Assembly: GCA_010093995.1 (NCBI GenBank)
Contig: ML992501.1
Coordinates: 954,945 to 1,017,541 of the forward strand
Direction of reading: 5' to 3'
DNA from: Elsinoe ampelina
Taxonomy: Eukaryota
Length of the DNA stretch: 62,597 nucleotides
This document shows, piece by piece, positions 1 through 62,597 of the stretch. The stretch's first letter is position 1; every line of letters starts with the position of its first letter. Both the position numbers and the translations under genes were made by a program. A model generated the notes under the pieces. The model did no database searches. It was not told the origin of the DNA and saw only the letters and a program-made list of their open reading frames with translations.

Positions 1-135
1 CTCGCCGCTCGCGAATGCCACCCCATGCCATGCCGTTCTGTTAATGGTCCTCTATGCCTCGCTCTTGCTCTTGAGTGGTCTTCCGTAAACGCCATGCATT
101 AACCATTTCCTTGTGCTCTTGCTTTCTCATGGTGT

Positions 136-1301
136 TTACCACAAGGTGTATCCACCGTCGATGAGGCAGTTGTTGCCAGTCATGTAGCTGCTGGCGGGAG
201 AGCTGAGGTAGACGGCAAGGCAGTTGAGATCGTCGACGGCGCCCAACCTCTTCTGAGGGGTGTTGTCGACCCAGATACGCTTCTGAGCCTCGAGAGCGGG
301 AACGCGGTTGAGAGCAGTGTCCATGTAGCCGGGGGAGATGGCGTTGACCCTGATCTTGTGGCGGGCCCACTCAGCAGCGAGCGACTTGGTCATCTGGACA
401 ACGGCGGCCTTGGAGGCGTTGTAGCAGGACTGCTCCTGGGGGTAGTTGACGATGCTGCCGGACATGGAGGCAATGAAGATGATGGATCCGCCGTTCTTGG
501 TCGCAATCATGTGACGGCCGACAGACTGGGCGACAAGGAAGGAGCCAGTGATGTTTATGTCGAGGAGACGACGGAACTTCTCGGGGTCGTAGTTCTCAGC
601 CTTGATGTTTGAGCTGCATTGGTCAGTACGCGGATGGATTGTGAATTTGTGCGAAGACGTACTCTGCGATGCCCGCGGCAGAAATAAGAACATTGATCTC
701 TCCGTAGTGAGCCACAGCATCCTGCACAGCCTGCTCAATGGCGTGGCCGTCGCGAACATCGACCTTGTAGAATCGGACATCGACACCAGTCTGCTGGGAT
801 AGAAGCTGGGCAGATTTCTCACCAAGCTCCTGTTGCACATCCATAATGGCAATTCCCTTGATGCCGACCTCAGCGAGCGCCTGGGCCATGTTGTACCCAA
901 GGCCGCGACCACCGCTGCGAATTGTGAGCATGGAAGAGACGAAGTGAGAATTTACAAACTCACCCAGTGACAACAGCAACCTTGCCGTGAAGTGTGAACT
1001 TGCTCATGGTCGGCGTGAGCTGCTTGGTGACCTCAGGATCCAGTGGGGAGGCGACCGTTTCCTCGTCCAGTCCAGCAGGATTGACGGGCTTGCTGTCCTC
1101 GGAGACCTGAAGAACCTCGTGTGCGGCGACTCCTCCTTCCCAGTGGGTGACGGGGACCTGGCGCTCCTGGATGACTTCTGGCGGGACCTGACGGCGGGCA
1201 GTGGTCGCGAGAGTCGCGCGGAAAGTCCTTGAGATGGGCGTGCGAACGGCAAAGGCATTGCGGGCGGCGGCACCACGGAGGGCAACACGAGCGAATGACA
1301 T
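136..1301 (-). CDS. Short-chain dehydrogenase/reductase (D-arabinitol/sorbose reductase-like) with probable mitochondrial presequence; introns 915-963 and 614-662
   Basis: Spliced reading gives VVTGGGRGLG (Rossmann fold), AAGI, YNASK (YxxxK), VNAISPGY and DGGYT. Both introns are 49 nt GT..AG with branch sites. N-terminus MSFARVALRG is Arg/Ala-rich. Confidence 0.88.
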
Positions 1302-3830
1302 GATCACAGCGTACCTTTTATGTTTTGGTGTGTAATTTGAGCCGATGCGACGAGGATAAGGGTCGCTCTCTTGAGCTTGGAAGTGGTGGAATGGATGAGG
1401 TGGTGAAGGATGGACGTGTCGAAAGTGAGAAAGAGGAAAGTGAGCTCAGAGGTGGGAAAAGATTTGTTGATATGATGTAGAAAATTGTGGTGGTCGAGCT
1501 GTCCTAGCTTTTGGGGGGAAAGGGGAGGGTCAACGGCGGAAGTGGCGGGGCATGTGATGGACTTTTTCTTCAACGGAGAAAGGCAACAACGGCGAACAAA
1601 TTTTAATTGCAGAATCTGGAGAAGGAGCTTACAGGCAGGTGTGTGCATTGGACCTGACTAGACCTTGCGATATCGCCTAGCCATGTCCGTAGCCTCACGA
1701 AAGTGTGTGCGCTGTTTGTTGTGTCTTATCAAGCGGTTCGGTGAGCACACTACACCGTATCGCCATAGCTCCTTACCAATGACGTGTGGTCCCCTGTCTA
1801 TCATTCTTACGATGCTCCATATAATACCCACCACCAACACTCAACCAGAAACAGAGATTTCCAGCATTCGACCCTCCCAGGCCGTGGGTTCGCCTGCTGA
1901 CGTTTGGACCAGTGAGATGACGAACTGAAACCACGCTCAATAGTCCAGGAGGCGCAACGGACGTGGGGAGTGACGGCCAAACGACCATCCGACAGTACCA
2001 AGATTGGATGCAATCAGGCACAGGTCGCGCCATGTCCAACGTCGTGCCCTTTGCCCTTGTGATGGCGTCCAAGCTCTCGTTTGGATGTGTAAAATCAGGT
2101 CTGGAGGTGGCCAGCCAGGTCGACACGAATCAAGCCCTGACGTCCCGCGGGACTCTTGCTCCTTTTTCGGCCCCCACGCCGAAGGAAAAGTCTTCTCGAA
2201 GGTTTGGCGATATTGGCCCTGCGGATCACTGCAAGGCGGCAGATCTGGTCAAATACCGCCGGCTTTCCCTGCAGATCTGGATCAGGACCCTTGTGGTTCT
2301 GGTCGACGATGTCAACGCGGTGAAGACAGGCGAAAAGCTTCGTTAAGCGGACTCCGAGATCGCCACTGGCAGTTCAGCCGTCGTATTCTCAGCGTGTGCA
2401 TAGCTGACTATGGAGACGATCGACCTGCCAGTCCTGCCTCAGCCGGACATATCTCCCTGCATTGACGCAGCCAGGATCTCCCACGTCGCAGATCCCGCAA
2501 ACACCGCCTTTTGCCCACGCTCCCAACACACATGCCACGCTCAGCCCTGCCGCTCCTATGTCGGCTGGAGTCATGAACTCATGAACACACATGTAAATTT
2601 GGAGCGTCCGAATTGTTGCAACCACATAGAGCAGTTGCCGCCCCAGCAGGCTGTCAGTCGCACCCGTTTTGATCGTCGGTGGGTATTCAAAACATCTCCC
2701 TGAGCGATGGGCAGATCTCCCATCCCCAAATTGCAGAGTGGCTGCATCGAGCAGCTCGCTGCCGATGAGAAGATGCGCAACGCTTGACTTGACTGGATCT
2801 GCATCTTTACAAATGTCATGCAGGATATAGCATCTTGCGGTTCTACGTCCATCGGACACAACATTGCATAGATCGCAGTATCATACTGGTCTCGCCGACC
2901 TTCAAAAGTGGTAGGTGTGGACGGGTGGCATGTTCCCCTCTCCGCAAGCTTGAGACAGCATTGTGATAAAGGCTGGGGAGTTACGGTCTCCTCGCTGCTC
3001 TCCCAGGCATTGAGACTGCTGCATCGTTTCAGAGATATCAGGAAGGGCACGTCGACTGTTACCAACACATCATGGAGACAAAGGACCACATTGGTTGAGA
3101 AGTGAAAAATGGGCATGTCTGCAGACTACCATCAAGCCGCACGGAGAGGTCAATGGCACAAGAAAAGCTAGACGTTGAAGCCCCAGATTGATATTGTCCA
3201 GCTTTAACAATGATAAGCGAACAGAACAATTGACTCCAATGCAATGTCCTTGGAGGCATCGCTGGTGGGCGCCAAGAATCTCCACAAGGCCGCAGCGGCG
3301 TTAGGAGACCGGATATGTCAGCACTTCACGCGGCGCGATGACAATCCTGCTTACACATTCCAAGGCGTGTCAGAAGCTTCATATGTGTCCGTCTGCAATT
3401 CAAGCATTGGGACAAGGATGTTGGGCAATTAGACCAATCGTGCAAGGGAAATGCCAGGCAATTCCATGAAGAAAAGGGTGCGGGAGGACACTTTTTTTCG
3501 TTGAGACAAACGATGCCATGACGTCGTGATACCGTCCGCCGTGTCAAAAGGTGCCGAAACCCTTCACTCTGGGTCATTTTCTTTAACGCCATTTATCAGC
3601 GACCTCTAAAGTCCGAGATCAGCACAACGTAGGTCACCTCCTTCGGGCTTTCTCTTTCGCTTAACACCTGCAACATCGTGCTGTGCAGCTTGATGGGCAG
3701 CGCATTTCAATTCGTGATCCTCGATAAAGGGACCATCTCACCGTCCAAAGCCGTTGCCACTTAATGAATAAAACCATTATAATCCTTGCACCACAAGCGT
3801 CACAGTACACGACCATCAACATAATTCAAG

Positions 3831-6800
3831 ATGTGGCAGAACGGAGTCGACGAAGGTCGCATCCAACGTACTCAGTCTAACCTCAATCAATGGCACAATA
3901 TTTCCGCTCCTCTGCCCGATAATGACGGCCTTCATGAACAGCATAGTCCCGAAGAAATGGAGGAAGTTGAAGACAGTCCTGATAGATCAGGCACCTGGGG
4001 TGAACGAGATGCCGGAGCCCCCAACGAGGCTTCAGCTATGGCTGATTTCGAGGCATTACGGCGGGAACTCTCAAATCTTTCTCGAACACGCTCACGACCA
4101 GATTCACTTACCCGCCAGTCTACTCGCAACCGAATGTCTCTGCGGCGTACTAAGAGTTCACACGCAGACGAGGAAGCTGGTCAAGGAGATGGCGACGATG
4201 CCAGATCAGACGACGACTTCTCGCTCGACAACTTTATGAGAGAAGGTCACTTCGAGAAGCGGAAAGACGGCAAGTCGGCCAAGAAGGTTGGTGTCCTTTA
4301 CAAGAACCTCACAGTCCAAAGCGTGGGAGCGACAGCGGAATTCGTCAAGACCCTTCCGGATGCCATCCTCGGTACATTTGGTCCAGATCTTTGCCGCCTG
4401 ATCTCACGCTTAATTCCTGCCCTCAAGTCATCAAAGGGTGAACGACGAAATCTTATCAACGACTTCTCCGGTGTCATCAGGGACGGTGAAATGATGTTGG
4501 TGTTGGGCCGACCGGGTAGTGGATGTTCTACCTTCCTCAAAGCCATCGCCAATGACCGAGAGGCCTACGCTGCCGTCACTGGCGATGTATCATACGGGGG
4601 CATCCCAGCCGAAAAGCAAGCAAAGATGTTCCGCGGCGAGGTCAATTACAACCCAGAGGACGACATCCACTTTCCGACCCTCACCGTCTTCCAGACCTTT
4701 GTCTTTGCCCTCATGACAAAGACGAAGAAGAAGGCCGCGCAAGACATTCCTCTCATCGCCAATGCTCTCATGAAAATGTTCGGCATCAGTCACACCAGGA
4801 ACACAGTGGTCGGTAACGAATACGTTCGCGGTGTCAGTGGTGGTGAGCGGAAACGAGTATCCATTGCGGAGACTCTGGCATCGAAGTCTACAGTCGTGTG
4901 CTGGGACAACTCGACCCGGGGACTCGACGCCTCTACTGCTCTGGACTACGCCAAGTCGTTGAGGATCATGACTGATATCAGCAACCGCACCACCCTCGTA
5001 TCTCTCTATCAAGCCGGCGAAGGTATCTTTGAGCTCATGGATAAGGTCATTGTCATCGACGCTGGTCGTTGCGTCTATCAAGGTCCGGCGAACCAGGCCA
5101 GACAATACTTCATCGATCTTGGATTTTATGCTCCAGAACGTCAGACGACCGCCGATTTCCTCACAGCCGTCACCGACCCCAAAGAGCGCCAGTTTCGCGA
5201 CGGTCATGAGGCTTCGACACCGAAAACATCTGAAGAGCTCGAGCAGGCCTTCCATCGCTCGCACTTCTGGGAGCAGAACATGCAAGAGATCCAGGCGTAC
5301 GAAGAGTACCTCAAGGATACCGGACATGCAGACGCCAAAGAATTCGAAGGTGCCGTCCAGGAGGGCAAGTCGAAGACCGTGGCCAGAAAGTCTAGCTACA
5401 CTGTCAGCTTCTGGCGACAAGTCCTCGCATGTACGCAGCGAGAGTTCTGGCTGCTCTTTGGTGACAAGACCACCCTCTATACAAAGGCTTTTATCATCAT
5501 TGCCAATGGTCTAATCGTCGGCTCCCTCTTCTACGGTCAACCTCTCGACACTTCCGGCGCGTTCTCTCGAGGTGGCAGCACCTTCTTCAGTATCCTCTTC
5601 CTCGGCTGGCTCCAACTCACCTGCTTAATGGATGCCGTTTCCGGAAGAGCAGTCGTCTCTCGTCATCGTGATTACGCATTCTACCGCCCATCTGCCGTCA
5701 CCCTCGCACGAGTCCTTGCCGACTTTCCTATCATTCTCGTCCAGGTCATTGTCTTCAGCGTCATCATGTACTTCATGAACAGCTTGGATCTCGACGTCTC
5801 CAAGTTCTTCATCTACATGCTATTCGTCTACTGCACAACCATTTGCATCACTGCCCTTTACCGGATGTTCGCAGCGCTCTCACCGACGATCGACGATGCT
5901 GTCCGCTTCTCTGGTATCGCTCTGAACCTGCTTGTCATCTACACAGGCTACGTCATTCCCAAGACGCAGCTCTTGAGCAAGTACATCTGGTTCGGGTGGT
6001 TGTACTGGATCTCACCCGTATCTTACTCGTTTGAGGCGGTACTTGCCAACGAAGTCGCCGACAGAAACATGACCTGTGCTCCGTCGAACCTTGTCCCGCA
6101 AGGTCCTGGCGTTGATCCTGCATTCCAAGGTTGCGCCTTTGCCGGTGCAGACGTCAATGCAAAATACGTCAACGGTGAAGCATACCTCAACTCGCAATTC
6201 GACTACTCCAGGTCCCACCTGTGGCGCAACTTTGCAGTCGTCATCGCTTTCACTCTACTCTACCTTCTGGTCACGGTTTTCGCAGTCGAGGCTTTTAATT
6301 TCGTCAAAGGCGGTGGAGGCGCACTTGTGTTCAAGAAGACCAAGAAGGCGAAGCAGGCTATCAAGGAGGCTTCTCCAGCGGACGAGGAAAAAGCCACTGG
6401 CGATTCTGGTGACAGCTCGAGCGGAATTCTGGCGACTTCGCAAGATGTGGAGAAGGACGAGAATGACGCGCTCGAGAAAATCTCTGGGAGTCAAAGCGTC
6501 TTCACCTGGCAGGATGTCGAATATACTGTGCCATACGGGAATGGTGAACGTAAGCTTCTGAACAAGGTTTCTGGTTATGCTAAGCCTGGTGTCATGGTGG
6601 CTCTGGTCGGTGCTTCTGGCGCTGGCAAGACCACCTTGCTCAACACACTCGCCCAGCGCCAATCCACAGGTGTAGTGTCCGGAGATATGCTTGTCGACGG
6701 TAAACCGCTCGGAAAAGAGTTCCAGCGTGGTACTGGCTTTTGCGAACAGATGGATTTGCATGACGGGACCGCTACCATTCGTGAGGCTCTCGAGTTCTCC

Positions 6801-8480
6801 GCCATCCTTCGTCAGGATGCTTCGATCCCTCGATCCGAAAAGATTGCTTATGTCGACAACATCATTTCTCTCCTCGAAATGAATGAGATCCAAGACGCAA
6901 TCATCTCTTCGCTGGGTGTGGAGCAACGCAAGCGTCTGACCATCGGTGTGGAGCTGGCTGCCAAGCCCCAGCTATTGCTTTTCCTGGATGAGCCAACGTC
7001 AGGTCTCGATTCACAATCAGCATGGTCTATCGTACAGTTCCTCAAGCGTCTGGCTCGCGCCGGACAAGCTATTGTCTGCACAATCCATCAGCCTTCGTCC
7101 CAGCTCATCCAACAATTCGACATGATCCTCGCCCTCAATCCCGGCGGCAACACATTCTACTTCGGTCCAGTCGGTGAGTCCGGCGGCGAAGTCATCAAGT
7201 ACTTCGCCGACCGCGGCGTCCAATGTCCCCCCAACAAGAACGTCGCCGAATTCATCCTCGAGACCGCCGCCAAGAAGCCAAAAGGTAAAGACGGCCGCCG
7301 CATCAACTGGAACGAAGAATGGAAAAACAGCGACCAAGCCGCCGCCGTCCTCGACGAGATCAACGGCCTCAAACGCACCCGCTCCGAAGCCGCCCCCTCC
7401 ACCACCAGATCCGCGCCAGAAACCGAGTTCGCCGCCTCCATCCCCCTCCAAACCGCCGAGCTCACCAAACGTGTCTTCCGCCAATACTGGCGCGATCCAT
7501 CCTACCTCTACGGCAAACTCTTCGTCTCCGTCATCGTCGGAATCTTCAACGGCTTCACCTTCTACGCCCTCGGCTTGTCCATCCAAGACATGCAGAACCG
7601 CATGTTCACCTCCTTCCTCATCATCACCATCCCCCCCACCATCGTCAACGCCGTGGTCCCGAAATTCTACTCCAACATGGCACTCTGGCTGGCGCGCGAA
7701 CACCCCTCGCGCATCTACGGCTGGGTGGCCTTCACCACCGCGCAAGTAGCGGGGGAGATCCCCATCTCCATCGTCGGCGCGGTCCTCTATTGGGCGCTGT
7801 GGTACTGGCCCACCGGCCTCCCCCGCGACTCGGAAACAAGCGGGTACACGTTCCTCATGACCGTCCTGTTCTTCCTTTTCCAGAGCTCCTGGGGCCAGTG
7901 GATATGCGCCTTTGCCCCTTCGTTTACGGTCATCAGCAACGTTCTGCCGTTTTTCTTCGTCATGTTCTCGCTCTTCAACGGGGTTGTGAGGCCGTATGCT
8001 TCGCTGCCTGTCTTTTGGAGGTACTGGATGTACTGGGTCAATCCGTCTACGTACTGGATCGGGGGTGTACTGGCCGCGACGTTGCGGGGGGTGCCGGTCA
8101 GGTGTGCGGAGAATGAAGTCGCGCGCTTCACGGCGCCGCAGGGGCAGACTTGTGGGAGTTATGCTGGGGCTTTTGCGAGGCAGGCTGGAGGTTACTTGCT
8201 TGATGAGGCGGCGACGAGTTGTGAGTACTGTCCGCTCAGCAGTGGGGATCAGTATCTCTCGCAGTTGAATTTGGATAGTGGGCATATGTGGCCGTATTTG
8301 GGGATCTTCTGCATTTTTGTCGTCAGTAACTGGGCATTGGTGTACTTCTTCATCTGGACGGTGAGGATCAAGGGGTGGAGTTTTGGTTTAGGAAAGGTCT
8401 TCGGGAGCTTGGGTAAGGTGGTTGATTGGGTGAAGGGAAAAGTCGGGAAAAGGGACAAGGGGGAGAAGCAAGACGCGTAG
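3831..8480 (+). CDS. Full-size PDR-type ABCG multidrug transporter (NBD-TMD)2, intronless, 1549 aa
   Basis: GRPGSGCST, VSGGERKRVSIAE and CWDNSTRGLD in NBD1; GASGAGKTT, LGVEQRKRLTIGVEL and LDEPTSGLD in NBD2; two hydrophobic multi-TM blocks. Confidence 0.96.
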   Translation: MWQNGVDEGRIQRTQSNLNQWHNISAPLPDNDGLHEQHSPEEMEEVEDSPDRSGTWGERDAGAPNEASAMADFEALRRELSNLSRTRSRPDSLTRQSTRNRMSLRRTKSSHADEEAGQGDGDDARSDDDFSLDNFMREGHFEKRKDGKSAKKVGVLYKNLTVQSVGATAEFVKTLPDAILGTFGPDLCRLISRLIPALKSSKGERRNLINDFSGVIRDGEMMLVLGRPGSGCSTFLKAIANDREAYAAVTGDVSYGGIPAEKQAKMFRGEVNYNPEDDIHFPTLTVFQTFVFALMTKTKKKAAQDIPLIANALMKMFGISHTRNTVVGNEYVRGVSGGERKRVSIAETLASKSTVVCWDNSTRGLDASTALDYAKSLRIMTDISNRTTLVSLYQAGEGIFELMDKVIVIDAGRCVYQGPANQARQYFIDLGFYAPERQTTADFLTAVTDPKERQFRDGHEASTPKTSEELEQAFHRSHFWEQNMQEIQAYEEYLKDTGHADAKEFEGAVQEGKSKTVARKSSYTVSFWRQVLACTQREFWLLFGDKTTLYTKAFIIIANGLIVGSLFYGQPLDTSGAFSRGGSTFFSILFLGWLQLTCLMDAVSGRAVVSRHRDYAFYRPSAVTLARVLADFPIILVQVIVFSVIMYFMNSLDLDVSKFFIYMLFVYCTTICITALYRMFAALSPTIDDAVRFSGIALNLLVIYTGYVIPKTQLLSKYIWFGWLYWISPVSYSFEAVLANEVADRNMTCAPSNLVPQGPGVDPAFQGCAFAGADVNAKYVNGEAYLNSQFDYSRSHLWRNFAVVIAFTLLYLLVTVFAVEAFNFVKGGGGALVFKKTKKAKQAIKEASPADEEKATGDSGDSSSGILATSQDVEKDENDALEKISGSQSVFTWQDVEYTVPYGNGERKLLNKVSGYAKPGVMVALVGASGAGKTTLLNTLAQRQSTGVVSGDMLVDGKPLGKEFQRGTGFCEQMDLHDGTATIREALEFSAILRQDASIPRSEKIAYVDNIISLLEMNEIQDAIISSLGVEQRKRLTIGVELAAKPQLLLFLDEPTSGLDSQSAWSIVQFLKRLARAGQAIVCTIHQPSSQLIQQFDMILALNPGGNTFYFGPVGESGGEVIKYFADRGVQCPPNKNVAEFILETAAKKPKGKDGRRINWNEEWKNSDQAAAVLDEINGLKRTRSEAAPSTTRSAPETEFAASIPLQTAELTKRVFRQYWRDPSYLYGKLFVSVIVGIFNGFTFYALGLSIQDMQNRMFTSFLIITIPPTIVNAVVPKFYSNMALWLAREHPSRIYGWVAFTTAQVAGEIPISIVGAVLYWALWYWPTGLPRDSETSGYTFLMTVLFFLFQSSWGQWICAFAPSFTVISNVLPFFFVMFSLFNGVVRPYASLPVFWRYWMYWVNPSTYWIGGVLAATLRGVPVRCAENEVARFTAPQGQTCGSYAGAFARQAGGYLLDEAATSCEYCPLSSGDQYLSQLNLDSGHMWPYLGIFCIFVVSNWALVYFFIWTVRIKGWSFGLGKVFGSLGKVVDWVKGKVGKRDKGEKQDA

Positions 8481-10268
8481 AAGACCAGACTGATCAAGGT
8501 GCATTGGTATAGCATAGCGATTTGTGAGGCATACTTACATGGTCTCGCTATGGTAGAATGAACCTTCAAACTTCAGGACTGTTAATAGTCCTTACCTGTC
8601 CGCTTCTGTGGTGTTTGCGACAACCTCTCGTCGGCTTTGGTATATGTGTTCCCCCTTATATCTGTTTCGACTCTTGCGATGGAATGTATCTAGATGTTCT
8701 TCGTCGCGTTTGGTCTTCCTGATCCAAGGTTGGCGACTTGTGTCTCCAAGCCATCTGTTCTTTCTCTCGCCGTGAAGTGTCTGTATGGATCCGTCGATGC
8801 ATGCCGGTTACTGTCCGGGTGTATGATACTTGCTGCGTTGGGGCTTACTGATGATTCTGTGGTCATCACCCGCCTCATAGGACGTCTGGAGAAGAGTTTT
8901 TTGATGGTATAACGATGCTTTCCGTCTATTGTCGGTGATGCTGATGTTCTACTGATTAGGATATTGGCGCTGCTGATGCTTGAGCCCGGTATGAGATTGA
9001 CAACGCGTCTCTTGACATTCTCATGCTTGACACCTGTGTTGCGCCCCATGTCCTTTGGCGATGCCCTGTTTCACCAATCTGTTGACGACGCCTTTGTCCC
9101 TTTTCAGATCCAGCAGATGTCATCACCGAAGTACGAAACTGATGGAATTTTGAAGAAGCAGATGACGATAGTCTATCGAGTGTGATCACGCGTTTGTGCG
9201 ACTCTTTGTTTCGTTGTCCAGGAGCTGAAAATGGTGACGTGCTCTTTCTCGTAGGATGTCGAGGTCGACGAGGATGATTGTAACGAGGACCTGGTGAGAT
9301 AGGACCTATTTTGTCGGAGTCTACGGGTCAGTCCCCTATTGACGCGTCGTTGGGATTGGAGTATATATACCTTTGGGTGACTCATACATGACTGTGTTGT
9401 GATCAAGTCCTCATCAACGACATCATGGTGGAGTTGAAACTCTTTGAGAGGCTTCTATGGACTCATTGTCGGATCTTGAAGTCATTTGTATCGATGACCT
9501 CGTCGCCAGAGCTGAACTTGTCGACGCGAAATTTGCGAATATCTCAAAAGATGTAATCGGATTGCCAATGATTTCACGGATCGTGATAAGGGCAGCAGTG
9601 AGATCACAAGATACTGTCAGTGTATTACGTGGACTCTGGTGCTGTATGCTCCGAATGTTCATGCTCTTGATAGTCGCGTGATCCGTCACTGCTCCCTTTT
9701 TGAGAAGGATTTGATTTGTGAAAAGCGCGTCCGTCGAAGATCATGGCTGACGATGATTGTCGTAGCTGGATGAGATGGAAGAAGGGTGAGAAATAGGTGT
9801 CGAATCTGTCGATTGAGGTATACCATCTGCCCTGAGAAAAGATGAAGTAGTTGATGTCAACGAGGAAAAAGTGACGAGTAAATGTAAGTCTGAGCACTAC
9901 GAGCAAGCCGTAGCTCAAGATGCCATGGTCATGCTTGAGTGAACCACAAAAGTTGAAAGCATTGGGTGGGTGTGGCAGCAGCTTCTCGGAGTACCGAGGA
10001 TGACAGAAGAGACACCCGGTAGAAGAGACGCAAGTATCGCATAGACGCGCCGCCCACGCAACAAGAACACAGCTATGCTTGTGCGACCAAGCACTCCCCA
10101 AATAGTCTGTTCTCTCAACCTCGTGCAGTAGGCGCGTGCGTCGTGAGTCAAGAGCCAGTCATCTACCTTACCTCAGGTATACGTGAAGGAATCTCTTTCA
10201 GCTCACTTCTCAAAACAAATATCATATATCATTAAACATGGCTCGTCGTCGTGCTCAACTGAAGATTC

Positions 10269-10411
10269 GGCATCGTGGCGGAGTGGTTGTAAGTACGACC
10301 TGTTCGTTTGATGGCGTTGGAGTACTAATCGTTGTAGAACGCGCTGCCCTGCTATATCGAGATTGCTAGGCAGTACCTTCGGGTGCGCATGTTCGAATCA
10401 TGCCGATGTCG
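10269..10411 (+). tRNA. tRNA-Ser(GCU) with a 49-nt spliceosomal-type intron in the D-loop (10289-10337) and a 13-nt canonical 37/38 intron (10355-10367)
   Basis: Acceptor GGCATCG/CGATGTC plus discriminator G; D stem GCG/CGC; anticodon stem CTGCC/GGCAG with GCT at 10351-10353; variable arm TACC-TTCG-GGTG; T arm GCATG-TTCGAAT-CATGC. Mature length 81 nt. Confidence 0.9.
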
Positions 10412-10414
10412 TCC

Positions 10415-10419
10415 TTTTT
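10415..10419 (+). terminator. Pol III oligo-T terminator of tRNA-Ser(GCU)
   Basis: TTTTT starting 4 nt after the discriminator base. Confidence 0.7.
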
Positions 10420-10843
10420 GCTCCTGATAGCCACTAGGATGAAGAAATGTAGCCGAGGGGATGGATCGGTGATTCAGTCTGCACACTAAGAGAGGGGGTC
10501 AATCTGGCTAGACTCGCCTTTTGCGGGTCACATTTCGACCAACTCTGAAGAGAAATTAAGTGTTAGCACGTGAATGAGAACGAGAGCTTCCTGCAATAGA
10601 GCGATAACAGATGCAGCTGTACACGGATCCACTATCTTGCATCACGCAACTTGAGGGCAACTCGAGCTGTATGATATTTTCTTTCGTGCTGCAAGGGACT
10701 ACAGCACTCGCTGCCAGCACGAGGCTGCATTGCGAGTAGCATGTAGGATGGCCGGTAAAGCTACACTATGAGCAAGCAAAAAGTCAGATGAAGGCATGGT
10801 GAAACTGTCAAAAATGGTTCTTGTCACACACTTACCACCAATC

Positions 10844-10853
10844 AAAAACAAAA
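10844..10853 (-). terminator. Pol III oligo-T terminator of tRNA-Ser(AGA)
   Basis: Minus strand reads TTTTGTTTTT starting 8 nt after the discriminator base. Confidence 0.7.
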
Positions 10854-10860
10854 GGTACGT

Positions 10861-11055
10861 CGACTTCGATGTGATTCGAACACACGCTTTGACGCATCAG
10901 TAAAGGCTCCCAAGAAGATAGACGCATTGATCTCACCTCCCGAAGGAACAAGCTAGCGGTCAATGACCTGGTTCTAGGCTTGCTGATATTTCATTAGTCG
11001 TGCACCCCTGCAGACCAGGGAATACGAACCGCGATAACCACTCCGCCACGAAGTC
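10861..11055 (-). tRNA. tRNA-Ser(AGA) with two spliceosomal-type introns (11029-10983, 47 nt; 10936-10887, 50 nt) and a 17-nt canonical 37/38 intron (10971-10955)
   Basis: Spliced product GACTTCG TG GCG GAGTGGTTAT CGC G CAAGC CT AGA AA GCTTG TTCC TTCG GGAG C GTGTG TTCGAAT CACAT CGAAGTC G (81 nt). Acceptor and anticodon stems pair fully, and the long Ser-type variable arm and G73 are present. Confidence 0.9.
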
Positions 11056-11934
11056 CGGAAGCTGCCGGTGACGAGGTTGTAACAATATATGATGAGCAAT
11101 GTTTGAGGCCTTTGACATGGTCGAGTACGAAGGCCGAGTGCGAATTTCGCTGGACAATGGCTCAAGCTTTGACATGGGTCGCACACACGCTGGAGGAGGA
11201 TTGTGGGAGAATGTAGGCAGACCTCATCAATCTTCAAAACGTTATCGTATTAGTTCTGGCCAAATAAGATCGCGTGGAAGTGGCATCTCTACAGAGATGA
11301 CATGGGGATCCGGTCCGTCAGTAGCACTGTAGAGGGCCATCGAGACCTGCTTTCCACGCCGGAGCAAGAGTAGCCGAGGACGGGTTCGACGATCTCGCTT
11401 GAATGGTGGGTGTGGCTCTTTCCGCGTCAGATGCGCTGTTCAGCTCTGGTGCCAATCAAATTTGATGATTTCGGAACTCATATTGGTACGCGCTGAGAGT
11501 ATAAACCGCTCGATCACGCGCGAAAATTCCCAAGTTGCTGCCGACGTACTGAAAATGATTTAGACCGCATCGTATTTCATCTTGGCTGTGTATGTACAAT
11601 GTGGTCGGTTGGCCCATTGCTCTACGGGCCAAAATACTTTCGTTGTATGCGTATAGCTTGGACGCGAGTTACCAAGCAGCAAGCGGTTGATCCGTCACGA
11701 GAGTGAAGATCTGGAAATGGCTGAGGTGTCGCCAGCCTCCATATGAGTGGAGTGAGTCAATCGGAGTCGTGTTTGCTCTCGACCGATGTCGGCGCGCCGC
11801 GATGTGAGAGAGTCGCGGGGTTAAGCTCTGCTCCAAATTGATCGAATCAACTCAATAGGAGGTACATACTTTCCTGTCTTGCAGGTTGACTATGGTCCTG
11901 GAATATGGCGTTGAACCGGTCAATGTTATCATGC

Positions 11935-12861
11935 TCAGTCTGCGCCGAAATTCCAGTCGTCGAGATCAGCGTCATCATCATCGTCTTCTTCATCTTCTTC
12001 GTCATCCTTGCCCGCGTTTTGAGCTTGAGTATCGCCTACAATCTGACCGGTACCTCCAGTATTGCCAGACACCCCAGTCATCAGTTCATCCTTGATCTGC
12101 CCAGCGTGTTCAGGGAGAATCGTCGAAGAGCCTTTTCTGAGAGCCTCCCTCTTCTCTCTCAGCTTCCGGACTCTCTCTTCCAGCTCATCCATCTCGTCGA
12201 ACTCAGCTTGGAGAGCCTCTTGTGCATCGTCTCGCTCTTCCTCGAGCTCTTGTTCTCGCCGACCCCTCTGTATGCTTTGCTCTTCTCTCGCTTTGGCCGC
12301 AAGCTCTTCCGCAGTCATGGGCGCCGCTGATATTGTCGCGTTGGCATAGACTTGTTGCTGTGAAGATTTGTCGCTCTGCACGGGCTCGTCCAGCATCTTC
12401 TGCAATTCCAGCCATTCCGGATCGTCCTCGATTGCAAAATCTTTCACTTGACGGGCGGTACTTGACTGTGCTTGATCGGCCTTGCCTTGTGACAGTTCCT
12501 GTACCACCTGCGCTTCCGCATCTGGCTCCTCGCTGACCTCGATTCGAGGTATCTGAGCTCTTCTGCCGTCATCGTCATCGTCGTCGCTGTCGCCTCGTGC
12601 TCGCTTTCGTGTGTCGTCCTCTTCATCACTGCCCGCCTTTCGCTTCCTGCTGTTTGCCTGTGTCTTACTAGCTTCCGCCGCACGTAATGCTCGCTTAGCA
12701 TGCTCCGGTGTCTTGAGATGGCTGTTCCACTGTGCTTCCGACTTGATTGCGTGTTCGCAGAGCGTGCATTGTACATTGCCGTTGTCCGTATAGCGTGCGT
12801 AGGGATGAGTGACGCGCCTACTTTGACGGGATGCAGAGAGCAATGCGCGGGCGTCGGTCAT
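11935..12861 (-). CDS. ZNF830/CCDC16-like zinc-finger coiled-coil protein (308 aa from ATG 12861)
   Basis: N-terminal HPYARY..CTLC..W..HL...EH finger, RKRK NLS-like motif, acidic coiled coil, acidic C-terminus ending DDW. Confidence 0.75.
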   Translation of the reverse strand: MTDARALLSASRQSRRVTHPYARYTDNGNVQCTLCEHAIKSEAQWNSHLKTPEHAKRALRAAEASKTQANSRKRKAGSDEEDDTRKRARGDSDDDDDDGRRAQIPRIEVSEEPDAEAQVVQELSQGKADQAQSSTARQVKDFAIEDDPEWLELQKMLDEPVQSDKSSQQQVYANATISAAPMTAEELAAKAREEQSIQRGRREQELEEERDDAQEALQAEFDEMDELEERVRKLREKREALRKGSSTILPEHAGQIKDELMTGVSGNTGGTGQIVGDTQAQNAGKDDEEDEEDDDDDADLDDWNFGAD

Positions 12862-13116
12862 GGTTGTTGTGCTGGAATACTGCAAAGGAGCATAGAGAAA
12901 GAATGTGACAAGCAGTCGAAGATTGTTTGCACCGTTTGCAACCCGTGCTCGAGTGAAAGACGTCTGAGGTGTGTGGAGCCAGGGAAGGTGCGCCGAGGTC
13001 CACACGGATTTGGCGCGGCGGAAAATCCAACGTCGGCTTTTGCTCACCTGCAGTAGTTTCGTGGTCTGGTAGCACAAAGAATCGTGCATCATCCAATAAT
13101 AGCAATTTCTTTGATA

Positions 13117-15082
13117 ATGCGACCCTCTGCTTCATCTCCAGACAATGGAGATGATGATAGCGCCTCCAGTACCGGCAGCGGCGTGAGCATCCGACAGGAC
13201 AGTGAAGGATGGGAAGACCTCGAACCTGATGTAGAGACGATTGAGGTCAAGGACTTCTTCAGCGATGCGATGTTTTCAAGTGCGAAACAGATGCTTGATC
13301 ATTGCAAGAACGCACATGGCTTCGATTTTATCGGCACACAAAGAACTCTCGGTGTGTGCGTCAGTCCTTTGTCCAGCGACGGACCCGCCTTCTAACATAG
13401 CACAACAGGACTTGACTTCCTGGAGAGCATTAAGCTCGTCAACTATCTCCGGAAAGAGGCTCAGGCTGGTCAAATTATCTCGCAAGTCGATTTCAAGGAC
13501 AAGTTCTCAGCCGATGCTTTCCTACAGCCATCACTCGAGAATGACGCCCTCCTTTTCTCTCTGGACGAGGTGCTGGATGCGGAGGACGACCCACAGACCA
13601 ATGGAGATCATCCAGAGGCTACTAACGGTGACCATGAGAGCTCAGCAGAGTTGAAGCAGAGGCTCCAGGACCTCGAGGACCGCTTCGCCGAATACCGACT
13701 TGAAGTGGCAAAAACGCTAGACCAAAGATGGAACGACAGAACAGAAAACATAGCCAGCTCATCGAAGAGCAAAAGCGACGCCGAGATCGACGAAAAGTAT
13801 GACAGGGGTTACTTTGAGACTTACTCTTACAACGGTATGTGCCATGCACTCTGCATCCAGCTCGCTGTCGCCGGTCCCCCTTGTCTCTTGCTCAGCATTG
13901 TGCTCTTCGTGAACACGGTCGGTCGTTCCAAGCGAATGGTCGTATTCCTACAACACGGCGTAAAGCCGCCGTCCCGAAAACCTTTCCTCCTCAACCAGTA
14001 CACCAAGAAATGACTACACCTCTGCCTCGAATCAACGATGAATGGAGCTGACATCGATTCCAGAGATCCATCAGATCATGTTGCAGGACAGTGTTCGCAC
14101 CGATGCGTACCGCGACTTCATCTACGGAAATAAGCATCTCTTCAAAGACAAGGTGGTGCTTGACGTAGGTTGTGGCACCGGTATCCTATCCATGCTCTGT
14201 GCAAAAGCAGGAGCAGCAAAGGTCATTGCCGTCGACAACTCGGATATCCTCAATAAGACCAGATCGATCCTCTATGCGAACAAGCTCGATGGTGTGGTCA
14301 CTTGCGTGAAGGGCAAGATCGAAGAGATCTCTCTGCCCGATGGGATCGAGAAGGTTGATGTGCTGGTGAGTGAATGGATGGGATATTGCCTGCTCTTCGA
14401 AGCAATGCTTGACTCCGTTCTGTATGCCCGAGATCGCTACTTGAAGCCGGGAGGGTTGATGGTGCCCAGCCACTGCACGATGCAAGTGGGGGCGCTCGCT
14501 GATCCGGACTATGTCGAGGACAACTTCTCATTCTGGCAGGACGTATATGGCTTCGACATGACTGCGATGATGGAGAAGATCTATGATGATGTGTTAGTGC
14601 GATCTCCTGCAGCTTCTGCCATTGCCGGTCGCACCAAGGACAGGGAGCCATTCCAGGTCCTCGACCTGCACCGTGTAACAAAGGACCAGCTTGACTTCCA
14701 GACGCCCTTTACGTTAGTTCTAGAGCGCGACGTCGACTCTTTGGATGGCTTCTGTGTGTGGTTCGACACAATCTTCTTGACGAGTCCGGACCAGGAAGTG
14801 CCTCCACAGCTCCGACGTGGTGATGGTTTCGCCACCAAGTCAACAGAAGGTCCAGTCTTCTTCTCAACTGGCCCATTCACGAAGACGACTCATTGGCAGA
14901 CTGGTCTCTGCATGATCGACCCGAAGCAAAGTGGCGGCAATGCTTTGAAAGAAGGCTCTTTGATCGAGGGTACGATTTCTGTGGAGAAGAACAAAGAAGA
15001 GAAGAGGGCGATCAACATTGACTTAAGCTGGAAGGTCGGCCCTGATTCAAAGGCCAAGCGACAGCTCTGGTTCATGCGTTAA
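13117..15082 (+). CDS. RMT3: Type I protein arginine methyltransferase PRMT3/Rmt3-like; introns 13352-13408 and 13835-14063
   Basis: N-terminal HCKNAHGFDF..LDF..IKLVNY region, YSYNEIHQIMLQD across intron 2, VLDVGCGTG, SEWMGY and THW loop. Confidence 0.88.
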
Positions 15083-15349
15083 TGTAATCGGACTTTTCGA
15101 GGAATGGTTGCGGGTTATGAATTGGGACATGAACGGGGTACTTTTGCTGGTCTTGGCAAGGTGATGCTCTGCCGTCTATACCAAATCCACAGAGCTTCAC
15201 TCCAATTCCTCACTTCCCGTCACCTTACCAAATCCTTTTCGCAATCTCCTTTGATTTTACACGCCCCGTAGGCTTGTCAAGAAGCTCTTTCGCTACCTCG
15301 TTGCCTATATACACGCTCACAAAGACTTCACCCGTCCCTCACGAGCACC

Positions 15350-16125
15350 ATGAGCGACCGCAGAAACTCACAATCAGAGAAAAAGAACGAAGACACACCC
15401 TTCTCACCCAGTGAGATAGAGGCCATCATGGCCACGCCCAACAGGGCAAATGCCAGGCTGCTCATTGAGCATGCTCGCAGGGGGGGTTTCTACACCCCTC
15501 CGAGCTTCGATCCTACCGGCGCCCTCTTCACCAACCCTCGCCCATCCCCCCCTACTCCAAACCGCCCTTCCTCCAACGCCCCTTCTTCTCCAACCTCTCC
15601 GACTCCTTCTTCCCCTCCAACCCGCTCCGCCCCTCCGCGACCTCCCGCGCCAACTTCTTCGCCTCCGCCGCCCTCCGCCGCCCTCCGCCGCCTCGCCACC
15701 TCCTGCGCCAGCTGCCGCCTCTCCTCCTGCGCCTATTCAATCCCCTTCTCCTACGCCCCCCTTCACCCCTCCTCCTCCGCCTCCACCTCCTCCTGCGTTT
15801 CTTCCCTCTCCCCCGCCTCCTACGACCCCCGAGGAAGAGCCAGAGGAAGAGCAACGTGGGCGCGGCGCTGGTAGCCGCCCGGCTACACCACCAAGGGTAT
15901 GCTTGACCCAATTGACTTTCTGGTAGTTTCTTTGCTAATCTAACCACCACACAGCGAGCCAGACATTCAGCCAGAGGCAGGCCCCGCGCGTCAGCCGAGC
16001 AGAAGCAGGCAGAGATGAGGAACATCTCGGCGAATCTGGCGAGGAGCTTGGGTCAGGCGCGTGGGAAGTACTACCAGGGGAAGAAAGTCAGTGGGGAGGG
16101 GCAGCAAGAAGACAAGGAATCGTAG
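15350..16125 (+). pseudogene. Proline-rich hypothetical gene with an apparent +1 frameshift near 15662-15691; intron 15897-15954
   Basis: ATG 15350 frame reads sensibly to ~15680. The 15450 frame carries a GTATGC..GCTAAT..CAG intron and an open last exon to TAG 16125. Confidence 0.45.
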
Positions 16126-16759
16126 CATTCAGGAAGGGTGAGGTACTAAGAGATCACTGCAATCTGTATCGTGATCGGAGCTAATTATGATTCAGGCACG
16201 ACGAGCTGGTAGTATCACGCACGAATGAACTACCAGAAACAAGCCATTGAGAGGACGATATCGAGCAAGAAGGCAAGCAGAAGTAACCAGCTGGTAGTAT
16301 CAAACATGGTAGAACGCGATGAAAGACAGGCAAATCGAGCCAACATGGACATGGACAATGACGAGCTGGTAGTGCCTCGCGCAGCGAATGTAGAATATCA
16401 CGCCACGAATGATCACACCAAGATGATCACGATGCATCTGGTAGTACTACTGCTGGACAACAGCGTGGAAAGGTCATAGAAGGGGCACGATCTGGCGATT
16501 CTCGTGGTAATAATGAATGAAACGAACAAAGTGTGTCCTCGAGACGCGTCAAAGCACTCCCAGAAAGAAGCCCCATATGGTCTTTGTGACGTGCCTTGTT
16601 TCCGTGTTGCCCCACCCACCGCTCGAGCATCAATACTTCTCCCCTAAGCTTCCACCACTCACGCGAACCACATCACACCTTTCCACATCACATCACATCA
16701 CATCAATTGCAACTGGCCTGCAATATCTTCCAACTCCTGATTACATTCGTCCCTTCGTC

Positions 16760-18931
16760 ATGGCCTCTCACGGCAAGATCGTGTTCGCTCAATCCCCAGA
16801 AGTCGACCTGATTCTCACCAAGCTCAAGGCTGGTCAGGGTGTCGAGGTCGAGGTCGAGCATAACGGCCGCGTGGAGACAATCGTTCTACAAGACATCAGC
16901 ACTATCGAGATCGTCGACGACGGTGCCACCGGCGATGCTGTGAACAACCTTGATACCATTCGCACCATCCAGAAGATGAGCTTTCTTCCGCGCTCCGTGA
17001 GTTCCACGTCGGAAATTTCTGCCTTCACACTTACTGAGCTTTGGAAGGACTTACCTGCCAACGGCAACATGTCTTCGGCTCCAGAGAACAACCACAGTGG
17101 CGACGGGAACAGCAGCGACAACCCTGTCGGCGCTCGTCCACATGGCAGCAGCGACGACCCCGCCGGCACCACTGGTAGCGACAACCTTGTCACCTATAGT
17201 GGCCACAGCGACTCTCACGCCAACGATGCGACCACCTTTCACGAAGCGGATAGCGACAGCAGAAGCTTCAACGCACGTTTCCGTCCACTCACCCAAGGTG
17301 CAGGTCTCACGACGCTGCCCAACTCAACCGACTCACAGTCAACATCTCGCGCCACTTCACTTCCTGCCAACAACGACACCATGCCTACAGCCACTCACAA
17401 CAACAGCACTACTGCCACTGGTAATAAGCGCGCTCGCTCCGCTGGTGATGCCGGTGATGAGACTTCACCCAAGCGTCAGCGCACCAAGGAGACCGAAGGC
17501 GATGCACTCACGTCCGCTTCCCCCACCAAGCCATACACGCCTCCTCGTAGGCTGAGGACCCGTGCGCCACCCAAGTCAGCCACGGAGCGTGCCCTTGGGT
17601 ACACCAGCAAGAAGTACTCGTCGGAGCAGTCCAGGAGGGACGCCATCGCCATGGAGGAGGCATTGGCCCAGAACATCCCTGGCGTGTCGGGATTCACGCC
17701 GGTCCAGATGGAGGTCGGCTGGGTCGAGACCAAGAGTCCTCAGTACTTCGACAGCGTCGATGCTGCCAGAGCGGCCGAGCGTTCCGCCAGGGCTGCTGCC
17801 GGTGGGGACGCCACCATGGACAACACCGACGAGGGTGAAGACAACACCACCATCACCGCCACCCCCAAGGTCGCCGCAGCCGCCAACGACGACGACACCA
17901 CCACCCCTGGCACCAAGCCCACCTCCTCCGCCCGCCCAAAGCGCACGCTCCGCGGCAGCACCAAGCCCAACGCTCCCGCCACCGCTCCCGCCACCAACCC
18001 CGCCACCCCCAACACCGGCGGCTCCTTCATCACCTTCTCCGCCAGAGACGGCACCACAATCTCCCCGGACAAGCCCAAGTCCGCGTCCGCCAAGCGTCCC
18101 AAGTCGACCGCCACCAAAGCGCCCGGCGGCACCCACACAGTCATGACCAACGACTTGGGCACCACGTTCTCGCGCGCCAGCACGTACAACACCTGGCCCA
18201 ACGCGGAGAAGGAAGCCATCCGCTCGGCCATCTTCGACGAGAAAGTCGCCGCCGGAGCACCTCTCCTCGCGCACCACAACGAGTGGCGCAAGCGTCACGG
18301 CCAGGACGAGGTGCAGATGGTGGCGTTCCGCAGCAAGGTGAGCAAGAGTTTTGGTCCGCAGATCGGGGAGATGAAGCGCACCGGTAATGTGCCGGTCTGT
18401 GTCTCGCGTCCGTACCACTGGCCCAAGAATGGGGTCGAAGCCAAGGCCGTGGCGGCTGAGGTCGAGCGCAGGGAGCAGGCCAAGGAGCCAAAGGAGAGGG
18501 GTGCGGCGTATTTGGCGAAGTTCACGAAGCCGAGGGGTGTGGGGGGTGCTGTGGTTGGGGATGAGGGGGAGGAGGAGGGGGATGACGAGGAGGAAGAAGA
18601 GGTCATGCCGAAGCGCAAGACCCGTGCCGCCATCAAGCAGAACGAGGATGAGCCCGTCAAGCGCACCACTCGCGCCGCCGCCAAGGAGGGGAAGAAGGTC
18701 ACCTTCGCGCCTGCCAAGAAGGGCAAAGGAAAGAGCAAGAAGGCCGTGGCCGAGGAGGAAGAGGACGAGAGGAACAGTGACCGCGTCGATGTGATGCCCG
18801 AGAGCGTCCGCAGGATGTTCGCCGAGCGCGGCATCGGGCCGGCCGAGGAGGAGTTTGATCCTTTCCTCGACGCGGCGGGGCCGAACTGGTCCAACAACAG
18901 GGGTGAGAAGGAGGGTGATGATGAGGAGTAG
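16760..18931 (+). CDS. Hypothetical low-complexity protein (723 aa), T/A/K-rich with acidic C-terminus
   Basis: Long ORF with C/G-biased third positions; start placed at gtcATGG (MASHGK); no family recognised. Confidence 0.75.
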   Translation: MASHGKIVFAQSPEVDLILTKLKAGQGVEVEVEHNGRVETIVLQDISTIEIVDDGATGDAVNNLDTIRTIQKMSFLPRSVSSTSEISAFTLTELWKDLPANGNMSSAPENNHSGDGNSSDNPVGARPHGSSDDPAGTTGSDNLVTYSGHSDSHANDATTFHEADSDSRSFNARFRPLTQGAGLTTLPNSTDSQSTSRATSLPANNDTMPTATHNNSTTATGNKRARSAGDAGDETSPKRQRTKETEGDALTSASPTKPYTPPRRLRTRAPPKSATERALGYTSKKYSSEQSRRDAIAMEEALAQNIPGVSGFTPVQMEVGWVETKSPQYFDSVDAARAAERSARAAAGGDATMDNTDEGEDNTTITATPKVAAAANDDDTTTPGTKPTSSARPKRTLRGSTKPNAPATAPATNPATPNTGGSFITFSARDGTTISPDKPKSASAKRPKSTATKAPGGTHTVMTNDLGTTFSRASTYNTWPNAEKEAIRSAIFDEKVAAGAPLLAHHNEWRKRHGQDEVQMVAFRSKVSKSFGPQIGEMKRTGNVPVCVSRPYHWPKNGVEAKAVAAEVERREQAKEPKERGAAYLAKFTKPRGVGGAVVGDEGEEEGDDEEEEEVMPKRKTRAAIKQNEDEPVKRTTRAAAKEGKKVTFAPAKKGKGKSKKAVAEEEEDERNSDRVDVMPESVRRMFAERGIGPAEEEFDPFLDAAGPNWSNNRGEKEGDDEE

Positions 18932-20347
18932 AGAGGGGTCGAGGCGGGGTGGTGGAGGTTGTGGAGTGGGGGGGTAAGAGTGAAGGAACGGGTTGGTTTC
19001 AAGGGATAGGCATGGCAGATGATGGTCGTCTCTTCCAGGATGGGAGCACGTGACTCCTTTACAGCATAGCGTGGCGCGTGGCATAGCGCTTCTTTCGTCC
19101 TTTGTGGACAGCTACCGCATGGTATAGCTTTTGCTTCTGCTCTATAGCCTCATGATGGGGTTCGATGAAATGCATATTTACGGATAGGAGACGTCTGGTG
19201 CAAACCTTGATGGTGATGTGGTTTTGGAGATGGCAAGTGGTGAGGTGAAGTTGGACGGGCACAAATCGAGGGTGTGATGTGGGGTGGCTGACTGAGCGGT
19301 CCGACTTCAAATCACGATTCGAGGCATGATGGCAATTGAATATTGGATGAGGCACAGTAACAAATTCTGCTTCAAATGTCTTGATCGGGATCATCTGTGA
19401 GTGACAAAAAATATTTGTTTGTGAAGTGATTCATGTATCTGTGTGCCTAAAGTGTTTTGAAAATTCTTAGCAGGAGTGGTTATTTTTGGTACTGCAATTG
19501 TCCTTTGGTCTCACGCATAAGCCGCACCTATGACACCCGGCAAACCTCCCGTGCAAGACAGGAGATGCCATCGGTTTGGGACCATTCGAGGACCAGGATG
19601 CTGATCTCACTCTACCCGTCCACGAGTGCCTCACAGTACTCCTCCTCGACCAGGGCAAAACAGTGGAAGAGCCCAAACCTCAGAGCGGACTCCCACAACC
19701 TCCCTCCTGTCTGTCCTACACCTATCCTTCCCTCCCCAGCCAAAAATGCATCCTCCCTGACCCCGACTCGAACCCCGACCAAAAATGCAAAAAAGGAAGC
19801 ACTGCTTGGACAGTAACCGCCTGAAACTCTTCGGGGCGACGCGGAGTGGTTACCGGGATCTATTTACGCCGCTTACGGTTGGTTTGCTTTTTGTCACGAG
19901 CACACATGTTTTTTGGGGAAGGGGGTTCGTTTAGCCAGACTGATTGACGTTGCTGGTTACTCCTAATCTTCCTTGGAGTGAGGGGAGGGTAGGAAATAAT
20001 ATATACTTACTTACCTATGGGTGGTGTTTGTCACATGTCGCATTCGCGTTCGGCGAGCTGTGCGTGAGAGGGCTGTCACATGTGAAAACGTTGCCTTGCC
20101 TTTGTGGTTTCAACAAATCCTGCATCTTGAGATGTTCTTCTTGCTTACATCCACATCTCATATTAACAGGTTGAAGCCGTGACCATGGAGGCAGCGCACC
20201 CGTGCATTGACGAGGACGAGACCAGTCGGTGAGGATATCCGTTGCGTTCACTGCGATAGCGAATGTCACGCGAGCGATGCAGACTGACCTTGCGCCAGAC
20301 CCAACACTCCCCCTCTCAGCGACTCAAGCACACTCGGCGACGACTCT

Positions 20348-21193
20348 GTGGTAGATGTCGCATCTCCAGTGTCTGTCACCAGCGACGTTTATACAACGCT
20401 CGAGTCTCGCCTTGTCGACTTCATCTCGACTTATCGCTGCACACCAGCGCTCAAGCGCCACCTTCTCAATATCCTCAAGTCCACAATTCGTGCCTACCGA
20501 GATTTCTCTCCTGTCATGTCCACGCCGCCAAAGTCTGCCGGGATACCTTTCGGCATGACCGCCAAAGACATTGCGGCAGTGGACGCACTCAGTCGTTTGA
20601 CGATGACATGCCCAGGCTTCAAGTCGGAGGAGACTGTTGAGTACCTCAATTTGCGTGTGAAAGAGATCGCCCAGGAAGTCATGCATGAAGGTGAATGGAC
20701 CAAGGCCGCAGCAGACACAGTGATCGAGTCATTGTCCACAGTCGCGGAGTGGCTCATTGTGAGTTGGAAGGATCCGGGAAAGAAGAGACCTGGTCCAACG
20801 AGCGAGATCGAGAGGGAAGTCCTGAGGGCGGTCTGTGAGGGCAAGAGGTGGATGGCTGAGGCCAACAATGAAGTCCACAGACCCAATAGGAAGACGGATG
20901 GTCAGGGCGGTGTCCCGGTGGATGTGGCCAAGCTGGACAATATTGCCAAACTTCTGTTGCGTGGCAAACCATATCCAGTCAACAGGTTCATCCTAAGAGG
21001 AAGCAAGGCGCTGGGGAAAGATATGTCAACAAAGTGGAAGATTCCTCGCAAGTTGCTACCGTCCAGGTTCCGCAATACGAATGTCGGCATGCCGAGGGGA
21101 TATACGGGCTGCATCGAGTACGTGAAGCTGGCGGAGAGTATGAGGAGGCGGTTGGTGATCGAGGCAAAGACGGCAGAGGAGGAGGAAGAATGA
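20348..21193 (+). CDS. Hypothetical protein (start uncertain)
   Basis: 281-codon ORF with globular-looking composition; it begins at a GTG and the first in-frame ATG is near 20516. Confidence 0.55.
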   Translation: MVDVASPVSVTSDVYTTLESRLVDFISTYRCTPALKRHLLNILKSTIRAYRDFSPVMSTPPKSAGIPFGMTAKDIAAVDALSRLTMTCPGFKSEETVEYLNLRVKEIAQEVMHEGEWTKAAADTVIESLSTVAEWLIVSWKDPGKKRPGPTSEIEREVLRAVCEGKRWMAEANNEVHRPNRKTDGQGGVPVDVAKLDNIAKLLLRGKPYPVNRFILRGSKALGKDMSTKWKIPRKLLPSRFRNTNVGMPRGYTGCIEYVKLAESMRRRLVIEAKTAEEEEE

Positions 21194-21452
21194 GAAGGAG
21201 GAGTTAAATGATGGAGAAGGGCATGTCCTTGCCGTTGCGATGTTGGGTTAGGCACGGCATGCAATTGGCGGTAAGATCAAGTTGCTTTCCAGTATTATAG
21301 AAATGATATCCTACAGATAGCGGATGGGTATACAGCGCCGTTCATTCGTCATAATGTCGTAGAGTCATTATTCAGGGCCGGTCGTGAGGTTGTAAATGGT
21401 CCGTTCGTGGTTCATCATGAGGTAGACATTCCTGGGAACGGCATCAAGGTAT

Positions 21453-22490
21453 TCAGTCCGAGTCGTACGCTACCAAGGCAGTGACAGGGTGCTTGACATC
21501 TGCGCCGTCCGGGTCACCAGGAATGGCATTAGCAATGGGTACATCTTCGTCCCTTCTTTTCAGTCGCTCGAACGGTTTGCGGTCGGTCGAGAACCTGCTA
21601 GTCCCTTCCACCCTCCAAGGATCCACCGCTGCCCTCGTGCTACTCACAAGCCTCTGCTCTAAACTGGTCTTGCGTTCAGACTGATCTTTTGACGCCTTCT
21701 TCAAGGAGGTCTTGGGCGAGGCAACCTGCTTCCTGGGTTTTGTGGCATCCCTTTCGAAAAAGGGTCTGCTCGCAGCTTCAACTGCACCATCCAATCTAGT
21801 CTGTCCAAAGTCGACCATGCCAGCACGAAGCCGATCTTCCTCATTCTCTGGTACCAGATCTATGCCCAAAGCCAGCTTGTCTTGTATGCCCTCGGCCTTC
21901 TCCCGCTCTCGGACTCGTTCCTTCCGTTCCCTCCTGAACCCCTTACGCACCATGCGATTTGCCTCGTACGGATCAGCCCAGTGCCTCTCCCTATCCTCGA
22001 GCAGCTCTTCGACCCTCTTGCTCGATTCCAGCTTGATACCCTCCTCTTCTTTCCTGCCCTCCAACCCAGCCATGGCATCCTCCCGCCTCCTCGCCCGCTC
22101 TTCCTCGTCCAGAACACCTTCTTCCACTTTCTCGTCACCATAGTCTCTCCTTTTTGCTCCCTCGCTCACCACATACTCTGATGCTTTCGGGTCTGTCCGG
22201 ATCTCGATCTCCCCACCGCAGATGACGTGCTTCATCCGGAAGCTCCATATTGGCGTGCTGTAGTAGTTGCCCACTTTCTTCTTCTCGGCGTTGAAGCGAA
22301 CACCTTGACCTATGATGGTGGGCTTGGGACAGTGCGAGCACCATATGGGGAAGGGCATCTCGAATCGGACGGTCAGGATACCCTCGCTGCGGAGCTTGCG
22401 GGCTCTGGTGCCGAGAGGGTGTGTCTTGTTGAATGTCGGTGGATTGTCGGAGTCGGGCGGGTAATACCTGCCCATATTGAAGCCCTGCAT
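21453..22490 (-). CDS. CCDC130/YJU2B (Saf4/Yju2, CWC16 family) splicing factor, 345 aa
   Basis: MQGFNMGRYYPPD, VRFEMPFPIWCSHC, GVRFNAEKKKVGNY and IEIRTDP motifs. Confidence 0.9.
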   Translation of the reverse strand: MQGFNMGRYYPPDSDNPPTFNKTHPLGTRARKLRSEGILTVRFEMPFPIWCSHCPKPTIIGQGVRFNAEKKKVGNYYSTPIWSFRMKHVICGGEIEIRTDPKASEYVVSEGAKRRDYGDEKVEEGVLDEEERARRREDAMAGLEGRKEEEGIKLESSKRVEELLEDRERHWADPYEANRMVRKGFRRERKERVREREKAEGIQDKLALGIDLVPENEEDRLRAGMVDFGQTRLDGAVEAASRPFFERDATKPRKQVASPKTSLKKASKDQSERKTSLEQRLVSSTRAAVDPWRVEGTSRFSTDRKPFERLKRRDEDVPIANAIPGDPDGADVKHPVTALVAYDSD

Positions 22491-22936
22491 GATGGCTGTC
22501 TGGGTAAGGGAGGATTGTATTGAATGTTGACGACGGAATGGATGGGTGTGAAGATAGCTGGTTTCTGAAGTCCGCAACGCCGCCCAAACGTGCCTTTCGG
22601 CTCTAGGTCACGTGGGAGAAAGCAAAGTCATTCCAGATACCATTAAGCTTCTGAGCAGAACGTGAAAGAAGAGCTATTTCCCGTAATCGTTACCCAATAT
22701 CAAAAATTGCGCTGCGCGTTGAAGGACCGAGACACCTTCGCTATGTACAAAACGACTCTCACTGGCGGACCTAACTTCTCCTCTTCCATCCCACCATGAG
22801 CTTTGCCATGACCATCAACTTTTCAAATTGAACTGTGTTCGGGTAGCCCCCCTCTCCATGACATAGTCGGACTCATATCCTTCACAACTTGTCGACCGTC
22901 CTATCGATATGGCTGGTTTCGCGGCCTCATGCCTGG

Positions 22937-23359
22937 TCACTTCCGGCCCTTCTTCGACCTCGGCGTTGAGGAGGTCGTTGTTCGCTTGCGTGGTGTCTCG
23001 ACCTTCTGAGCCTTGGGTTTCGCGCTCTTTCTCCGAGAAGGCCCATTTGCCTTCGACTTGGCCACTTTGCTGACGGTTCTGCTGTTCGCAGAGGCTTTGT
23101 TCTTGAGCGATGAGCTTGCGGCCTTTTCTGCGGGCTTCGGTCGAGATGACCGTGGTCGGAGATCGTACCGACTGACAACAGGCCGATCCAGTTTTGATTT
23201 TGGTTTCGACACGCGCGAAGTCGAGGAAGATTTCAATACTTGTTGCTGCATCTCGAGTAATTGTTCGGTCGTTGTGTCCGTCGCTATCGCCATGCCGTGC
23301 AATGGACCTGGCGCCCTCCGCAATCCGCCGAACAAGCTGGTTGGTACTTCAGGTATCAT
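22937..23359 (-). CDS. Small basic K/R/S-rich protein (copy 1), 140 aa
   Basis: ATG-started ORF with RYDLRPR motif and K-rich tail; paralog at 28316-28819. Confidence 0.6.
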   Translation of the reverse strand: MIPEVPTSLFGGLRRAPGPLHGMAIATDTTTEQLLEMQQQVLKSSSTSRVSKPKSKLDRPVVSRYDLRPRSSRPKPAEKAASSSLKNKASANSRTVSKVAKSKANGPSRRKSAKPKAQKVETPRKRTTTSSTPRSKKGRK

Positions 23360-23905
23360 GATCTCTCTTCGTTATTACAGTGACGATATATCTCGGTGTG
23401 AAAAGTAGAGGCATCGAGGTGGAGGAGCAAGATCTCGTCGCGTCACTTCTTAAGCGCCCACTTTCAGCGTCTTGTGCGGACAACCGCTTCATCAAGCGCC
23501 AGCGCATTCGCCGCGTTTCATGGATTGCCAAGACCACGAGCTACACCACACCCCTGTCGCACACAGCCATATGCTCATGCAGATTTATGCAACAAACATG
23601 TTGGCTGGCGCTGTGTGCTACACTTTCAGCGGCGTACAATCGAATCGCTTATGCACAGACATCGAGCTAATGGTTCTCGATCAAAAGAGACCACTGATCT
23701 GCGATACTGGCTCGTTTCTGTGACAGGGTGGGTCTAGAGACTGCTGGCCGTGAGCAATCCATGATATTTTGGGAGCTGCTCGAGGCCGGCGCTTATGCTC
23801 CGCTGCTGAACGGTCGAAGGTGGACAGAGGCATAGTGTACCGACCGATATATGTCTTCCTCCAGCATGAGGCCCTACAATCCCTTCTCCTCGTGGAGAGA
23901 TAGCT

Positions 23906-26142
23906 ATGGCACAACAAGAATTGGAAGTCCTCTACTTCGCAGCAGACCCGAGTTGCCCGGCGTCACAACGAGCTCTGGAGCTTCCTTGTAACCAACAGTA
24001 CATTCGATACCGACAATTCCACTTATCAGGTGTGCCTGCGGAGGGTTCTGAAGCACCATGGCACAGGTGTTTCTGTCTCAGCATTCCGAAAGCCTACTTT
24101 GATCGATCACAAGTCTGGGTGGGGAGACTGGGAAGTCTTCCCGATGTTGGTGGAATTCACTTACCAGAGCCCGACGGCAGTCTTGCGACCAGTGTTCTCT
24201 TTGCCTTCTCGTATCGACCGCATCAACCACTTCCAGGTCCTAATCTCTTCGCTCTAAACTGCACGGAGGGGAGTGTGCTTCGCATCCACGATCCCATGAA
24301 CTCGGAGGACGAGGCGAAGAACCAAATGACGTTCTTGCAGCAGGGGACTGCTTGGTATCTCAAGAGTGTGCGGACTATCAGACTTGGCAGCTACTCCTTT
24401 TTGACCCATATGCCCATCAACAATCTTGAGGCAACGACCTCAGTCGTGACAGAGCTTCAGAAGATTGCCGAGCCACTGGTTGAATACGATGGCCAATATC
24501 TTTGGAAGCGTCTGGACATCCTTTTAGGCAAGGGCGCCTGTGGCGAAGTTTGGCTGAAGCGAGACATGCTCACTGGTACATTGAAGGCCGTCAAGCAGAT
24601 GAAGTTCCTGAAATCGCAGGTCGTGGAACTTCGTAACGCCAGGGCAGAGATGTATCGAGCCAAAGCGCTCAATCATGTAGGTGAACAGCTCTTGCCCTTC
24701 GACAATGAGACTGACGCATGCAGGACAACATTGTCAAGACGTTCTTCGGGGACGAGCACGACGATACTGCGGCCGGTCAGCCAGCAGTGAGGATCGAAAT
24801 TGTCATGGATCCATATCCCATATCGCTGCAAGCCATGATCGAGGTTGGTCTCGCCAAGACGCATGTCCGACACATTGGTCTCGACATCAGTGAAGGGTTG
24901 AAGTATCTGCAGGCCCGACACATTTTCCATTGCGACCTGAAACCGGACAATGTACTGGTCAGGTTTCCCATCTTCAACGAAAAGATCTTGACGATGGATC
25001 CACATCGCAGGCTACAATATCTCGACTTCAATCAGAAATTCAGCTTCTGCATCTCCGACTTCGGCTTCTCACGCCAGTCCGAAGAGTACTGCCAATCTTA
25101 CCTGGGGACTCCCATCTATATGGCTCCGGAGATACGTGCCATCAACGCTCGTCGGAATGTCAAGATCGACTACACCAATGCTGTCGACGTTTACTCTTTC
25201 GGCATGATCATCTTTGCTGTGGTTGATTACATGCGTTGGATGAAGTTACTCCGGCAAGACGGCTACGAGTCTCATCAGTCGGTCCAGAGATGGGCTGCAA
25301 CCAGGCACCACAAAAATTACGTATGGGCGCTCGTCAGTGCCATGATCACTGTCAGAGCCGCTCATCGACCTAGCATTCAAGCGATTCGGGACGCTTTCTT
25401 TCATGAGCACTTCGAAACATCACAGGCCCCGGAATTCGAGATGGCCAGCATCTTGGAAGAATCAACCCCACCGTCGACTGTGATACCGGCCCTGACCGCA
25501 CCAAAGATCGAACGTCCTCCCCCAGCTCTCTCTGGAGGTCGCCAGAATGCTCCAGGAGTGACAGAGCGTCCCGCCCTTCTTCTCACGAATACGAAGAGAG
25601 ATGGGGTAGCAGGTGTCGTTCCTCGTCCGAAAGTCGATTTCACGAACGAGATGGAGCGAATGACCACCAACAAGCATCTTCGGGCAGATAACATCTTTGC
25701 AAGGGCGGAGCGAGCGCATGACATTCTTGATCGGACCAGCAAGCCGACAGCTCACAAGAAGCTTCCGAAGCAGCATGCAATACCTGGTAGCTCTCGCACC
25801 GTGGATGTCACTGAACGCCACGTCACCCACAAGGTCAACAAAGGCGGTGTTACCAAGAAGTCGGGTAGCTCTGGTCACCGCTCGTTGAGAATGCAGACCG
25901 CCACAGCTGAAAGGCTACACGAGACCCTGCTGGAGTCAATCGAAGAACAGACGAGCGAGTCGCCATCGAAGAAGGTGCTGGCATTCCTCATGGCAGTCCC
26001 AGTGGTGCTGCTCGGAGCACTGGGGCTTGCAGGTACTGCACCCGAAGCATGCATCGAGGATGACGACGGCCTCGGCAGATTCAACAACTCGCTTGGTGTG
26101 AAGATACCTGGAGCTTACTGCTCAAGTAAGAGGGGATTGTGA
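23906..26142 (+). CDS. Ser/Thr protein kinase (copy 1, non-RD HCD loop), possible degenerate N-terminal FHA-like region; intron 24677-24723
   Basis: GKGACGEV, AVK, HCDLKPDN, DFG, YMAPE and DVYSFG; a 47-nt intron joins LNH|DNIVK in frame. Confidence 0.88.
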
Positions 26143-26806
26143 GAGCTTCGGCAAGAGAGGTGTCGGAGGTATTGTACGAGGCATTGTCAATTTCTGTCAT
26201 GTTCATTTTGTCTTGCTTGCTTGGATCTTGCGTAGAGCTTGTTCGGTGTTGGTATAGATGTACTCATATTCTATGTAGTAACATCAGTGATAATGGCCGC
26301 TTGTGCGAATTCCAGGATCCGCTATATTTCATGATGCAACCAGCGTACTTGCCACGTTCCTCAAGAGTGAGGTTTGGTCACGTGATACCTAGCTCCGGGG
26401 TTGTGTCTGAAACGTGCGGGCGCTTAAATTTGCGAAGCGCCCGAGCTGTTCTCTCACCTTTCTTCCTCAAACATGACGGGATACAGCTCATGCGTTCTCC
26501 ATCAACTGTGTTTCGGTTCAAGTGCACGGGATGTGAAACATACGGTAGGCAGCGCTCGAGGTGGGCGGCTGCCTTATTGAAGTGGTCTGCTCACATGTGA
26601 CAGTGCCAGACACGTCCGAGGACGCGGGCCTGGTGTTCGCGTCTTTGTCCGTTTCAATAGACATTCTGACTGGTCTCTGTGAGATAATTGTTATTGTTGC
26701 ACAAAAGTATGAGTCTTCTTGAGTCGTAAGATAAATCCCTTAGACGTGCGCTTGTCCCCTGGTTGCTCACCGCCAGCTGTCACTCATCCTCGACACGACC
26801 AGCGTC

Positions 26807-27757
26807 ATGGGCAAACGTCTTCCCAGGACAGTCGAAAGGAAGACAGGTCCTGACCATCTCGCGCCCGAGACGAAAGATCCACCATCATCTCCGGCTCGAC
26901 TGTCGGTCGGACAGCTGTCAGGTCACCTCGAGTATCCTTTCTCTCCACCACATCGCCAGACAATGAAGCCGACCGTCTTTCCAACATGGTCGAGCGACAA
27001 TGAAACGCCGCAGAACGACTACAGGACAAGGCTCGACCCGAGACCAGATTTCTCACGAGCACTGCGCGACATGAACGAGGGCATACAAGCTGGACCGCAA
27101 TCCCCAGCATCCTTGTTCGACTGCCATACTCCACCAGGACGCAAGGCAAGCGCCACCTTGGTATTCGACATGGTCCCACCAGCTCTATTCGTAACCAACC
27201 CCAATCCCTGGTCAAAAGAAAGCGGTCACATCCCTGTATGGGAACTGTACAAAACCCGAAACGAAGACTCAGCCGGCCCAGCCCGCCCAGCCGCCAGCAC
27301 CGACAGCGCGGCGGTAATCTTGCAGAATCTCAGGCACAAATGTCTACTCGGAGGACCTTCCCAGCACGACGACGAAGATCTCTCCGGCTCTCTCCCCACC
27401 GCACAATACCCCAAGCTGGTCCAGAAATCCCATCCCTCCTGCAGCCAACCCTTCCGCCGGGTCCAGACTGGTCGTGTCAAGAAGTCCCACTCCACTCGGC
27501 GTAAGCGGGCAAGAGTGGTACTGATCCACTGCTTCGAAGACAGGGTGGAGGCTTTGAGGGCGGACACTATCGGTGAGATGATCATCGTTGGTTGTGCTAT
27601 CGCCGGCTTGGTGTCGGTGATATGCAGAGGGGTGTGCAGGAGCTCGGTCGTCACTGACATTGCGGAGAGGTTTGAGAAGGCGGTGGATGAGGCTATTGAT
27701 AATGAGGAGGTGTGGAAGGGAGAGAGTGTTGGGAGGGTGCCGGGGGCTTTTTACTGA
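26807..27757 (+). CDS. Kinase-less paralog sharing the C-terminal tail of the flanking kinases, 316 aa
   Basis: C-terminus FEKAVDEAIDNEEVWKGESVGRVPGAFY resembles kinase 2 (AFDNAIDNEKLYKDSLCVRVPGAFY); no kinase motifs. Confidence 0.65.
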   Translation: MGKRLPRTVERKTGPDHLAPETKDPPSSPARLSVGQLSGHLEYPFSPPHRQTMKPTVFPTWSSDNETPQNDYRTRLDPRPDFSRALRDMNEGIQAGPQSPASLFDCHTPPGRKASATLVFDMVPPALFVTNPNPWSKESGHIPVWELYKTRNEDSAGPARPAASTDSAAVILQNLRHKCLLGGPSQHDDEDLSGSLPTAQYPKLVQKSHPSCSQPFRRVQTGRVKKSHSTRRKRARVVLIHCFEDRVEALRADTIGEMIIVGCAIAGLVSVICRGVCRSSVVTDIAERFEKAVDEAIDNEEVWKGESVGRVPGAFY

Positions 27758-28315
27758 GGGTGTTGGAAGGTTGGGGTGCAAGTTGGGATATGGTATGAAG
27801 GATGATTGCTGTCTCCTTTATTGGCGCGAGTAATGCAGTGAATAGTGGTCTGTGGGATGCGGCAGAGAGGATCAACAGGTACGGACAGGGAGACTGGTCT
27901 TGGGAGGGGGAACTTCGCGGTCGACACCAGCAGTGGTGGAGGCTGCGCCTTAGCATAGCTTTAGTATAGCAATAACGAATCAATACGAGCAATCCATTGA
28001 TGTTGTACCTTGACTGTATCTCATCATGAACGCTGCGGTAGGGAGATATGTAGGTGCGGAGAATCGTGTGATCGGAAATGCAATCATTATTGGAGTGTCA
28101 GGCCTAAATGGGTGGACGATGCGCAAACCTTTCCATGCATGCTCCTTGCTTTGAGCTGATCAGACCAGTGACGCCTTGCTATATACATGATGAGCAATGC
28201 TGCGTTGTGCGGTCGTAAGTCGTAAAGATGAAGTTGACAAGGGACGGCCAGCCGTCTCATCTTCGTTCGTTCTCGTTCATGGTGATTCAAGATGCTCGTG
28301 GAGTGATCTCGTCGG

Positions 28316-28819
28316 TCACTTCTTCGACTTTCGCCCTTTCTTCGCCTGACCTTTTGCCGGCGTCTTCGTCTTGGTCTTCGTCTTCGCAGGTGTCGTCTTT
28401 TCTTTGGTGCGCTTTGCTGCAGAAGATTTTGCGGGAGTCCGACGCTTCGACTTGGTCACTTTGCTCGTTGTAGCTGACGCCGGAGGCTTGGAATCTGGTG
28501 CTCGTGGTTTTCGAGGTCGGAGGTTGTATCTTTGTGTTGCCGCATCTGTTCTCGCCTCCGCCTCGACCAGGCGCACCGGGGGATCTTGCGCCGGAGTTTC
28601 TCTTGTCTTTCTTGGAGGTCTCTCAAATGTCGTAGGGATCGGCTCAACAAGGATTCTGGATGCAGCTGAGATGCGATGGTATACCAGTCCTGGCATCGCC
28701 TCCGGACCTTCCGGCGCGAGTTTATGCAGATTGGTGCCTCGAGGCAGCAGTACGCCACTCCATGGACTGACATGTTTCGGTGCGTCGAATATCGGACTTA
28801 GCGATTCCCTAGGCCGCAT
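28316..28819 (-). CDS. Small basic K/T/A-rich protein (copy 2), 167 aa
   Basis: RYNLRPRK motif, SKVTKSK and histone-H1-like K-rich tail; paralog of 22937-23359. Confidence 0.62.
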   Translation of the reverse strand: MRPRESLSPIFDAPKHVSPWSGVLLPRGTNLHKLAPEGPEAMPGLVYHRISAASRILVEPIPTTFERPPRKTRETPAQDPPVRLVEAEARTDAATQRYNLRPRKPRAPDSKPPASATTSKVTKSKRRTPAKSSAAKRTKEKTTPAKTKTKTKTPAKGQAKKGRKSKK

Positions 28820-29450
28820 CTTGTCGAAAGATTTTGTTGCGCCGAAGGGACGGCCGGGAGAACTTGATGGACTTTATGAGAAGCATACAAAGACAGATTG
28901 TATATGGTTGAGTTTACAGCGGCCTGTCCAGCGGCCAAAATGTAAGCGCCGAACCACCCTCTGCCGAGGCGCATGTGGCCAATGAATGCTTTGAGATGTG
29001 CGGGCTGTGGGCCGCCGCGCGAACGACTCAAAACCTGCCAAGTTAAATTACATTCCGTCTTCCTGTCTCCTTTCCTGCACATCCAGAACTTCTGAAACTC
29101 CTCGAAGGTACAGCTGTCGGCGCTTCGCCATGCGTGTCAAGCCATACGCTTCGCGCTCGACCTGTCCAATATTAGAAACAACTGCGCCTGTCCGACCATT
29201 ATCGTCGGCTCAACAGAAAATGAGCCCCTTCGTTCACCGATGTCAAGGACGGACCATATCAGATGCAGTCAGTACGTCCAACCAGCCCTTGGGGCGGCTC
29301 TGTCGTGTTTCGAGAAATATGGATTCATTGCACCCAATGAATCTGTGATGTGATGAGGCTACATAAGTTCAGGTGAGGGAGCTGTTCTTTCCATCCCAGA
29401 TTGATCAACGCAAGACACATATCCGCATAAGAAAGAGTACATCCTCATCC

Positions 29451-32089
29451 ATGATCGCCTCGTTGGGGCGTCCGCCCTGGCGAGTGGAAGCCTTGGTGCT
29501 TGTCCCCGCAGCTGGCTGCGACATTGCCACACAAGCACTTCGGTTACCGGAGAATCTCCCTCACGTTGCGAGACGAAGCGTGACGCTTCATGGTCGGCAT
29601 GGCCCAAGAGTTGCGCAAGAGCACGATTGTTTTGTCATTACGATTACTGATGAGGGTCTTGACGCGGACGGAAGATGGCGCTTCGCCCTGGCCAGTCTTC
29701 TCCGAGCTCATGGTCTGTACTTGCCAGATCCAGGCGGCGAGAAGCCAATTGACTCATACCTGGTTTACGGCTATCGACCCGACGAAGTTGTGTCTGGGCC
29801 TGAGCTCTTCATGCGCGTCCGCCCGGGCACTGCACGTGCCAGTTTGCTTGATCCCCTCACACAAGAGGAACACGAGTCTGGAGCCCCAGAAGCATTGGAA
29901 GGCGACACCAGGTACCTCCGGCGACTTCGATACCTCACCATCGGAAGCTATGAGTTCGACGTTCACATGCTTGGAGCAGAGGTCGACTCGATCAGCGTTC
30001 CGGATCCCGATATCCTTCGCCAAGTCTCCTATCCCGTGCTCAACGGATCGTTGGAGAAGGAATTCAGGCCGACAAAGCATGTACTCGGCAAGGGTAGCTT
30101 CGGGACAGTGCGAATCGCAAAGGGAGTGAGGACGGGCATTGTAGTGGCGTGTAAGGAGATGGTCTTCGATCGGAGACGACCCGGAGTCGAAGCCTACATG
30201 AGACACGCTTTGCATGAGAGAGAACTGTCTATTTCGCTGAGACATGTAAGGACAACGTCTTCGAAGCGTGTCTGATATACTGACACCTACAGCGCAATGT
30301 CGTTCACACCATCTTCGGCGACACTCAACATGATCACGATCCGTCCACTGGGGAGGTCATTTTTACTCGCCACCGCATCATGATGGACCCTTGCCCCTTC
30401 AGTCTTGACGACATGATCACGGTCGACCTTGCGAAAGATCATCTGCTTCGCGCTGCCGTTGATGTTGCCGGAGGTTTATCTTTCATCCACGGGCAGGGAA
30501 TTGCGCATAGAGACCTCAAGCCAGGGAACATACTTGTTCGCTTCGACAGACTAGCAGAAGACATCTTCGCAATTGCCAGGTCCGATAGGCATCGATATCT
30601 CGACTTCACCCAGGCTTTCACTTTCTGTCTGGCTGACTTCGGTCTCTCACGTCATCGACGTAACGGCTTCATGACTTTTTGCGGGACACGTCAGTATCTC
30701 GCACCAGAATTGCGGGTCAAGGACGACGAAGCCAACGGAGCGGAGATGCCAGGCATACACAGCGAAGACATATATACCAATGCAGTCGACATGTACGCCC
30801 TTGGCGTCACTCTTTTCGAGATTCGCGATTCGTCCGGCATGGAGGCAGCGATGGGGCCCTCCAACGTGCCACATTGGGCCAAGTTCTTGGAGATTGTCAG
30901 GCAACGTCGACACGACGATTGGATGTGGCACCTCATCTACCGTCTACTCCATGATGATCCTGCTCGTAGGCCGCTTGCAGAGAGCATGCTACAAGAGCTC
31001 GAGATCGCATCGCTTTTGTCAGTGCCGTACGATTGCAGTCCGTCTCCTCCAGGTTCTCCTCACCATGGCTCCACCGGATTCCTCTCGGCGATTGACTCCC
31101 AATGCGCGGAAGAAGATACACCTGCCACTGCGAATGGTCAAAGCCCTCCGATTCATGGATCTGAGGTTGTGCAGTCCAGCTTCGGCCCGGAAGTTGAACC
31201 CAGCAAGGAACTGGTAGTTACGATCAAGCCGGTACTACCACTGGCAGGACCACTTGGTCGAACCCCTCTCCGGGAGACGTCTGCCAACCTGACATCTCCT
31301 GAACCGCAGACCAAGTCGGTGCGCTTCCACCTACCAGAGACCGGCGGTCTAGCTTCAGAAGATACTGAGAACGTCACCGCAAACCAGAAGGTCAAGCGCA
31401 CTGCGACGTTTCGCTTTCCCGATCGGATGGAGGGCTTGTTCAATTCGTCGCTCAGCTCCGACGAGGCTTCCACGATCCGCTCGGCTCAGTCCGTTGCAAC
31501 ACCCCAAGGCACCAAACGCAAGTCAAAGTTCCGCTTTCCCGATCGCATGGGGGGCCTCTTCAACACCTCTCTTAGCTCCGATGAGGCACCGACAATCCGC
31601 CCAGCTCAGTCTACGGTCTTGCAAAGCATCCACGAGGATGAGACCGAACCTCCTTCTTCTGGTGGCTTCGACAACATGTTTGCCTCTGCCGCCAACCAGG
31701 CCAACGAGGGAAAGAAGCGGAAACCGAAACGCGACTCATCCTCCCACGACCCGCTGGCCAAGGTCGACGCAGGTCGCATCGATCGGAAGTCCAGCACTGT
31801 TCACCGTAAGCACACCGCAGCTCTCGATGTCCTGTCCTCCAAGCATCGGAGCAAAGCGCTCAAGCCTGGACTCGTTGACAAGATGCTCATGGCAGTCGAC
31901 ACATTTGCCAACATCGTCTCGATTGGCTGCGATGGCGCATTCAACAACGCAGCCGTCAGTGCCATCAGGAGGGTGGTCTCGCAAGCGTTCGACAACGCGA
32001 TCGACAATGAGAAGTTGTACAAGGATTCTCTCTGTGTCAGGGTACCTGGCGCTTTCTATTCGGTCAAGGCTGCGGAGCGTTGCATTTGA
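29451..32089 (+). CDS. Ser/Thr protein kinase (copy 2); intron 30246-30292
   Basis: GKGSFGTV, ACK, HRDLKPGN, DFG, YLAPE and DMYALG; 47-nt intron at the same position as in copy 1 (LRH|RNVVH). Confidence 0.88.
31409..31612 (+). repeat. Two-copy coding repeat, 120-nt period, in the kinase 2 tail
   Basis: FRFPDRMEGLFNSSLSSDEASTIRSAQS versus FRFPDRMGGLFNTSLSSDEAPTIRPAQS. Confidence 0.85.
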
Positions 32090-32866
32090 GTTCACATGTT
32101 TCTACTATGGTTTGGTCAGGGTTGCAAGTATTGTTCTTGGAGTTCTGCAACTGCTTCACTGTTTCATCGACTGTTTCACCGACTGTTTCTGCAAGATCAT
32201 GCCTGGATATTTGTAATGCGGCAAAGGGATGGACGGAAGGAAGGTGGAACATATCACGACACCAGCGCTTCGGCTGCTTTTCACGAGTAGATAGTCACAC
32301 TGAATGAAAATACCAATACCAATATCAACGTGATGTCCACGGTACCTCGCACCTTCATGAGAGCGCAATGTCACACTGGCCTCCTCGACAGCTTATCGGT
32401 CAAATAAGCTGACTCCCACCATTTGCCTCGACGACTCGCAGTCCAGTCCTTCTTTGCAGCTCCTTGCCTATCTTTTCTGCCATGCAGCTTTGCTCCCAAT
32501 GCTTCATAATCACAAGCTTCATTCCTGCGGCATCAATGCACCTTCGAGGATCATACCGCTTCTGGTCGACCCCCATGTCAGCCCACCACGCTCTTCATCT
32601 CGCCCTTTCTTCCGGACAGTCTCCTGCTTCTCGCCCGCACCAGATCCGGCCCACCACCAGTGATTCCAGTGGCAGGCCGAGCACGCAGAGAGTAAGACCT
32701 CGCGCTTGACTCTGCTACCTTCCTCGGTCTTCGAGAACACCTTTTGCTGCGCGTCACTGGAGGCGCTCGACAGATTTCTTCTGCCATCGAGTCTGATCGT
32801 GCTATTGCTTGCAATGGCCCCTCGACCGGTGCTTCTGATGATCTGCTCAAGCTCACCACCCGGCCC

Positions 32867-33863
32867 TCAGTCCTCCACAACACCCACCACGGCCTCCCCA
32901 CCCCACGGCGTGGGCACCCACCCCACCTCCTCCTGCCTCCCCTCCTCTCTCCTCCTCAAACCCTTCGGCATCAAACTCCCCGGCCTCAGCTTCAAATACG
33001 CCTCCCTCCTCGTCCCCAACCTCCAAGCCTGCCTCCCCAACCCCGTCCTGCCCTTCTGTCCCCTCACCGCGCCAGTCAAATAATCCCTATGATACGCCAT
33101 CCAATCCCACAAGCCCCCCTCATCAGCCTTATACCCGATCTCCTCCCCACAATGCGTCCCATCCTCCCCTTTACGAGAGGAGGAACACAACGGCGCCACC
33201 TTCCCCAGCCTGCCTTCGCCAAAATACCACGCCATGGTGTGCATGCTCTCGTGCGTCCACGCCGCCATCGCGTAGGATCCGGCGGAGAGGTTGGCGCTGT
33301 GGCTGACGGAGAACCAGCCCACGTCTGCGGCCGAAGAGGTGCCCCACATGGCGTGCTCGGTGAAGGCGGCGTAGATGGCGACGCCGTCCCAGAGGGCCGG
33401 GGAGACGTGGGCCGCGACGTCGGTGGGGAGGTGGTCGGGGGAGATCATGCCTGGGAAGGAGGAGGAGACGGTGGTGAGGGGGCAGGGGGAGACGAGGACG
33501 TGGGTTTCGAGGTGGAGGCGGGAGGAGGTGAGGTTGGAGATGCTGGGGCGGGGGTTAGTGTTGACTGGAAGGGGGAGAGGGAGGGAGAGGGGGGGAAGGG
33601 GAAGGGAGGCGTACGTCTCTGGCCATGTGGTGAGAAAGGCTTTGGTCGCGGCGTCGATCTCGGTTTGGGAGAGGTGGCCGACCCATTTTCCGCCGGCGGA
33701 GACGTTGGGTTTGATGATCATTAGCCAACGTTGGTAGCTCTGTGATGTGTCAGACCATGTGGTGATGATGTAGTAGATCACGTACTTCGATCGGCATTTG
33801 TGCCCACGCCTGTGGTAGCAGTGCCAGCACCGCCACGACATGGCGTAAGGTAGAGAGGAGCAT
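32867..33863 (-). CDS. Secreted protein with an HExxH zincin-like motif; introns 33785-33740 and 33614-33543
   Basis: Spliced N-terminus MLLSTLRHVVAVLALLPQAWA is signal-peptide-like; both introns are GTACGY..CT(A/G)AC..CAG; WTHESMHTMA. Confidence 0.7.
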
Positions 33864-34349
33864 TATCTCGCAGCAGATGTTTAGATCTTGAAAGATATAA
33901 TGGACGTGAGGAGAAAGTCAGAAGATACAGAAATTGCAAGATGCATGGCAGTGAAGGCATGCATCGTGAAATGTTTGTTACCTCTTCACAATAGCCAGGG
34001 AGAATGCTATTGTCGCAGCACTGTCTCGAATCTCACCTACCAGCCCGGCATTCATCTTTCACCGACAGTCTCGAAACACAAGAACAAGAACAATTGGAAA
34101 TGCAAGAAGCCCGTGAGATGAATTGTTGATGAAACAAAGACGGCGCTTGATGAAGCGCGACAGCTGACGTTGTGGCCACCAACCAATCACACTCGGCAAG
34201 TCACTTGACAAGCAGATGATTCCAGACACAGGTCACGCACGTTGAGTCCGAAGCAGAAAGTGCACATTGGAATAAACATTAGAGTGATTCATTGCATTAT
34301 TACCGAGACATCTCATTCATGCCCATTCATATCTCCAACCATCAGCCAT

Positions 34350-36094
34350 CTACAAGGTATATCTAAACCCCTCAAGCCCCTCGATAATCTTCCCACCGGC
34401 CTCAGCACGCTTATTCGCACGCCAGAACTTGAGATTCAGCAGCAGCGAGATGAGAACAATGAGTCCCGACGCAAGCATAGTGGCAATAATGCCCGGCCTG
34501 TAACCCGGCGCATCTTGGCTGCGGAACACGGTGGATCCAATGATACCTCCAATACCTCCGGTTCCGACGAGGGTGGCGGAGCATAGAGCACGCTTCCATT
34601 GACCGCGGATGTTATTCGCTTGCCAGGTGAGGATGCAGGGGATGTTGGCGTTGGCGGCGATGGTGGCGAGGAAGACGCCGAAGTAGCGGACGCCTACATT
34701 GGAGGAGAAACCGAGCATGGGAAGGCCTGGGAGTGTGTCAGTGATGAGCATAGATAATCGTCATGATCTTGCCTACCGGTGAGTGCCAGAAGTCCATTGA
34801 TAATCACCCACGGCGAGCGAATGTGCCACTTGTCACCCGCCCATGCCATGCCGTACATGACAAACGCAGCAGCGACGTAAGGTGGAGCGATGAGGATCTG
34901 TGACATGGCGACACTGAAACCCATACCGTTCCTGAGAATGATGGGCAAGAAAAAGGCGATGGCGTAGGTTGTGGTTGTGGTCAGACCGAACAGAGCTGCG
35001 AAGCCCCAGATCTTGAGGTCGGCGCCGCATCGCAGGTACTCGCGCAGATTGAACTTGCTGGCGATGGCGTCGTTACGGTCCTTCTCGATCCTGGCGACGA
35101 CAAAGTCCGCCTCCTGCTCATTCAGGAATTTGAGACTGATGCCGGATCGCTTCGCGGCGTGCTCACTGGCTAAAGTTAGACAGGCCTTATGAATCAGACC
35201 TTTGACACTCACGGGAAATCGACGATTGTGACGAAGCCGACGAGGGCAGCAGCGCAGGTGAGGACGCCCTGGAGAATGAAAATCCAGCGCCATCTGTTCG
35301 CGAGTCAGTCAGTGTGTCATAGCTGGCTCTTAACTCGACTCACCCTGCGATACCTCCCTGTCGTCCACGAGGGGCAGTCGGCCTGGCCGCAGTAGGTCCA
35401 AAGCTCTGCCCAAGGTTGTTGCCAGAGCCTTGTCCATTGAGCTGCATAAAGCCGTATGAAAGAATACCAGAGAATGCGGAGGACATGCTTCCGATGAGGA
35501 AGAAGACTGCGTTACGCTTCTGTAGCTCGTAGCGTGGGTACCAGCAGGAGAGGAGGTAGGCACAACCTTGTGTTTTGTCAGTCTGCATGTTTTATTTCGT
35601 CTGACTATTGTACTGTACTCACCAGGGAAAAAACCAGCCTCAAGTACACCGAGTACCAATCGCAGAGGGATCATCTCCCACCAGACGTGAACAAAGCCGA
35701 ATCCGATAGTGAGGATACCCCAGGCAAGACAGGTGACAGGCAAGAACCACTTTGGGCCGACTTTGCGGAGGATGACAGTCGCAGGCGGTTGCAAGAAGAC
35801 GTAGGTGAAGAAGAATACAAGGGTGATGATGCTATAGCGTGCGCCCACGGTCAAAGCGAGGTCGTAGCTCATACCGGCGACAGCCGCGATACCGAGATTG
35901 GTGCGGTCCATCAAGGACACGCAGTACATGAAGCCGAGGGTGGATACCAGACGGATATCGATGCGGCGGATGATCTTTTTCTGCTGCTCCGGGGAGAAGG
36001 CATTGATGCGGGCATCGTAGTCTGTCTCCGAGTCGGACTCGCCCTTGATGTATTCCACTCTTTCATCTTGGATCTTCTCGTCGACGGTCGCCAT
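34350..36094 (-). CDS. MFS transporter, allantoate/anion:cation symporter (Dal5/Tna1-like) family, several introns
   Basis: IRRIDIRL, DRTNLGIA, LGVLEAGFFPG, WY.RYELQKR, WRWIFILQG and multiple TM segments. An in-frame upstream ATG near 36211 is possible. Confidence 0.9.
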
Positions 36095-37002
36095 GATGGA
36101 TGTGGTGGCTGTAAGAAAGGAGAAGAGCGGTGGAGTGGTCAAACACTCTCGATGGGAAAGACAGTGCTCAAGTATTATAGCTTCACGCGGCACTCACCGT
36201 TGGCCATCATTGGCGTCTTGTCCCAAAGCCTCAGCATCATGAGGAAACGAGACAGAGGGTCCACACCACAACAAACCCCAGACTACCGCAACGCCTGGGG
36301 AAAGCATAGCCTCCCCCAGCTTCATCGCGGATCGCGTACTGCCACGAGATTTGGCGCATGGCATGTATGCCAATACCAAGACAAGACCACGCGGGGTACG
36401 ACACCTGGGGTCGACGGTATGGGACCAATCTGAGCAGGGCGTTGTGCAACATTACCGTGGTACCGTTGTCCGGGGATGATCCAGACCGGGAGACATGTCG
36501 TGTGGAATTGGCGCCAGAGAGATAGACTTTCGTCTGAATCTGCTTGTTCGCAGCCAGCGGGTCCAGACGTTGTCCTTGGCTCCGCCATGCCAAGTCTTCC
36601 TCGCGGTGGTGGGCATCGGAGTCGCCGCAAGAGGGGTATTTGGATTTTACAACGGGCCGTGAAAAGCGCCGAAACCAGGTAGCTGAGGCGAGGGCGTTGA
36701 TGGAGTGTCTATTGATGCAGCTTCAGCAAGTAAGGAAGGCAAGAAACAGGCTGATTATAAAAGGCGACGTGTTGCTATGTGAAAGAGCAGATTCATGTCT
36801 GATCAGTGATCAATCATGGCAAGCGACGTCTCGAGACTCCGCCACGTTCTCAGCTGATCAAAAAGCCGCTTGCAATTTCCATGACCATCTCTCTGCTTGC
36901 AGCGTTCTCCATAAACGTCCAAATAAAGTCAAAGAGCTCCAAGGTTTCAGAACACGACTTGTTCATTGGTTTGCTTTTCCTGTGAACGTGTATCTGCGCA
37001 AG

Positions 37003-40000
37003 TCAATCATCCAACCACTCCGGGTCTGCATCCTCATCTTCTGGATCATGTGAGAGCAAAGAAGCTCTTTCCGAACCCGAGCCTCCCTCCGCATGAGACA
37101 ATTCCTCTCCTTCCATGTCAATATCTGGGGGGTCAAACTCGTCGTTGTCGGTTTTTGTTTCTTCTTCGAACGTCGGATAAGTAATCTGAGTGTCTACACC
37201 GAGGCTGTCTGACAACATACTCCCTCCTGCTTCTGGCGGCTGGGTGTCCTGCTTCTGTTCCTCGAACAGGTCGCCCACCTCGTGCTCACTGTCGCTTCGG
37301 GCAGCATGCCCTTGGATAGGCTTGACTGTTATACTATCTTGTGCGTCACTAGGGTCAGGCAAGAACCCACCGCCTAGCTCGTCATTCTCATCCGGCAGAA
37401 AGCCGCCACTTTGATCTTCCGCTGTCGGAATGAATCCGCCCCCAGTATGGATCTGTTCCGGCAAGAAACCGCCACCAAGATCTATTTTATTCCTCGAACT
37501 CAATCCAGCAACGTTCTGTGTTTGTAATTGCTCCTCCGGTGCTGGTCGAGAGCTTGGCTTGATGGGTTCAGCCTCGGATGTGTGCACTGTGTGCGGCGAG
37601 TCAATTATGATTATCGGCGTACCTTCCGATTTGACCGCAGACTCCTCATCAACGAGTGGCGCTCTCAAAAGTGCAGACGTTGTAGTCTCATGAGCCTTTG
37701 CGCCTGTACCCGTCGGTTGTGCAACATTATCAGCACCGCTATCGGGGAAGAAACCTCCTGCGTCGACAGCATCGTCATGGTCGTCCTCAGCATCATCCAG
37801 CTCCTGCTTAAAATCCTTATCCTGCTCTGCATTGGCGGCGTGGATGTCCGAAAGACCAATTCTATCCGCAATTTGAAGGCCAAGTAGAAATCGACGCCAC
37901 AAGCGAAGGCATTCCGCAGACCGAGCGTCGTCCTCACTCTGCTGCTGTGCCTCCAAAAAGCCTTGGATCGTCGCTGCTACGGCCTCTTTATGCATTGAAG
38001 CCGTGATGATGCCTTGCACCACAGCCGTGCCATGGCGACCCTTGAATTGGAAACCAGTCACTGCATCCGCATAGTCGATAGACAGTACTTGTGCAGCCTT
38101 TTTAGCCATAGGATGTCGAACGTGGGAAGCGCCAGCTGGTATCATGGTAGGTACATAGACGTCGATGTTCCCATAGACATTCTTTGGGACCTTTCCACGA
38201 ACGACTGGGGGTGGTACGTATTCTTCCGTTTGGTAATGAGCGTACAGAGCGGTCATCTCTGGTTCCTCGTTGTCCGAGTATGGAGACTTCTGTCGGTGTG
38301 ATCGAGCAGGGACATGTTTCAATGCTTGTTCGCCAGCCTTGATCTCTCGGCCTTGTCGATACCACTTATCTGCACTCTGCACCACCTGCACATCTGAACG
38401 GCGATAGATGGGCTCGAGGGTGCTGGCCTTGCCCGCTGTTGTCTTTCCAACTTCACGCTTCGGCCAGATCACCTCGTTGCGCTTGAGATGTCGCTCTAGA
38501 GCATAGTGCGGATGATCTTTGAAGTCCTGGATGTTGTTGGGCAAACCTTCCTGCGCTTCTTTCTTGGTCAATTCGGCTTCTTCGATCTGGTCCCGGTCTG
38601 TGATCTCCCCTCGTCTGAATGGCTTCAGCGCCTTGTTTATCCACCTTTGCCCATCCGGAAATGACTCGACTCTTTGCTTCCTAGTCTTTGCGTTGAACGA
38701 TTTCGCATAGCGTCTGGTCACATCCTTGGCAAAACCGTCTTCCTCGAAAGCAATCACGTAGCTCATAGTATTACCCTCGTACGAAGCCGGGGGTTCAAGC
38801 TTATGAGCTCGCGAGACGGTCTCAGTGACTATCGGGTCCACGGCCACCCACTTGGAGTATGCTGGATTGAGAGCTTCGACCCAAAACACAGGATAGTCCA
38901 ACTTGCGGACCTTTTTCTTCGGCGGTGGAGTAGGCATGTGTTGGTAGTTGCCTACAGGGCCACCCAGGGTCGGCTGTCCAAGACGCCTTCGCGGACCGGC
39001 TGCCTTGGCCTTGGACTCATCGCTTGTGCTGAACTCGTCGTCATGCTCGAAGGTGGCGTGTATCCGAGGCTTTGTTGGCTTCGTCTTTTGTGGTGTGATA
39101 AGCTTCTGGCTCGCTGTACTTGGCGGTAATGGCTGAAGCGAACAGACTAGCCTTGCTTCAACTCCAACTGCTCTGAGCATGGCACAAAACAGCTGATTCC
39201 CAAGATCTTGAGAGCCTGACAAGGTTTTGGTAGCTTCGATAAAGTCATTCTTGGTCAGAGACTCGCCGTCTTCAACAATCCTTTCCCGAACCTGGCTCAA
39301 CTCATCCGGATCCGCCCATTTGGGTCTATGCAGGCCGAAAGTGATCACTTTGTACTTGCGATTCCAAATATCCATGGCTAATTTGAGACCTTCGAGGAAT
39401 GATTCGGATTGTCGTAATTGTACCAGATTTGACTGTGGGTTGAGCAAAGCGACAACTTTGGCCGAGAGGATTCTCCGCAGGCTGGTCTCCACTTGCTTGA
39501 TACTGCACCATCGATTACGCACATGTGCATGAAAGAGCAGAAGAAGTACATGAGCCTTGTGGACAGAAAGTGCGAGCGTCCTATCCGCTGTGGTCAATGC
39601 CTTCTTGCGTGTGCGCTTTGGGGTCGACCGATTCGCATTGACCTCGACAGTCACATCACCCACATTATCGTCGACCCCGTTCTCATCTGAGGCTGGCACT
39701 GTTGCACCCCCGACCTCCTCCCATTCATCAAAGTCACTGTGGTCGGAATGGTCGGAATCGACAACGGTCTGCGGATTGGAAGCGGCGTTACCGGGAATCG
39801 GGACTTCTTCAAATATATCGTCTTCAGCATCGTCCACATTCACAGGTTGAGCGCGACTGCCTTCGCCAACGCGTCTTCGCTTTCGCGGCCGATCATCGAG
39901 CTTGGAAGGGTCTGATGCTTCGGACAGTAGTGATCGGTAGACATCTGGCACACTCGTCACCTCGGGCTTTGACCTTCGTCCAGCACCAGATGTAATGGCA

Positions 40001-40053
40001 AGAATCCTGTCTTCGGCTCTGGGTTGCGCCTGAGATTTGCGAGTGGACCTCAT
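37003..40053 (-). CDS. RAD4: DNA repair protein Rad4/XPC
   Basis: Transglutaminase-like ARLVCSLQP, FWVE and DVTRRYA; BHD motifs FKDHPHYALERHL, VPKNVYGNID and DYADAVTGFQF. Confidence 0.93.
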   Translation of the reverse strand: MRSTRKSQAQPRAEDRILAITSGAGRRSKPEVTSVPDVYRSLLSEASDPSKLDDRPRKRRRVGEGSRAQPVNVDDAEDDIFEEVPIPGNAASNPQTVVDSDHSDHSDFDEWEEVGGATVPASDENGVDDNVGDVTVEVNANRSTPKRTRKKALTTADRTLALSVHKAHVLLLLFHAHVRNRWCSIKQVETSLRRILSAKVVALLNPQSNLVQLRQSESFLEGLKLAMDIWNRKYKVITFGLHRPKWADPDELSQVRERIVEDGESLTKNDFIEATKTLSGSQDLGNQLFCAMLRAVGVEARLVCSLQPLPPSTASQKLITPQKTKPTKPRIHATFEHDDEFSTSDESKAKAAGPRRRLGQPTLGGPVGNYQHMPTPPPKKKVRKLDYPVFWVEALNPAYSKWVAVDPIVTETVSRAHKLEPPASYEGNTMSYVIAFEEDGFAKDVTRRYAKSFNAKTRKQRVESFPDGQRWINKALKPFRRGEITDRDQIEEAELTKKEAQEGLPNNIQDFKDHPHYALERHLKRNEVIWPKREVGKTTAGKASTLEPIYRRSDVQVVQSADKWYRQGREIKAGEQALKHVPARSHRQKSPYSDNEEPEMTALYAHYQTEEYVPPPVVRGKVPKNVYGNIDVYVPTMIPAGASHVRHPMAKKAAQVLSIDYADAVTGFQFKGRHGTAVVQGIITASMHKEAVAATIQGFLEAQQQSEDDARSAECLRLWRRFLLGLQIADRIGLSDIHAANAEQDKDFKQELDDAEDDHDDAVDAGGFFPDSGADNVAQPTGTGAKAHETTTSALLRAPLVDEESAVKSEGTPIIIIDSPHTVHTSEAEPIKPSSRPAPEEQLQTQNVAGLSSRNKIDLGGGFLPEQIHTGGGFIPTAEDQSGGFLPDENDELGGGFLPDPSDAQDSITVKPIQGHAARSDSEHEVGDLFEEQKQDTQPPEAGGSMLSDSLGVDTQITYPTFEEETKTDNDEFDPPDIDMEGEELSHAEGGSGSERASLLSHDPEDEDADPEWLDD

Positions 40054-40344
40054 CGTCGCCAACCTCCAGTCTTGTTCGTGTTCTTCTCAATTTGAGCTTG
40101 CGTTTCATGCCGCAAGCCGTGAATGGCGACGACGAGAGTGACGGTGGTGTCGTCTATAACGCGAGCGTGAGTCCATGCTGTTTATGGGTATGCTGACCGA
40201 ACCAGAGAAGTGGAAGGTCAGAGCGAAGTCGCCGGATTCGAGCCCGTAGAGGATGACGTCAAACATGACTCGCGCATCAGCCGCAAACGCGACCGAACGC
40301 GTCCAAGGCTCAATTTTTTTAGTCGTAGCACACCAAAACTCCAC

Positions 40345-41830
40345 CACCAAATTGCACACCTTTATAACACTACCAATTTTGCTCCAATTGCTTTGATTTT
40401 TTTCCTAATAAACTTGCCATAGCCGAATTATGTTATGCAAATTTATATATACTAACTCTAGAGGCTAGTTAGTAGTATACTAAGAGGCATAAGTAGCCTA
40501 CTCTAATCCGCGCTAGCTGTCACGCCCTAAGAGTAGCACTACTACTACCTAGATGTACTAAATTCCCTATAAGCTAGATATTAGATATAATAAAGATTCC
40601 TAAGTATTCTATATAGTAGATACTTACTAGACTAGCTCGGAGATCTAGATCTAAGCAACCTAGAAGAACCTCTATTATTAACAAATGTCTACTCTGTCGT
40701 ATCTAGCGCTTTGTCAACTATAGCTTTAGTAATGCTAAAAAGACTTACTAGTAGCTAGTAGACTTATTCTATCTAGGTGTTAACTCTTAGACACTATATA
40801 GAGCTATATAAGACTATAGTATCTTTAAATTCAAGGCTAAATAGAAGGGCTAGCTAAAGGCTAAGAATATAGTAGCTTATAAAGCATAGGCTAAAATCTA
40901 CCGCTATAAAGACTTAGACTTCTAGAAAAGTATTAGATTTACTAACGAGTCTTATTTTTACTATAACTTAAGAGCTATTACTATAATCTATCGCCGCCGA
41001 GGCTAGAGGAACTAGCTAAATAAGATCTAGTTTAAAAAGAAGACTACAAAGACAATAGTATATGTCTAGAGGATAGTTAGCTACAGCTTTAAGTTAGAGC
41101 TTATATTCTACTCTAATTTGCTACTACTAAAGACAATTGACAAGTAGAAGGCTATACTAGAGGCCGACCTTCTCGATATTAACCCCTAGCCTTTAGGAGC
41201 TATTCTTAAGACGGAGGAGGCTAAGTTATGCCTATTAAACGACTTATAGCCTAGCTATAAGCACTAGTATAAAGACAAGGCAAATTGCAAATACAACTAC
41301 TATAAGAAGTAACCCTTAGTGCTTACTATCGGTAGCAACCTTAATTAATTTACCTATCTTTATAGCATCTTTATCCCCTATATTAAGAAGTACTAGAACA
41401 ATATATAGTTTAAGAAGAAAGCCTTTATACTAGAAGAAGATAATAATAGCGCTTATAACACTTGATCGACCTATAATCTAGTTAAGCTATATAAAGACTC
41501 TCTACTAGGCTTCTAATATTACGCTAATTGCGCTAAGTTACCTAATATAGCTATTATTAAGACCTACTAGTAGAGGATTAAGTAGCGTGTTAAGCGACGT
41601 ATACTAGTAACTAATAAAGAGCTTAAACGCTTTATTAAAGAAGAATAGGAGGATATACTATAGGATTAGATAGATAAGCTAGTAGAGGAGATACTAGATA
41701 GAGTATACTAGCTATAGCAATGTCAAGGTAAAAGCACTAACTATTAAGTACTTACACCTTTAATTTAATAGTATAACTATTCACTACATTAATTACAGCT
41801 TCATACAATAAGAATTGAGCGTAGCCTATG
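40345..41830 (+). mobile_element. RIP-mutated Tc1/mariner-type DNA transposon relic (ends approximate)
   Basis: AT/TpA-rich island. Relic motifs FTNESYF (FTDESHF, ~40938), LEEDNNSAY (~41430) and LPNIAIIKTY* (SPDxxxIExxW, ~41540). TIRs were not resolved. Confidence 0.75.
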
Positions 41831-42070
41831 AAGAAGCACTGTTTGTATACAAAAAGTGGTGAAGCCGGTACGGCTTGGCGGGCCCGTGCGCCATGATTTC
41901 TGAAAGTGGGCCTTGGTCGACCTCGGATGGACAGCCTTGACGGAGCTGAACGTCAGTCACCTCATGAGCACTTCCGACCGTCACAATCTTCCCTAGTAGA
42001 TCACCTCACTTTGACCGCAGAGCATACTTTATGCAGTAGAGCATACTTCTAAATATGCTATCTGGACTTC

Positions 42071-44098
42071 ATGTCTCGCCCGCAAGAAGAAAGGGTCTAT
42101 CGCAGGGGAACCGCCACTCACCAGCAGCATTTCCAGCACCTCAAAAGACAGACGAAAGGAGTCAAAAGGGCAGCAGCTAAGCGTGTATCCGAAAGCCAGT
42201 CCACCTTGACACAGATCGAATATTGCACACCTTCCGGCTCATTCGTTAGTCGACTGGGAGAGGACGAAGATGGCGACTACCAGGATGAGGCTCCGAAGCG
42301 GAAGAAGCAGAAGACAAAACAGAGGTTGCTCGCACAGAAGACCTTGACACAAATGATATCAAGTCCTGGTCCACCTATTCCACATGACGATTCTCAATCA
42401 GCATCCGAGCATTTCATCCTCGAAACACAGTGGCAAGCTCTTCCAGGAAGCCCAGAGATACCTTCGACCCACCCCAACGACAATGAAGTTATCTATAGTA
42501 CCCCTTGCCCAACCAAGAGCGACTCAATGCAGGATCCACGCCCCGCTGATTTTGAAGCATTCGACAATGTCAAGGACAGTCCGATGACCCCCAAAGCGAT
42601 TGGGCACAACCAACAGCGATACTCCCATCCGAGTACATTAAAGAAGTTCTATGATCAAGAAGTACCCGAGACTCCACAGACAGGCTCGTCCGAGCTTTCC
42701 ATCATGCGCTCGCTGCGACGGCCGAGCGAATCCCCACTGAAGGATCGCGGAGGAAGTCAATCGCCTTGCATCGTTGCTTCAAGCATGAAGACGCAAGGTC
42801 GACCATCGTCCAACGAGGATGATGAAGCCTCTATCAGCAGCGAGACTCCCGATAATCAAGAGAGGGTGTCACCAATTCCGTTCCGGAAGCCCCTGCTCCC
42901 GTTGCGTGGCACTCAGGCCAGGACCGGCACTGCATCGTCACCAACTAGTCGGCGGAAACAAATGATCGTCGAGGACTCTCAGATAGATGAGATCGGAGAC
43001 TCGATACGGGATGACTGCCTAGTCGAGTCAACGTATGTGCCCAATTCTGGTGGACAAGTCTTGGGCACCTGCCATGTACGGCACTCTCAAATTCACCATT
43101 CTTCCGCGCAACAATCAATGCCCGCCAGTGTATACGATCCTGTAATGAGTGCTCTGAATCGAGATGAGGCCAGATTCGGACAGACACAAACGCGAACGAC
43201 CAATCAGAACCAGATCATGTCAGTGGCCGACCAGCAATTTGAAGCTGCGTCTGGTGCTCTTGGTGGGACCTGGGAAGTGATCAGACCTGGGGAGCATGAT
43301 GTCGAAGATGACCCGGGGGAGCTCGAGGGGGACCTCGCGTACGAGCAGGCCAGGAAAGAGTCTGCAGAAACCATTGATTTGACCAGTGATATCGCTGGAT
43401 CTCAAATGGGCACTCCGACATCCACGGCAGTCAGTCCTGAACGTCCACACCTTCGGACGCAGCATGCACCTGTCACCCGAGATGTCACAGTATCTGTCGG
43501 ACTCCCCAGGCCTTCGCAGGCCACGACGGTGGACGACGGACCATCAAACCCGCCATCTCCTTCACGCATACCACAGACATACATGCCCAGATCATATTGT
43601 CTCTCACGCCAGCCGTTGGACACCTCGAGCCCTCCTCGTCCACCTGCGTCGTCACCACCACAAGCGAATGCTGCCGAGGAGGATCCGAATGAGCCTCCGC
43701 GGTCTTCCTTCACACCATACACGTACGACACACGCAGCCAAGCCCGATCGCTCATGCTGGCAGAGTCTTCTGGAGCAAGGCGGCGATCCCGTCGCCTAAA
43801 ACGCGGTGAAGACATCCTGCCAGACAGCTTGCTCGACTTTACCATCCCCAACGCACCAGCGTGGATGAGCTCCCCTCCAATGCCCTTACAGGAAGAGGAA
43901 GAGGAGGAGGATAAGAAAGATCCAGACGGGTCGGAACGCGATGAAGATGATGAGTTGCCCCAAGTAGCGACAAAGGACTTTGGCCATGTAGATCTGGGCA
44001 TTGACCTCAGTTCTTCGCCGCCAGTAGTCACAAAGGATTACAGTCTCGACCCACCGAGCAGCGACTGGAGAAGCTCAGGCAGGTCGAAAAGATCATGA
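42071..44098 (+). CDS. Hypothetical disordered S/T/Q-rich protein, 675 aa
   Basis: Long ORF with QxTLTQ twice, KRKKQK NLS-like motif and many SQ/TQ and SP sites. Confidence 0.75.
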   Translation: MSRPQEERVYRRGTATHQQHFQHLKRQTKGVKRAAAKRVSESQSTLTQIEYCTPSGSFVSRLGEDEDGDYQDEAPKRKKQKTKQRLLAQKTLTQMISSPGPPIPHDDSQSASEHFILETQWQALPGSPEIPSTHPNDNEVIYSTPCPTKSDSMQDPRPADFEAFDNVKDSPMTPKAIGHNQQRYSHPSTLKKFYDQEVPETPQTGSSELSIMRSLRRPSESPLKDRGGSQSPCIVASSMKTQGRPSSNEDDEASISSETPDNQERVSPIPFRKPLLPLRGTQARTGTASSPTSRRKQMIVEDSQIDEIGDSIRDDCLVESTYVPNSGGQVLGTCHVRHSQIHHSSAQQSMPASVYDPVMSALNRDEARFGQTQTRTTNQNQIMSVADQQFEAASGALGGTWEVIRPGEHDVEDDPGELEGDLAYEQARKESAETIDLTSDIAGSQMGTPTSTAVSPERPHLRTQHAPVTRDVTVSVGLPRPSQATTVDDGPSNPPSPSRIPQTYMPRSYCLSRQPLDTSSPPRPPASSPPQANAAEEDPNEPPRSSFTPYTYDTRSQARSLMLAESSGARRRSRRLKRGEDILPDSLLDFTIPNAPAWMSSPPMPLQEEEEEEDKKDPDGSERDEDDELPQVATKDFGHVDLGIDLSSSPPVVTKDYSLDPPSSDWRSSGRSKRS

Positions 44099-44201
44099 CC
44101 TTATGACAACGTTGCAATAGAAAGCCACGCAATAGAGATTTTCCGATTTTCCCACATCCATACTTTTGAGGTGAAGCGTATCTAAGCCAGTCCCCACCAA
44201 T

Positions 44202-46379
44202 CTAGGCATTCACCCCAACAATCCTGATCCTCCCCTCCACCCTGGGACAAATGCCCTGCGTCCAATGCACCCCCTCATCCTCAGGCAAGCCATCACACAA
44301 CCCGGGCGTCCCCTTGATGCCCGCCACCCGCCTCCACTTCCGCATCACCTTCCTCGCCAACTTCAACTGCCTCTCCCTCTCGACCGGCTCTGCAGGCAAA
44401 GGCTCAAGCTCACCCTCGTCGCTCTCCGAGTCGCTGCTCTCGTCCCAGTCCAGTATCCCCGGCAACTTTGCAGTCGCGTGGTCCTGCTCTGGCGTCTTGC
44501 CGGCCAGCACAACAGGCGGGGCGGGGTTCGCGTCCCCGTTTGCGACATCGCTGATCGTACCCGTGCGGGCGCGCTTGGCCTCCCGAGTCGGCAGGGTGGG
44601 ACTCATGGGCTCCCTCCCCTTGGGCCCTTGCTGCTCCTGTCCTGACCCACCTTTGATCTTCGCGAACGCTCCTCCCTTGCCTAGGCGTGCAGACTTGGGG
44701 CTCCCTGTCGGTGCACGCACGGGTTGGCTCTTGTGGAGGTCGCCGTTGACTTTGCCCCAGTGGGCGTCCAGCTGGGTGGGCCAGTTCTTCCATTTGCCGA
44801 GGACTTTGAGGGACATGAAGTACTGTCTGAGTAGAGTCGAGGTGAGGTGGCCGTTTTCTTCGTCGATGAGGTACGTGCTTGGTCCGCCTTTTTCGGTGAG
44901 CTTGAGGCACTCGAAGCCGTCTCCGCCTGCGACGGTGTAGGCGCGGGTGACGAGCTTGTAGTCCCGCTCGTGGTCGAGGGGTTGGCCACCGATGGAGACG
45001 GAGAGGAGACGCTTGCCTTCGGGCAGTGAGGGGTCGAAGGTGTATTCTATGTTTGAGACTTGGGGAAAGCGGCCTTCCAAGGCGGGATACTTGCCCACGC
45101 CGTGCTCGAGGGCGGCCCAGATGGCGGAGCCGGGAGTGGAGATCATGACGTCCGGGTCTTCGAAGGGGAAGCAGTCCATGATGTCTTTGATGCGGATGAC
45201 GCCGGGGGTGTAGACTTGGTCGCCGCGGTAGGTGCCGCCAACGACGAGGGCACAGTCGCCTTTGTAATAGTTGCGGACCAGGTCGGCGACGAAGTTTGCG
45301 TAATTTGATTCGGCTTTGCGGACAGTTTCGAAGCGGGCGTCAAGGGGGAGGGCAGCGTAGCCGATGGGCTTTTCGAGTTTGGCGCGGAAGGTGGCAAAGA
45401 GTTTGTCCATGAGGGCAACGGTTGGAGGGTCCTCGGGGATGTCTTTGGTGATGTCGCGGCGGGTGATGTTGAAGTCCCAGCCTTTGCCAGAAGAGCGACG
45501 CTGGGCTTCGATGTAGGATAATTGCTTGAAGTCGCTACCTGAGCAGACGACGTGACAGCCGTTGATCTTGGAGTAGCGGTAGTGATGGTCATGGCCGGCA
45601 AGAATGATATCTAGAGTTCCTTCTGGGACCTCGGCTGCTAGCCGATTGTCGTTGACCTCCCGTTGATGGCACAATCCAATGATCATCTCTGCGCCCTGTT
45701 CGCGGAGTTCTGCAGCATACTTGACAGCGGTCTCGGAGGCAGAAACGAAAGGTAGATCGGGCGGTAGAGAATTGACAGTTGAAATCCATTCTTGCTCGGC
45801 AAGGCCTATAAGTCCGACCTTGATACCATTGGAAGAAGTTATAAGATGTGTCGGTGGGCATTCACCAAGTATCTTCTTGCCGTCCTTGTCCATAATGTTC
45901 GAGAGTAGCCATGGGAACTTGCATTGCTTTGTGAGCTTCTGGAATTGCGGTATGCCGAAATCTAGGTCGTGATTCTGCAATGGATCAACATGAGATACTT
46001 CAAGTGCAGGGACGTTGAAGACTTACGCCAACACAAGTAGCATCTGTGCCGATGTTGTTGAGTACATGTACCATGTGGCTCCCCTTCGTGACGCTGCTTT
46101 CCAGGCTGGGGTTGAAGGCATCGCCAGAGAAGAATGTGAGAAGTTTTGGCAAGTCCTTGAAGTCTTCACCATTCCTATATTCGTTGCACAGTGTCTGGAA
46201 GCGAGAGATACCTCCTACAGGATCTTTCGATCCCGCCTGTCGTCGTCAGCTACTAGTCCGGGAGGCATTGTCGAGCTCGAACAGACCTGGACATGATATA
46301 CGTCATTGAAATGAAGAATTCGTAAGTCTTGTTTCGTACTCTCGCTGATTTCCTTGACCGTAATGCTTGACGGCGCCAT
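44202..46379 (-). CDS. 5'-nucleotidase/calcineurin-like metallophosphoesterase, two 5' introns
   Basis: LRILHFNDVYH, SGDAFNPS, GNHDLDFG, GHDH and a C-terminal domain with FPF and FPQVS. Confidence 0.9.
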
Positions 46380-47219
46380 GGTGATGAATTTCTAGGATCA
46401 AAGGGGAGCCGGCGGTGTAAGAGCTCAGTGCAGCGGAGGTGGCGGTGGCGGTGTCAGTGCTGACGACGCGCCGCACAGCCGCACAAATTCATCCTTGCTC
46501 TTTCACGCTGCTCCATCACTCTTTGATCACATCTGCCACATCACAAAACTATTGACATCGGCGTCTTCATGGAAGCACGATGCTTCGAATTCATCGCTCA
46601 CGTGGACATACTGCATGGACATCTCTTTCGCCGATCAACAGGCCTCACGACCTGCACGATTTGACCAATACTCTGCCGGCCGTCAGCCTTTTGTTACCTC
46701 AACGCAAACATAATTTAACGATTCTCCTAGATGCATAATGAGCACTGACGGCGCCCTCAACCGAGCAGATCAGAGCGGCCGTTGTACGACCATCAAGAGA
46801 CAATCACCGCAGAATTCCATGGCCCAAAGTCGAGCCCCGACCATGTGACTAAAGGTCATCATGGACGTGGATGAGCCTGCATGATGACACTGAGCGCGCT
46901 GATGACGGTATGCGTCCGGCATTCTCACCGATCGCTCGTTCGTACACAGGAGGTCGCGCAAGATACTCCGCAGGTACTGCGCACGTTGCCAACTTTGAGT
47001 TTTAACATCGTCGGGCACGCCGTTGTAATTTCGCCTCACTCGTTTTCGAGAGTATCGATAGCGAGGCGTTGCAGATTGACCATGGAAGGAGATCATCACA
47101 AAGGTAAGAGCGACTTGCGAGAGGGATCAAAAGGTCTGTCTCAACCTTCATTTCGTTATCCATCCTTCCCAAGTCGTCTACCTCAAAACATACTTCACGG
47201 ACAGTATATCACTACCAAG

Positions 47220-47851
47220 ATGTTCCTCCTACAGCTCTTTTTTGCCATCATGGCTCTAGCCGGCATCAGCTCCGCTGCTCTCAACACTACAAGGTCTTTT
47301 AAGTTGGTCACTCAGGTCAAAGCGAATCAATTGAAGAATAAGAATAAGAAACAATTCGATGGTCTTTACTTGTCAGGCTACCATTCCGGGGCTGGTAAGT
47401 CGTGATCTGAGCCCATCACGAACTTCTCTGACGAGAGCTAGGGATGAACGATGCCGTTCTGCTTAAGGGTAAGAAGTCTGGCATCAATGGCTTCTTCAAC
47501 TCGACCACATTCGAGCGCCCCAATGGTCAGCCATACTACTATCTGGAATTCGACCTTGGAAACGAATTCCCGTACGCTGCTCAAGTCTCATATGACAACT
47601 ACTATGCTGCATGGGTTCCCATTCAGATCAACGCGGGCGACAAGAACCTCATCGGCGCTTACTACTTCAATAAGACTGGACTGCAGTTTACCACTTCCCC
47701 GGCATTCAACAACACCAACAACGGCTTCGGAGGATGGCTTGTCTGCAATTGGTCCCGTGATGTTCCTCAGCTCTTCATGAGGCAAGCTGGGTTTAACAGA
47801 ACCTTGACATCCAACTGCGCCGATGTCAATCTCATGCCTCAGTACCTGTAG
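47220..47851 (+). CDS. Small secreted protein; intron 47395-47441
   Basis: Signal peptide MFLLQLFFAIMALAGISSA; YHSGAG|MNDAV joined in frame; FGGWLVCNW and C.DV.L motifs; N-glycosylation sequons. Confidence 0.8.
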
Positions 47852-48460
47852 GGCTCTGAAAGACTTTCTAGAGATCGTCACGAACCAACTGCGATACATG
47901 CACCGCCTCTTCCTGATTCCTGATTCGACAGATCTGAGTGCCTGAGGCAACCTTGCAGATAGTTTGCGCCAAGAATGACTACTTCAACATCATCTACTGC
48001 CCAGGCATGCCTCATTTTGTCCTCAGCCATTCTTCCTACTTTCCATTGCCAGAAATCTGACCACAATGACCAGAATGAGACCATCACAGATGCCACAGAA
48101 TTCCGTACCCCGCCGACCAAAAATGCACCATTGCCCCACCGCCAACGCATCGCCCTGCACTATTCGGGATAGCCAATCACAAGTTCCCGCATCGATGCCC
48201 GAGGAAGCACTTTTGCTGCCACAATTACGGACCTCGTCAGACCGGAGTCGCTGGCGGTCATGTTGTGTCTCCGAAAATGCCTTTCTCTCTCTTCCAATGG
48301 TACACCATGACCTCGTCGTCGCTCGTGCCACCAGGCAAAACTGTCCTACCATGGCGGTGCTGACCGCGATAATGGACACAGGTCCAGCATCATCAGCAGC
48401 AGCAGCAGCAGCAGGGATATATGACCTGCTCCCGGAACAGCTCCCACCTCACCACCAACC

Positions 48461-49142
48461 ATGCCCACCGTCCCTCTCTACCAAGCCAACTGCTCCTCCT
48501 GCGGCCAACGCCCCCTCACCCCCGAAGGCTGCCACCACGAAACCGAAGCCTTAACCCTCGCCTCCAAAAACGCCATCAAAGCCTACTACGCCACCGCTCT
48601 CTGGCCCAAGATCGCCCGTCTCGAGTCCGCCCCTCCCCCCCTGTTCCCTCCGCACGTGACCACACTAACCCTCCTCCCCTCCCAGGACCCAAATCGCCCA
48701 AATCGCCACCTGCCGCATGATCGACATCTACAACGACAACGTCCTCCGCCGCCAACGCGACTACCAAGCCACCATGGCCGAAGCCCAGACACTGCCTTTT
48801 TACACAAACTACATGAACGCCGGGGGGAAGCCGCATCCGGCACTCTGTCCGCCCGAGTATCACAGACGTTTGTTCGAGAAGATCAATGGCGCGAGGGCAA
48901 AGTACCATCGGAAGTGTAATAGTGATTGGGTCAAGGTGAATCGTATGTTGCCGGCGCTATTGGCGCAGGCGTGGGAGGGGGTGGAGTTGGTGGTGCCGGC
49001 GGAGGTGGTGTGGGGGGTGTCGATGGGGGAGAGGGGGAGGGGAGCGATTGAGGCGGGGAGGATGGGGAGGAGGGGGTCCGGGGGGAGCAGTCGGAGGAGA
49101 GACTCCTTAACGAGAAGGATGAGGAGGATGAGTTTGGGGTGA
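48461..49142 (+). CDS. Hypothetical protein with an N-terminal CxxC..C..H motif; intron 48625-48685
   Basis: The 61-nt GTCCGC..CTAAC..CAG intron joins ORFs 48461 and 48717 in frame (IARLE|TQIAQ). Confidence 0.55.
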
Positions 49143-49318
49143 TTGTGGGGCTCGTGAGGAGTCGGGTTTAGGAGTGGTATCACAGTCCTCGGGAGAATGG
49201 CTTTTGCACGGCAGATTAAGCATACTTTTCAAATGTACATATCCCTGACATCTGGATGGATATAACCGCCGGAGTATGATCCAATGCTCCAAGTCCCTGA
49301 GCAAGTCTTTGGTAGTGA

Positions 49319-50728
49319 TCATAGATCGTCCGCATCGACGGCCTGCACAATGATACCAGTCGCAGCACCGCCTCCATTGCAAATCGCGGCAAGACCGTAT
49401 TCGCCCTTCTTGAGCTGGTGAAGCAGAGTGACTACGATTCGCGCGCCAGAGCTACCAATGGCGTGACCAAGGGAAATCGCGCCACCTCGGGGGTTGACAT
49501 TCTCGATTCCAAGTTCGAGGATCTGAGAAGAGGGTCAGCAGAGCCTTCAGTAGGGCTTCATCATCCTTACCTTTGCGTTCGCCTTGATGACAGCCGCAAA
49601 TGCTTCGTTGAACTCCCAGATCTTGATGTCGCTCTTCTTCAGCCCTGCTCTCTCGAGCACAATAGGTACGACCTTTGCTGGGGCAACAGGGAAATCAATC
49701 GGGTCCACTGCAGCGTCTGCTGTGGCTACAATTCTCGCCAGTATCTGCTTGCCCTTTCCGTACTTCTTCGCGAGCTCTCTGTTACCCAGCACAAGCGCAG
49801 AAGCACCATCGTTGAAACTCGAGCTGTTCGCTGCTGTGACGGATCCGCTGCCGCTCCTGTCGAACGCCGGCTTGAGGGTGGGCACCTTCTCCAGCTTAAG
49901 CTTGTTGTAGCCTTCGTCTTCCTTGACGACGGTGTCGCCCTTTTTGCCCTTGACTGTCACCTCGACGATCTCATCCTTGAATAGCCCCTTGCTCCAGGCT
50001 TCCTGTGCCCGCTTGTATGACAGGATCGCGAATTCATCCTGCTCTTCCCGGGTGAGCTTGTACTTCTTGACTGTATTCTCCGCGCACATTCCCATGTGTA
50101 TTTGGTTGTAGACATCCCACAGACCGTCCGAGATGAGCCCATCCAGTAGCTTCTGCTCGCCGAAAGGTGGTTGTTGCGAAGCTCGCGGTAGATAATATGG
50201 TACCCGCGACATGTTCTCCATTCCACCCGCTATTTGTGCCTCGGCGAGACCAAGCATGATGTTGTGGCTCGCGACCGTGATTGCCTTCATACCTGAGGCG
50301 CAGACCTTGTTGATGGTTGTGGCTTCGGTAGTGGGCGAGAGACCAGCAAAGATGGCTGTTTGTCGTGCTGGCGATTGACCACTGTTCGCTTGGAGAACTT
50401 GGCCCATGTAGACATCTGTTATCCGGTCTTGAGGTACGGAGGAACGAGAGATCGCTTCTTTAATTGCGTACGAGCCGAGGACAGGGGCAGAGACGGAGGA
50501 GAGAGAGCCATTGAACTAGAGACGGAGGTCAGAGCAGGTTTTCGTACTTGGAGAGCATAGTCATCGTACCACACCAGTTGGCGTTCGCACACCACTTATG
50601 ATATATGCATCTTGGATCTCTTTGCTTCGAGTCGTCGTTTGGCTGAACAGACGAGCGTGAGGGGGGTGTGTGTGTCTGGGAGCGTTGCGGCAGGTGGCAG
50701 TGAGCCTGGAGCTCAGTCTGGCAGACAT
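49319..50728 (-). CDS. Acetyl-CoA acetyltransferase (thiolase II, Erg10-like) with probable mitochondrial presequence, two introns
   Basis: [34 protein letters not shown] and AICNGGG motifs. Confidence 0.93.
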
Positions 50729-51039
50729 ATCACCGGGTAGGATTGTAAACTTGCGGGCGCGACAGGTGTCAGATAGGTAGAAAGAGAATTGCAAACAGGA
50801 TCATCTCGGTATAGACCGAGGAGCTACCGTCCTCCACAGCGGAAAGACGTTCCGGGGAAGTGCGGAACATACTTTCACATGCTAGCTCGGCAATTGTCGG
50901 CTTAACAGAAGAGGCGGAGGGGGAGCGGCTTGCATGACTCGAGCCAACAGCACGTGACTCATGGTGCATGTCAGCTTGTGTGTGGGGAGAATGAGATTTA
51001 TTACTGCCTGATCCACCAAACTGAGGTGGATTGTAACTA

Positions 51040-54000
51040 CATAAATACTTAACCTAATAAACTAAGAGATAACTAAATTAATAGAACTCCTAAATAACAA
51101 CAGATTAAGACAATAATTATCTAATTTAATTATAGATTAGTAAAATAGTAAGATAGTGTTTAGTTTAACCTTAGGATAAACTAAATTAGAGTCTCCTTAG
51201 CGCTCTAGCTTATGCCTCGGTTAATATACTCCTTTACTAAGTAGCTATAACTCTATAATAGCTAGTTAGTAGACTACTAACTCGAGAGATAGCTATTATA
51301 AGAAGGTCTTATACCTCCTAGGTAGTAATAATTTAGTAAAGCTATTAGCTAGTATGTCTACTAATAGTGTCTATATAACTAAGATAGGACTAGATAGATC
51401 TCTAGCTTAATTAATCTCTTGTTTTAGCTAATAATAATAAATATTAATATAGTAAAGACNNNNNNNNNNNNNNNNNNNNNNNNNNNNNNNNNNNNNNNNN
51501 NNNNNNNNNNNNNNNNNNNNNNNNNNNNNNNNNNNNNNNNNNNNNNNNNNNNNNNNNNNNNNNNNNNNNNNNNNNNNNNNNNNNNNNNNNNNNNNNNNNN
51601 NNNNNNNNNNNNNNNNNNNNNNNNNNNNNNNNNNNNNNNNNNNNNNNNNNNNNNNNNNNNNNNNNNNNNNNNNNNNNNNNNNNNNNNNNNNNNNNNNNNN
51701 NNNNNNNNNNNNNNNNNNNNNNNNNNNNNNNNNNNNNNNNNNNNNNNNNNNNNNNNNNNNNNNNNNNNNNNNNNNNNNNNNNNNNNNNNNNNNNNNNNNN
51801 NNNNNNNNNNNNNNNNNNNNNNNNNNNNNNNNNNNNNNNNNNNNNNNNNNNNNNNAAAGGCAATATTAGGCCTTATAATAATAGCTATAAAGTTAATAGA
51901 TCTAACTTTCTACTAGTATAGGTAGATCTCTTATAGTAATACTTAGCCTTTATAAGGCTAGAGTATCTTAATTAGGAGTAGTATTAATATTAGCCTTATT
52001 AGCTCTATAATAAACTTACTATATATCTACTATATATACTAGGCTTAACTAAGCTATAGCTTCTTAGTTACTCTATCCCTTATAACTTAGATAGCTAGAA
52101 ACTAGCTTAGATCTCTAAGCACCTTTATCTTATATTTAGTATAGAGGGCTATAATAATAAAATTAGCCTTCTCCTTGTGCTTCTTAAGATATATAATAGT
52201 AATATTATCTATAAAGAAGAAGATTATTACTTTAGAGGTTAGCTAGAGATAAGGAGCCTTAGGAGCCTAAGTAAAACTAATACTCTTTAGAGTAGTAGTA
52301 AATTTAGTATACTAGAGAGCTAGAGCTTATTTAAGACTATATAAGGCTTTATTAAGTACGAGAATTATATCTAATAGAGTAATACTAGGGTAGTCCTTTA
52401 TAAGCCCCTCTATAACTAACTTAAATCTAGAAAGGATAGTATAGTAGATAGTCTTATTAATAGAGCTATTAATATAGACATTAATAATATCTATCTAGAC
52501 AGCCTCTATATCTTTATAAGTAAGTAGAGCTATAAGTATTCTAAAGATCTTAGCTGCTAAAGTTGCTATATAAGTCTCTAATTCTATTAATTAGAGATTA
52601 CCCCTTATATAGATTCTTACTTTATACTTTATAACCTCTTCTTTATTATTAACTTTATAGGTAAATACCTATATTAAAGAGATAGGCTTACCTATTACTT
52701 AAGTAGCTAGTATAATAGTCTATATATATTTTAAGTGTAAAGTAAGTAATTTAGCCTTTATAGCTTCTTAAAATTACTTTCTATAAGAGTAAGCTTTAAG
52801 CTCTTTAATATTAGCTAGTAGTAGAGGAAGATTATCCCTTAATTCTAGCTTAGGCTATATTAGCTTTATTAATAGATAAGCATTAAAGGCTTAGTAATAT
52901 CTAGGAGCCTTATTAGTTTATATAAGGGTAGTAATATATATCTATCTTCTTAGCTTTCTTATTCTTCTTATAGTAAGAATATACTTAGAAAGAAGATTAG
53001 CTAACCTAGTAGTAATTCTTTAAGAGAGTTACTTAGGTTAGGCTTTAACTACCTCTTTAGTTTAACCTTTCTCCTTATTTCTCTTAGCTTTAACTCCTCC
53101 TATTAGTAGAGGAGATAGCTATATTACTATTAATAGAGGTAAGGCTAGAGTATTAAAGAACTAGTCTACTAAGGTACTATCCCTAGATCTAAGCAAGAAT
53201 AGCAGATTTAGTACTAATTACACTAGTAAATAAGAATTATAAGGCTTATAAACTAGTAACTAAGATAGACTTAGCCCTTAAGCTAGATCCTTAGCTAGAG
53301 TCTTAGTCTATATTAGAAGCTAAGATAGACTCTAAACTAGATTCTAAACTAGATGTTAAACTAGACTCTAAACTAGATACTAAACTAGATTCTAAACTAG
53401 ATTTAGTTTAGTTATTCTCTCTACTTTATATACCCCTTTAGATTTATTAACCTCCTATAGGAGCCTTAGTAGATTAAGTAATCTAATTAGTTTTAGTTAA
53501 GGTTATTTCTCTAGTTTATAGAACTAAGTTTTATTAAATCTAATATCTCTTATTCTAATAACCTTCTTAGAGAATAATATAAAGATCCTAAAGATGTTAG
53601 TTAAGTTATAGCTAACTAGATAGCTAATATAAGCCCTTAGTATAAGCTTATTACTACTTATAATAAGCTTATCTAAAGTATAAGCTTTACATCTAAGTAG
53701 CCTAAGATAAGTAACTAATAGAGAGCATCTATAAACTAGCTTAAAAGAAGTCTTCTAGTCTAGCTTCTTAAGAGGTATTCTATTAATTAGATAAGCTACT
53801 AATCTATATAGTTTAGAGTATAATTCTCTTAGTAGATTAGTAAAGATAGTAATTGCTCTTACTTTCCTTAATAGTATAGCTTCTATTCTTTTATTATAAC
53901 TATTCTAAGCTTAAGTCTAGGAAGTAGATAGCTTATAATAGATTCCTTTACTATCTAGGAAGATAGTAAATTTAAGGCTAAAAGCCCTCTTATTATTACT

Positions 54001-54258
54001 CCTAAGGAATCTAATTTTAAAGCTAAAATTACTTTTAATATAAATAATTATCTTAATATAGATTTTATTAATCTTATATCTATAAGCATAGGTAGCAACT
54101 AGTTAATAGTTAGTAGTCCTATAAGTAAAGTAGCTTATATATCTTACCTTATTATAGCTAGTAAATCTATTAATAATAATGTTAAAGGTAGTTCTTTTAA
54201 ATAGCTTTAATATAGCAATTTTAGTATCTAGGCTCCTTAATATAATCTACTAAGTATT
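51040..54258. mobile_element. Heavily RIP-degenerated repeat/TE relics, family unresolved
   Basis: Abrupt shift to AT- and TpA-rich sequence with no ORFs; a 12-bp-period CTAAACTAGAT tract near 53320-53405. Confidence 0.6.
51460..51855. other. Assembly gap (396 N)
   Basis: Run of N. Confidence 1.
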
Positions 54259-54461
54259 TGATTACGACTAGTAAGATAAGAGGTTAATTACGTCTATTCG
54301 TTAAGATATCGAGACTTAGAAGAAGTAGAAGAAAAACTAGTATATAAAGCACGCGTAATATCGAGAGCAGAGCGGCTAAAAGCCTAGGCTACGATGCCGA
54401 GATTACGTAACTAATCTAAACTAGATCCTAACTAAATCTAGTTCGTATCTATCTTATATTA
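54259..54461 (-). repeat. 3' LTR of the gypsy element
   Basis: Direct repeat of 60278-60480, TG..TA (RIP of CA); differences are mostly transitions. Confidence 0.92.
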
Positions 54462-57400
54462 CTACTTTCTCTCTTAAGCGTGTTTGCCCTTAAACACTAT
54501 TATATATTATTTATTAATCTATTTCGGCCTTAGCTTATCTATGTAAGAGTTTAGATAGTTACGTAGCACGTTAGCTACTCCTTTAAGGTTGTTAATTAGC
54601 TACTAGGTAAGATCCTCCGGATAACTCTTCTAGCTTATATAAGTAACTAGCTTCCCTTATAGTAAACGTATATTAATTACGTCGTCTACCTTATACTCCT
54701 CTTTACCGTTAACCTCTATCGGAGGTAGTTCTTTAAAGGCTTAGCCCGGTAAGGGGTTATTTAGGTGCTTAGTAAGTAGGTCGGCGTAAAATACTAGGTG
54801 GATCCTTTATAGAGAGGCTAGTAAATCGAGCTTATATACTAGTAGTAATTGTTTCTTAAGGATCTTATAGAGACTAACATGCTTCGGTAGTAGCTTTAAG
54901 TTACCCTATAGCCGAAGGTTCTTCGTTAATAGCTAAACTAAATCGCTAGTCTTAAACTCTATCGGCTAGTAGTGCTTATTAGCTTATTCTACTATCCGTA
55001 ACTAGGCGACAGCGAGGTTAGCCTTAGTAATAGCTAGTGCCTCCTCTAGTTACTTAGTAAGTGCGTAGATGTCTACCTTATTTAGCTTAGCTCTTGTTAA
55101 CGGCGCGTCGAAAGAGAGCTAGAAGCTTAGCTTTAGCTTGTATCCTCTAGTAACCTCGAATAGTAATAGCTTAGTACTCTCTAATAGGTTAACGTTAGCG
55201 GAGAATTCTACTACTAGTAGAACAAGTGTCTAATTGCTAAAATGTGTAGCGTACGAACGAATAACTCGCTTAAACTTGCAATTTATAACCTCTAATTAGC
55301 TGTCTATTTATAGATGCCCTATAGTAGACAGTTTAGTAGTAATCTTTAGGATTTAGTAGAGCCTCTTCTATACGTCGCTAACGAACTAAGGGCCGTAGTC
55401 CGAGGTAATACTATCTAGTAGACTATATAGTTTCTATATATAGAAGAATAATAGCTTAGTAGTCTTAAATGCTAAAGTGCTACCTTCTCTAGAGAAGTAT
55501 AGAATTAAGTGCCGTTCCTTAGATAGGTAGTCGACGATATAGAGCACTACGTTATAGCTATCTACTAGAGGTAGACTAGTAACAAAGTCTATAGTAATAT
55601 ATTGCTATAGTCTTACTAGAATAGGCAATAGCGATAGGAGGCTAGCTAGTAAGCTATAGCGAGCCTTTAAGCGCTTATAGTTATAATAGTTAGCAATAAA
55701 CCTCTTAACGTTACTATTACATCTAGGGATATAGAAAGTAGACTTAATTATAGTAGCCGTTTTAGTAGCTCCTCCGTGTGTATAATCCTTCGATGTATAG
55801 ACTCCTTAGATAACCTTTATAGCTATAGAGAAAGGTACGATTAGTCGGCTATCGGCCTATAGTATTCCCTTTTTAATTGTAACATTAGTTGACGGCAACT
55901 ATTTCCTCTTTAGGAAGGCTCCTATTATATAGTAGATGCCGCGAACTAACTCGAAGTTAGAGTCTTATAAGTTGGCTCTAGCTACTTCGTTAAACAGTAG
56001 TAAAGGTAGCTCTTCTAAGGCCGAGATAGGTACTATATAGATGCCTAGCTTATAAGCCGAAATAGGTAGCGAAATAGGAGGTAAAATAGGTAGCGAACTA
56101 GTTTACAAACTAGATGCCGAACTAGATCTTAGTTTAGCTTAAATTAGTAATCTAGTTTAGATACGACCTAGATTTAGTTCGTTAATAATGCGCTAATCTA
56201 GTACCTTGTATAGTAATAGTGTCTAGCGTAGATTAGAGTCTTCCTTCGAGCGTAGTACGTCTCTATTTCTTCTTATAAGTGTATTAGCCTTACTATTAGT
56301 AGCGCTAGGCCTATATATAATCTTAAAGTTAAATTGTGTAAGGTAGAGAGCCTAGCGCGCTTAGCGGCGTAATAGCTTCTAAGTCTTTATAAAGTGTATT
56401 AAGGATTAGTAGTCGGTAAGAACGTAGATAGTCTTATTAGATTAAGTGCTTATAAGCTTAGGGGCCTACTCCTCGAAGGCTTAGACGATAGCTAGTAGTT
56501 CCTTATCGTAGATAGCGTAGTTACGTTTAGCTTTATTTATAGATTTACTAAAAAAGGCAATAGGCTAGAGGACGTTAGACTTATTATATTATAATAGAAT
56601 TCTAGCGGTAGTAGTGTTAGAGGTGTCTATCTTAAGGACTATCTATTTCGAGCGATCGAAGTACGTAAGGATAGGCGCGCTTATAATAGTATACTTTATA
56701 TAATTAAACGTAGTAGTATACTTATCGTTCTATAGTATAGCGTCCTTCTTAAGTAGATTGTTTAGTAGCTTAGTAATAGTACTAAATCCCTTAATAAAGT
56801 AACAATAGTAGCTATAGAAGCTAATAAAGCTCCTTACCTAAGTAGTGTTACTAGAGGCTAGCTATTTCTACACTTATATAGCTTCTACCTTCTTAGGATC
56901 TATCTTAACTCTATCTTAGCTAACGATAATACCGAGGTACTTTACCTCTATTAGGTAGAACTTACTCTTCTTAATATTAGTATTTAGGTCTAATTTATAG
57001 AGCCTCTAGAGCACTAACTTAATATACTTAGTATGTTCTTAGTAAGAGCTATTAGTATAGATAAGAATATTGTCGAGATAGATTAACATAAAGCGCTCTA
57101 GTATATTAACGAAGTTGTAATTTATAAATCTCTACTATATAGTAGAGGCATTAGTAAGGCCGAATAGTATTACTAGCTACTTAAAATTTCCTATACGTAT
57201 AGAGAATATAGTAAGGTCCTTACTATCGATAGAGTTATAGAGGTAGTAGAAGACTTAGTAGATATTAATCTTACTAAACTACTTAGCTTTACTTACACGC
57301 GTAAGTGTTTCTTTAATAAGGGGCAGCGGATAGATATCTAACTTAGTTACCTTATTAAGGCTATAGTAATCGACGTAAAGACGGAGACTACTACCTAGCT

Positions 57401-60277
57401 TACGAACAAAGAGAATAGACAAGGAATAGCTAGCTAAGCTTAGCGTAATAAAGCCTTTATTAAGGTGCTTATAGATAAATAGCTCTACTATATCGAGCTT
57501 CTCTAGTAATAGGCGACGAAGAGGTTTAGTGCGTAGTAGTTTAGCTTTATCCTTAAGTGTAATTTAATTATCAAAATCCGGCCGATGTAGAGGAAGCGTA
57601 TTAGATTACTCTTTAGAGAAGACGTTAGTAAACTCTTATAGCTCCTCTAGGAGAACTACTATAGGGTCTAGTTCTAGCTTAGAGGCTATCTAGTAGTAGT
57701 TCTTAATATTCTTTACCGAGATTGTAAATACCTTATTCTTTTAGTATTTAGCTACTAATGCGAAGGTAGTAGCGCTAATAAAAGCGATAGTTAGCTCTTC
57801 TTACTTAGTGTTACTTACATAGGTAGGTACGTAGAAGAACTTATATATTAACTAAGTACTAGAGGAGATTAGCTTAAGTCCCCTCTAATTTAGCTTAAAG
57901 TTCGACCTAAGAGCTAGTAGTCGATATAGTCTAGTTCGTCCTAACTTGGTAGCTAAGCTAGAACCTAGTTCACGAGTTAAACTAGAACTAAACTAGTTCT
58001 AAACTAGAGTAGCAGCTTTGCCGAGTTAGATTCCTAGATCCGAGCTAGGCTTAGACTTAGATTCTAGCCTTTTAATTAGCTATAGTAGCTCCTACTTAAT
58101 AACGACTAGTAAAAACTCTTCTTTATATATAACTTAGCTATACTTGTAGTCGATAGTAGCTCTATTAGCCTTAAGCTAGCCGAGGCTAAGAATAATGTTA
58201 AAACGGCTAATATCTATAATATAGAAGGTAGTAAGAGCGTTTAGCTTACTAGAGACAGTAGTAGTAAGGGGAACGCTATAAGTAACTTACTCTATTAGAA
58301 CACTATTGTAAGCCTAAAGCTAAATAGAGCTAGCTAACGCTATAGGGCAGCCGAAGCTCTTTAGCTTATTAAGGATGTTATAATTAACTACGGCGCTAAT
58401 AAGCGTACTAGTGTCGATAAAGGCTTAGAGCGTAATAGTATAAGAGTAGTTATAAGGGTTGTAAATAGTAATAGGAGTTATAATAGTAGGGATGTAGTAG
58501 CTAACGACGCTATTTAGTAACTATATACCTCCGGATCTATCTCGAATTACTCTTATTCCGCTAGAGAATAGAACTTGTCCTCCGGCTACTTATTTCTCTA
58601 GTTAGAGAGGTCGGTAGACTTATAGTCTACTTTAGGGTTAAACTAAGGCTAAACTAGATCTAGTTCGTAAGCCGAACTAGTGTTAACTTAGTTACTTAAT
58701 TCGGCTAAGCGATTCTAGAGCTATTATATCTCTTCTACGGCGCTAATATATATAGGGCATATAGTAGCGTAAGTAGCCTTCTCTAAGGCGCTAGCTATAC
58801 ACTTAGTAGAGATATAGCCGAGCTTACCGCATATATAACAGGTAAGTGCCTAAGTTAGATAGAAGAGCTATAGAGCTCCTCCGGTAATAGGGTAGAAAGT
58901 AGCTAAAGTAGCAAGTATAGAGGTAGAATAAGGCACGCGAATTAGTACTATAGCGGCGCGGCTTATAGCTAGCCTAGCGCGTAGAGCTTAAGTACGCTTA
59001 GTAATAAGGTTGCTCTACTAAATGTTATAGTCGGTAGTATAAGTCTTTATAATAAAGGTAGAGAGGTCGTTAGTGTCGAAGTTAACAAGGGTAATACGTA
59101 GCTTATTAGATATCTTCTAGCGTAGCTAGTAGAGCTATTCGTCCTTAGTAATCTTAGCGTAGAGGGCGTACTTATTAAATTCGCTAATAAAGGAGTCGAA
59201 AGAGGCGTTATACTAGAAGAGGCTAGCGAACTAAGCGCGCGTAGTAGCCTTATAGTTTAGATCCTTAAAGCGCTAGGCTAAGAGGCTAAGAGCGGCTTTA
59301 ACGTTAAGAGTGTCGTTACTAGCGGAGTCTATAATAAAGATATATACTTCGCTAGAGAGACGTAAATAGAGATAGGTAAACTAAGTAGCCTTAGTAGAGA
59401 AATAGTTAGTATTAGTACGTATCTTGTTCTTTATCTAGTGCTTAAAAACCTCGAACTATTCTAGGGTACTACTAGAGAAGATAGCGGGGTCTAGTATCTT
59501 CTCTAATAATATAACGCTACATACGGAAGAGGCTAGTATAGCGTGTCCTATCTCGGCTCTTAGCTAGGCTAGTTTAGTTTTAAGTTTACTAATATTAGTA
59601 AGGTAGTATACGGCCTAGGTAGTAAGATTGTTAGTGGTACTATTAGCTATATCTAGTTTAATAAGGACGTTGTCTAACTAGTTATATAGATTAAGAGCAT
59701 TAGTACGCACTAAGTTACGTATAGTAATCTATTTATTATAGGTAGACTCGATAAAGGCAAAGGCCTTACGTAGAGTAGTTATACTATCTATCTCTTATAG
59801 CCTCTTCTTAAGGTTAGTGTCGCTAAGGCGAATAAGGTTGTAATAGGCTAATTAGACTAGTTTATTATTATTGTTAGTAGAGGGTAGAGGAATCTTACTT
59901 ACGTAGTAATCGTCTTTACCGTAGTTAGAACGAGCTATACTTAGTGTAGTTAGTTGTAAATAAATAGTGTAAAAAGTTAATACATAATAAAGAGAATATT
60001 AAAAATTTTAGCTAGTAGCCTACTTCCTTTAAGAGTTGTCTATAACTTAACTTATTACCTTCTTCTTATATCTTTAGGGTTTATAGTATTAACCTATATA
60101 GCAGTAGCGAGAATCTATTACAGTGTACGTAGGAACTATAGTCGTAATAGCTTCTTCTTTAATTCTTTAATTCTTCGTAAGTAGTAGTTATTAGTAGTTA
60201 CGTAAGTAGTAGAATAACTAGATAATTTAATAGCTCTATTACTTAGTTATAGTTACTTCTTCGAAGTCTCGATATAG

Positions 60278-60480
60278 TAATTACAACTAGTAAGATAAGA
60301 GGTTAATTGTGTCTATTCGTTAAGATATCGAGACTTAGAAGAAGTAGAAGAAAAACTAGTATACAAAGTATGTATAATATTAAGAGTAGAGCGGCTAGAA
60401 GCCCGGGCTATAATACCGAGATTACGTAACTAATCTAAACTAGATCCTAACTGAATCTAGTTCGTATCTATCTCGCATTA
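60278..60480 (-). repeat. 5' LTR of the gypsy element
   Basis: Direct repeat of 54259-54461. Confidence 0.92.
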
Positions 60481-60499
60481 GTATTTAATAGCTTATAAG

Positions 60500-62597
60500 T
60501 CTAATATAGAGACCTAAGATAGATTAGTTAAACTAAGCTAGGCTTAGTTAGAGTTAGTTTACTACTTATTAAGCGGAAGGCACGTTTAGGGGTGGAGTAT
60601 TATATAGAACTAATCCGCACACTAGTTAGGTGATAGACGAGTTAATTGATTAAGAAGTCTATCTACCGAAAGAAAGAACAGCTATAAATCCCTAGGACTT
60701 AGCATTATATAACCTATAGTTATATAACCTTCGGGCCTTAGTCTAATTATCTAGAGAGAGCTGTATTCTTAACACTCCTACTTAGCTCCTATAGATAAGC
60801 TATTAGGTTGATAATAAGCTAAGTTACTTTATAAACCTCGTAAAGTTCTGACCTTGTAATAGCTTAGTTAACCTATTAGCTACTATGTCTACTATCCTTA
60901 CAAACTTAACCTGTATCCTCTAGTCCCTCTATAGCCTCCTAACGTAGTAGTAAGCAACATTAATGTGTTTTGCCTTTTTATAAGTATATAGCTCCTTTAT
61001 AAGTAAAAGAGCTACCTAGTTATTACTATTAATCTTAGTAGTGAAGGGTAATCTTATTATTGCTTTCTAAGACTCCTTTATAGTTAGCTTCTAAGGTGAT
61101 TAACTAACTATCTTATAACAGCCTATGTCTCTTAGTAACTAAGATAGGAACTGTAATCTCTTTATATAAGAGTATATTACTATATATTTAGCCTCTATAG
61201 TAGAGGTTAAAACAGACTTCTACTTCCTACTTATCTAGCTAATAGGACTACCTACAAGCATAAAGACGTATCTAAGAATAGAGACTCTATCTGTCTTGTC
61301 TAAGGTATAGTCTAAATTAGAATATCCCTTAAGAGTCTTATTACTATTCCTCCTAAACACTATACTAAGATCTTTAGTTAATCTAATATATCTTAATATC
61401 CTCTTTATCTTAATAGTATAGCTATCTATTAGATCTGCTATAAACTAACTAAGCCTTCCTAAGGCAAAGGTAGTGTCTAGTCTTGTTAGGGTACTAAGGT
61501 ACATCTAGCTTCTAATAGCATATAAGTACTTAGTTCTACTAAACCTTATATCTTTAGTCTAAGCTCTCTAAGGGAGCTTATTGTCTATTAGCTACTTTGT
61601 TAGAGTAGCCTTATTAGAGGTTATGTTAAGCCTCTATAGCATATTATCTATATAGTAGGTCTAGTTAAGCCTTAAGGTTCCTTGTTGTCTATTCCTTATA
61701 ACCTTAACCCTAAGAACTTTGCTAACCTTACTAAGATCCTTAATCTTAAAGATTCTACTAAGCTCTTGCTTAAACTACTAGATGTTCTTTTTGCTTTATG
61801 CTATAAATAGTATATTATTAACATAAACTAAGAGAATAATCTTCTTGTTATAGTATATAAGAAGATAGGGGTCTACTTTGCTCTAAGTAAAGCCTAGCTT
61901 TAAAAGCTTAGAGATATAGTGCTAATTCTAATCTCTAGTAGCTTACTTAAGTCTATATAAGCTCCTAAGAATGTAAAAGGCAATACTAGGTTAGACCTTA
62001 AGTCTAGGTAGTAGCCTTATATAAATTACTTCCCTAAGGAATAATTCTATAAAGGTATTATTAATATCTACCTAATAATATTTAAGGTTAAGTATATATA
62101 CGATAGCAAAGAATAGTCTTAGTATATCTACTCTAACTATTAGTGCAAATGTGTCTTTATAGTTAATGCCGTACTTCTATAAGAAGCCTCTAGTAATAAG
62201 TCTAGCCTTAAACTTCTTAATAGAGCTATCCGTGTTGTATTTAACATTAAAGACCTACTTAGATGTTACTAAGTTTAATCCTTTTAGAGAGACAACCTCT
62301 TTCTATGTGTTATTTAATTCTAGAGTATTAAGCTCTATATTAATTACTTTCTACTACTTACTTCCCTAAACTAGATTAGTAACAGCCTTATAGTAGTCTC
62401 TTGGAATTAGGACATATTACTTAATAGAGGCTATTATAGCAATCTTATTAACCTTATCTTACTAATTAATACACTTAGCAATAAATGCTCTATAATGCTT
62501 TGCCTTAGGCTCTTTATTATTAGATTCTTTATCTCTTAATCTCTTAAGTAATTAACCTGCATAATTAGGTAATATAGATTAAACTATTAGCTCTTCT
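60500..62597 (-). mobile_element. RIP-inactivated Ty1/copia element (RT-RNase H end), truncated by the window edge
   Basis: Minus-strand relics KARL, SLYRLK*A (SLYGLKQA), LVYVNNI (YVDD), GYSNLDY (YSDSD) and IVANRLTK (ADGLTK). Confidence 0.85.

Follow-up and report, generated by a model that had tools for sequence, protein, structure and literature searches.

Both tRNA genes in a 62.6-kb stretch of the Elsinoe ampelina genome (called the window here, i.e., the whole stretch of DNA that was analyzed) were found to bear inserts, and thus both were interrupted. Apart from the ordinary intron in the anticodon loop, these genes contained short inserts that carried the splice and branch signals of mRNA introns. 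Judged from these signals, the inserts are quite likely true U2-type spliceosomal introns in working, probably Pol III-transcribed tRNA-Ser genes. In total, at least 24 such inserts were detected in 19 genes (two in the window and 17 in metagenome contigs) at 13 distinct tRNA positions. The first-pass annotation of this DNA had proposed a spliceosomal-type intron in the D-loop of a tRNA-Ser(GCU) gene. That proposal is supported by the splice signals, by recurrence (at least 23 further inserts, spread over 18 more Ser tRNA genes and 12 additional positions), by the match to an uninterrupted gene (L112) and, as a weak test, by the finding of no bulge-helix-bulge (BHB) motif.

The tRNA-Ser(GCU) gene (gene 1) was located at 10269–10411 on the forward strand and was recognized by hand reading, ARAGORN and a frame scan for the acceptor and T arms. 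Its length was 143 nt including two inserts, and the exons summed to 81 nt (20 + 17 + 44). Exon 1 (10269–10288) comprised the 5′ strand of the acceptor stem, U8, G9, the 5′ strand of the D-stem and the D-loop up to position 20a, and it ended in GGTT. The following spliceosomal-type intron (10289–10337) was 49 nt long, started with GTAAGT, ended with TAG and separated positions 20a and 21 of the D-loop. Its TACTAAT motif occupied 10323–10329, with the predicted branch A at 10328; donor, branch motif and acceptor were as the earlier annotation had described them. The borders of this insert had a single possible placement with no shifted equivalent, and the longest T run inside it was 3 nt. Exon 2 (10338–10354) began with AACG and contained the end of the D-loop, the 3′ strand of the D-stem, G26, and the 5′ strand and loop of the anticodon stem to position 37, including the anticodon GCT. 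The 13-nt insert that had also been noticed in the anticodon region was found at 10355–10367, after position 37. It was a canonical tRNA intron without GT..AG ends or a CTRAY motif, and its placement was ambiguous by 1 nt (10356–10368 in the ARAGORN version). Exon 3 (10368–10411) included the 3′ strand of the anticodon stem, a long variable arm, the T arm, the 3′ strand of the acceptor stem and the discriminator G. The A box (10276–10286) and the B box (10390–10400) were both uninterrupted, and a T5 run at 10415–10419, 4 nt past the gene end, represented a Pol III-type terminator. An open frame that ran from an ATG at 10239 through exon 1 and the splice junction to a TGA (46 codons) was considered as a protein gene and rejected; the probability that a stretch this long lacks stop codons by chance is ~0.1.

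Standard tools did not recognize the interrupted genes. The raw window yielded zero tRNAs from ARAGORN and zero from Rfam. When introns were permitted, ARAGORN miscalled the gene 1 locus as a tRNA-Asp with a 53-nt intron. After 10289–10337 was cut out by coordinates, it reported tRNA-Ser(gct) with a 13-nt intron in the anticodon loop. The comparison of spliced and unspliced sequence by a tRNA finder, which had been suggested earlier and was run here with ARAGORN, thus gave Ser(gct) for the former and no tRNA or a tRNA-Asp miscall for the latter, and the expected restoration of the Ser D-loop and an 81-nt cloverleaf by GT/AG excision was borne out. Positions 8–43 of gene 1 were identical to those of an uninterrupted tRNA gene in the metagenome contigs (L112). 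After removal of the inserts, both window genes had the long variable arm, 3-bp D stem, G73 and Ser anticodon of a class II tRNA-Ser.

The frame scan of the window returned three matches: gene 1, a second gene and one 391-nt stretch. The last lay at the AT-rich end of the window, displayed no other tRNA feature and was taken as a chance match. The second gene (gene 2), a tRNA-Ser(AGA) gene on the reverse strand at 10861–11055, was 450 bp from gene 1 in convergent orientation; neither this gene nor its two GT..AG inserts had been mentioned in the first-pass annotation. It was 195 nt long with three inserts and 81 nt of exons. The first spliceosomal-type intron (10983–11029, reverse strand; 47 nt) was situated between G26 and position 27, began with GTTCGT, contained CTAAT at 10997–10993 and ended in CAG. 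A canonical tRNA intron of 17 nt (10955–10971, reverse strand) followed position 37. The second spliceosomal-type intron (10887–10936, reverse strand; 50 nt) lay at the border of the variable arm and the T stem, with GTGAGA at its start, CTGAT at 10900–10896 and AAG at its end. Two spliceosomal-type introns plus one endonuclease-type intron were also the most that any Ser tRNA gene studied here carried. Its A box (11048–11038, reverse strand) and T-loop box (B box) were intact, and a T4-G-T5 run (10844–10853, reverse strand), 7 nt past the gene end, represented a Pol III-type terminator. When both GT..AG inserts were removed, ARAGORN reported tRNA-Ser(aga) with 81 bases and a 17-nt intron; with one or none of them removed, the gene was miscalled. 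Positions 8–26 were identical to those of the intact AGA gene downstream in locus L017.

Protein matches assigned the window to a Dothideomycete, one of its proteins being 100% identical over the aligned part to a protein listed under Elsinoe ampelina. The inserts were compared with mRNA introns of the same region. Four RNA-type sequencing runs were compared over window positions 8400–22700, and their content consisted of spliced RNA-like contigs. Joints in these contigs defined neighboring mRNA introns of 50, 53 (or 58), 57 and 58 nt, and one of 229 nt. The RNA-confirmed introns had a GTRNGY-like start, GT..AG ends and CTAAC, CTGAC or CTAAT 6–15 nt before a YAG. The three tRNA inserts of the window (47, 49 and 50 nt), with CTAAT, CTAAT and CTGAT at 8–10 nt from the end, matched this profile. 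The earlier remark that the D-loop insert has the size of the mRNA introns of this genome agreed with the RNA-confirmed neighbors of 50–58 nt, beside the single one of 229 nt. At the three tRNA inserts, the RNA contigs contained no joint, and cover was found in run X1 alone at a depth of ~0.4–1.2.

Metagenome contigs were then scanned for related genes using a pattern built from the uninterrupted part of the variable arm and T arm common to both window genes. The scan was keyed on the 3′ half, so the sequence 5′ of the pattern had no bearing on which loci were found; it reached Ser genes with this variable arm and T arm, and inserts in the 3′ part were undetectable by design. At least 118 loci matched, and full flanks were taken for 80 of them. 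Two loci truncated on the 3′ side were set aside first, and every other locus was aligned, with splicing allowed, against a reference derived from its own 3′ strands. The 117 matches listed contained 113 complete Ser genes (49 GCU, 43 AGA, 20 CGA and 1 UGA); in the other four, the gene was incomplete or the fit was poor. The 300–600-nt flanks of the loci contained only a few further tRNAs.

Among the matches listed, 14 of the 49 Ser(GCU) genes carried 18 non-canonical inserts of 48–67 nt, which is the frequency in this sample and not in fungi at large. In the 81-nt numbering, these inserts were located after positions 8, 9, 10 (three inserts), 11 (four), 13, 14, 15, 17 (two), 20, 28 (two) and 30. 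The one after position 20, in L054, was at exactly the same D-loop site as the insert of gene 1. Two rows were dropped as artefacts: L093, a Ser(CGA) gene whose long canonical intron was listed under the wrong anticodon, and L111, in which the acceptor stem showed a 4-nt irregularity. Five of the GCU genes listed were followed after 7–22 nt by a Ser(AGA) gene, and three of these five tandem Ser(AGA) genes had an insert at position 13 or 14. ARAGORN returned 35 Ser(gct) calls on the loci listed, which equaled the number of GCU genes without such inserts, and it miscalled L001, L006 and L075. The comparative loci were metagenome contigs, several of them perhaps derived from one species or from sister species. 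The inserts therefore do not represent 24 independent events; the four inserts at position 11 (index 11) clearly represent one.

Splice signals were present throughout the collection. All 24 inserts from the window and the matches listed could be placed with GT/GC..AG ends (23 GT and 1 GC), where each insert allowed 1–4 equivalent placements in the scoring. A strict CTRAY motif occurred 7–14 nt before the 3′ end in 22 of them, and the two exceptions had CTAAA and TTAAC. The 3′ ends were CAG, TAG or AAG (AAG in three of 24), and the lengths ranged from 47 to 67 nt. In the window alone, both GT..AG ends and CTRAY were observed in 3/3 inserts. As a control, the 39 canonical 37/38 introns of the same genes showed GT/GC..AG ends in 0/39 and CTRAY in 0/39. 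Random 47–54-mers of the window had GT/GC..AG ends in 0.85% of draws, and such ends together with CTRAY at 4–25 nt from the end in 0.05%. The spread of the inserts over 13 different positions fits a machine that reads sequence signals, rather than an endonuclease that measures structure.

These counts bear directly on the proposal that the inserts belong with the non-canonical tRNA introns of Archaea, Cyanidioschyzon and nucleomorphs, which the tRNA splicing endonuclease cuts at a BHB. Several introns per gene at unusual sites, the D-loop included, have been described in those systems (PMC3978253, PMC4090602, as far as the parts consulted go), and the genes studied here already rely on the endonuclease for their 37/38 intron. 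However, the full motif, with a 4-bp central helix and both flanking helices, was found in 0/21 inserts, a weak test given that the canonical introns also scored 0. The mean pairing score was 6.5 for the inserts vs. 6.4 for random positions, and only 7.2 for the canonical introns. A structure-based mechanism would also leave unexplained the GT/GC..AG ends (24/24), the CTRAY motifs (22/24) and the mRNA-intron length, whereas the canonical introns of the same genes lacked such signals in 39/39 cases. Endonuclease cleavage of this kind is thus an extremely improbable explanation.

Two other classes of intron were rejected. Group I or group II introns would need hundreds of nucleotides for their catalytic fold, vs. 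47–67 nt in the inserts, and Rfam found no family in the window. Introner-like elements occur as multi-copy families with sequence similarity, and the Dothideomycetes, the fungal class of the window, are known for rapid gain of spliceosomal introns. The inserts here shared the fungal class but not the similarity: in a BLAST comparison of 21 inserts with each other, similarity was restricted to the index-11 orthologous group, and against the 62.6-kb window, self-sites aside, there was one 15-nt match (E = 0.002). In this comparison with each other and with the window, the inserts shared no sequence outside that group and so do not form a transposon family; on this basis, an origin as introner-like or transposon-derived introns was discarded.

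The exons and inserts evolved in different ways. The exons matched the reference at 81/81 positions in every insert-bearing gene of the window and the matches listed, which showed, at the level of sequence, that they are under purifying selection. In the four index-11 orthologues, the exons were identical; the insert accumulated substitutions and indels and yet kept GTAYGT, CTAAT and AG, and its 3′ end switched from TAG to CAG. Among loci with homologous flanks, an insert was found at index 11 in L017 and L108, at index 14 in L075, and none in L044. The upstream flank of L044 was 80–86% identical to those of L017, L108 and L075, and its downstream flank was 97% identical to that of L017. Similarly, L027 had an insert at index 13 and the GCU gene of L002 had none, with flanks 81–84% identical. 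The junctions between presence and absence at these orthologous loci were exact. Exact presence or absence, conserved exons and drift outside the splice signals together are the behavior of real introns, as read from these alignments. In L002, the position-13 insert was absent from the upstream GCU gene and present in the downstream AGA gene; in L027, both tandem genes had an insert at position 13, and these two inserts shared their first eight letters. This pattern hints at transfer between tandem paralogues.

The same observations were weighed against the idea that the interrupted genes are dead pseudogene copies whose inserts are never removed, with intact genes elsewhere supplying the tRNA. 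In its favor, 35 of the 49 GCU genes listed had no such insert, and another part of the genome may contain a Ser(GCU) or Ser(AGA) gene with no interruption, which would make the window copies dispensable. However, dead copies would not be expected to keep exons intact at 81/81 positions in all 19 insert-bearing genes, nor orthologous exons identical while the insert and flanks diverged to ~84–86% identity. The terminators were also retained, and random insertions would not bear splice signals in 24 of 24 cases. We therefore regard the pseudogene explanation as very unlikely, and the reading as spliceosomal introns of working genes is preferred.

The polymerase that transcribes these genes was considered separately. 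Neither window gene had an insert in its A or B box, and each was followed by a T run. Among the matches listed, 10 of 13 insert-bearing GCU genes had T4 or longer within 30 nt downstream; in the three without a near T4 run, a second tRNA gene followed and a T5–T8 run appeared only after it. Tandem genes with the terminator after the second one are known from the Pol III dimeric tRNA genes of S. pombe and S. cerevisiae. Because the boxes and T runs were intact in the window genes and the layout was that of Pol III dimeric tRNA genes, Pol III transcription of the insert-bearing genes is favored with some confidence on these sequence features. T4 or longer runs were found in 0/21 inserts, or 1/24 when the tandem AGA genes were counted. 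As a test of Pol III transcription, this avoidance has no power, since the candidate mRNA introns of the window were also nearly free of T4 runs (1/31).

An alternative is that the inserts are indeed spliceosomal introns but lie in a Pol II host or non-coding transcript, from which RNase P and RNase Z free the tRNA after splicing. The spliceosome is normally assembled in a Pol II-coupled manner, which counts against splicing of a Pol III transcript. The A box (positions 8–19) was split by 17 of the 21 metagenome inserts among the matches listed, and this should weaken TFIIIC-directed initiation. TATA-like motifs preceded both window genes and 6 of the 14 insert-bearing GCU genes listed, and thin RNA-contig cover from run X1 extended across the intergenic region containing both window genes. 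However, such motifs were equally common upstream of GCU genes that had no insert (16 of 32 unique leaders). The T-run terminators directly after the genes or the tandem pairs, the 7–22-nt dicistronic spacing typical of Pol III tRNA dimers and the intact A and B boxes of both window genes point away from Pol II, as do the B boxes, which were intact everywhere but were a search condition. Pol II transcription is therefore an unlikely explanation, although less so than BHB cleavage or pseudogene copies. Where the A box is split, the alternatives are promoter tolerance, reliance on upstream elements or an upstream partner, or Pol II.

From the anatomy, signals and recurrence of the inserts, the selection on the exons and the exact presence or absence, we infer the following course of transcription, splicing, and intron gain and loss under the preferred reading of spliceosomal introns in Pol III-transcribed genes. 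The gene would be read, most likely by RNA polymerase III, through its A and B boxes and T-run terminator. The ~50-nt insert would be seen by intron definition, with U1 on GUAAGU, the branch-point protein and U2 on UACUAAU (branch A at 10328 in gene 1), and UAG as the 3′ site. It would be released as a lariat, and the exon join GGUU|AACG would rebuild the D-loop. The tRNA body would fold only afterwards, and removal of the 13-nt or 17-nt intron by the SEN endonuclease and tRNA ligase would follow. The ends would then be trimmed, CCA added and the tRNA charged by SerRS through the long variable arm and G73. In the predicted fold of the precursor, the acceptor, variable and T arms could form with the insert in place and the D arm could not. 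An insert in the D arm would block folding of the body, so a ruler-type SEN would act only after the spliceosome. At least for D-arm inserts, the spliceosome is thus predicted to act before the endonuclease. In the Ser tRNA genes of this fungal group, such introns would have been gained and lost repeatedly, and spread between tandem paralogues by gene conversion may occur.

The closest parallel is provided by the mRNA-type introns in the U6 snRNA genes of some fungi, Schizosaccharomyces pombe among them (Tani and Ohshima, 1989, 1991; Canzler et al., 2016; PMC5855946). According to the parts of this literature consulted, these are also short GT..AG introns with a branch site in the gene of a small structured Pol III non-coding RNA; they are multiple, lineage-specific and varied in position, and their sequence is otherwise not conserved. 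As far as that source goes (PMC5855946), the fungal U6 introns provide a precedent for spliceosomal action on a Pol III transcript. The tRNA host here differs from U6 in having no known contact with the spliceosomal active site, so the argument of reverse splicing by proximity is not transferable from U6. It differs also by a second, endonuclease-type intron, which places two splicing systems on one precursor of ~150–200 nt.

Spliceosomal introns have further been described in ascomycete rDNA (Bhattacharya et al., 2000) and in the U1, U2 and U5 snRNA genes of Rhodotorula hasegawae (Takahashi et al., 1993, 1996; PMC5855946). They resemble the present inserts in residing in fungal non-mRNA genes, including non-Pol II rRNA within Ascomycota. 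However, they belong to another class of host RNA and another polymerase, and none concerns tRNA in the portions of these sources that were available. A 2018 review stated that the determinants of spliceosomal insertions into non-coding RNAs are unclear, and tRNA was absent from its list in the sections consulted (PMC5855946).

Eukaryotic tRNA introns were located at N37/N38 in a 2023 review, which, in the part consulted, has them removed by SEN/TSEN and tRNA ligase (PMC10275265). A 2025 paper, similarly consulted in part, described the three nuclear intron types as completely unrelated and assigned the spliceosomal ones to Pol II transcripts, mRNAs among them (PMC12530127). Canonical N37/N38 introns were present in both window genes (13 and 17 nt) and in 32 of the 49 GCU genes listed. 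In contrast, the GT..AG inserts were found at 13 other positions, carried splice and branch signals, and measured 47–67 nt vs. mostly 10–25 nt. The tRNA genes of Archaea, Cyanidioschyzon merolae and nucleomorphs, as presented in the accessible parts of two sources (PMC3978253, PMC4090602), share several features with those studied here: more than one intron per gene, sites in the D-loop, anticodon stem and variable arm, and escape from standard finders. However, their introns are defined by a BHB and cut by the endonuclease, whereas those here had spliceosome signals and no BHB was found, the latter being a weak test. A search of the open-access full-text literature found no tRNA gene reported to contain a spliceosomal intron; this agreed with the first-pass annotation, which knew of none.

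Taken at the level of sequence evidence, it is somewhat probable that an ascomycete lineage including this Elsinoe-type Dothideomycete routinely splices Pol III pre-tRNAs by the spliceosome, and that the introns were repeatedly gained, lost or moved at no fewer than 13 positions. ARAGORN and Rfam missed or miscalled every such gene, so the annotation of Ser(GCU) and Ser(AGA) genes in fungal genomes is probably incomplete, and a new, spliceosome-dependent class of tRNA intron would account for the failure of tRNA finders on these Ser tRNA genes. Two unrelated splicing machineries would have to work in sequence on a single very small RNA. Either Pol III promoters would tolerate an intron in the A box, or these tRNAs would have changed polymerase. 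If the inserts are spliced as predicted, the exact presence or absence at orthologous loci would make these tRNA genes a clean natural system for the study of recent intron gain and loss, and the spliceosome would process tRNA precursors in a whole fungal group.

On the forward strand of the window, a reading frame that starts at ATG 10239 crosses exon 1 of the tRNA-Ser(GCU) gene (10269–10411); within 10239–10423, when the 49-nt insert (10289–10337) is removed, it runs on through the remaining tRNA to a TGA. At 46 codons, the length of this frame is about what would be expected by chance. On the reverse strand, just beyond the terminator (10844–10853) of the tRNA-Ser(AGA) gene (10861–11055), a 70-nt segment at 10766–10835 carries the intron signals GTAAGT, CTGAC and TAG in that order, and it contains T5 runs.

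Farther along the window, two runs of spliced, RNA-like contigs differed at one forward-strand intron (16137–16195). Run X1, from the same strain, omitted 16141–16193 (53 nt), with GT and AG ends once the cut was shifted two places to the right, and run X3, from a relative of 95–99% identity, omitted 16137–16194 (58 nt), with the same ends after a shift of one place to the right. The 5′ splice site either differed between X1 and X3 or was used alternatively. The G+C content fell sharply to 28–38% at 40001–42000 and from about 50600 to 62597, while the rest of the window had 50–57%. Repeat-induced point mutation in filamentous ascomycetes leaves AT-rich blocks of this type.

The 60 nt preceding the Ser(GCU) genes in the metagenome loci, and preceding both window genes, were surveyed for upstream motifs. 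Among the matches listed, TATA-like motifs were present in 22 of the 46 unique leaders of GCU genes, compared with 4 of 54 for other Ser genes. A CATCAATCA-like motif located ~20–30 nt upstream was shared by several loci.

The gene in metagenome locus L074 had two spliceosomal-type inserts: the first, after exon position 10, had GC and AG ends (GCAGGT, then CACTAAT, then CAG), which would assign it to the GC-AG class, a rare type of spliceosomal intron; the second, after position 17, had GT and AG ends. Of the 24 such inserts, three in the window and 21 in the metagenome matches listed, only that after position 13 in the downstream gene of locus L002 had a T4 run inside it, which may be a weak internal terminator if Pol III transcribes the unit.

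In five metagenome loci (L017, L044, L002, L027, and L075), tRNA-Ser(AGA) was located directly downstream of tRNA-Ser(GCU) in gene orientation, at a spacing of 7–22 nt. The spacers contained no T run, and a run of T5–T8 followed only the second gene. The AGA exons were identical at 81 of 81 positions across all five loci. These tandem pairs resemble dicistronic tRNA units.

Follow-up and report, generated by a model that had tools for sequence, protein, structure and literature searches.

Two tRNA-Ser genes lie tail to tail in the window (the whole 62.6-kb stretch of DNA that was analysed): tRNA-Ser(GCU), hereafter gene 1, on the forward strand, and tRNA-Ser(AGA), hereafter gene 2, on the reverse strand. 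Each gene contains a canonical tRNA intron at position 37/38 and, in addition, inserts that begin with GT and end with AG, of which gene 1 has a single one and gene 2 a pair. The first-pass annotation had described a convergent pair of serine tRNA genes at this site, and all the parts that it described are present, with 449 bp between the two 3' ends. The features are as follows, with the gene limits taken from the sequence and from ARAGORN after insert removal:

10221-10229, + strand: ATCATATAT, TATA-like motif, 48 nt upstream of gene 1
10269-10411, + strand: tRNA-Ser(GCU) gene 1
10269-10288, + strand: gene 1 exon 1; 5' acceptor strand, A box TGGCGGAGTGG, D-loop to GGTT
10289-10337, + strand: gene 1 GT-AG insert, 49 nt, in the D-loop; donor GTAAGT, acceptor TAG
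10338-10354, + strand: gene 1 exon 2; 3' D-stem strand, G26, 5' anticodon-stem strand, loop CT-GCT-A
10355-10367, + strand: gene 1 canonical 37/38 tRNA intron, 13 nt, 3' end GCT
10368-10411, + strand: gene 1 exon 3; 3' anticodon-stem strand, long variable arm, T arm with B box GTTCGAATC, 3' acceptor strand, discriminator G
10415-10419, + strand: T5 run, Pol III terminator-like, 4 nt past gene 1
11085-11093, - strand: ATCATATAT, TATA-like motif, 38 nt upstream of gene 2
11055-10861, - strand: tRNA-Ser(AGA) gene 2
11055-11030, - strand: gene 2 exon 1; 5' acceptor strand, A box, entire D arm, G26
11029-10983, - strand: gene 2 GT-AG insert A, 47 nt, between positions 26 and 27; donor GTTCGT, acceptor CAG
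10982-10972, - strand: gene 2 exon 2, 11 nt; 5' anticodon-stem strand, loop CT-AGA-A
10971-10955, - strand: gene 2 canonical 37/38 tRNA intron, 17 nt, 3' end GCT
10954-10937, - strand: gene 2 exon 3, 18 nt; 3' anticodon-stem strand, variable arm
10936-10887, - strand: gene 2 GT-AG insert B, 50 nt, at the variable arm/T-stem junction; donor GTGAGA, acceptor AAG
10886-10861, - strand: gene 2 exon 4; T arm with B box GTTCGAATC, 3' acceptor strand, discriminator G
10853-10844, - strand: TTTTGTTTTT (T4-G-T5), Pol III terminator-like, 7 nt past gene 2

Recovery of both tRNAs after insert removal

After the GT-AG inserts had been cut out by coordinates with a script, ARAGORN identified a Ser(gct) and a Ser(aga) tRNA with anticodon-loop introns of 13 and 17 nt, respectively. 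Both restored cloverleaves are of class II, with every stem paired and a long variable arm, and in our own reading of the sequence both genes carry G73. The anticodons GCT and AGA, together with the cloverleaves, were recovered only when the inserts (47-50 nt each) were removed exactly at their GT and AG ends, folding requiring the removal of one insert from gene 1 and two from gene 2. The in silico evidence thus supports both loci as tRNA-Ser genes in which the A and B boxes and the T-run terminators are intact.

The canonical introns lie one nucleotide 3' of the anticodon, and a count of possible pairs identifies the anticodon stem as the outer helix. As the first-pass annotation had pointed out, both end in GCT, so that G(-3) could pair with C32. 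Both genes therefore have the features of canonical TSEN-type tRNA introns, namely the 37/38 location and a possible anticodon-intron pair.

It had further been claimed that such genes escape tRNA finders, and this is borne out for two of them: on raw DNA, ARAGORN and Rfam miss or mis-call both genes. Default ARAGORN returned no tRNA, and in Rfam no tRNA appeared between 9000 and 12500 at E-values up to 10, with no family at all reaching the gathering score in the whole window. ARAGORN run with introns allowed (-i option) called Asp(atc) and Lys(ctt) tRNAs with 'introns' of 53 and 109 nt, which we judged to be nonsense. A split-aware tRNA scan of the window returned these two genes only, both with GT-AG inserts (2/2). 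A B-box-like site near 19774 was rejected as a third tRNA gene, as the complementary T-stem strand is missing (our own reading).

Splice signals in the three inserts

In all three inserts, GT and AG are placed exactly at the boundaries that restore the RNA, as expected of U2-type spliceosomal introns. Each insert also contains the branch motif CTRAY close to its 3' end: ACTAAT at 9 nt in the 49-nt insert of gene 1, ACTAAT at 11 nt in the 47-nt insert A, and ACTGAT at 10 nt in the 50-nt insert B of gene 2. When random segments of 47, 49, and 50 nt were drawn from that part of the window with normal GC content, 56 of 299,708 contained the pattern GT..CTRAY(7-25 nt)..AG, or 1.9e-4 per insert. Allowing for alternative placements (x20, x2, and x3), the joint chance of the signals in the three inserts is about 8e-10. 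This in silico evidence supports the view that the three inserts are built in every part like short fungal spliceosomal introns.

Local mRNA introns are similar to the inserts in both length and arrangement. Of the introns nearby, three are supported by RNA contigs; their lengths are 57, 229, and 50 nt, and the distance of their branch motifs from the end is 13, 12, and 7 nt, respectively. The 16 predicted introns in the window that join open reading frames have a median length of 55 nt and a branch distance of mostly 9-13 nt. The branch motif itself differs: all three inserts have CTRAT, whereas CTRAC is found in 15 of the 16 predicted introns and in all three RNA-supported ones. Two of the six splice-site ends are also sub-optimal, namely the GTTCGT donor of insert A (T at +3) and the AAG acceptor of insert B, the latter departing from the YAG end given in the first-pass annotation. 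Both deviations count against the genes being live.

The three inserts share no similarity beyond the splice signals, in agreement with the first-pass annotation, and we found no copy of any of them elsewhere in the 62.6-kb window. Being unrelated, the inserts fit either independent or old gains.

Candidate RNA polymerase III signals

Both genes contain the A box TGGCGGAGTGG and the B box GTTCGAATC, as Pol III genes of type 2 do. The A-to-B spacing of 115 and 167 bp exceeds that of usual tRNA genes; TFIIIC probably tolerates such distances. The T5 terminators that had been described past both genes are present, and a T5 run is found in fewer than 1% of 20-nt windows. Upstream, both genes have the 9-mer ATCATATAT, at -48 in gene 1 and at -38 in gene 2, and the 62.6 kb contain no other copy. 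It is possible that this motif is an upstream Pol III promoter element; 65 of 5000 random 70-mers match the upstream region of gene 1 over at least 9 nt.

Two further observations had been taken to indicate Pol III read-through. The inserts indeed contain no T4, the longest T run being 3, but 41% of shuffled inserts are equally free of it (P 0.41), so that this absence carries no statistical weight. Similarly, all three inserts do lie between the A and B boxes, which is weak evidence because about half of the tRNA lies there by our own estimate.

RNA contigs and related loci

One sequencing run is RNA-like, as two GT-AG introns in the neighbouring methyltransferase gene are left out of its contigs. 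The contigs of this run cover neither tRNA gene and join across none of the inserts, a blank that speaks neither for nor against splicing; in three more runs, from a diverged lineage under the same species label, the tRNA genes are likewise without cover. A well-expressed minus-strand mRNA contig ends at 11261, and gene 2 follows on the same strand, 206 nt downstream. In addition, an RNA contig of low depth spans 10614-10835, with its end placed exactly at a GTAAGT on the minus strand, 26 nt past gene 2, and a low-level spliced, unannotated transcript is present in the same intergenic region.

We also scanned metagenomes with a pattern that fits either gene and does not demand GT-AG ends. Among the 20 matches listed, there was no fungal split tRNA-Ser of this kind. 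Six of these matches represent one AT-rich tRNA-Ser(GCU) with a D-loop insert that is not of the GT-AG type, and the other 14 have no split structure. A contig scan with an exon of the neighbouring methyltransferase gene, aimed at a syntenic fungal contig, gave one weak bacterial match only.

Discussion

On balance, we lean towards the view that the locus holds two nuclear tRNA genes, both of them live, in a fungus of the Dothideomycetes, and that these would be transcribed by Pol III and would need first the spliceosome and then TSEN for their products to mature. A protein encoded in the neighbourhood is 100% identical to one named from Elsinoe ampelina. Gene anatomy, splice-signal anatomy, and the non-random nature of the signals are observed directly; transcription, the identity of the polymerase, splicing, and the order of events are what we infer. 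The inserts would be short GT-AG spliceosomal introns acquired at ectopic sites (the D-loop, the 26/27 junction, and the variable arm/T-stem junction), besides the 37/38 intron. TFIIIC would bind the intact A and B boxes and TFIIIB the upstream TATA-like ATCATATAT common to both genes, and Pol III would then read through the inserts and terminate at the T5 runs. The nuclear spliceosome would excise the 47-50-nt inserts by intron definition, as in the Pol III-made U6 snRNA of fission yeast, and the L-shaped body would form only after this excision. TSEN could then cut at 37/38, guided by the mature domain and the C32:G(-3) pair, and tRNA ligase would join the halves. Such an order of spliceosome and TSEN, if real, would presumably couple tRNA supply to spliceosome activity. 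A point against this pathway is that the cap and the Pol II CTD, which normally aid spliceosome recruitment, are missing from Pol III transcripts.

Alternatively, the genes may be inactivated. Introner-like elements, which according to available excerpts of PMC4457414 exist in Dothideomycetes, or other insertions would have hit two tRNA-Ser genes whose intact copies elsewhere do the work, and the perfect-looking exons would be put down to the recency of the events. We consider this unlikely, even though it agrees with the failure of default ARAGORN and Rfam to see a tRNA here, with the lack of an RNA contig over either gene, and with the sub-optimal state of some splice signals. Neither gene has a damaged stem or invariant position, and no insert touches an A or B box. 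Random insertion would have difficulty in producing three hits within 162 bp of exon, with two in one gene and both tRNA genes affected; two separate inserts in a single 81-nt gene are very unlikely to have arisen in this way in a dead target. The inserts, unrelated and without a copy in the window, are also unlike young introner families. Together with the flawless exons, their lack of mutual similarity and of other copies suggests that the inserts are old and tolerated and that they did not recently land in genes that were already dead.

Two other explanations accept that the RNAs are functional and differ in how they would be made or cut. The genes could be spliceosome-dependent but embedded in longer, spliced Pol II transcripts, from which RNase P and RNase Z would release the tRNA before TSEN acts, much as tRNA-like pieces are cut from long Pol II RNAs. 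The spliceosome normally works on Pol II transcripts, and the position of gene 2 downstream of the co-oriented mRNA contig, the contig end at GTAAGT just past this gene, and the low-level spliced transcript would all suit such a host. Yet no contig links a host exon to either tRNA gene, and since the genes are convergent, two separate hosts would be required. The A and B boxes, the T5 runs within 4-12 nt of the 3' ends, and the upstream ATCATATAT would moreover be needless in a pure Pol II unit, and we regard this explanation as quite improbable. We give very little credence to the idea that the ectopic inserts are cut by the tRNA splicing endonuclease at bulge-helix-bulge (BHB)-like structures, as in Cyanidioschyzon merolae and Archaea, with GT..AG being a coincidence. 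Available parts of PMC3978253 document ectopic and multiple tRNA introns with BHB motifs well, and a crude pairing count, which looked for two 3-nt bulges with a 4-bp helix between them, allows the central helix at the gene 1 insert. This helix, however, would consist of four G.U pairs and the outer helix is not formed, while the other two inserts fail to form the central helix, so that no insert gives a convincing motif at its exact boundaries. The count is also undiscriminating, as 9-11 points out of 12 are often reached within 6 nt of any given site and it did not single out the correct cut in a control, the metagenomic tRNA with the non-GT-AG D-loop insert. BHB cutting would leave unexplained why each of the three inserts combines GT and AG ends with a branch motif at 9-11 nt.

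In the textbook view, the introns of eukaryotic tRNAs belong to a system of their own, which consists of protein only (TSEN and ligase) and is confined to position 37/38. If the two genes are live, as the Pol III reading holds, the spliceosome can service short, uncapped, and highly structured Pol III transcripts besides U6, and RNA genes of some 80 nt are open to intron gain without loss of the internal promoter. A single RNA would then depend on two splicing machines that have no evolutionary relationship and act in a fixed order. The processing order, the polymerase, and the origin of the introns are all directly testable at this defined locus. Furthermore, split tRNA genes that standard pipelines miss would lead to under-counted gene sets and distort estimates of codon adaptation and tRNA gene number.

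A wider proposal, which we advance tentatively and hold to be rather doubtful, is that a large share of the nuclear tRNA genes in Elsinoe, and perhaps in Myriangiales or Dothideomycetes, is split by spliceosomal introns and missed by finders, with Pol III transcripts being handled by the spliceosome ahead of TSEN. This might explain tRNA counts of 43-44. According to the accessible text of PMC12941528, tRNAscan-SE found only 43 tRNAs in the near-complete genome of Elsinoe fawcettii, and no tRNA table is present in one supplement of this near-T2T paper. The count is compatible with hidden genes; however, 43-44 tRNAs in another Dothideomycete were read as true gene paucity (accessible text of PMC7181583), so that a low count alone is no proof of them. 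If the proposal is true, the translation apparatus would depend on the spliceosome through a two-machine tRNA splicing pathway that we did not find described for any organism in our literature search, and introns would have a new route of gain into highly structured RNAs.

Relation to known systems

No account of spliceosomal introns in tRNA genes came up in our literature search, which did not extend to bioRxiv supplements or subscription journals. The term 'tRNA' is absent from PMC7259788 and PMC8295512 and occurs nowhere in the main text of PMC4457414, the paper on introner-like elements. As described in the available part of the latter, these elements occur in the same fungal class and multiply into new short spliceosomal introns, which makes them a possible source of the inserts. 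They form families of similar copies, whereas none of the three inserts has a relative among the other two or in the rest of the window.

Similar to the BHB-intron and permuted tRNA genes of Cyanidioschyzon merolae, nucleomorphs, and Archaea, the two genes are broken at non-canonical sites that include the D-loop, contain up to several introns, are invisible to finders, and would need extra processing before a cloverleaf can form (PMC3978253, as far as its available text goes). BHB introns are defined by the bulge-helix-bulge and cut by the tRNA endonuclease, whereas the inserts described here end in GT and AG, contain a branch motif, match local mRNA introns in size, and show no convincing BHB. 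Canonical TSEN introns at 37/38 are present as well, one per gene, and the three other inserts lie elsewhere and have mRNA-type signals.

Spliceosomal introns outside protein-coding genes have precedents. Tani and Ohshima (1989/1991) and Canzler (2016) reportedly described mRNA-type introns in U6 genes, and Bhattacharya et al. (2000) are said to have done so for spliceosomal introns in ascomycete rDNA. In the available excerpts of PMC5855946, the Pol III-made U6 genes of fungi have up to four spliceosomal introns, and such introns are also found in U1, U2, and U5 snRNA genes and in ascomycete rDNA; tRNA is not among the intron-bearing RNAs named there. As proposed for the two tRNA-Ser genes, the rDNA represents a gene that is not transcribed by Pol II, although its product is a Pol I ribosomal RNA precursor with no second splicing system.

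Fungal U6 is the closest precedent. Both cases concern a small non-coding RNA gene, transcribed by Pol III (for the tRNAs, on the proposed reading), with intragenic promoter elements and several short introns, and many of the U6 introns are lineage-specific, with a canonical 5' splice site, branch, and 3' splice site but no conservation otherwise, similar to the present inserts (PMC5855946, available excerpts). The location of U6 within the spliceosome's active site offers its introns a ready origin by reverse splicing, which tRNA does not have. Unlike U6, the tRNAs also contain a TSEN-type intron, so that two splicing systems would act on one transcript.

Two tRNA-Ser genes are interrupted by mRNA-type inserts

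A 3.4-kb intergenic stretch contains two tRNA-Ser genes on opposite strands, with 449 bp between their 3' ends: gene 1, tRNA-Ser(GCU), and gene 2, tRNA-Ser(AGA). Both strands of the region were read, and the coordinates were set by script. Besides a canonical anticodon-loop intron, identified by ARAGORN once the GT-AG inserts were deleted, gene 1 carries one GT-AG insert and gene 2 carries two (A and B).

Anatomy of the two genes and their flanks (window positions)
3825-8480, plus: PDR-type ABC transporter ORF, one flank
10269-10411, plus: gene 1, whole
10269-10288, plus: gene 1 exon 1, D-loop GGTT at its end
10289-10337, plus: gene 1 insert, 49 nt, GTAAGT...ACTAAT...TAG
10338-10354, plus: gene 1 exon 2, remaining D arm, G26, anticodon loop CT-GCT-A
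10355-10367, plus: gene 1 canonical intron, 13 nt
10368-10411, plus: gene 1 exon 3, remaining anticodon stem, long variable arm, T arm, acceptor strand, discriminator G
11055-10861, minus: gene 2, whole
11055-11030, minus: gene 2 exon 1, extending to G26
11029-10983, minus: gene 2 insert A, 47 nt, at 26/27, GTTCGT...ACTAAT...CAG
10982-10972, minus: gene 2 exon 2, 11 nt, anticodon AGA
10971-10955, minus: gene 2 canonical intron, 17 nt
10954-10937, minus: gene 2 exon 3, 18 nt
10936-10887, minus: gene 2 insert B, 50 nt, variable-arm/T-stem junction, GTGAGA...ACTGAT...AAG
10886-10861, minus: gene 2 last exon
11935-13131, minus: ORF, other flank; its RNA contig stops at 11261

After scripted deletion of the inserts by coordinates, ARAGORN returned tRNA-Ser(gct) and tRNA-Ser(aga), with fully paired stems and canonical introns of 13 and 17 nt; when gene 2 kept either of its two inserts, the predictions were wrong or malformed. 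These cloverleaves bear out the first-pass annotation, which had described two Ser tRNA genes with three mRNA-type inserts, and the observation of split tRNA-Ser genes is confirmed and statistically solid. The same annotation held that standard finders miss such genes, and for two programs, ARAGORN and Rfam on raw DNA, they do. Default ARAGORN reported no tRNA gene in the whole window, and Rfam gave no tRNA match around the locus at E up to 10 and no family at gathering score across the window. With introns allowed, ARAGORN forced Asp(atc) and Lys(ctt) calls with "introns" of 53 and 109 nt. A split-aware scan, which required a T arm together with acceptor strands that match across a distance of up to 450 nt, found these two as the only tRNA genes in the window, both with such inserts.

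The inserts resemble local mRNA introns

The branch motif precedes the 3' end by 9, 11, and 10 nt in the inserts of 49, 47, and 50 nt, respectively. To estimate chance, 299,708 segments, each 47, 49 or 50 nt long, were drawn at random from GC-normal window sequence: 1,083 of them started with GT and ended with AG, and just 56 of these also had CTRAY 7-25 nt before the end (1.9e-4 per insert). Because tRNA structure does not fix the boundaries fully, the D-loop insert was given a factor of x20 and the gene 2 inserts, from letters repeated at their ends, x2 and x3; the joint chance for all three is then about 8e-10.

Run X3, a public sequencing run, is RNA-like. In its contigs the neighbouring arginine methyltransferase gene lacks two GT-AG introns, and an unannotated transcript from the minus strand lacks one intron of 50 nt. 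In these RNA-supported introns (57, 229, and 50 nt; n = 3), CTRAC lies 13, 12, and 7 nt ahead of the end. A scripted search for GTRNGT...CTRAY...YAG segments joining 50-codon open frames predicted 16 intron rows in the window, some being alternative ends of one donor, with a median length of 55 nt and branch distances mostly of 9-13 nt. The tRNA inserts therefore have the size and layout most common among local introns, with three differences of detail: all three have CTRAT (ACTRAT) as branch motif, in contrast to the CTRAC of 15 of the 16 predicted rows and all three RNA-supported introns; the donor of insert A (GTTCGT) has T at +3 and the acceptor of insert B is AAG, both unlike local mRNA introns.

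Pairwise alignments of the inserts scored 1-3 sd above shuffles, with no likeness beyond the shared signals, in line with the lack of obvious mutual similarity noted earlier. Because they are mutually dissimilar and no copy of any insert occurs elsewhere in the window, they do not look, within it, like a young introner family.

Promoter and terminator features

Reading both genes upheld the earlier claim of intact promoter boxes and T5 terminators: the A box TGGCGGAGTGG and the B box GTTCGAATC are present in both, spaced 115 bp (gene 1) and 167 bp (gene 2) apart, with T5 3 nt after gene 1 and T4-G-T5 7 nt after gene 2. T5 occurs in <1% of 20-nt windows. The lack of T4 in the inserts, previously read as a Pol III sign, carries no weight: when insert interiors are shuffled, all three lack T4 in 41% of cases, and the three RNA-supported mRNA introns lack it as well. 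The 9-mer ATCATATAT is common to both upstream regions (-48 in gene 1, -38 in gene 2) and found nowhere else in the window; 65 of 5000 random 70-mers share at least 9 nt with the gene 1 upstream region. In some fungi, tRNA genes have upstream TATA-like Pol III elements, and ATCATATAT is a possible candidate.

Genomic neighbourhood and transcripts

The third exon of the methyltransferase gene matches a protein named from Elsinoe ampelina at 100% identity, and proteins of E. fawcettii, E. australis, and Sphaceloma murrayae at 74-79%; by these identities, the window is Dothideomycete DNA of the order Myriangiales. AT-rich blocks with sharp edges (40001-42000 and 50001-62597; GC 0.28-0.39 versus 0.49-0.58 elsewhere) are isochore-like, as is usual for repeat-degraded DNA in fungi of this kind. 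Runs X4-X6, filed under the same species label, show a few percent divergence from the window over 11227-15200 (e.g. 24 of 425 letters at 13408-13832) and have a 3-nt deletion at 11972; judged by this divergence, they are a distinct lineage under the same label.

No RNA contig covers either tRNA gene, which neither supports nor refutes their transcription. A minus-strand X3 contig (9049-9371, depth 3.9), some 0.9 kb upstream of gene 1, skips 9321-9370, a GT-AG intron of 50 nt (GTATAT..CTGAC..TAG). No long ORF is present there, and the contig has the look of an unannotated, spliced low-level transcript. At 11261 and 13076, the RNA contigs of the two neighbour genes run into sequencing-adapter letters, which mark sharp transcript ends: the minus-strand gene transcript stops 206 nt ahead of gene 2, and 13076 is the start of the methyltransferase mRNA.

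A metagenome scan for relatives of these genes returned 20 loci, none of them fungal relatives, and prokaryotic genome contigs scanned for a syntenic fungal contaminant gave nothing useful. Six metagenome contigs (L002, L014, L015, L016, L017, L019) carry a near-identical AT-rich tRNA-Ser(GCU) with a 40-nt D-loop insert that contains T5 and has ends other than GT-AG; the insert is probably an ectopic intron of the endonuclease type, from an archaeon or protist.

Proposed expression and processing of the split genes

We lean towards live Pol III genes whose transcripts are processed by the spliceosome and then by the tRNA endonuclease (TSEN). Pol III would transcribe both genes, inserts included; the spliceosome would remove the GT-AG inserts before TSEN acts, and TSEN would then excise the canonical 13- or 17-nt intron. 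This reading was the first-pass annotation's own and is partly supported: its structure, splice-signal anatomy, A/B boxes, and terminators stand, while its T4 argument does not. The genes are taken as live because the exons are flawless, the boxes and terminators untouched, 162 nt of exon hold three unrelated inserts, one gene having two, and neither of the window's tRNA genes is spared. That both genes are dead is unlikely, as random insertion could not easily produce this pattern.

The order of events is suggested by the inserts of gene 2 at 26/27 and at the variable-arm/T-stem junction, which break the body from which TSEN measures, and by cell geography, since in yeasts TSEN works outside the nucleus and the spliceosome is nuclear. 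Removal of the inserts by a bulge-helix-bulge (BHB)/TSEN route seems very improbable. A crude BHB count gave no convincing motif at the exact insert boundaries, but it was non-discriminating and failed on a control. It is also improbable, if less so, that the tRNAs are cut from a host transcript made by Pol II. Gene 2 shares its strand with, and lies near, the mRNA end at 11261, and a low-depth RNA contig (10614-10835) stops precisely at GTAAGT on the minus strand, 26 nt past the gene 2 3' end, where a script marks an intron-like segment (10835->10761, minus strand, T5 inside). These two are the only hints of such a host, and the contig end may be chance or point to a longer transcript through gene 2.

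Relation to known systems

Our literature search found no report of spliceosomal or mRNA-type introns in tRNA genes. As many as four introns occur in fungal U6 genes, canonical in their splice signals and otherwise unconserved; U1, U2, U5 snRNA genes and ascomycete rDNA also carry spliceosomal introns, and many introns in such non-mRNA genes still need experimental validation (PMC5855946). The passage of that source on these introns does not mention tRNA. Disrupted and permuted tRNA genes of the BHB type are documented (PMC3978253). The near-T2T Elsinoe fawcettii genome is credited with 43 tRNAs by tRNAscan-SE 2.0.9 (PMC12941528) and the Dothideomycete Peltaster fructicola with 44 tRNA genes, taken as a genuine reduction (PMC7181583); the counts fit hidden genes or a minimal set with every gene needed alike. 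Multi-intron tRNA genes are already known, as are non-mRNA genes with mRNA-type introns, but each separately. If validated, the split tRNA-Ser genes would greatly surprise specialists in tRNA and splicing.

Follow-up and report, generated by a model that had tools for sequence, protein, structure and literature searches.

Textbooks recognise three classes of nuclear intron: spliceosomal introns, which belong to Pol II transcripts; tRNA introns, which are taken out by an endonuclease and a ligase; and the introns of XBP1/HAC1. A 2025 preprint, in its sections on the subject, restates these as three separate classes (10.1101/2025.06.17.660180). The closest described systems are fungal genes for RNAs other than mRNA. 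As set out in portions of one study, the sole U6 gene of S. pombe, which is transcribed by Pol III, contains an intron which the spliceosome excises, and other fungal U6 genes have up to four introns that carry canonical signals and are otherwise unconserved (PMC5855946). The same portions of that study add snRNA genes (U1, U2 and U5) and rRNA genes to the hosts of spliceosomal introns, citing Takahashi 1993 and 1996 and Bhattacharya 2000 (PMC5855946). Among tRNA genes themselves, the nearest known cases are the ectopic introns of archaea and of Cyanidioschyzon merolae, which are defined by a bulge-helix-bulge (BHB) motif, with a 4-bp helix flanked by 3-nt bulges at the two cut sites, and cut by the tRNA endonuclease; excerpts of two papers describe nuclear tRNA genes of C. 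merolae with ectopic and multiple introns (PMC3728597, PMC3978253). Neither reviews nor full-text literature searches, a body of literature outside which most subscription journals fall, gave us any account of spliceosomal introns in tRNA genes, and the word stem "spliceosom" is absent from a 2014 review on tRNA gene diversity (PMC4033280).

Here we describe two tRNA-Ser loci from Elsinoe ampelina, contained in a window of 62,597 nucleotides (the whole stretch of DNA that was analysed), whose genes are interrupted at unusual positions by segments that look like short mRNA introns. Judging from sequence, we put at about three in four the probability that both loci are working nuclear tRNA-Ser genes carrying U2-type (GT-AG) spliceosomal introns beside an ordinary intron at position 37/38. 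Like the fungal U6 genes, these loci would encode a short structured non-coding RNA, their inserts have a canonical donor, branch and acceptor, the inserts are unrelated between species and the positions of the inserts vary. Unlike U6, a tRNA has its place outside the spliceosome, so that the argument from proximity to the active site is inapplicable, and the same tRNA transcript also holds an intron of the endonuclease type, which would mean two splicing systems acting on each RNA; moreover, removal has been seen in S. pombe, whereas we infer it here. The likeness to the introns of ascomycete U1, U2 and U5 snRNA and rRNA genes is that in each case introns of spliceosomal type lie in fungal genes that do not encode mRNA, Pol I transcripts included; the host RNA and the polymerase are different.

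The genes were assessed by a census in which one or two GT..CTRAY..AG segments of 40-100 nt are deleted, ARAGORN is run and 28 cloverleaf features are scored. For the Ser-AGA gene and its immediate surroundings, the features are as follows, in the order of transcription.

11086..11090, minus strand: ATATA element, at -35 from nt 1 of tRNA-Ser(AGA)
10861..11055, minus strand: tRNA-Ser(AGA) gene, 195 nt, four exons, mature length 81 nt (ARAGORN on the insert-free sequence), 28/28 in the census
11030..11055, minus strand: exon 1, 26 nt, with the 5' strand of the acceptor stem, the D arm with the A-box region, and G26
10983..11029, minus strand: GT-AG insert 1, 47 nt, between nt 26 and 27, with GTTCGT, CTAAT (A 11 nt from the 3' end) and CAG
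10972..10982, minus strand: exon 2, 11 nt, with the 5' strand of the anticodon stem and the loop to nt 37, anticodon AGA
10955..10971, minus strand: canonical tRNA intron, 17 nt, at 37/38, placed by ARAGORN
10937..10954, minus strand: exon 3, 18 nt, with nt 38, the 3' strand of the anticodon stem and the long variable arm
10887..10936, minus strand: GT-AG insert 2, 50 nt, at the junction of variable arm and T arm, after mature nt 55, with GTGAGA, CTGAT (A 10 nt from the 3' end) and AAG
10861..10886, minus strand: exon 4, 26 nt, with the T arm (B-box region), the 3' strand of the acceptor stem and discriminator G
10844..10853, minus strand: T4 and T5 runs, a terminator of Pol III type, 8-17 nt 3' of the gene

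A preliminary description of this locus had divided the gene into exons and introns of given lengths, and the minus strand cut by those lengths yields exactly these pieces, base for base. It had also claimed that cuts at the GT and AG ends restore complete acceptor and anticodon stems; when the insert-free locus is submitted to ARAGORN, a tRNA-Ser(aga) of 81 nt is indeed returned, whose acceptor stem has 7 bp and whose anticodon stem has 5 bp, and the 17-nt intron is placed at 37/38. The donor, branch and acceptor ascribed to each of the two inserts were both times found, within 47 and 50 nt, and the neighbouring tRNA that was said to have the same mature length proves to be real, a tRNA-Ser(gct) also of 81 nt. 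Every sequence-level prediction tested of the proposal that the Ser-AGA inserts are spliceosomal introns has thus held.

The neighbouring gene has the same kind of architecture, with a single insert of the unusual type.

10269..10411, plus strand: tRNA-Ser(GCT) gene, 143 nt, three exons, mature length 81 nt (ARAGORN on the insert-free sequence), 28/28 in the census
10289..10337, plus strand: GT-AG insert, 49 nt, in the D loop after mature nt 20, with GTAAGT, CTAAT (A 9 nt from the 3' end) and TAG
10355..10367, plus strand: canonical tRNA intron, 13 nt, at 37/38
10415..10419, plus strand: T5 run, a terminator of Pol III type, 4 nt 3' of the gene

The two genes are convergent, with their 3' ends 449 nt apart, and both escape standard gene finders because of the inserts. 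ARAGORN at default settings reports 0 tRNAs in the whole window, and Rfam at gathering scores gives 0 matches there; a search of positions 9800-11600 in Rfam's E-value mode returned no tRNA and two weak, unrelated matches. When introns are allowed, ARAGORN finds both sets of gene ends and misreads the interior. A scan of both strands for a T arm, a paired acceptor stem and A-box-like nucleotides picks out only these two loci in the window, and the census likewise finds both of them, at 28/28, and nothing else.

The inserts can be compared directly with the mRNA introns of the same stretch of genome, since one of the sequencing runs that cover the window, X3, has the character of RNA: its contigs leave out, at GT..AG, stretches of 57, 229, 58 and 53 nt on the plus strand and one of 50 nt on the minus strand. 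The joints in these RNA contigs define mRNA introns of 50, 53/58, 57 and 58 nt, plus one of 229 nt, with the donors GTGTGT, GTATGT, GTATGC, GTACTA/GTGAGG and GTATAT, a branch of CTAAC, CTGAC or CTAAT, and a 3' end of CAG or TAG. The tRNA inserts of the window measure 47, 49 and 50 nt, and by length and signals they are of the same class as the genome's mRNA introns. In the reads on positions 3001-22000 (runs X3, X4, X5 and X1) there is no joint over 10269-11055, but these loci are covered at trace depth (0.6-0.8 in X3 and 0 in X4 and X5), so that the reads bear neither way on splicing. We found no further copies of any insert in the window, so there is no repeat family there.

Signals of this kind are rarely assembled by accident. 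The full signal (GT, CTRAY 7-16 nt from the end, AG) occurs in 265 of 1,614,613 window segments of 45-57 nt, a rate of 1.6e-4, and the cloverleaf pins the cut of each insert to between one and three product-equivalent positions; by our own arithmetic, the probability that the window would hold three such inserts by chance is of the order of 1e-10 or less. Chance resemblance, or an artefact of assembly, is accordingly an explanation to which we give next to no weight. Misassembly, which the preliminary description had named as a concern, was checked against a 14,831-nt DNA contig that spans 5117-19947 with 0 differences, although the DNA runs covering the stretch may be the assembly's own source and are in that case not independent. 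Also against an artefact are the rate just given for each insert, the fact that two adjacent genes are alike in architecture, and the recurrence of this architecture in unrelated records.

These further records came from scans of two kinds. A metagenome scan for the Ser A-box string followed within 0-6 nt by GTNNGT gave at least 119 loci, and among the 119 listed are two tRNA-Ser(GCT) genes, which we refer to as L091 and L098. In L091, one insert (51 nt) follows mature nt 20, as the GCT insert of the window does, and another (49 nt) lies within the T loop and splits the B box; in L098, the first insert (52 nt) follows nt 22 and the second (55 nt) falls within the variable arm. In both genes the D-loop insert was demanded by the scan pattern and the second insert was not. 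A scan of a prokaryote genome collection (the same A-box string, a gap of 90-120 nt, then a T-loop string) gave 55 loci, 18 of them with a complete paired acceptor stem. Seventeen of these 18 are prokaryotic, mostly archaeal, and the remaining one (L152) is low-GC sequence within a record, G001, that is labelled as the chromosome of an actinobacterial MAG. This record is chimeric: its GC content is 0.68 as far as about 4.285 Mb, a part that contains all 46 of its Rfam tRNA matches, and then drops to 0.32-0.55 over at least 2.35 Mb. Within this low-GC part, a Trm1-like frame shares 78-80% identity with proteins from the lichen-forming Lecanoromycetes Lasallia and Umbilicaria. Most of the matches in the prokaryote collection are adjacent bacterial tRNAs or archaeal intron-bearing tRNA-Ser genes, and these served as controls. 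Scans of viral contigs gave one locus each, lacking a paired acceptor stem, and these loci are irrelevant.

The census of the lichen-fungus-like DNA (2.353 Mb) returned 0 uninterrupted and two interrupted tRNA genes, both at 28/28. One, a Ser(GCT) gene, has a 57-nt insert after nt 22 and a 37/38 intron of 15 nt; the other, an Asp(GTC) gene, has a 59-nt insert after nt 26, the site of insert 1 of the Ser-AGA gene, and a 37/38 intron of 10 nt. As controls, 137 kb of bacterial DNA gave 46 plain genes and 0 interrupted ones, and the same 2.353 Mb reversed gave 0 interrupted genes. An ends-only scan, a relaxed census and a census that allowed triple inserts found no further genes in the lichen-fungus DNA, where T-arm motifs number 7 as against 4 in the reversed null, and a large hidden stock of genes whose T arms are intact is therefore absent. 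In the two samples taken without regard to inserts (two genes in the window and two in G001), interrupted genes make up four out of four, a small number. Altogether we have nine inserts, in six genes from at least three organisms.

The nine inserts are 47-59 nt long. All nine begin with GT (GTAAGT and GTTCGT twice each, and GTGAGT, GTGAGA, GTGAGC, GTAAGA and GTAAGC once each), all nine contain a CTRAY branch whose A lies 9-13 nt from the 3' end, and all nine end in AG, seven in YAG and two in AAG. We note that two of these details count against a spliceosomal reading: the GTTCGT donor, which occurs twice among the nine, is weaker than GTRAGT, and two AAG acceptors among nine are unusual compared with YAG. 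The inserts lie after mature nt 20, 22, 26, 53, 55 or 65, never at 37/38, and each of the six genes additionally has a canonical intron at 37/38, 8-17 nt in length. The canonical eukaryotic tRNA intron is therefore present as well, and it is set apart from the inserts of 47-59 nt both by position and by the spliceosomal signals that these carry.

That such inserts might be removed without the spliceosome, by the tRNA splicing endonuclease and a ligase as in archaea and C. merolae or by an unknown nuclease, has in its favour the nuclear genes of C. merolae with their ectopic, multiple introns. There, as here, several introns sit away from 37/38 (D loop, variable region and T loop), and standard finders miss the genes; in addition, two of our D-loop inserts have four out of four possible central pairs, mostly G-U. 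We have nevertheless found that the inserts do not resemble the introns that are cut in this way. A strict BHB was taken to have all four central pairs and at least two of three pairs in each flanking helix at product-equivalent cuts, and on this definition it is present in 0 of 9 inserts, with a chance rate of 0.44% of all cut pairs. In the positive control, 13 of 17 prokaryote loci hold a strict BHB whose removal yields a full-length tRNA, a loose count in that several solutions were accepted per locus. The strict test replaced scans at the exact cut and with free sliding of +/-3, which do not discriminate, ARAGORN being prone to misplace archaeal introns. Conversely, introns defined by a BHB have no need of a GT, a branch or an AG, and the combination GT..CTRAY..AG is found in 0 of 16 archaeal tRNA inserts as against nine of nine here. 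The eukaryotic tRNA endonuclease, moreover, measures from the mature domain and so cuts only at 37/38, which also counts against its having a role at the other sites. We consider removal by this route, or by any other nuclease that is not the spliceosome, highly improbable, and we continue to favour spliceosomal introns.

With the inserts removed, the products of the five Ser genes are all 81 nt long. Over their 23 stem pairs, 0 of 115 cells are mispaired, and of the 14 pairs that vary 12 do so on both sides, which is to say that they are compensatory; 31 of the 35 unpaired columns are invariant. Identity between the mature sequences is 0.73-0.85, whereas between inserts it is 0.51-0.65, compared with 0.52 +/- 0.05 for shuffled sequences. 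Even the inserts that share the site after nt 20 in two organisms are only 0.63 identical, within the shuffled range, and are thus unrelated. That the exons are conserved and covary while the introns are free except for their signals argues against decaying pseudogenes, and the argument made in the preliminary description, that decay is an unlikely source of such a gene, has been strengthened by this comparison across six genes. It appears from these patterns that purifying selection acts on the spliced product.

It could still be supposed that these are dead or decoy tRNA genes, with intron-like inserts that are never removed and no functional tRNA as a result. Such a supposition would accord with the RNA reads at the loci, which show no splicing (at trace depth), and with the rejection of the loci by standard finders; it is also true that the genome may have further Ser-AGA and Ser-GCT copies at other places. 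The perfect pairing and the 12 compensatory changes speak against it, as does the retention of conserved loop nucleotides, terminators and canonical introns in six genes from at least three organisms. Three of the genes have two inserts each, which suggests that a gene stayed in use after its first gain, and the inserts at one and the same site in two organisms are unrelated, as noted above. A decoy would also have to account for the finding that all four of the tRNA genes in two unbiased samples are of the interrupted kind, and without such genes E. ampelina would be short of the tRNA species that translation requires, going by the pertinent part of a survey of fungal genomes (PMC8826637). 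We therefore think it improbable that the genes are dead.

The flanks and internal promoter regions bear on the question of which polymerase might transcribe working genes of this sort. Downstream of all six genes, and no more than 25 nt away, there is a run of five or more T, and the longest T run inside any insert is four. ATATA or TATAT occurs at -35 to -50 in five of the six. None of the six genes has a break in its A-box region, and the B-box region is broken in L091 and whole in the other five; in both window genes, the stretch of the A box (nt 8-19) and that of the T loop and B box are free of inserts, judged by the general A- and B-box consensus. Pol III is the most likely polymerase because the A- and B-box regions are intact, an ATATA element lies upstream and a T run is available as a terminator.

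The same genes could in principle produce a Pol II precursor, possibly a longer one, that starts from the upstream TATA-like element, is spliced by the spliceosome and is then trimmed by RNase P and RNase Z to free the tRNA. The split B box of L091 fits awkwardly with a Pol III promoter dependent on TFIIIC and, together with the upstream TATA-like elements (ATATA or TATAT in five of six genes), leaves room for Pol II. The spliceosome also normally acts on Pol II transcripts, as the available sections of the 2025 preprint have it (10.1101/2025.06.17.660180). On the other hand, the downstream T runs in six of six genes are as expected of Pol III termination, the internal promoter regions are preserved to the extent just described, and upstream TATA elements are also used by Pol III in S. 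pombe tRNA genes, as a relevant portion of one report indicates (PMC11547032). A long spliced RNA contig across the locus is absent, though the cover is too thin for this to count. A Pol II precursor seems to us quite unlikely, and we prefer transcription of the two genes by Pol III.

Pol III transcripts have neither a cap nor the CTD of Pol II and are not usual substrates of the spliceosome. This counts against the reading that we favour, and U6, being itself inside the spliceosome, may be a special case. Bearing this in mind, we infer excision by the spliceosome, its order among the processing steps and the polymerase, and we envisage a pathway of the following kind. Each gene would be transcribed from its own unit, most likely by Pol III. 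Each 47-50-nt insert would next be recognised by the spliceosome through intron definition, from its donor, its CTRAY branch and its AG, and would leave as a lariat. Only after the removal of the inserts would the core formed by the D and T loops fold, and RNase P, RNase Z, the tRNA splicing endonuclease (acting on the 37/38 intron) and the ligase would then be able to act, giving the 81-nt tRNA. The inserts themselves probably arose when excised introns were reverse-spliced into abundant tRNA, with reverse transcription and then recombination as the later steps; the U6 intron of fission yeast has been given the same proposed origin. Intron gain by reverse splicing into abundant RNAs is one of the routes that have been put forward, and these genes may have come about in this way.

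A tRNA gene that needs both the spliceosome and the endonuclease and ligase would blur the textbook division of introns and would extend the precedent of U6 to an RNA with no part in the spliceosome. It would also raise the question of whether uncapped Pol III transcripts in general can be substrates of the spliceosome. The consequences for annotation would be practical ones, since tRNA counts, codon-adaptation analyses and claims of "missing" tRNAs may be wrong for fungi in which such genes lie in a blind spot. E. ampelina offers an example. According to the pertinent part of a 2022 survey of 459 fungal genomes with tRNAscan-SE 2.0 at a score cut-off of 50, there are 11 species with fewer than 30 anticodon types, E. 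ampelina included; this is below the theoretical minimum, and the authors suggest tRNA import or super-wobbling (PMC8826637). Going by what that part of the survey reports, tRNA genes hidden by spliceosomal introns may be a simpler explanation of the sub-minimal set in E. ampelina, and the published puzzle, for this species and for others, is made testable.

It is possible, and we suggest it tentatively, that the phenomenon is far wider than the genes described here. A large share, perhaps most, of the nuclear tRNA genes in Elsinoe and other Pezizomycotina, including the lichen-forming Lecanoromycetes, might contain spliceosomal introns. tRNA production in these fungi would in that case rely on the spliceosome, two unrelated splicing machineries would process one and the same small Pol III RNA, and gene finders would have produced the published sub-minimal tRNA sets as artefacts, with neither tRNA import nor super-wobble behind them.

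Lastly, the window also codes for a PDR/CDR-type ABC transporter, Rad4 and a PRMT-type methyltransferase. The PRMT-like frame has 99% identity to a protein of E. ampelina and 77-78% to those of other Elsinoe species (Dothideomycetes).

A B-box-like query, GGTTCGAATCC, was matched with 2 mismatches at 11020-11030 on the minus strand of the window, spanning the last base of exon 1 of the Ser-AGA tRNA gene and the start of insert 1, the 47-nt intron-like segment that directly follows it. This match across the exon 1/insert 1 border is probably a coincidence, because the donor of insert 1 is GTTCGT; the same donor is found again in the Ser(GCT) gene from the lichen-fungus DNA. The source of that DNA is G001:C1, which the prokaryote genome collection lists as the chromosome of an actinobacterial MAG; this record is chimeric, with a switch at about 4,285,000 (L209). 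The first 4.285 Mb carries 46 tRNAs at a GC content of 0.68, and beyond it lies at least 2.35 Mb of DNA at a GC content of 0.32-0.55, the eukaryote-like part being placed at 4,287,001-6,640,000. A Trm1-like protein from this low-GC part has its nearest relatives in the lichen fungi Lasallia and Umbilicaria.

We also note that the A-box string of the fungal tRNA genes is common to 17 prokaryote tRNA-Ser-like genes, mostly from archaeal MAGs, whose inserts measure 40-77 nt (L122, L128-L131, L135, L139, L144-L147, L149, L154, L158, L159, L168 and L170). Several of these genes are wrongly typed by ARAGORN, as Thr or Ala, because the program puts the intron in the wrong place.

Four further sites in the window emerged when it was compared with the DNA run X1 and the RNA-like runs X3, X4 and X5:

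5117-5146: 54-nt X1 contig that departs from the window sequence at 5146
7563-8013: 449-nt skip
9321-9370, minus strand: 50-nt intron, GTATAT ... CTGAC ... TAG
13833-14063: 229-nt intron immediately ahead of the PRMT frame

The 50-nt GT..AG intron is skipped by X3 RNA contigs (depth 3.9). The interval in which it sits, with the ABC transporter on one side and the two tRNA genes on the other, has no listed long frame; there may be a small or non-coding unannotated gene around the intron. The 229-nt intron is likewise spliced in X3. X4 and X5 bear the same species label, yet they diverge by 1-5% and their joint is shifted by 1 base with an additional T, which suggests that these two runs are from a different isolate or a sibling lineage.

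The 449-nt skip is present in all three RNA-like runs, and its ends are AC..TC rather than GT..AG. X3 depth there is very high (642), with long loose ends at 7543 and 8044, and the skip looks less like an intron than like the product of contigs from a paralogous ABC-transporter transcript meeting a conserved stretch. Lastly, the X1 contig, which diverges within the ABC-transporter frame, has a lower depth (47 versus about 157); its loose end resembles an arm of a loxP site, and the contig could be a trace of a vector or engineered construct in that run.
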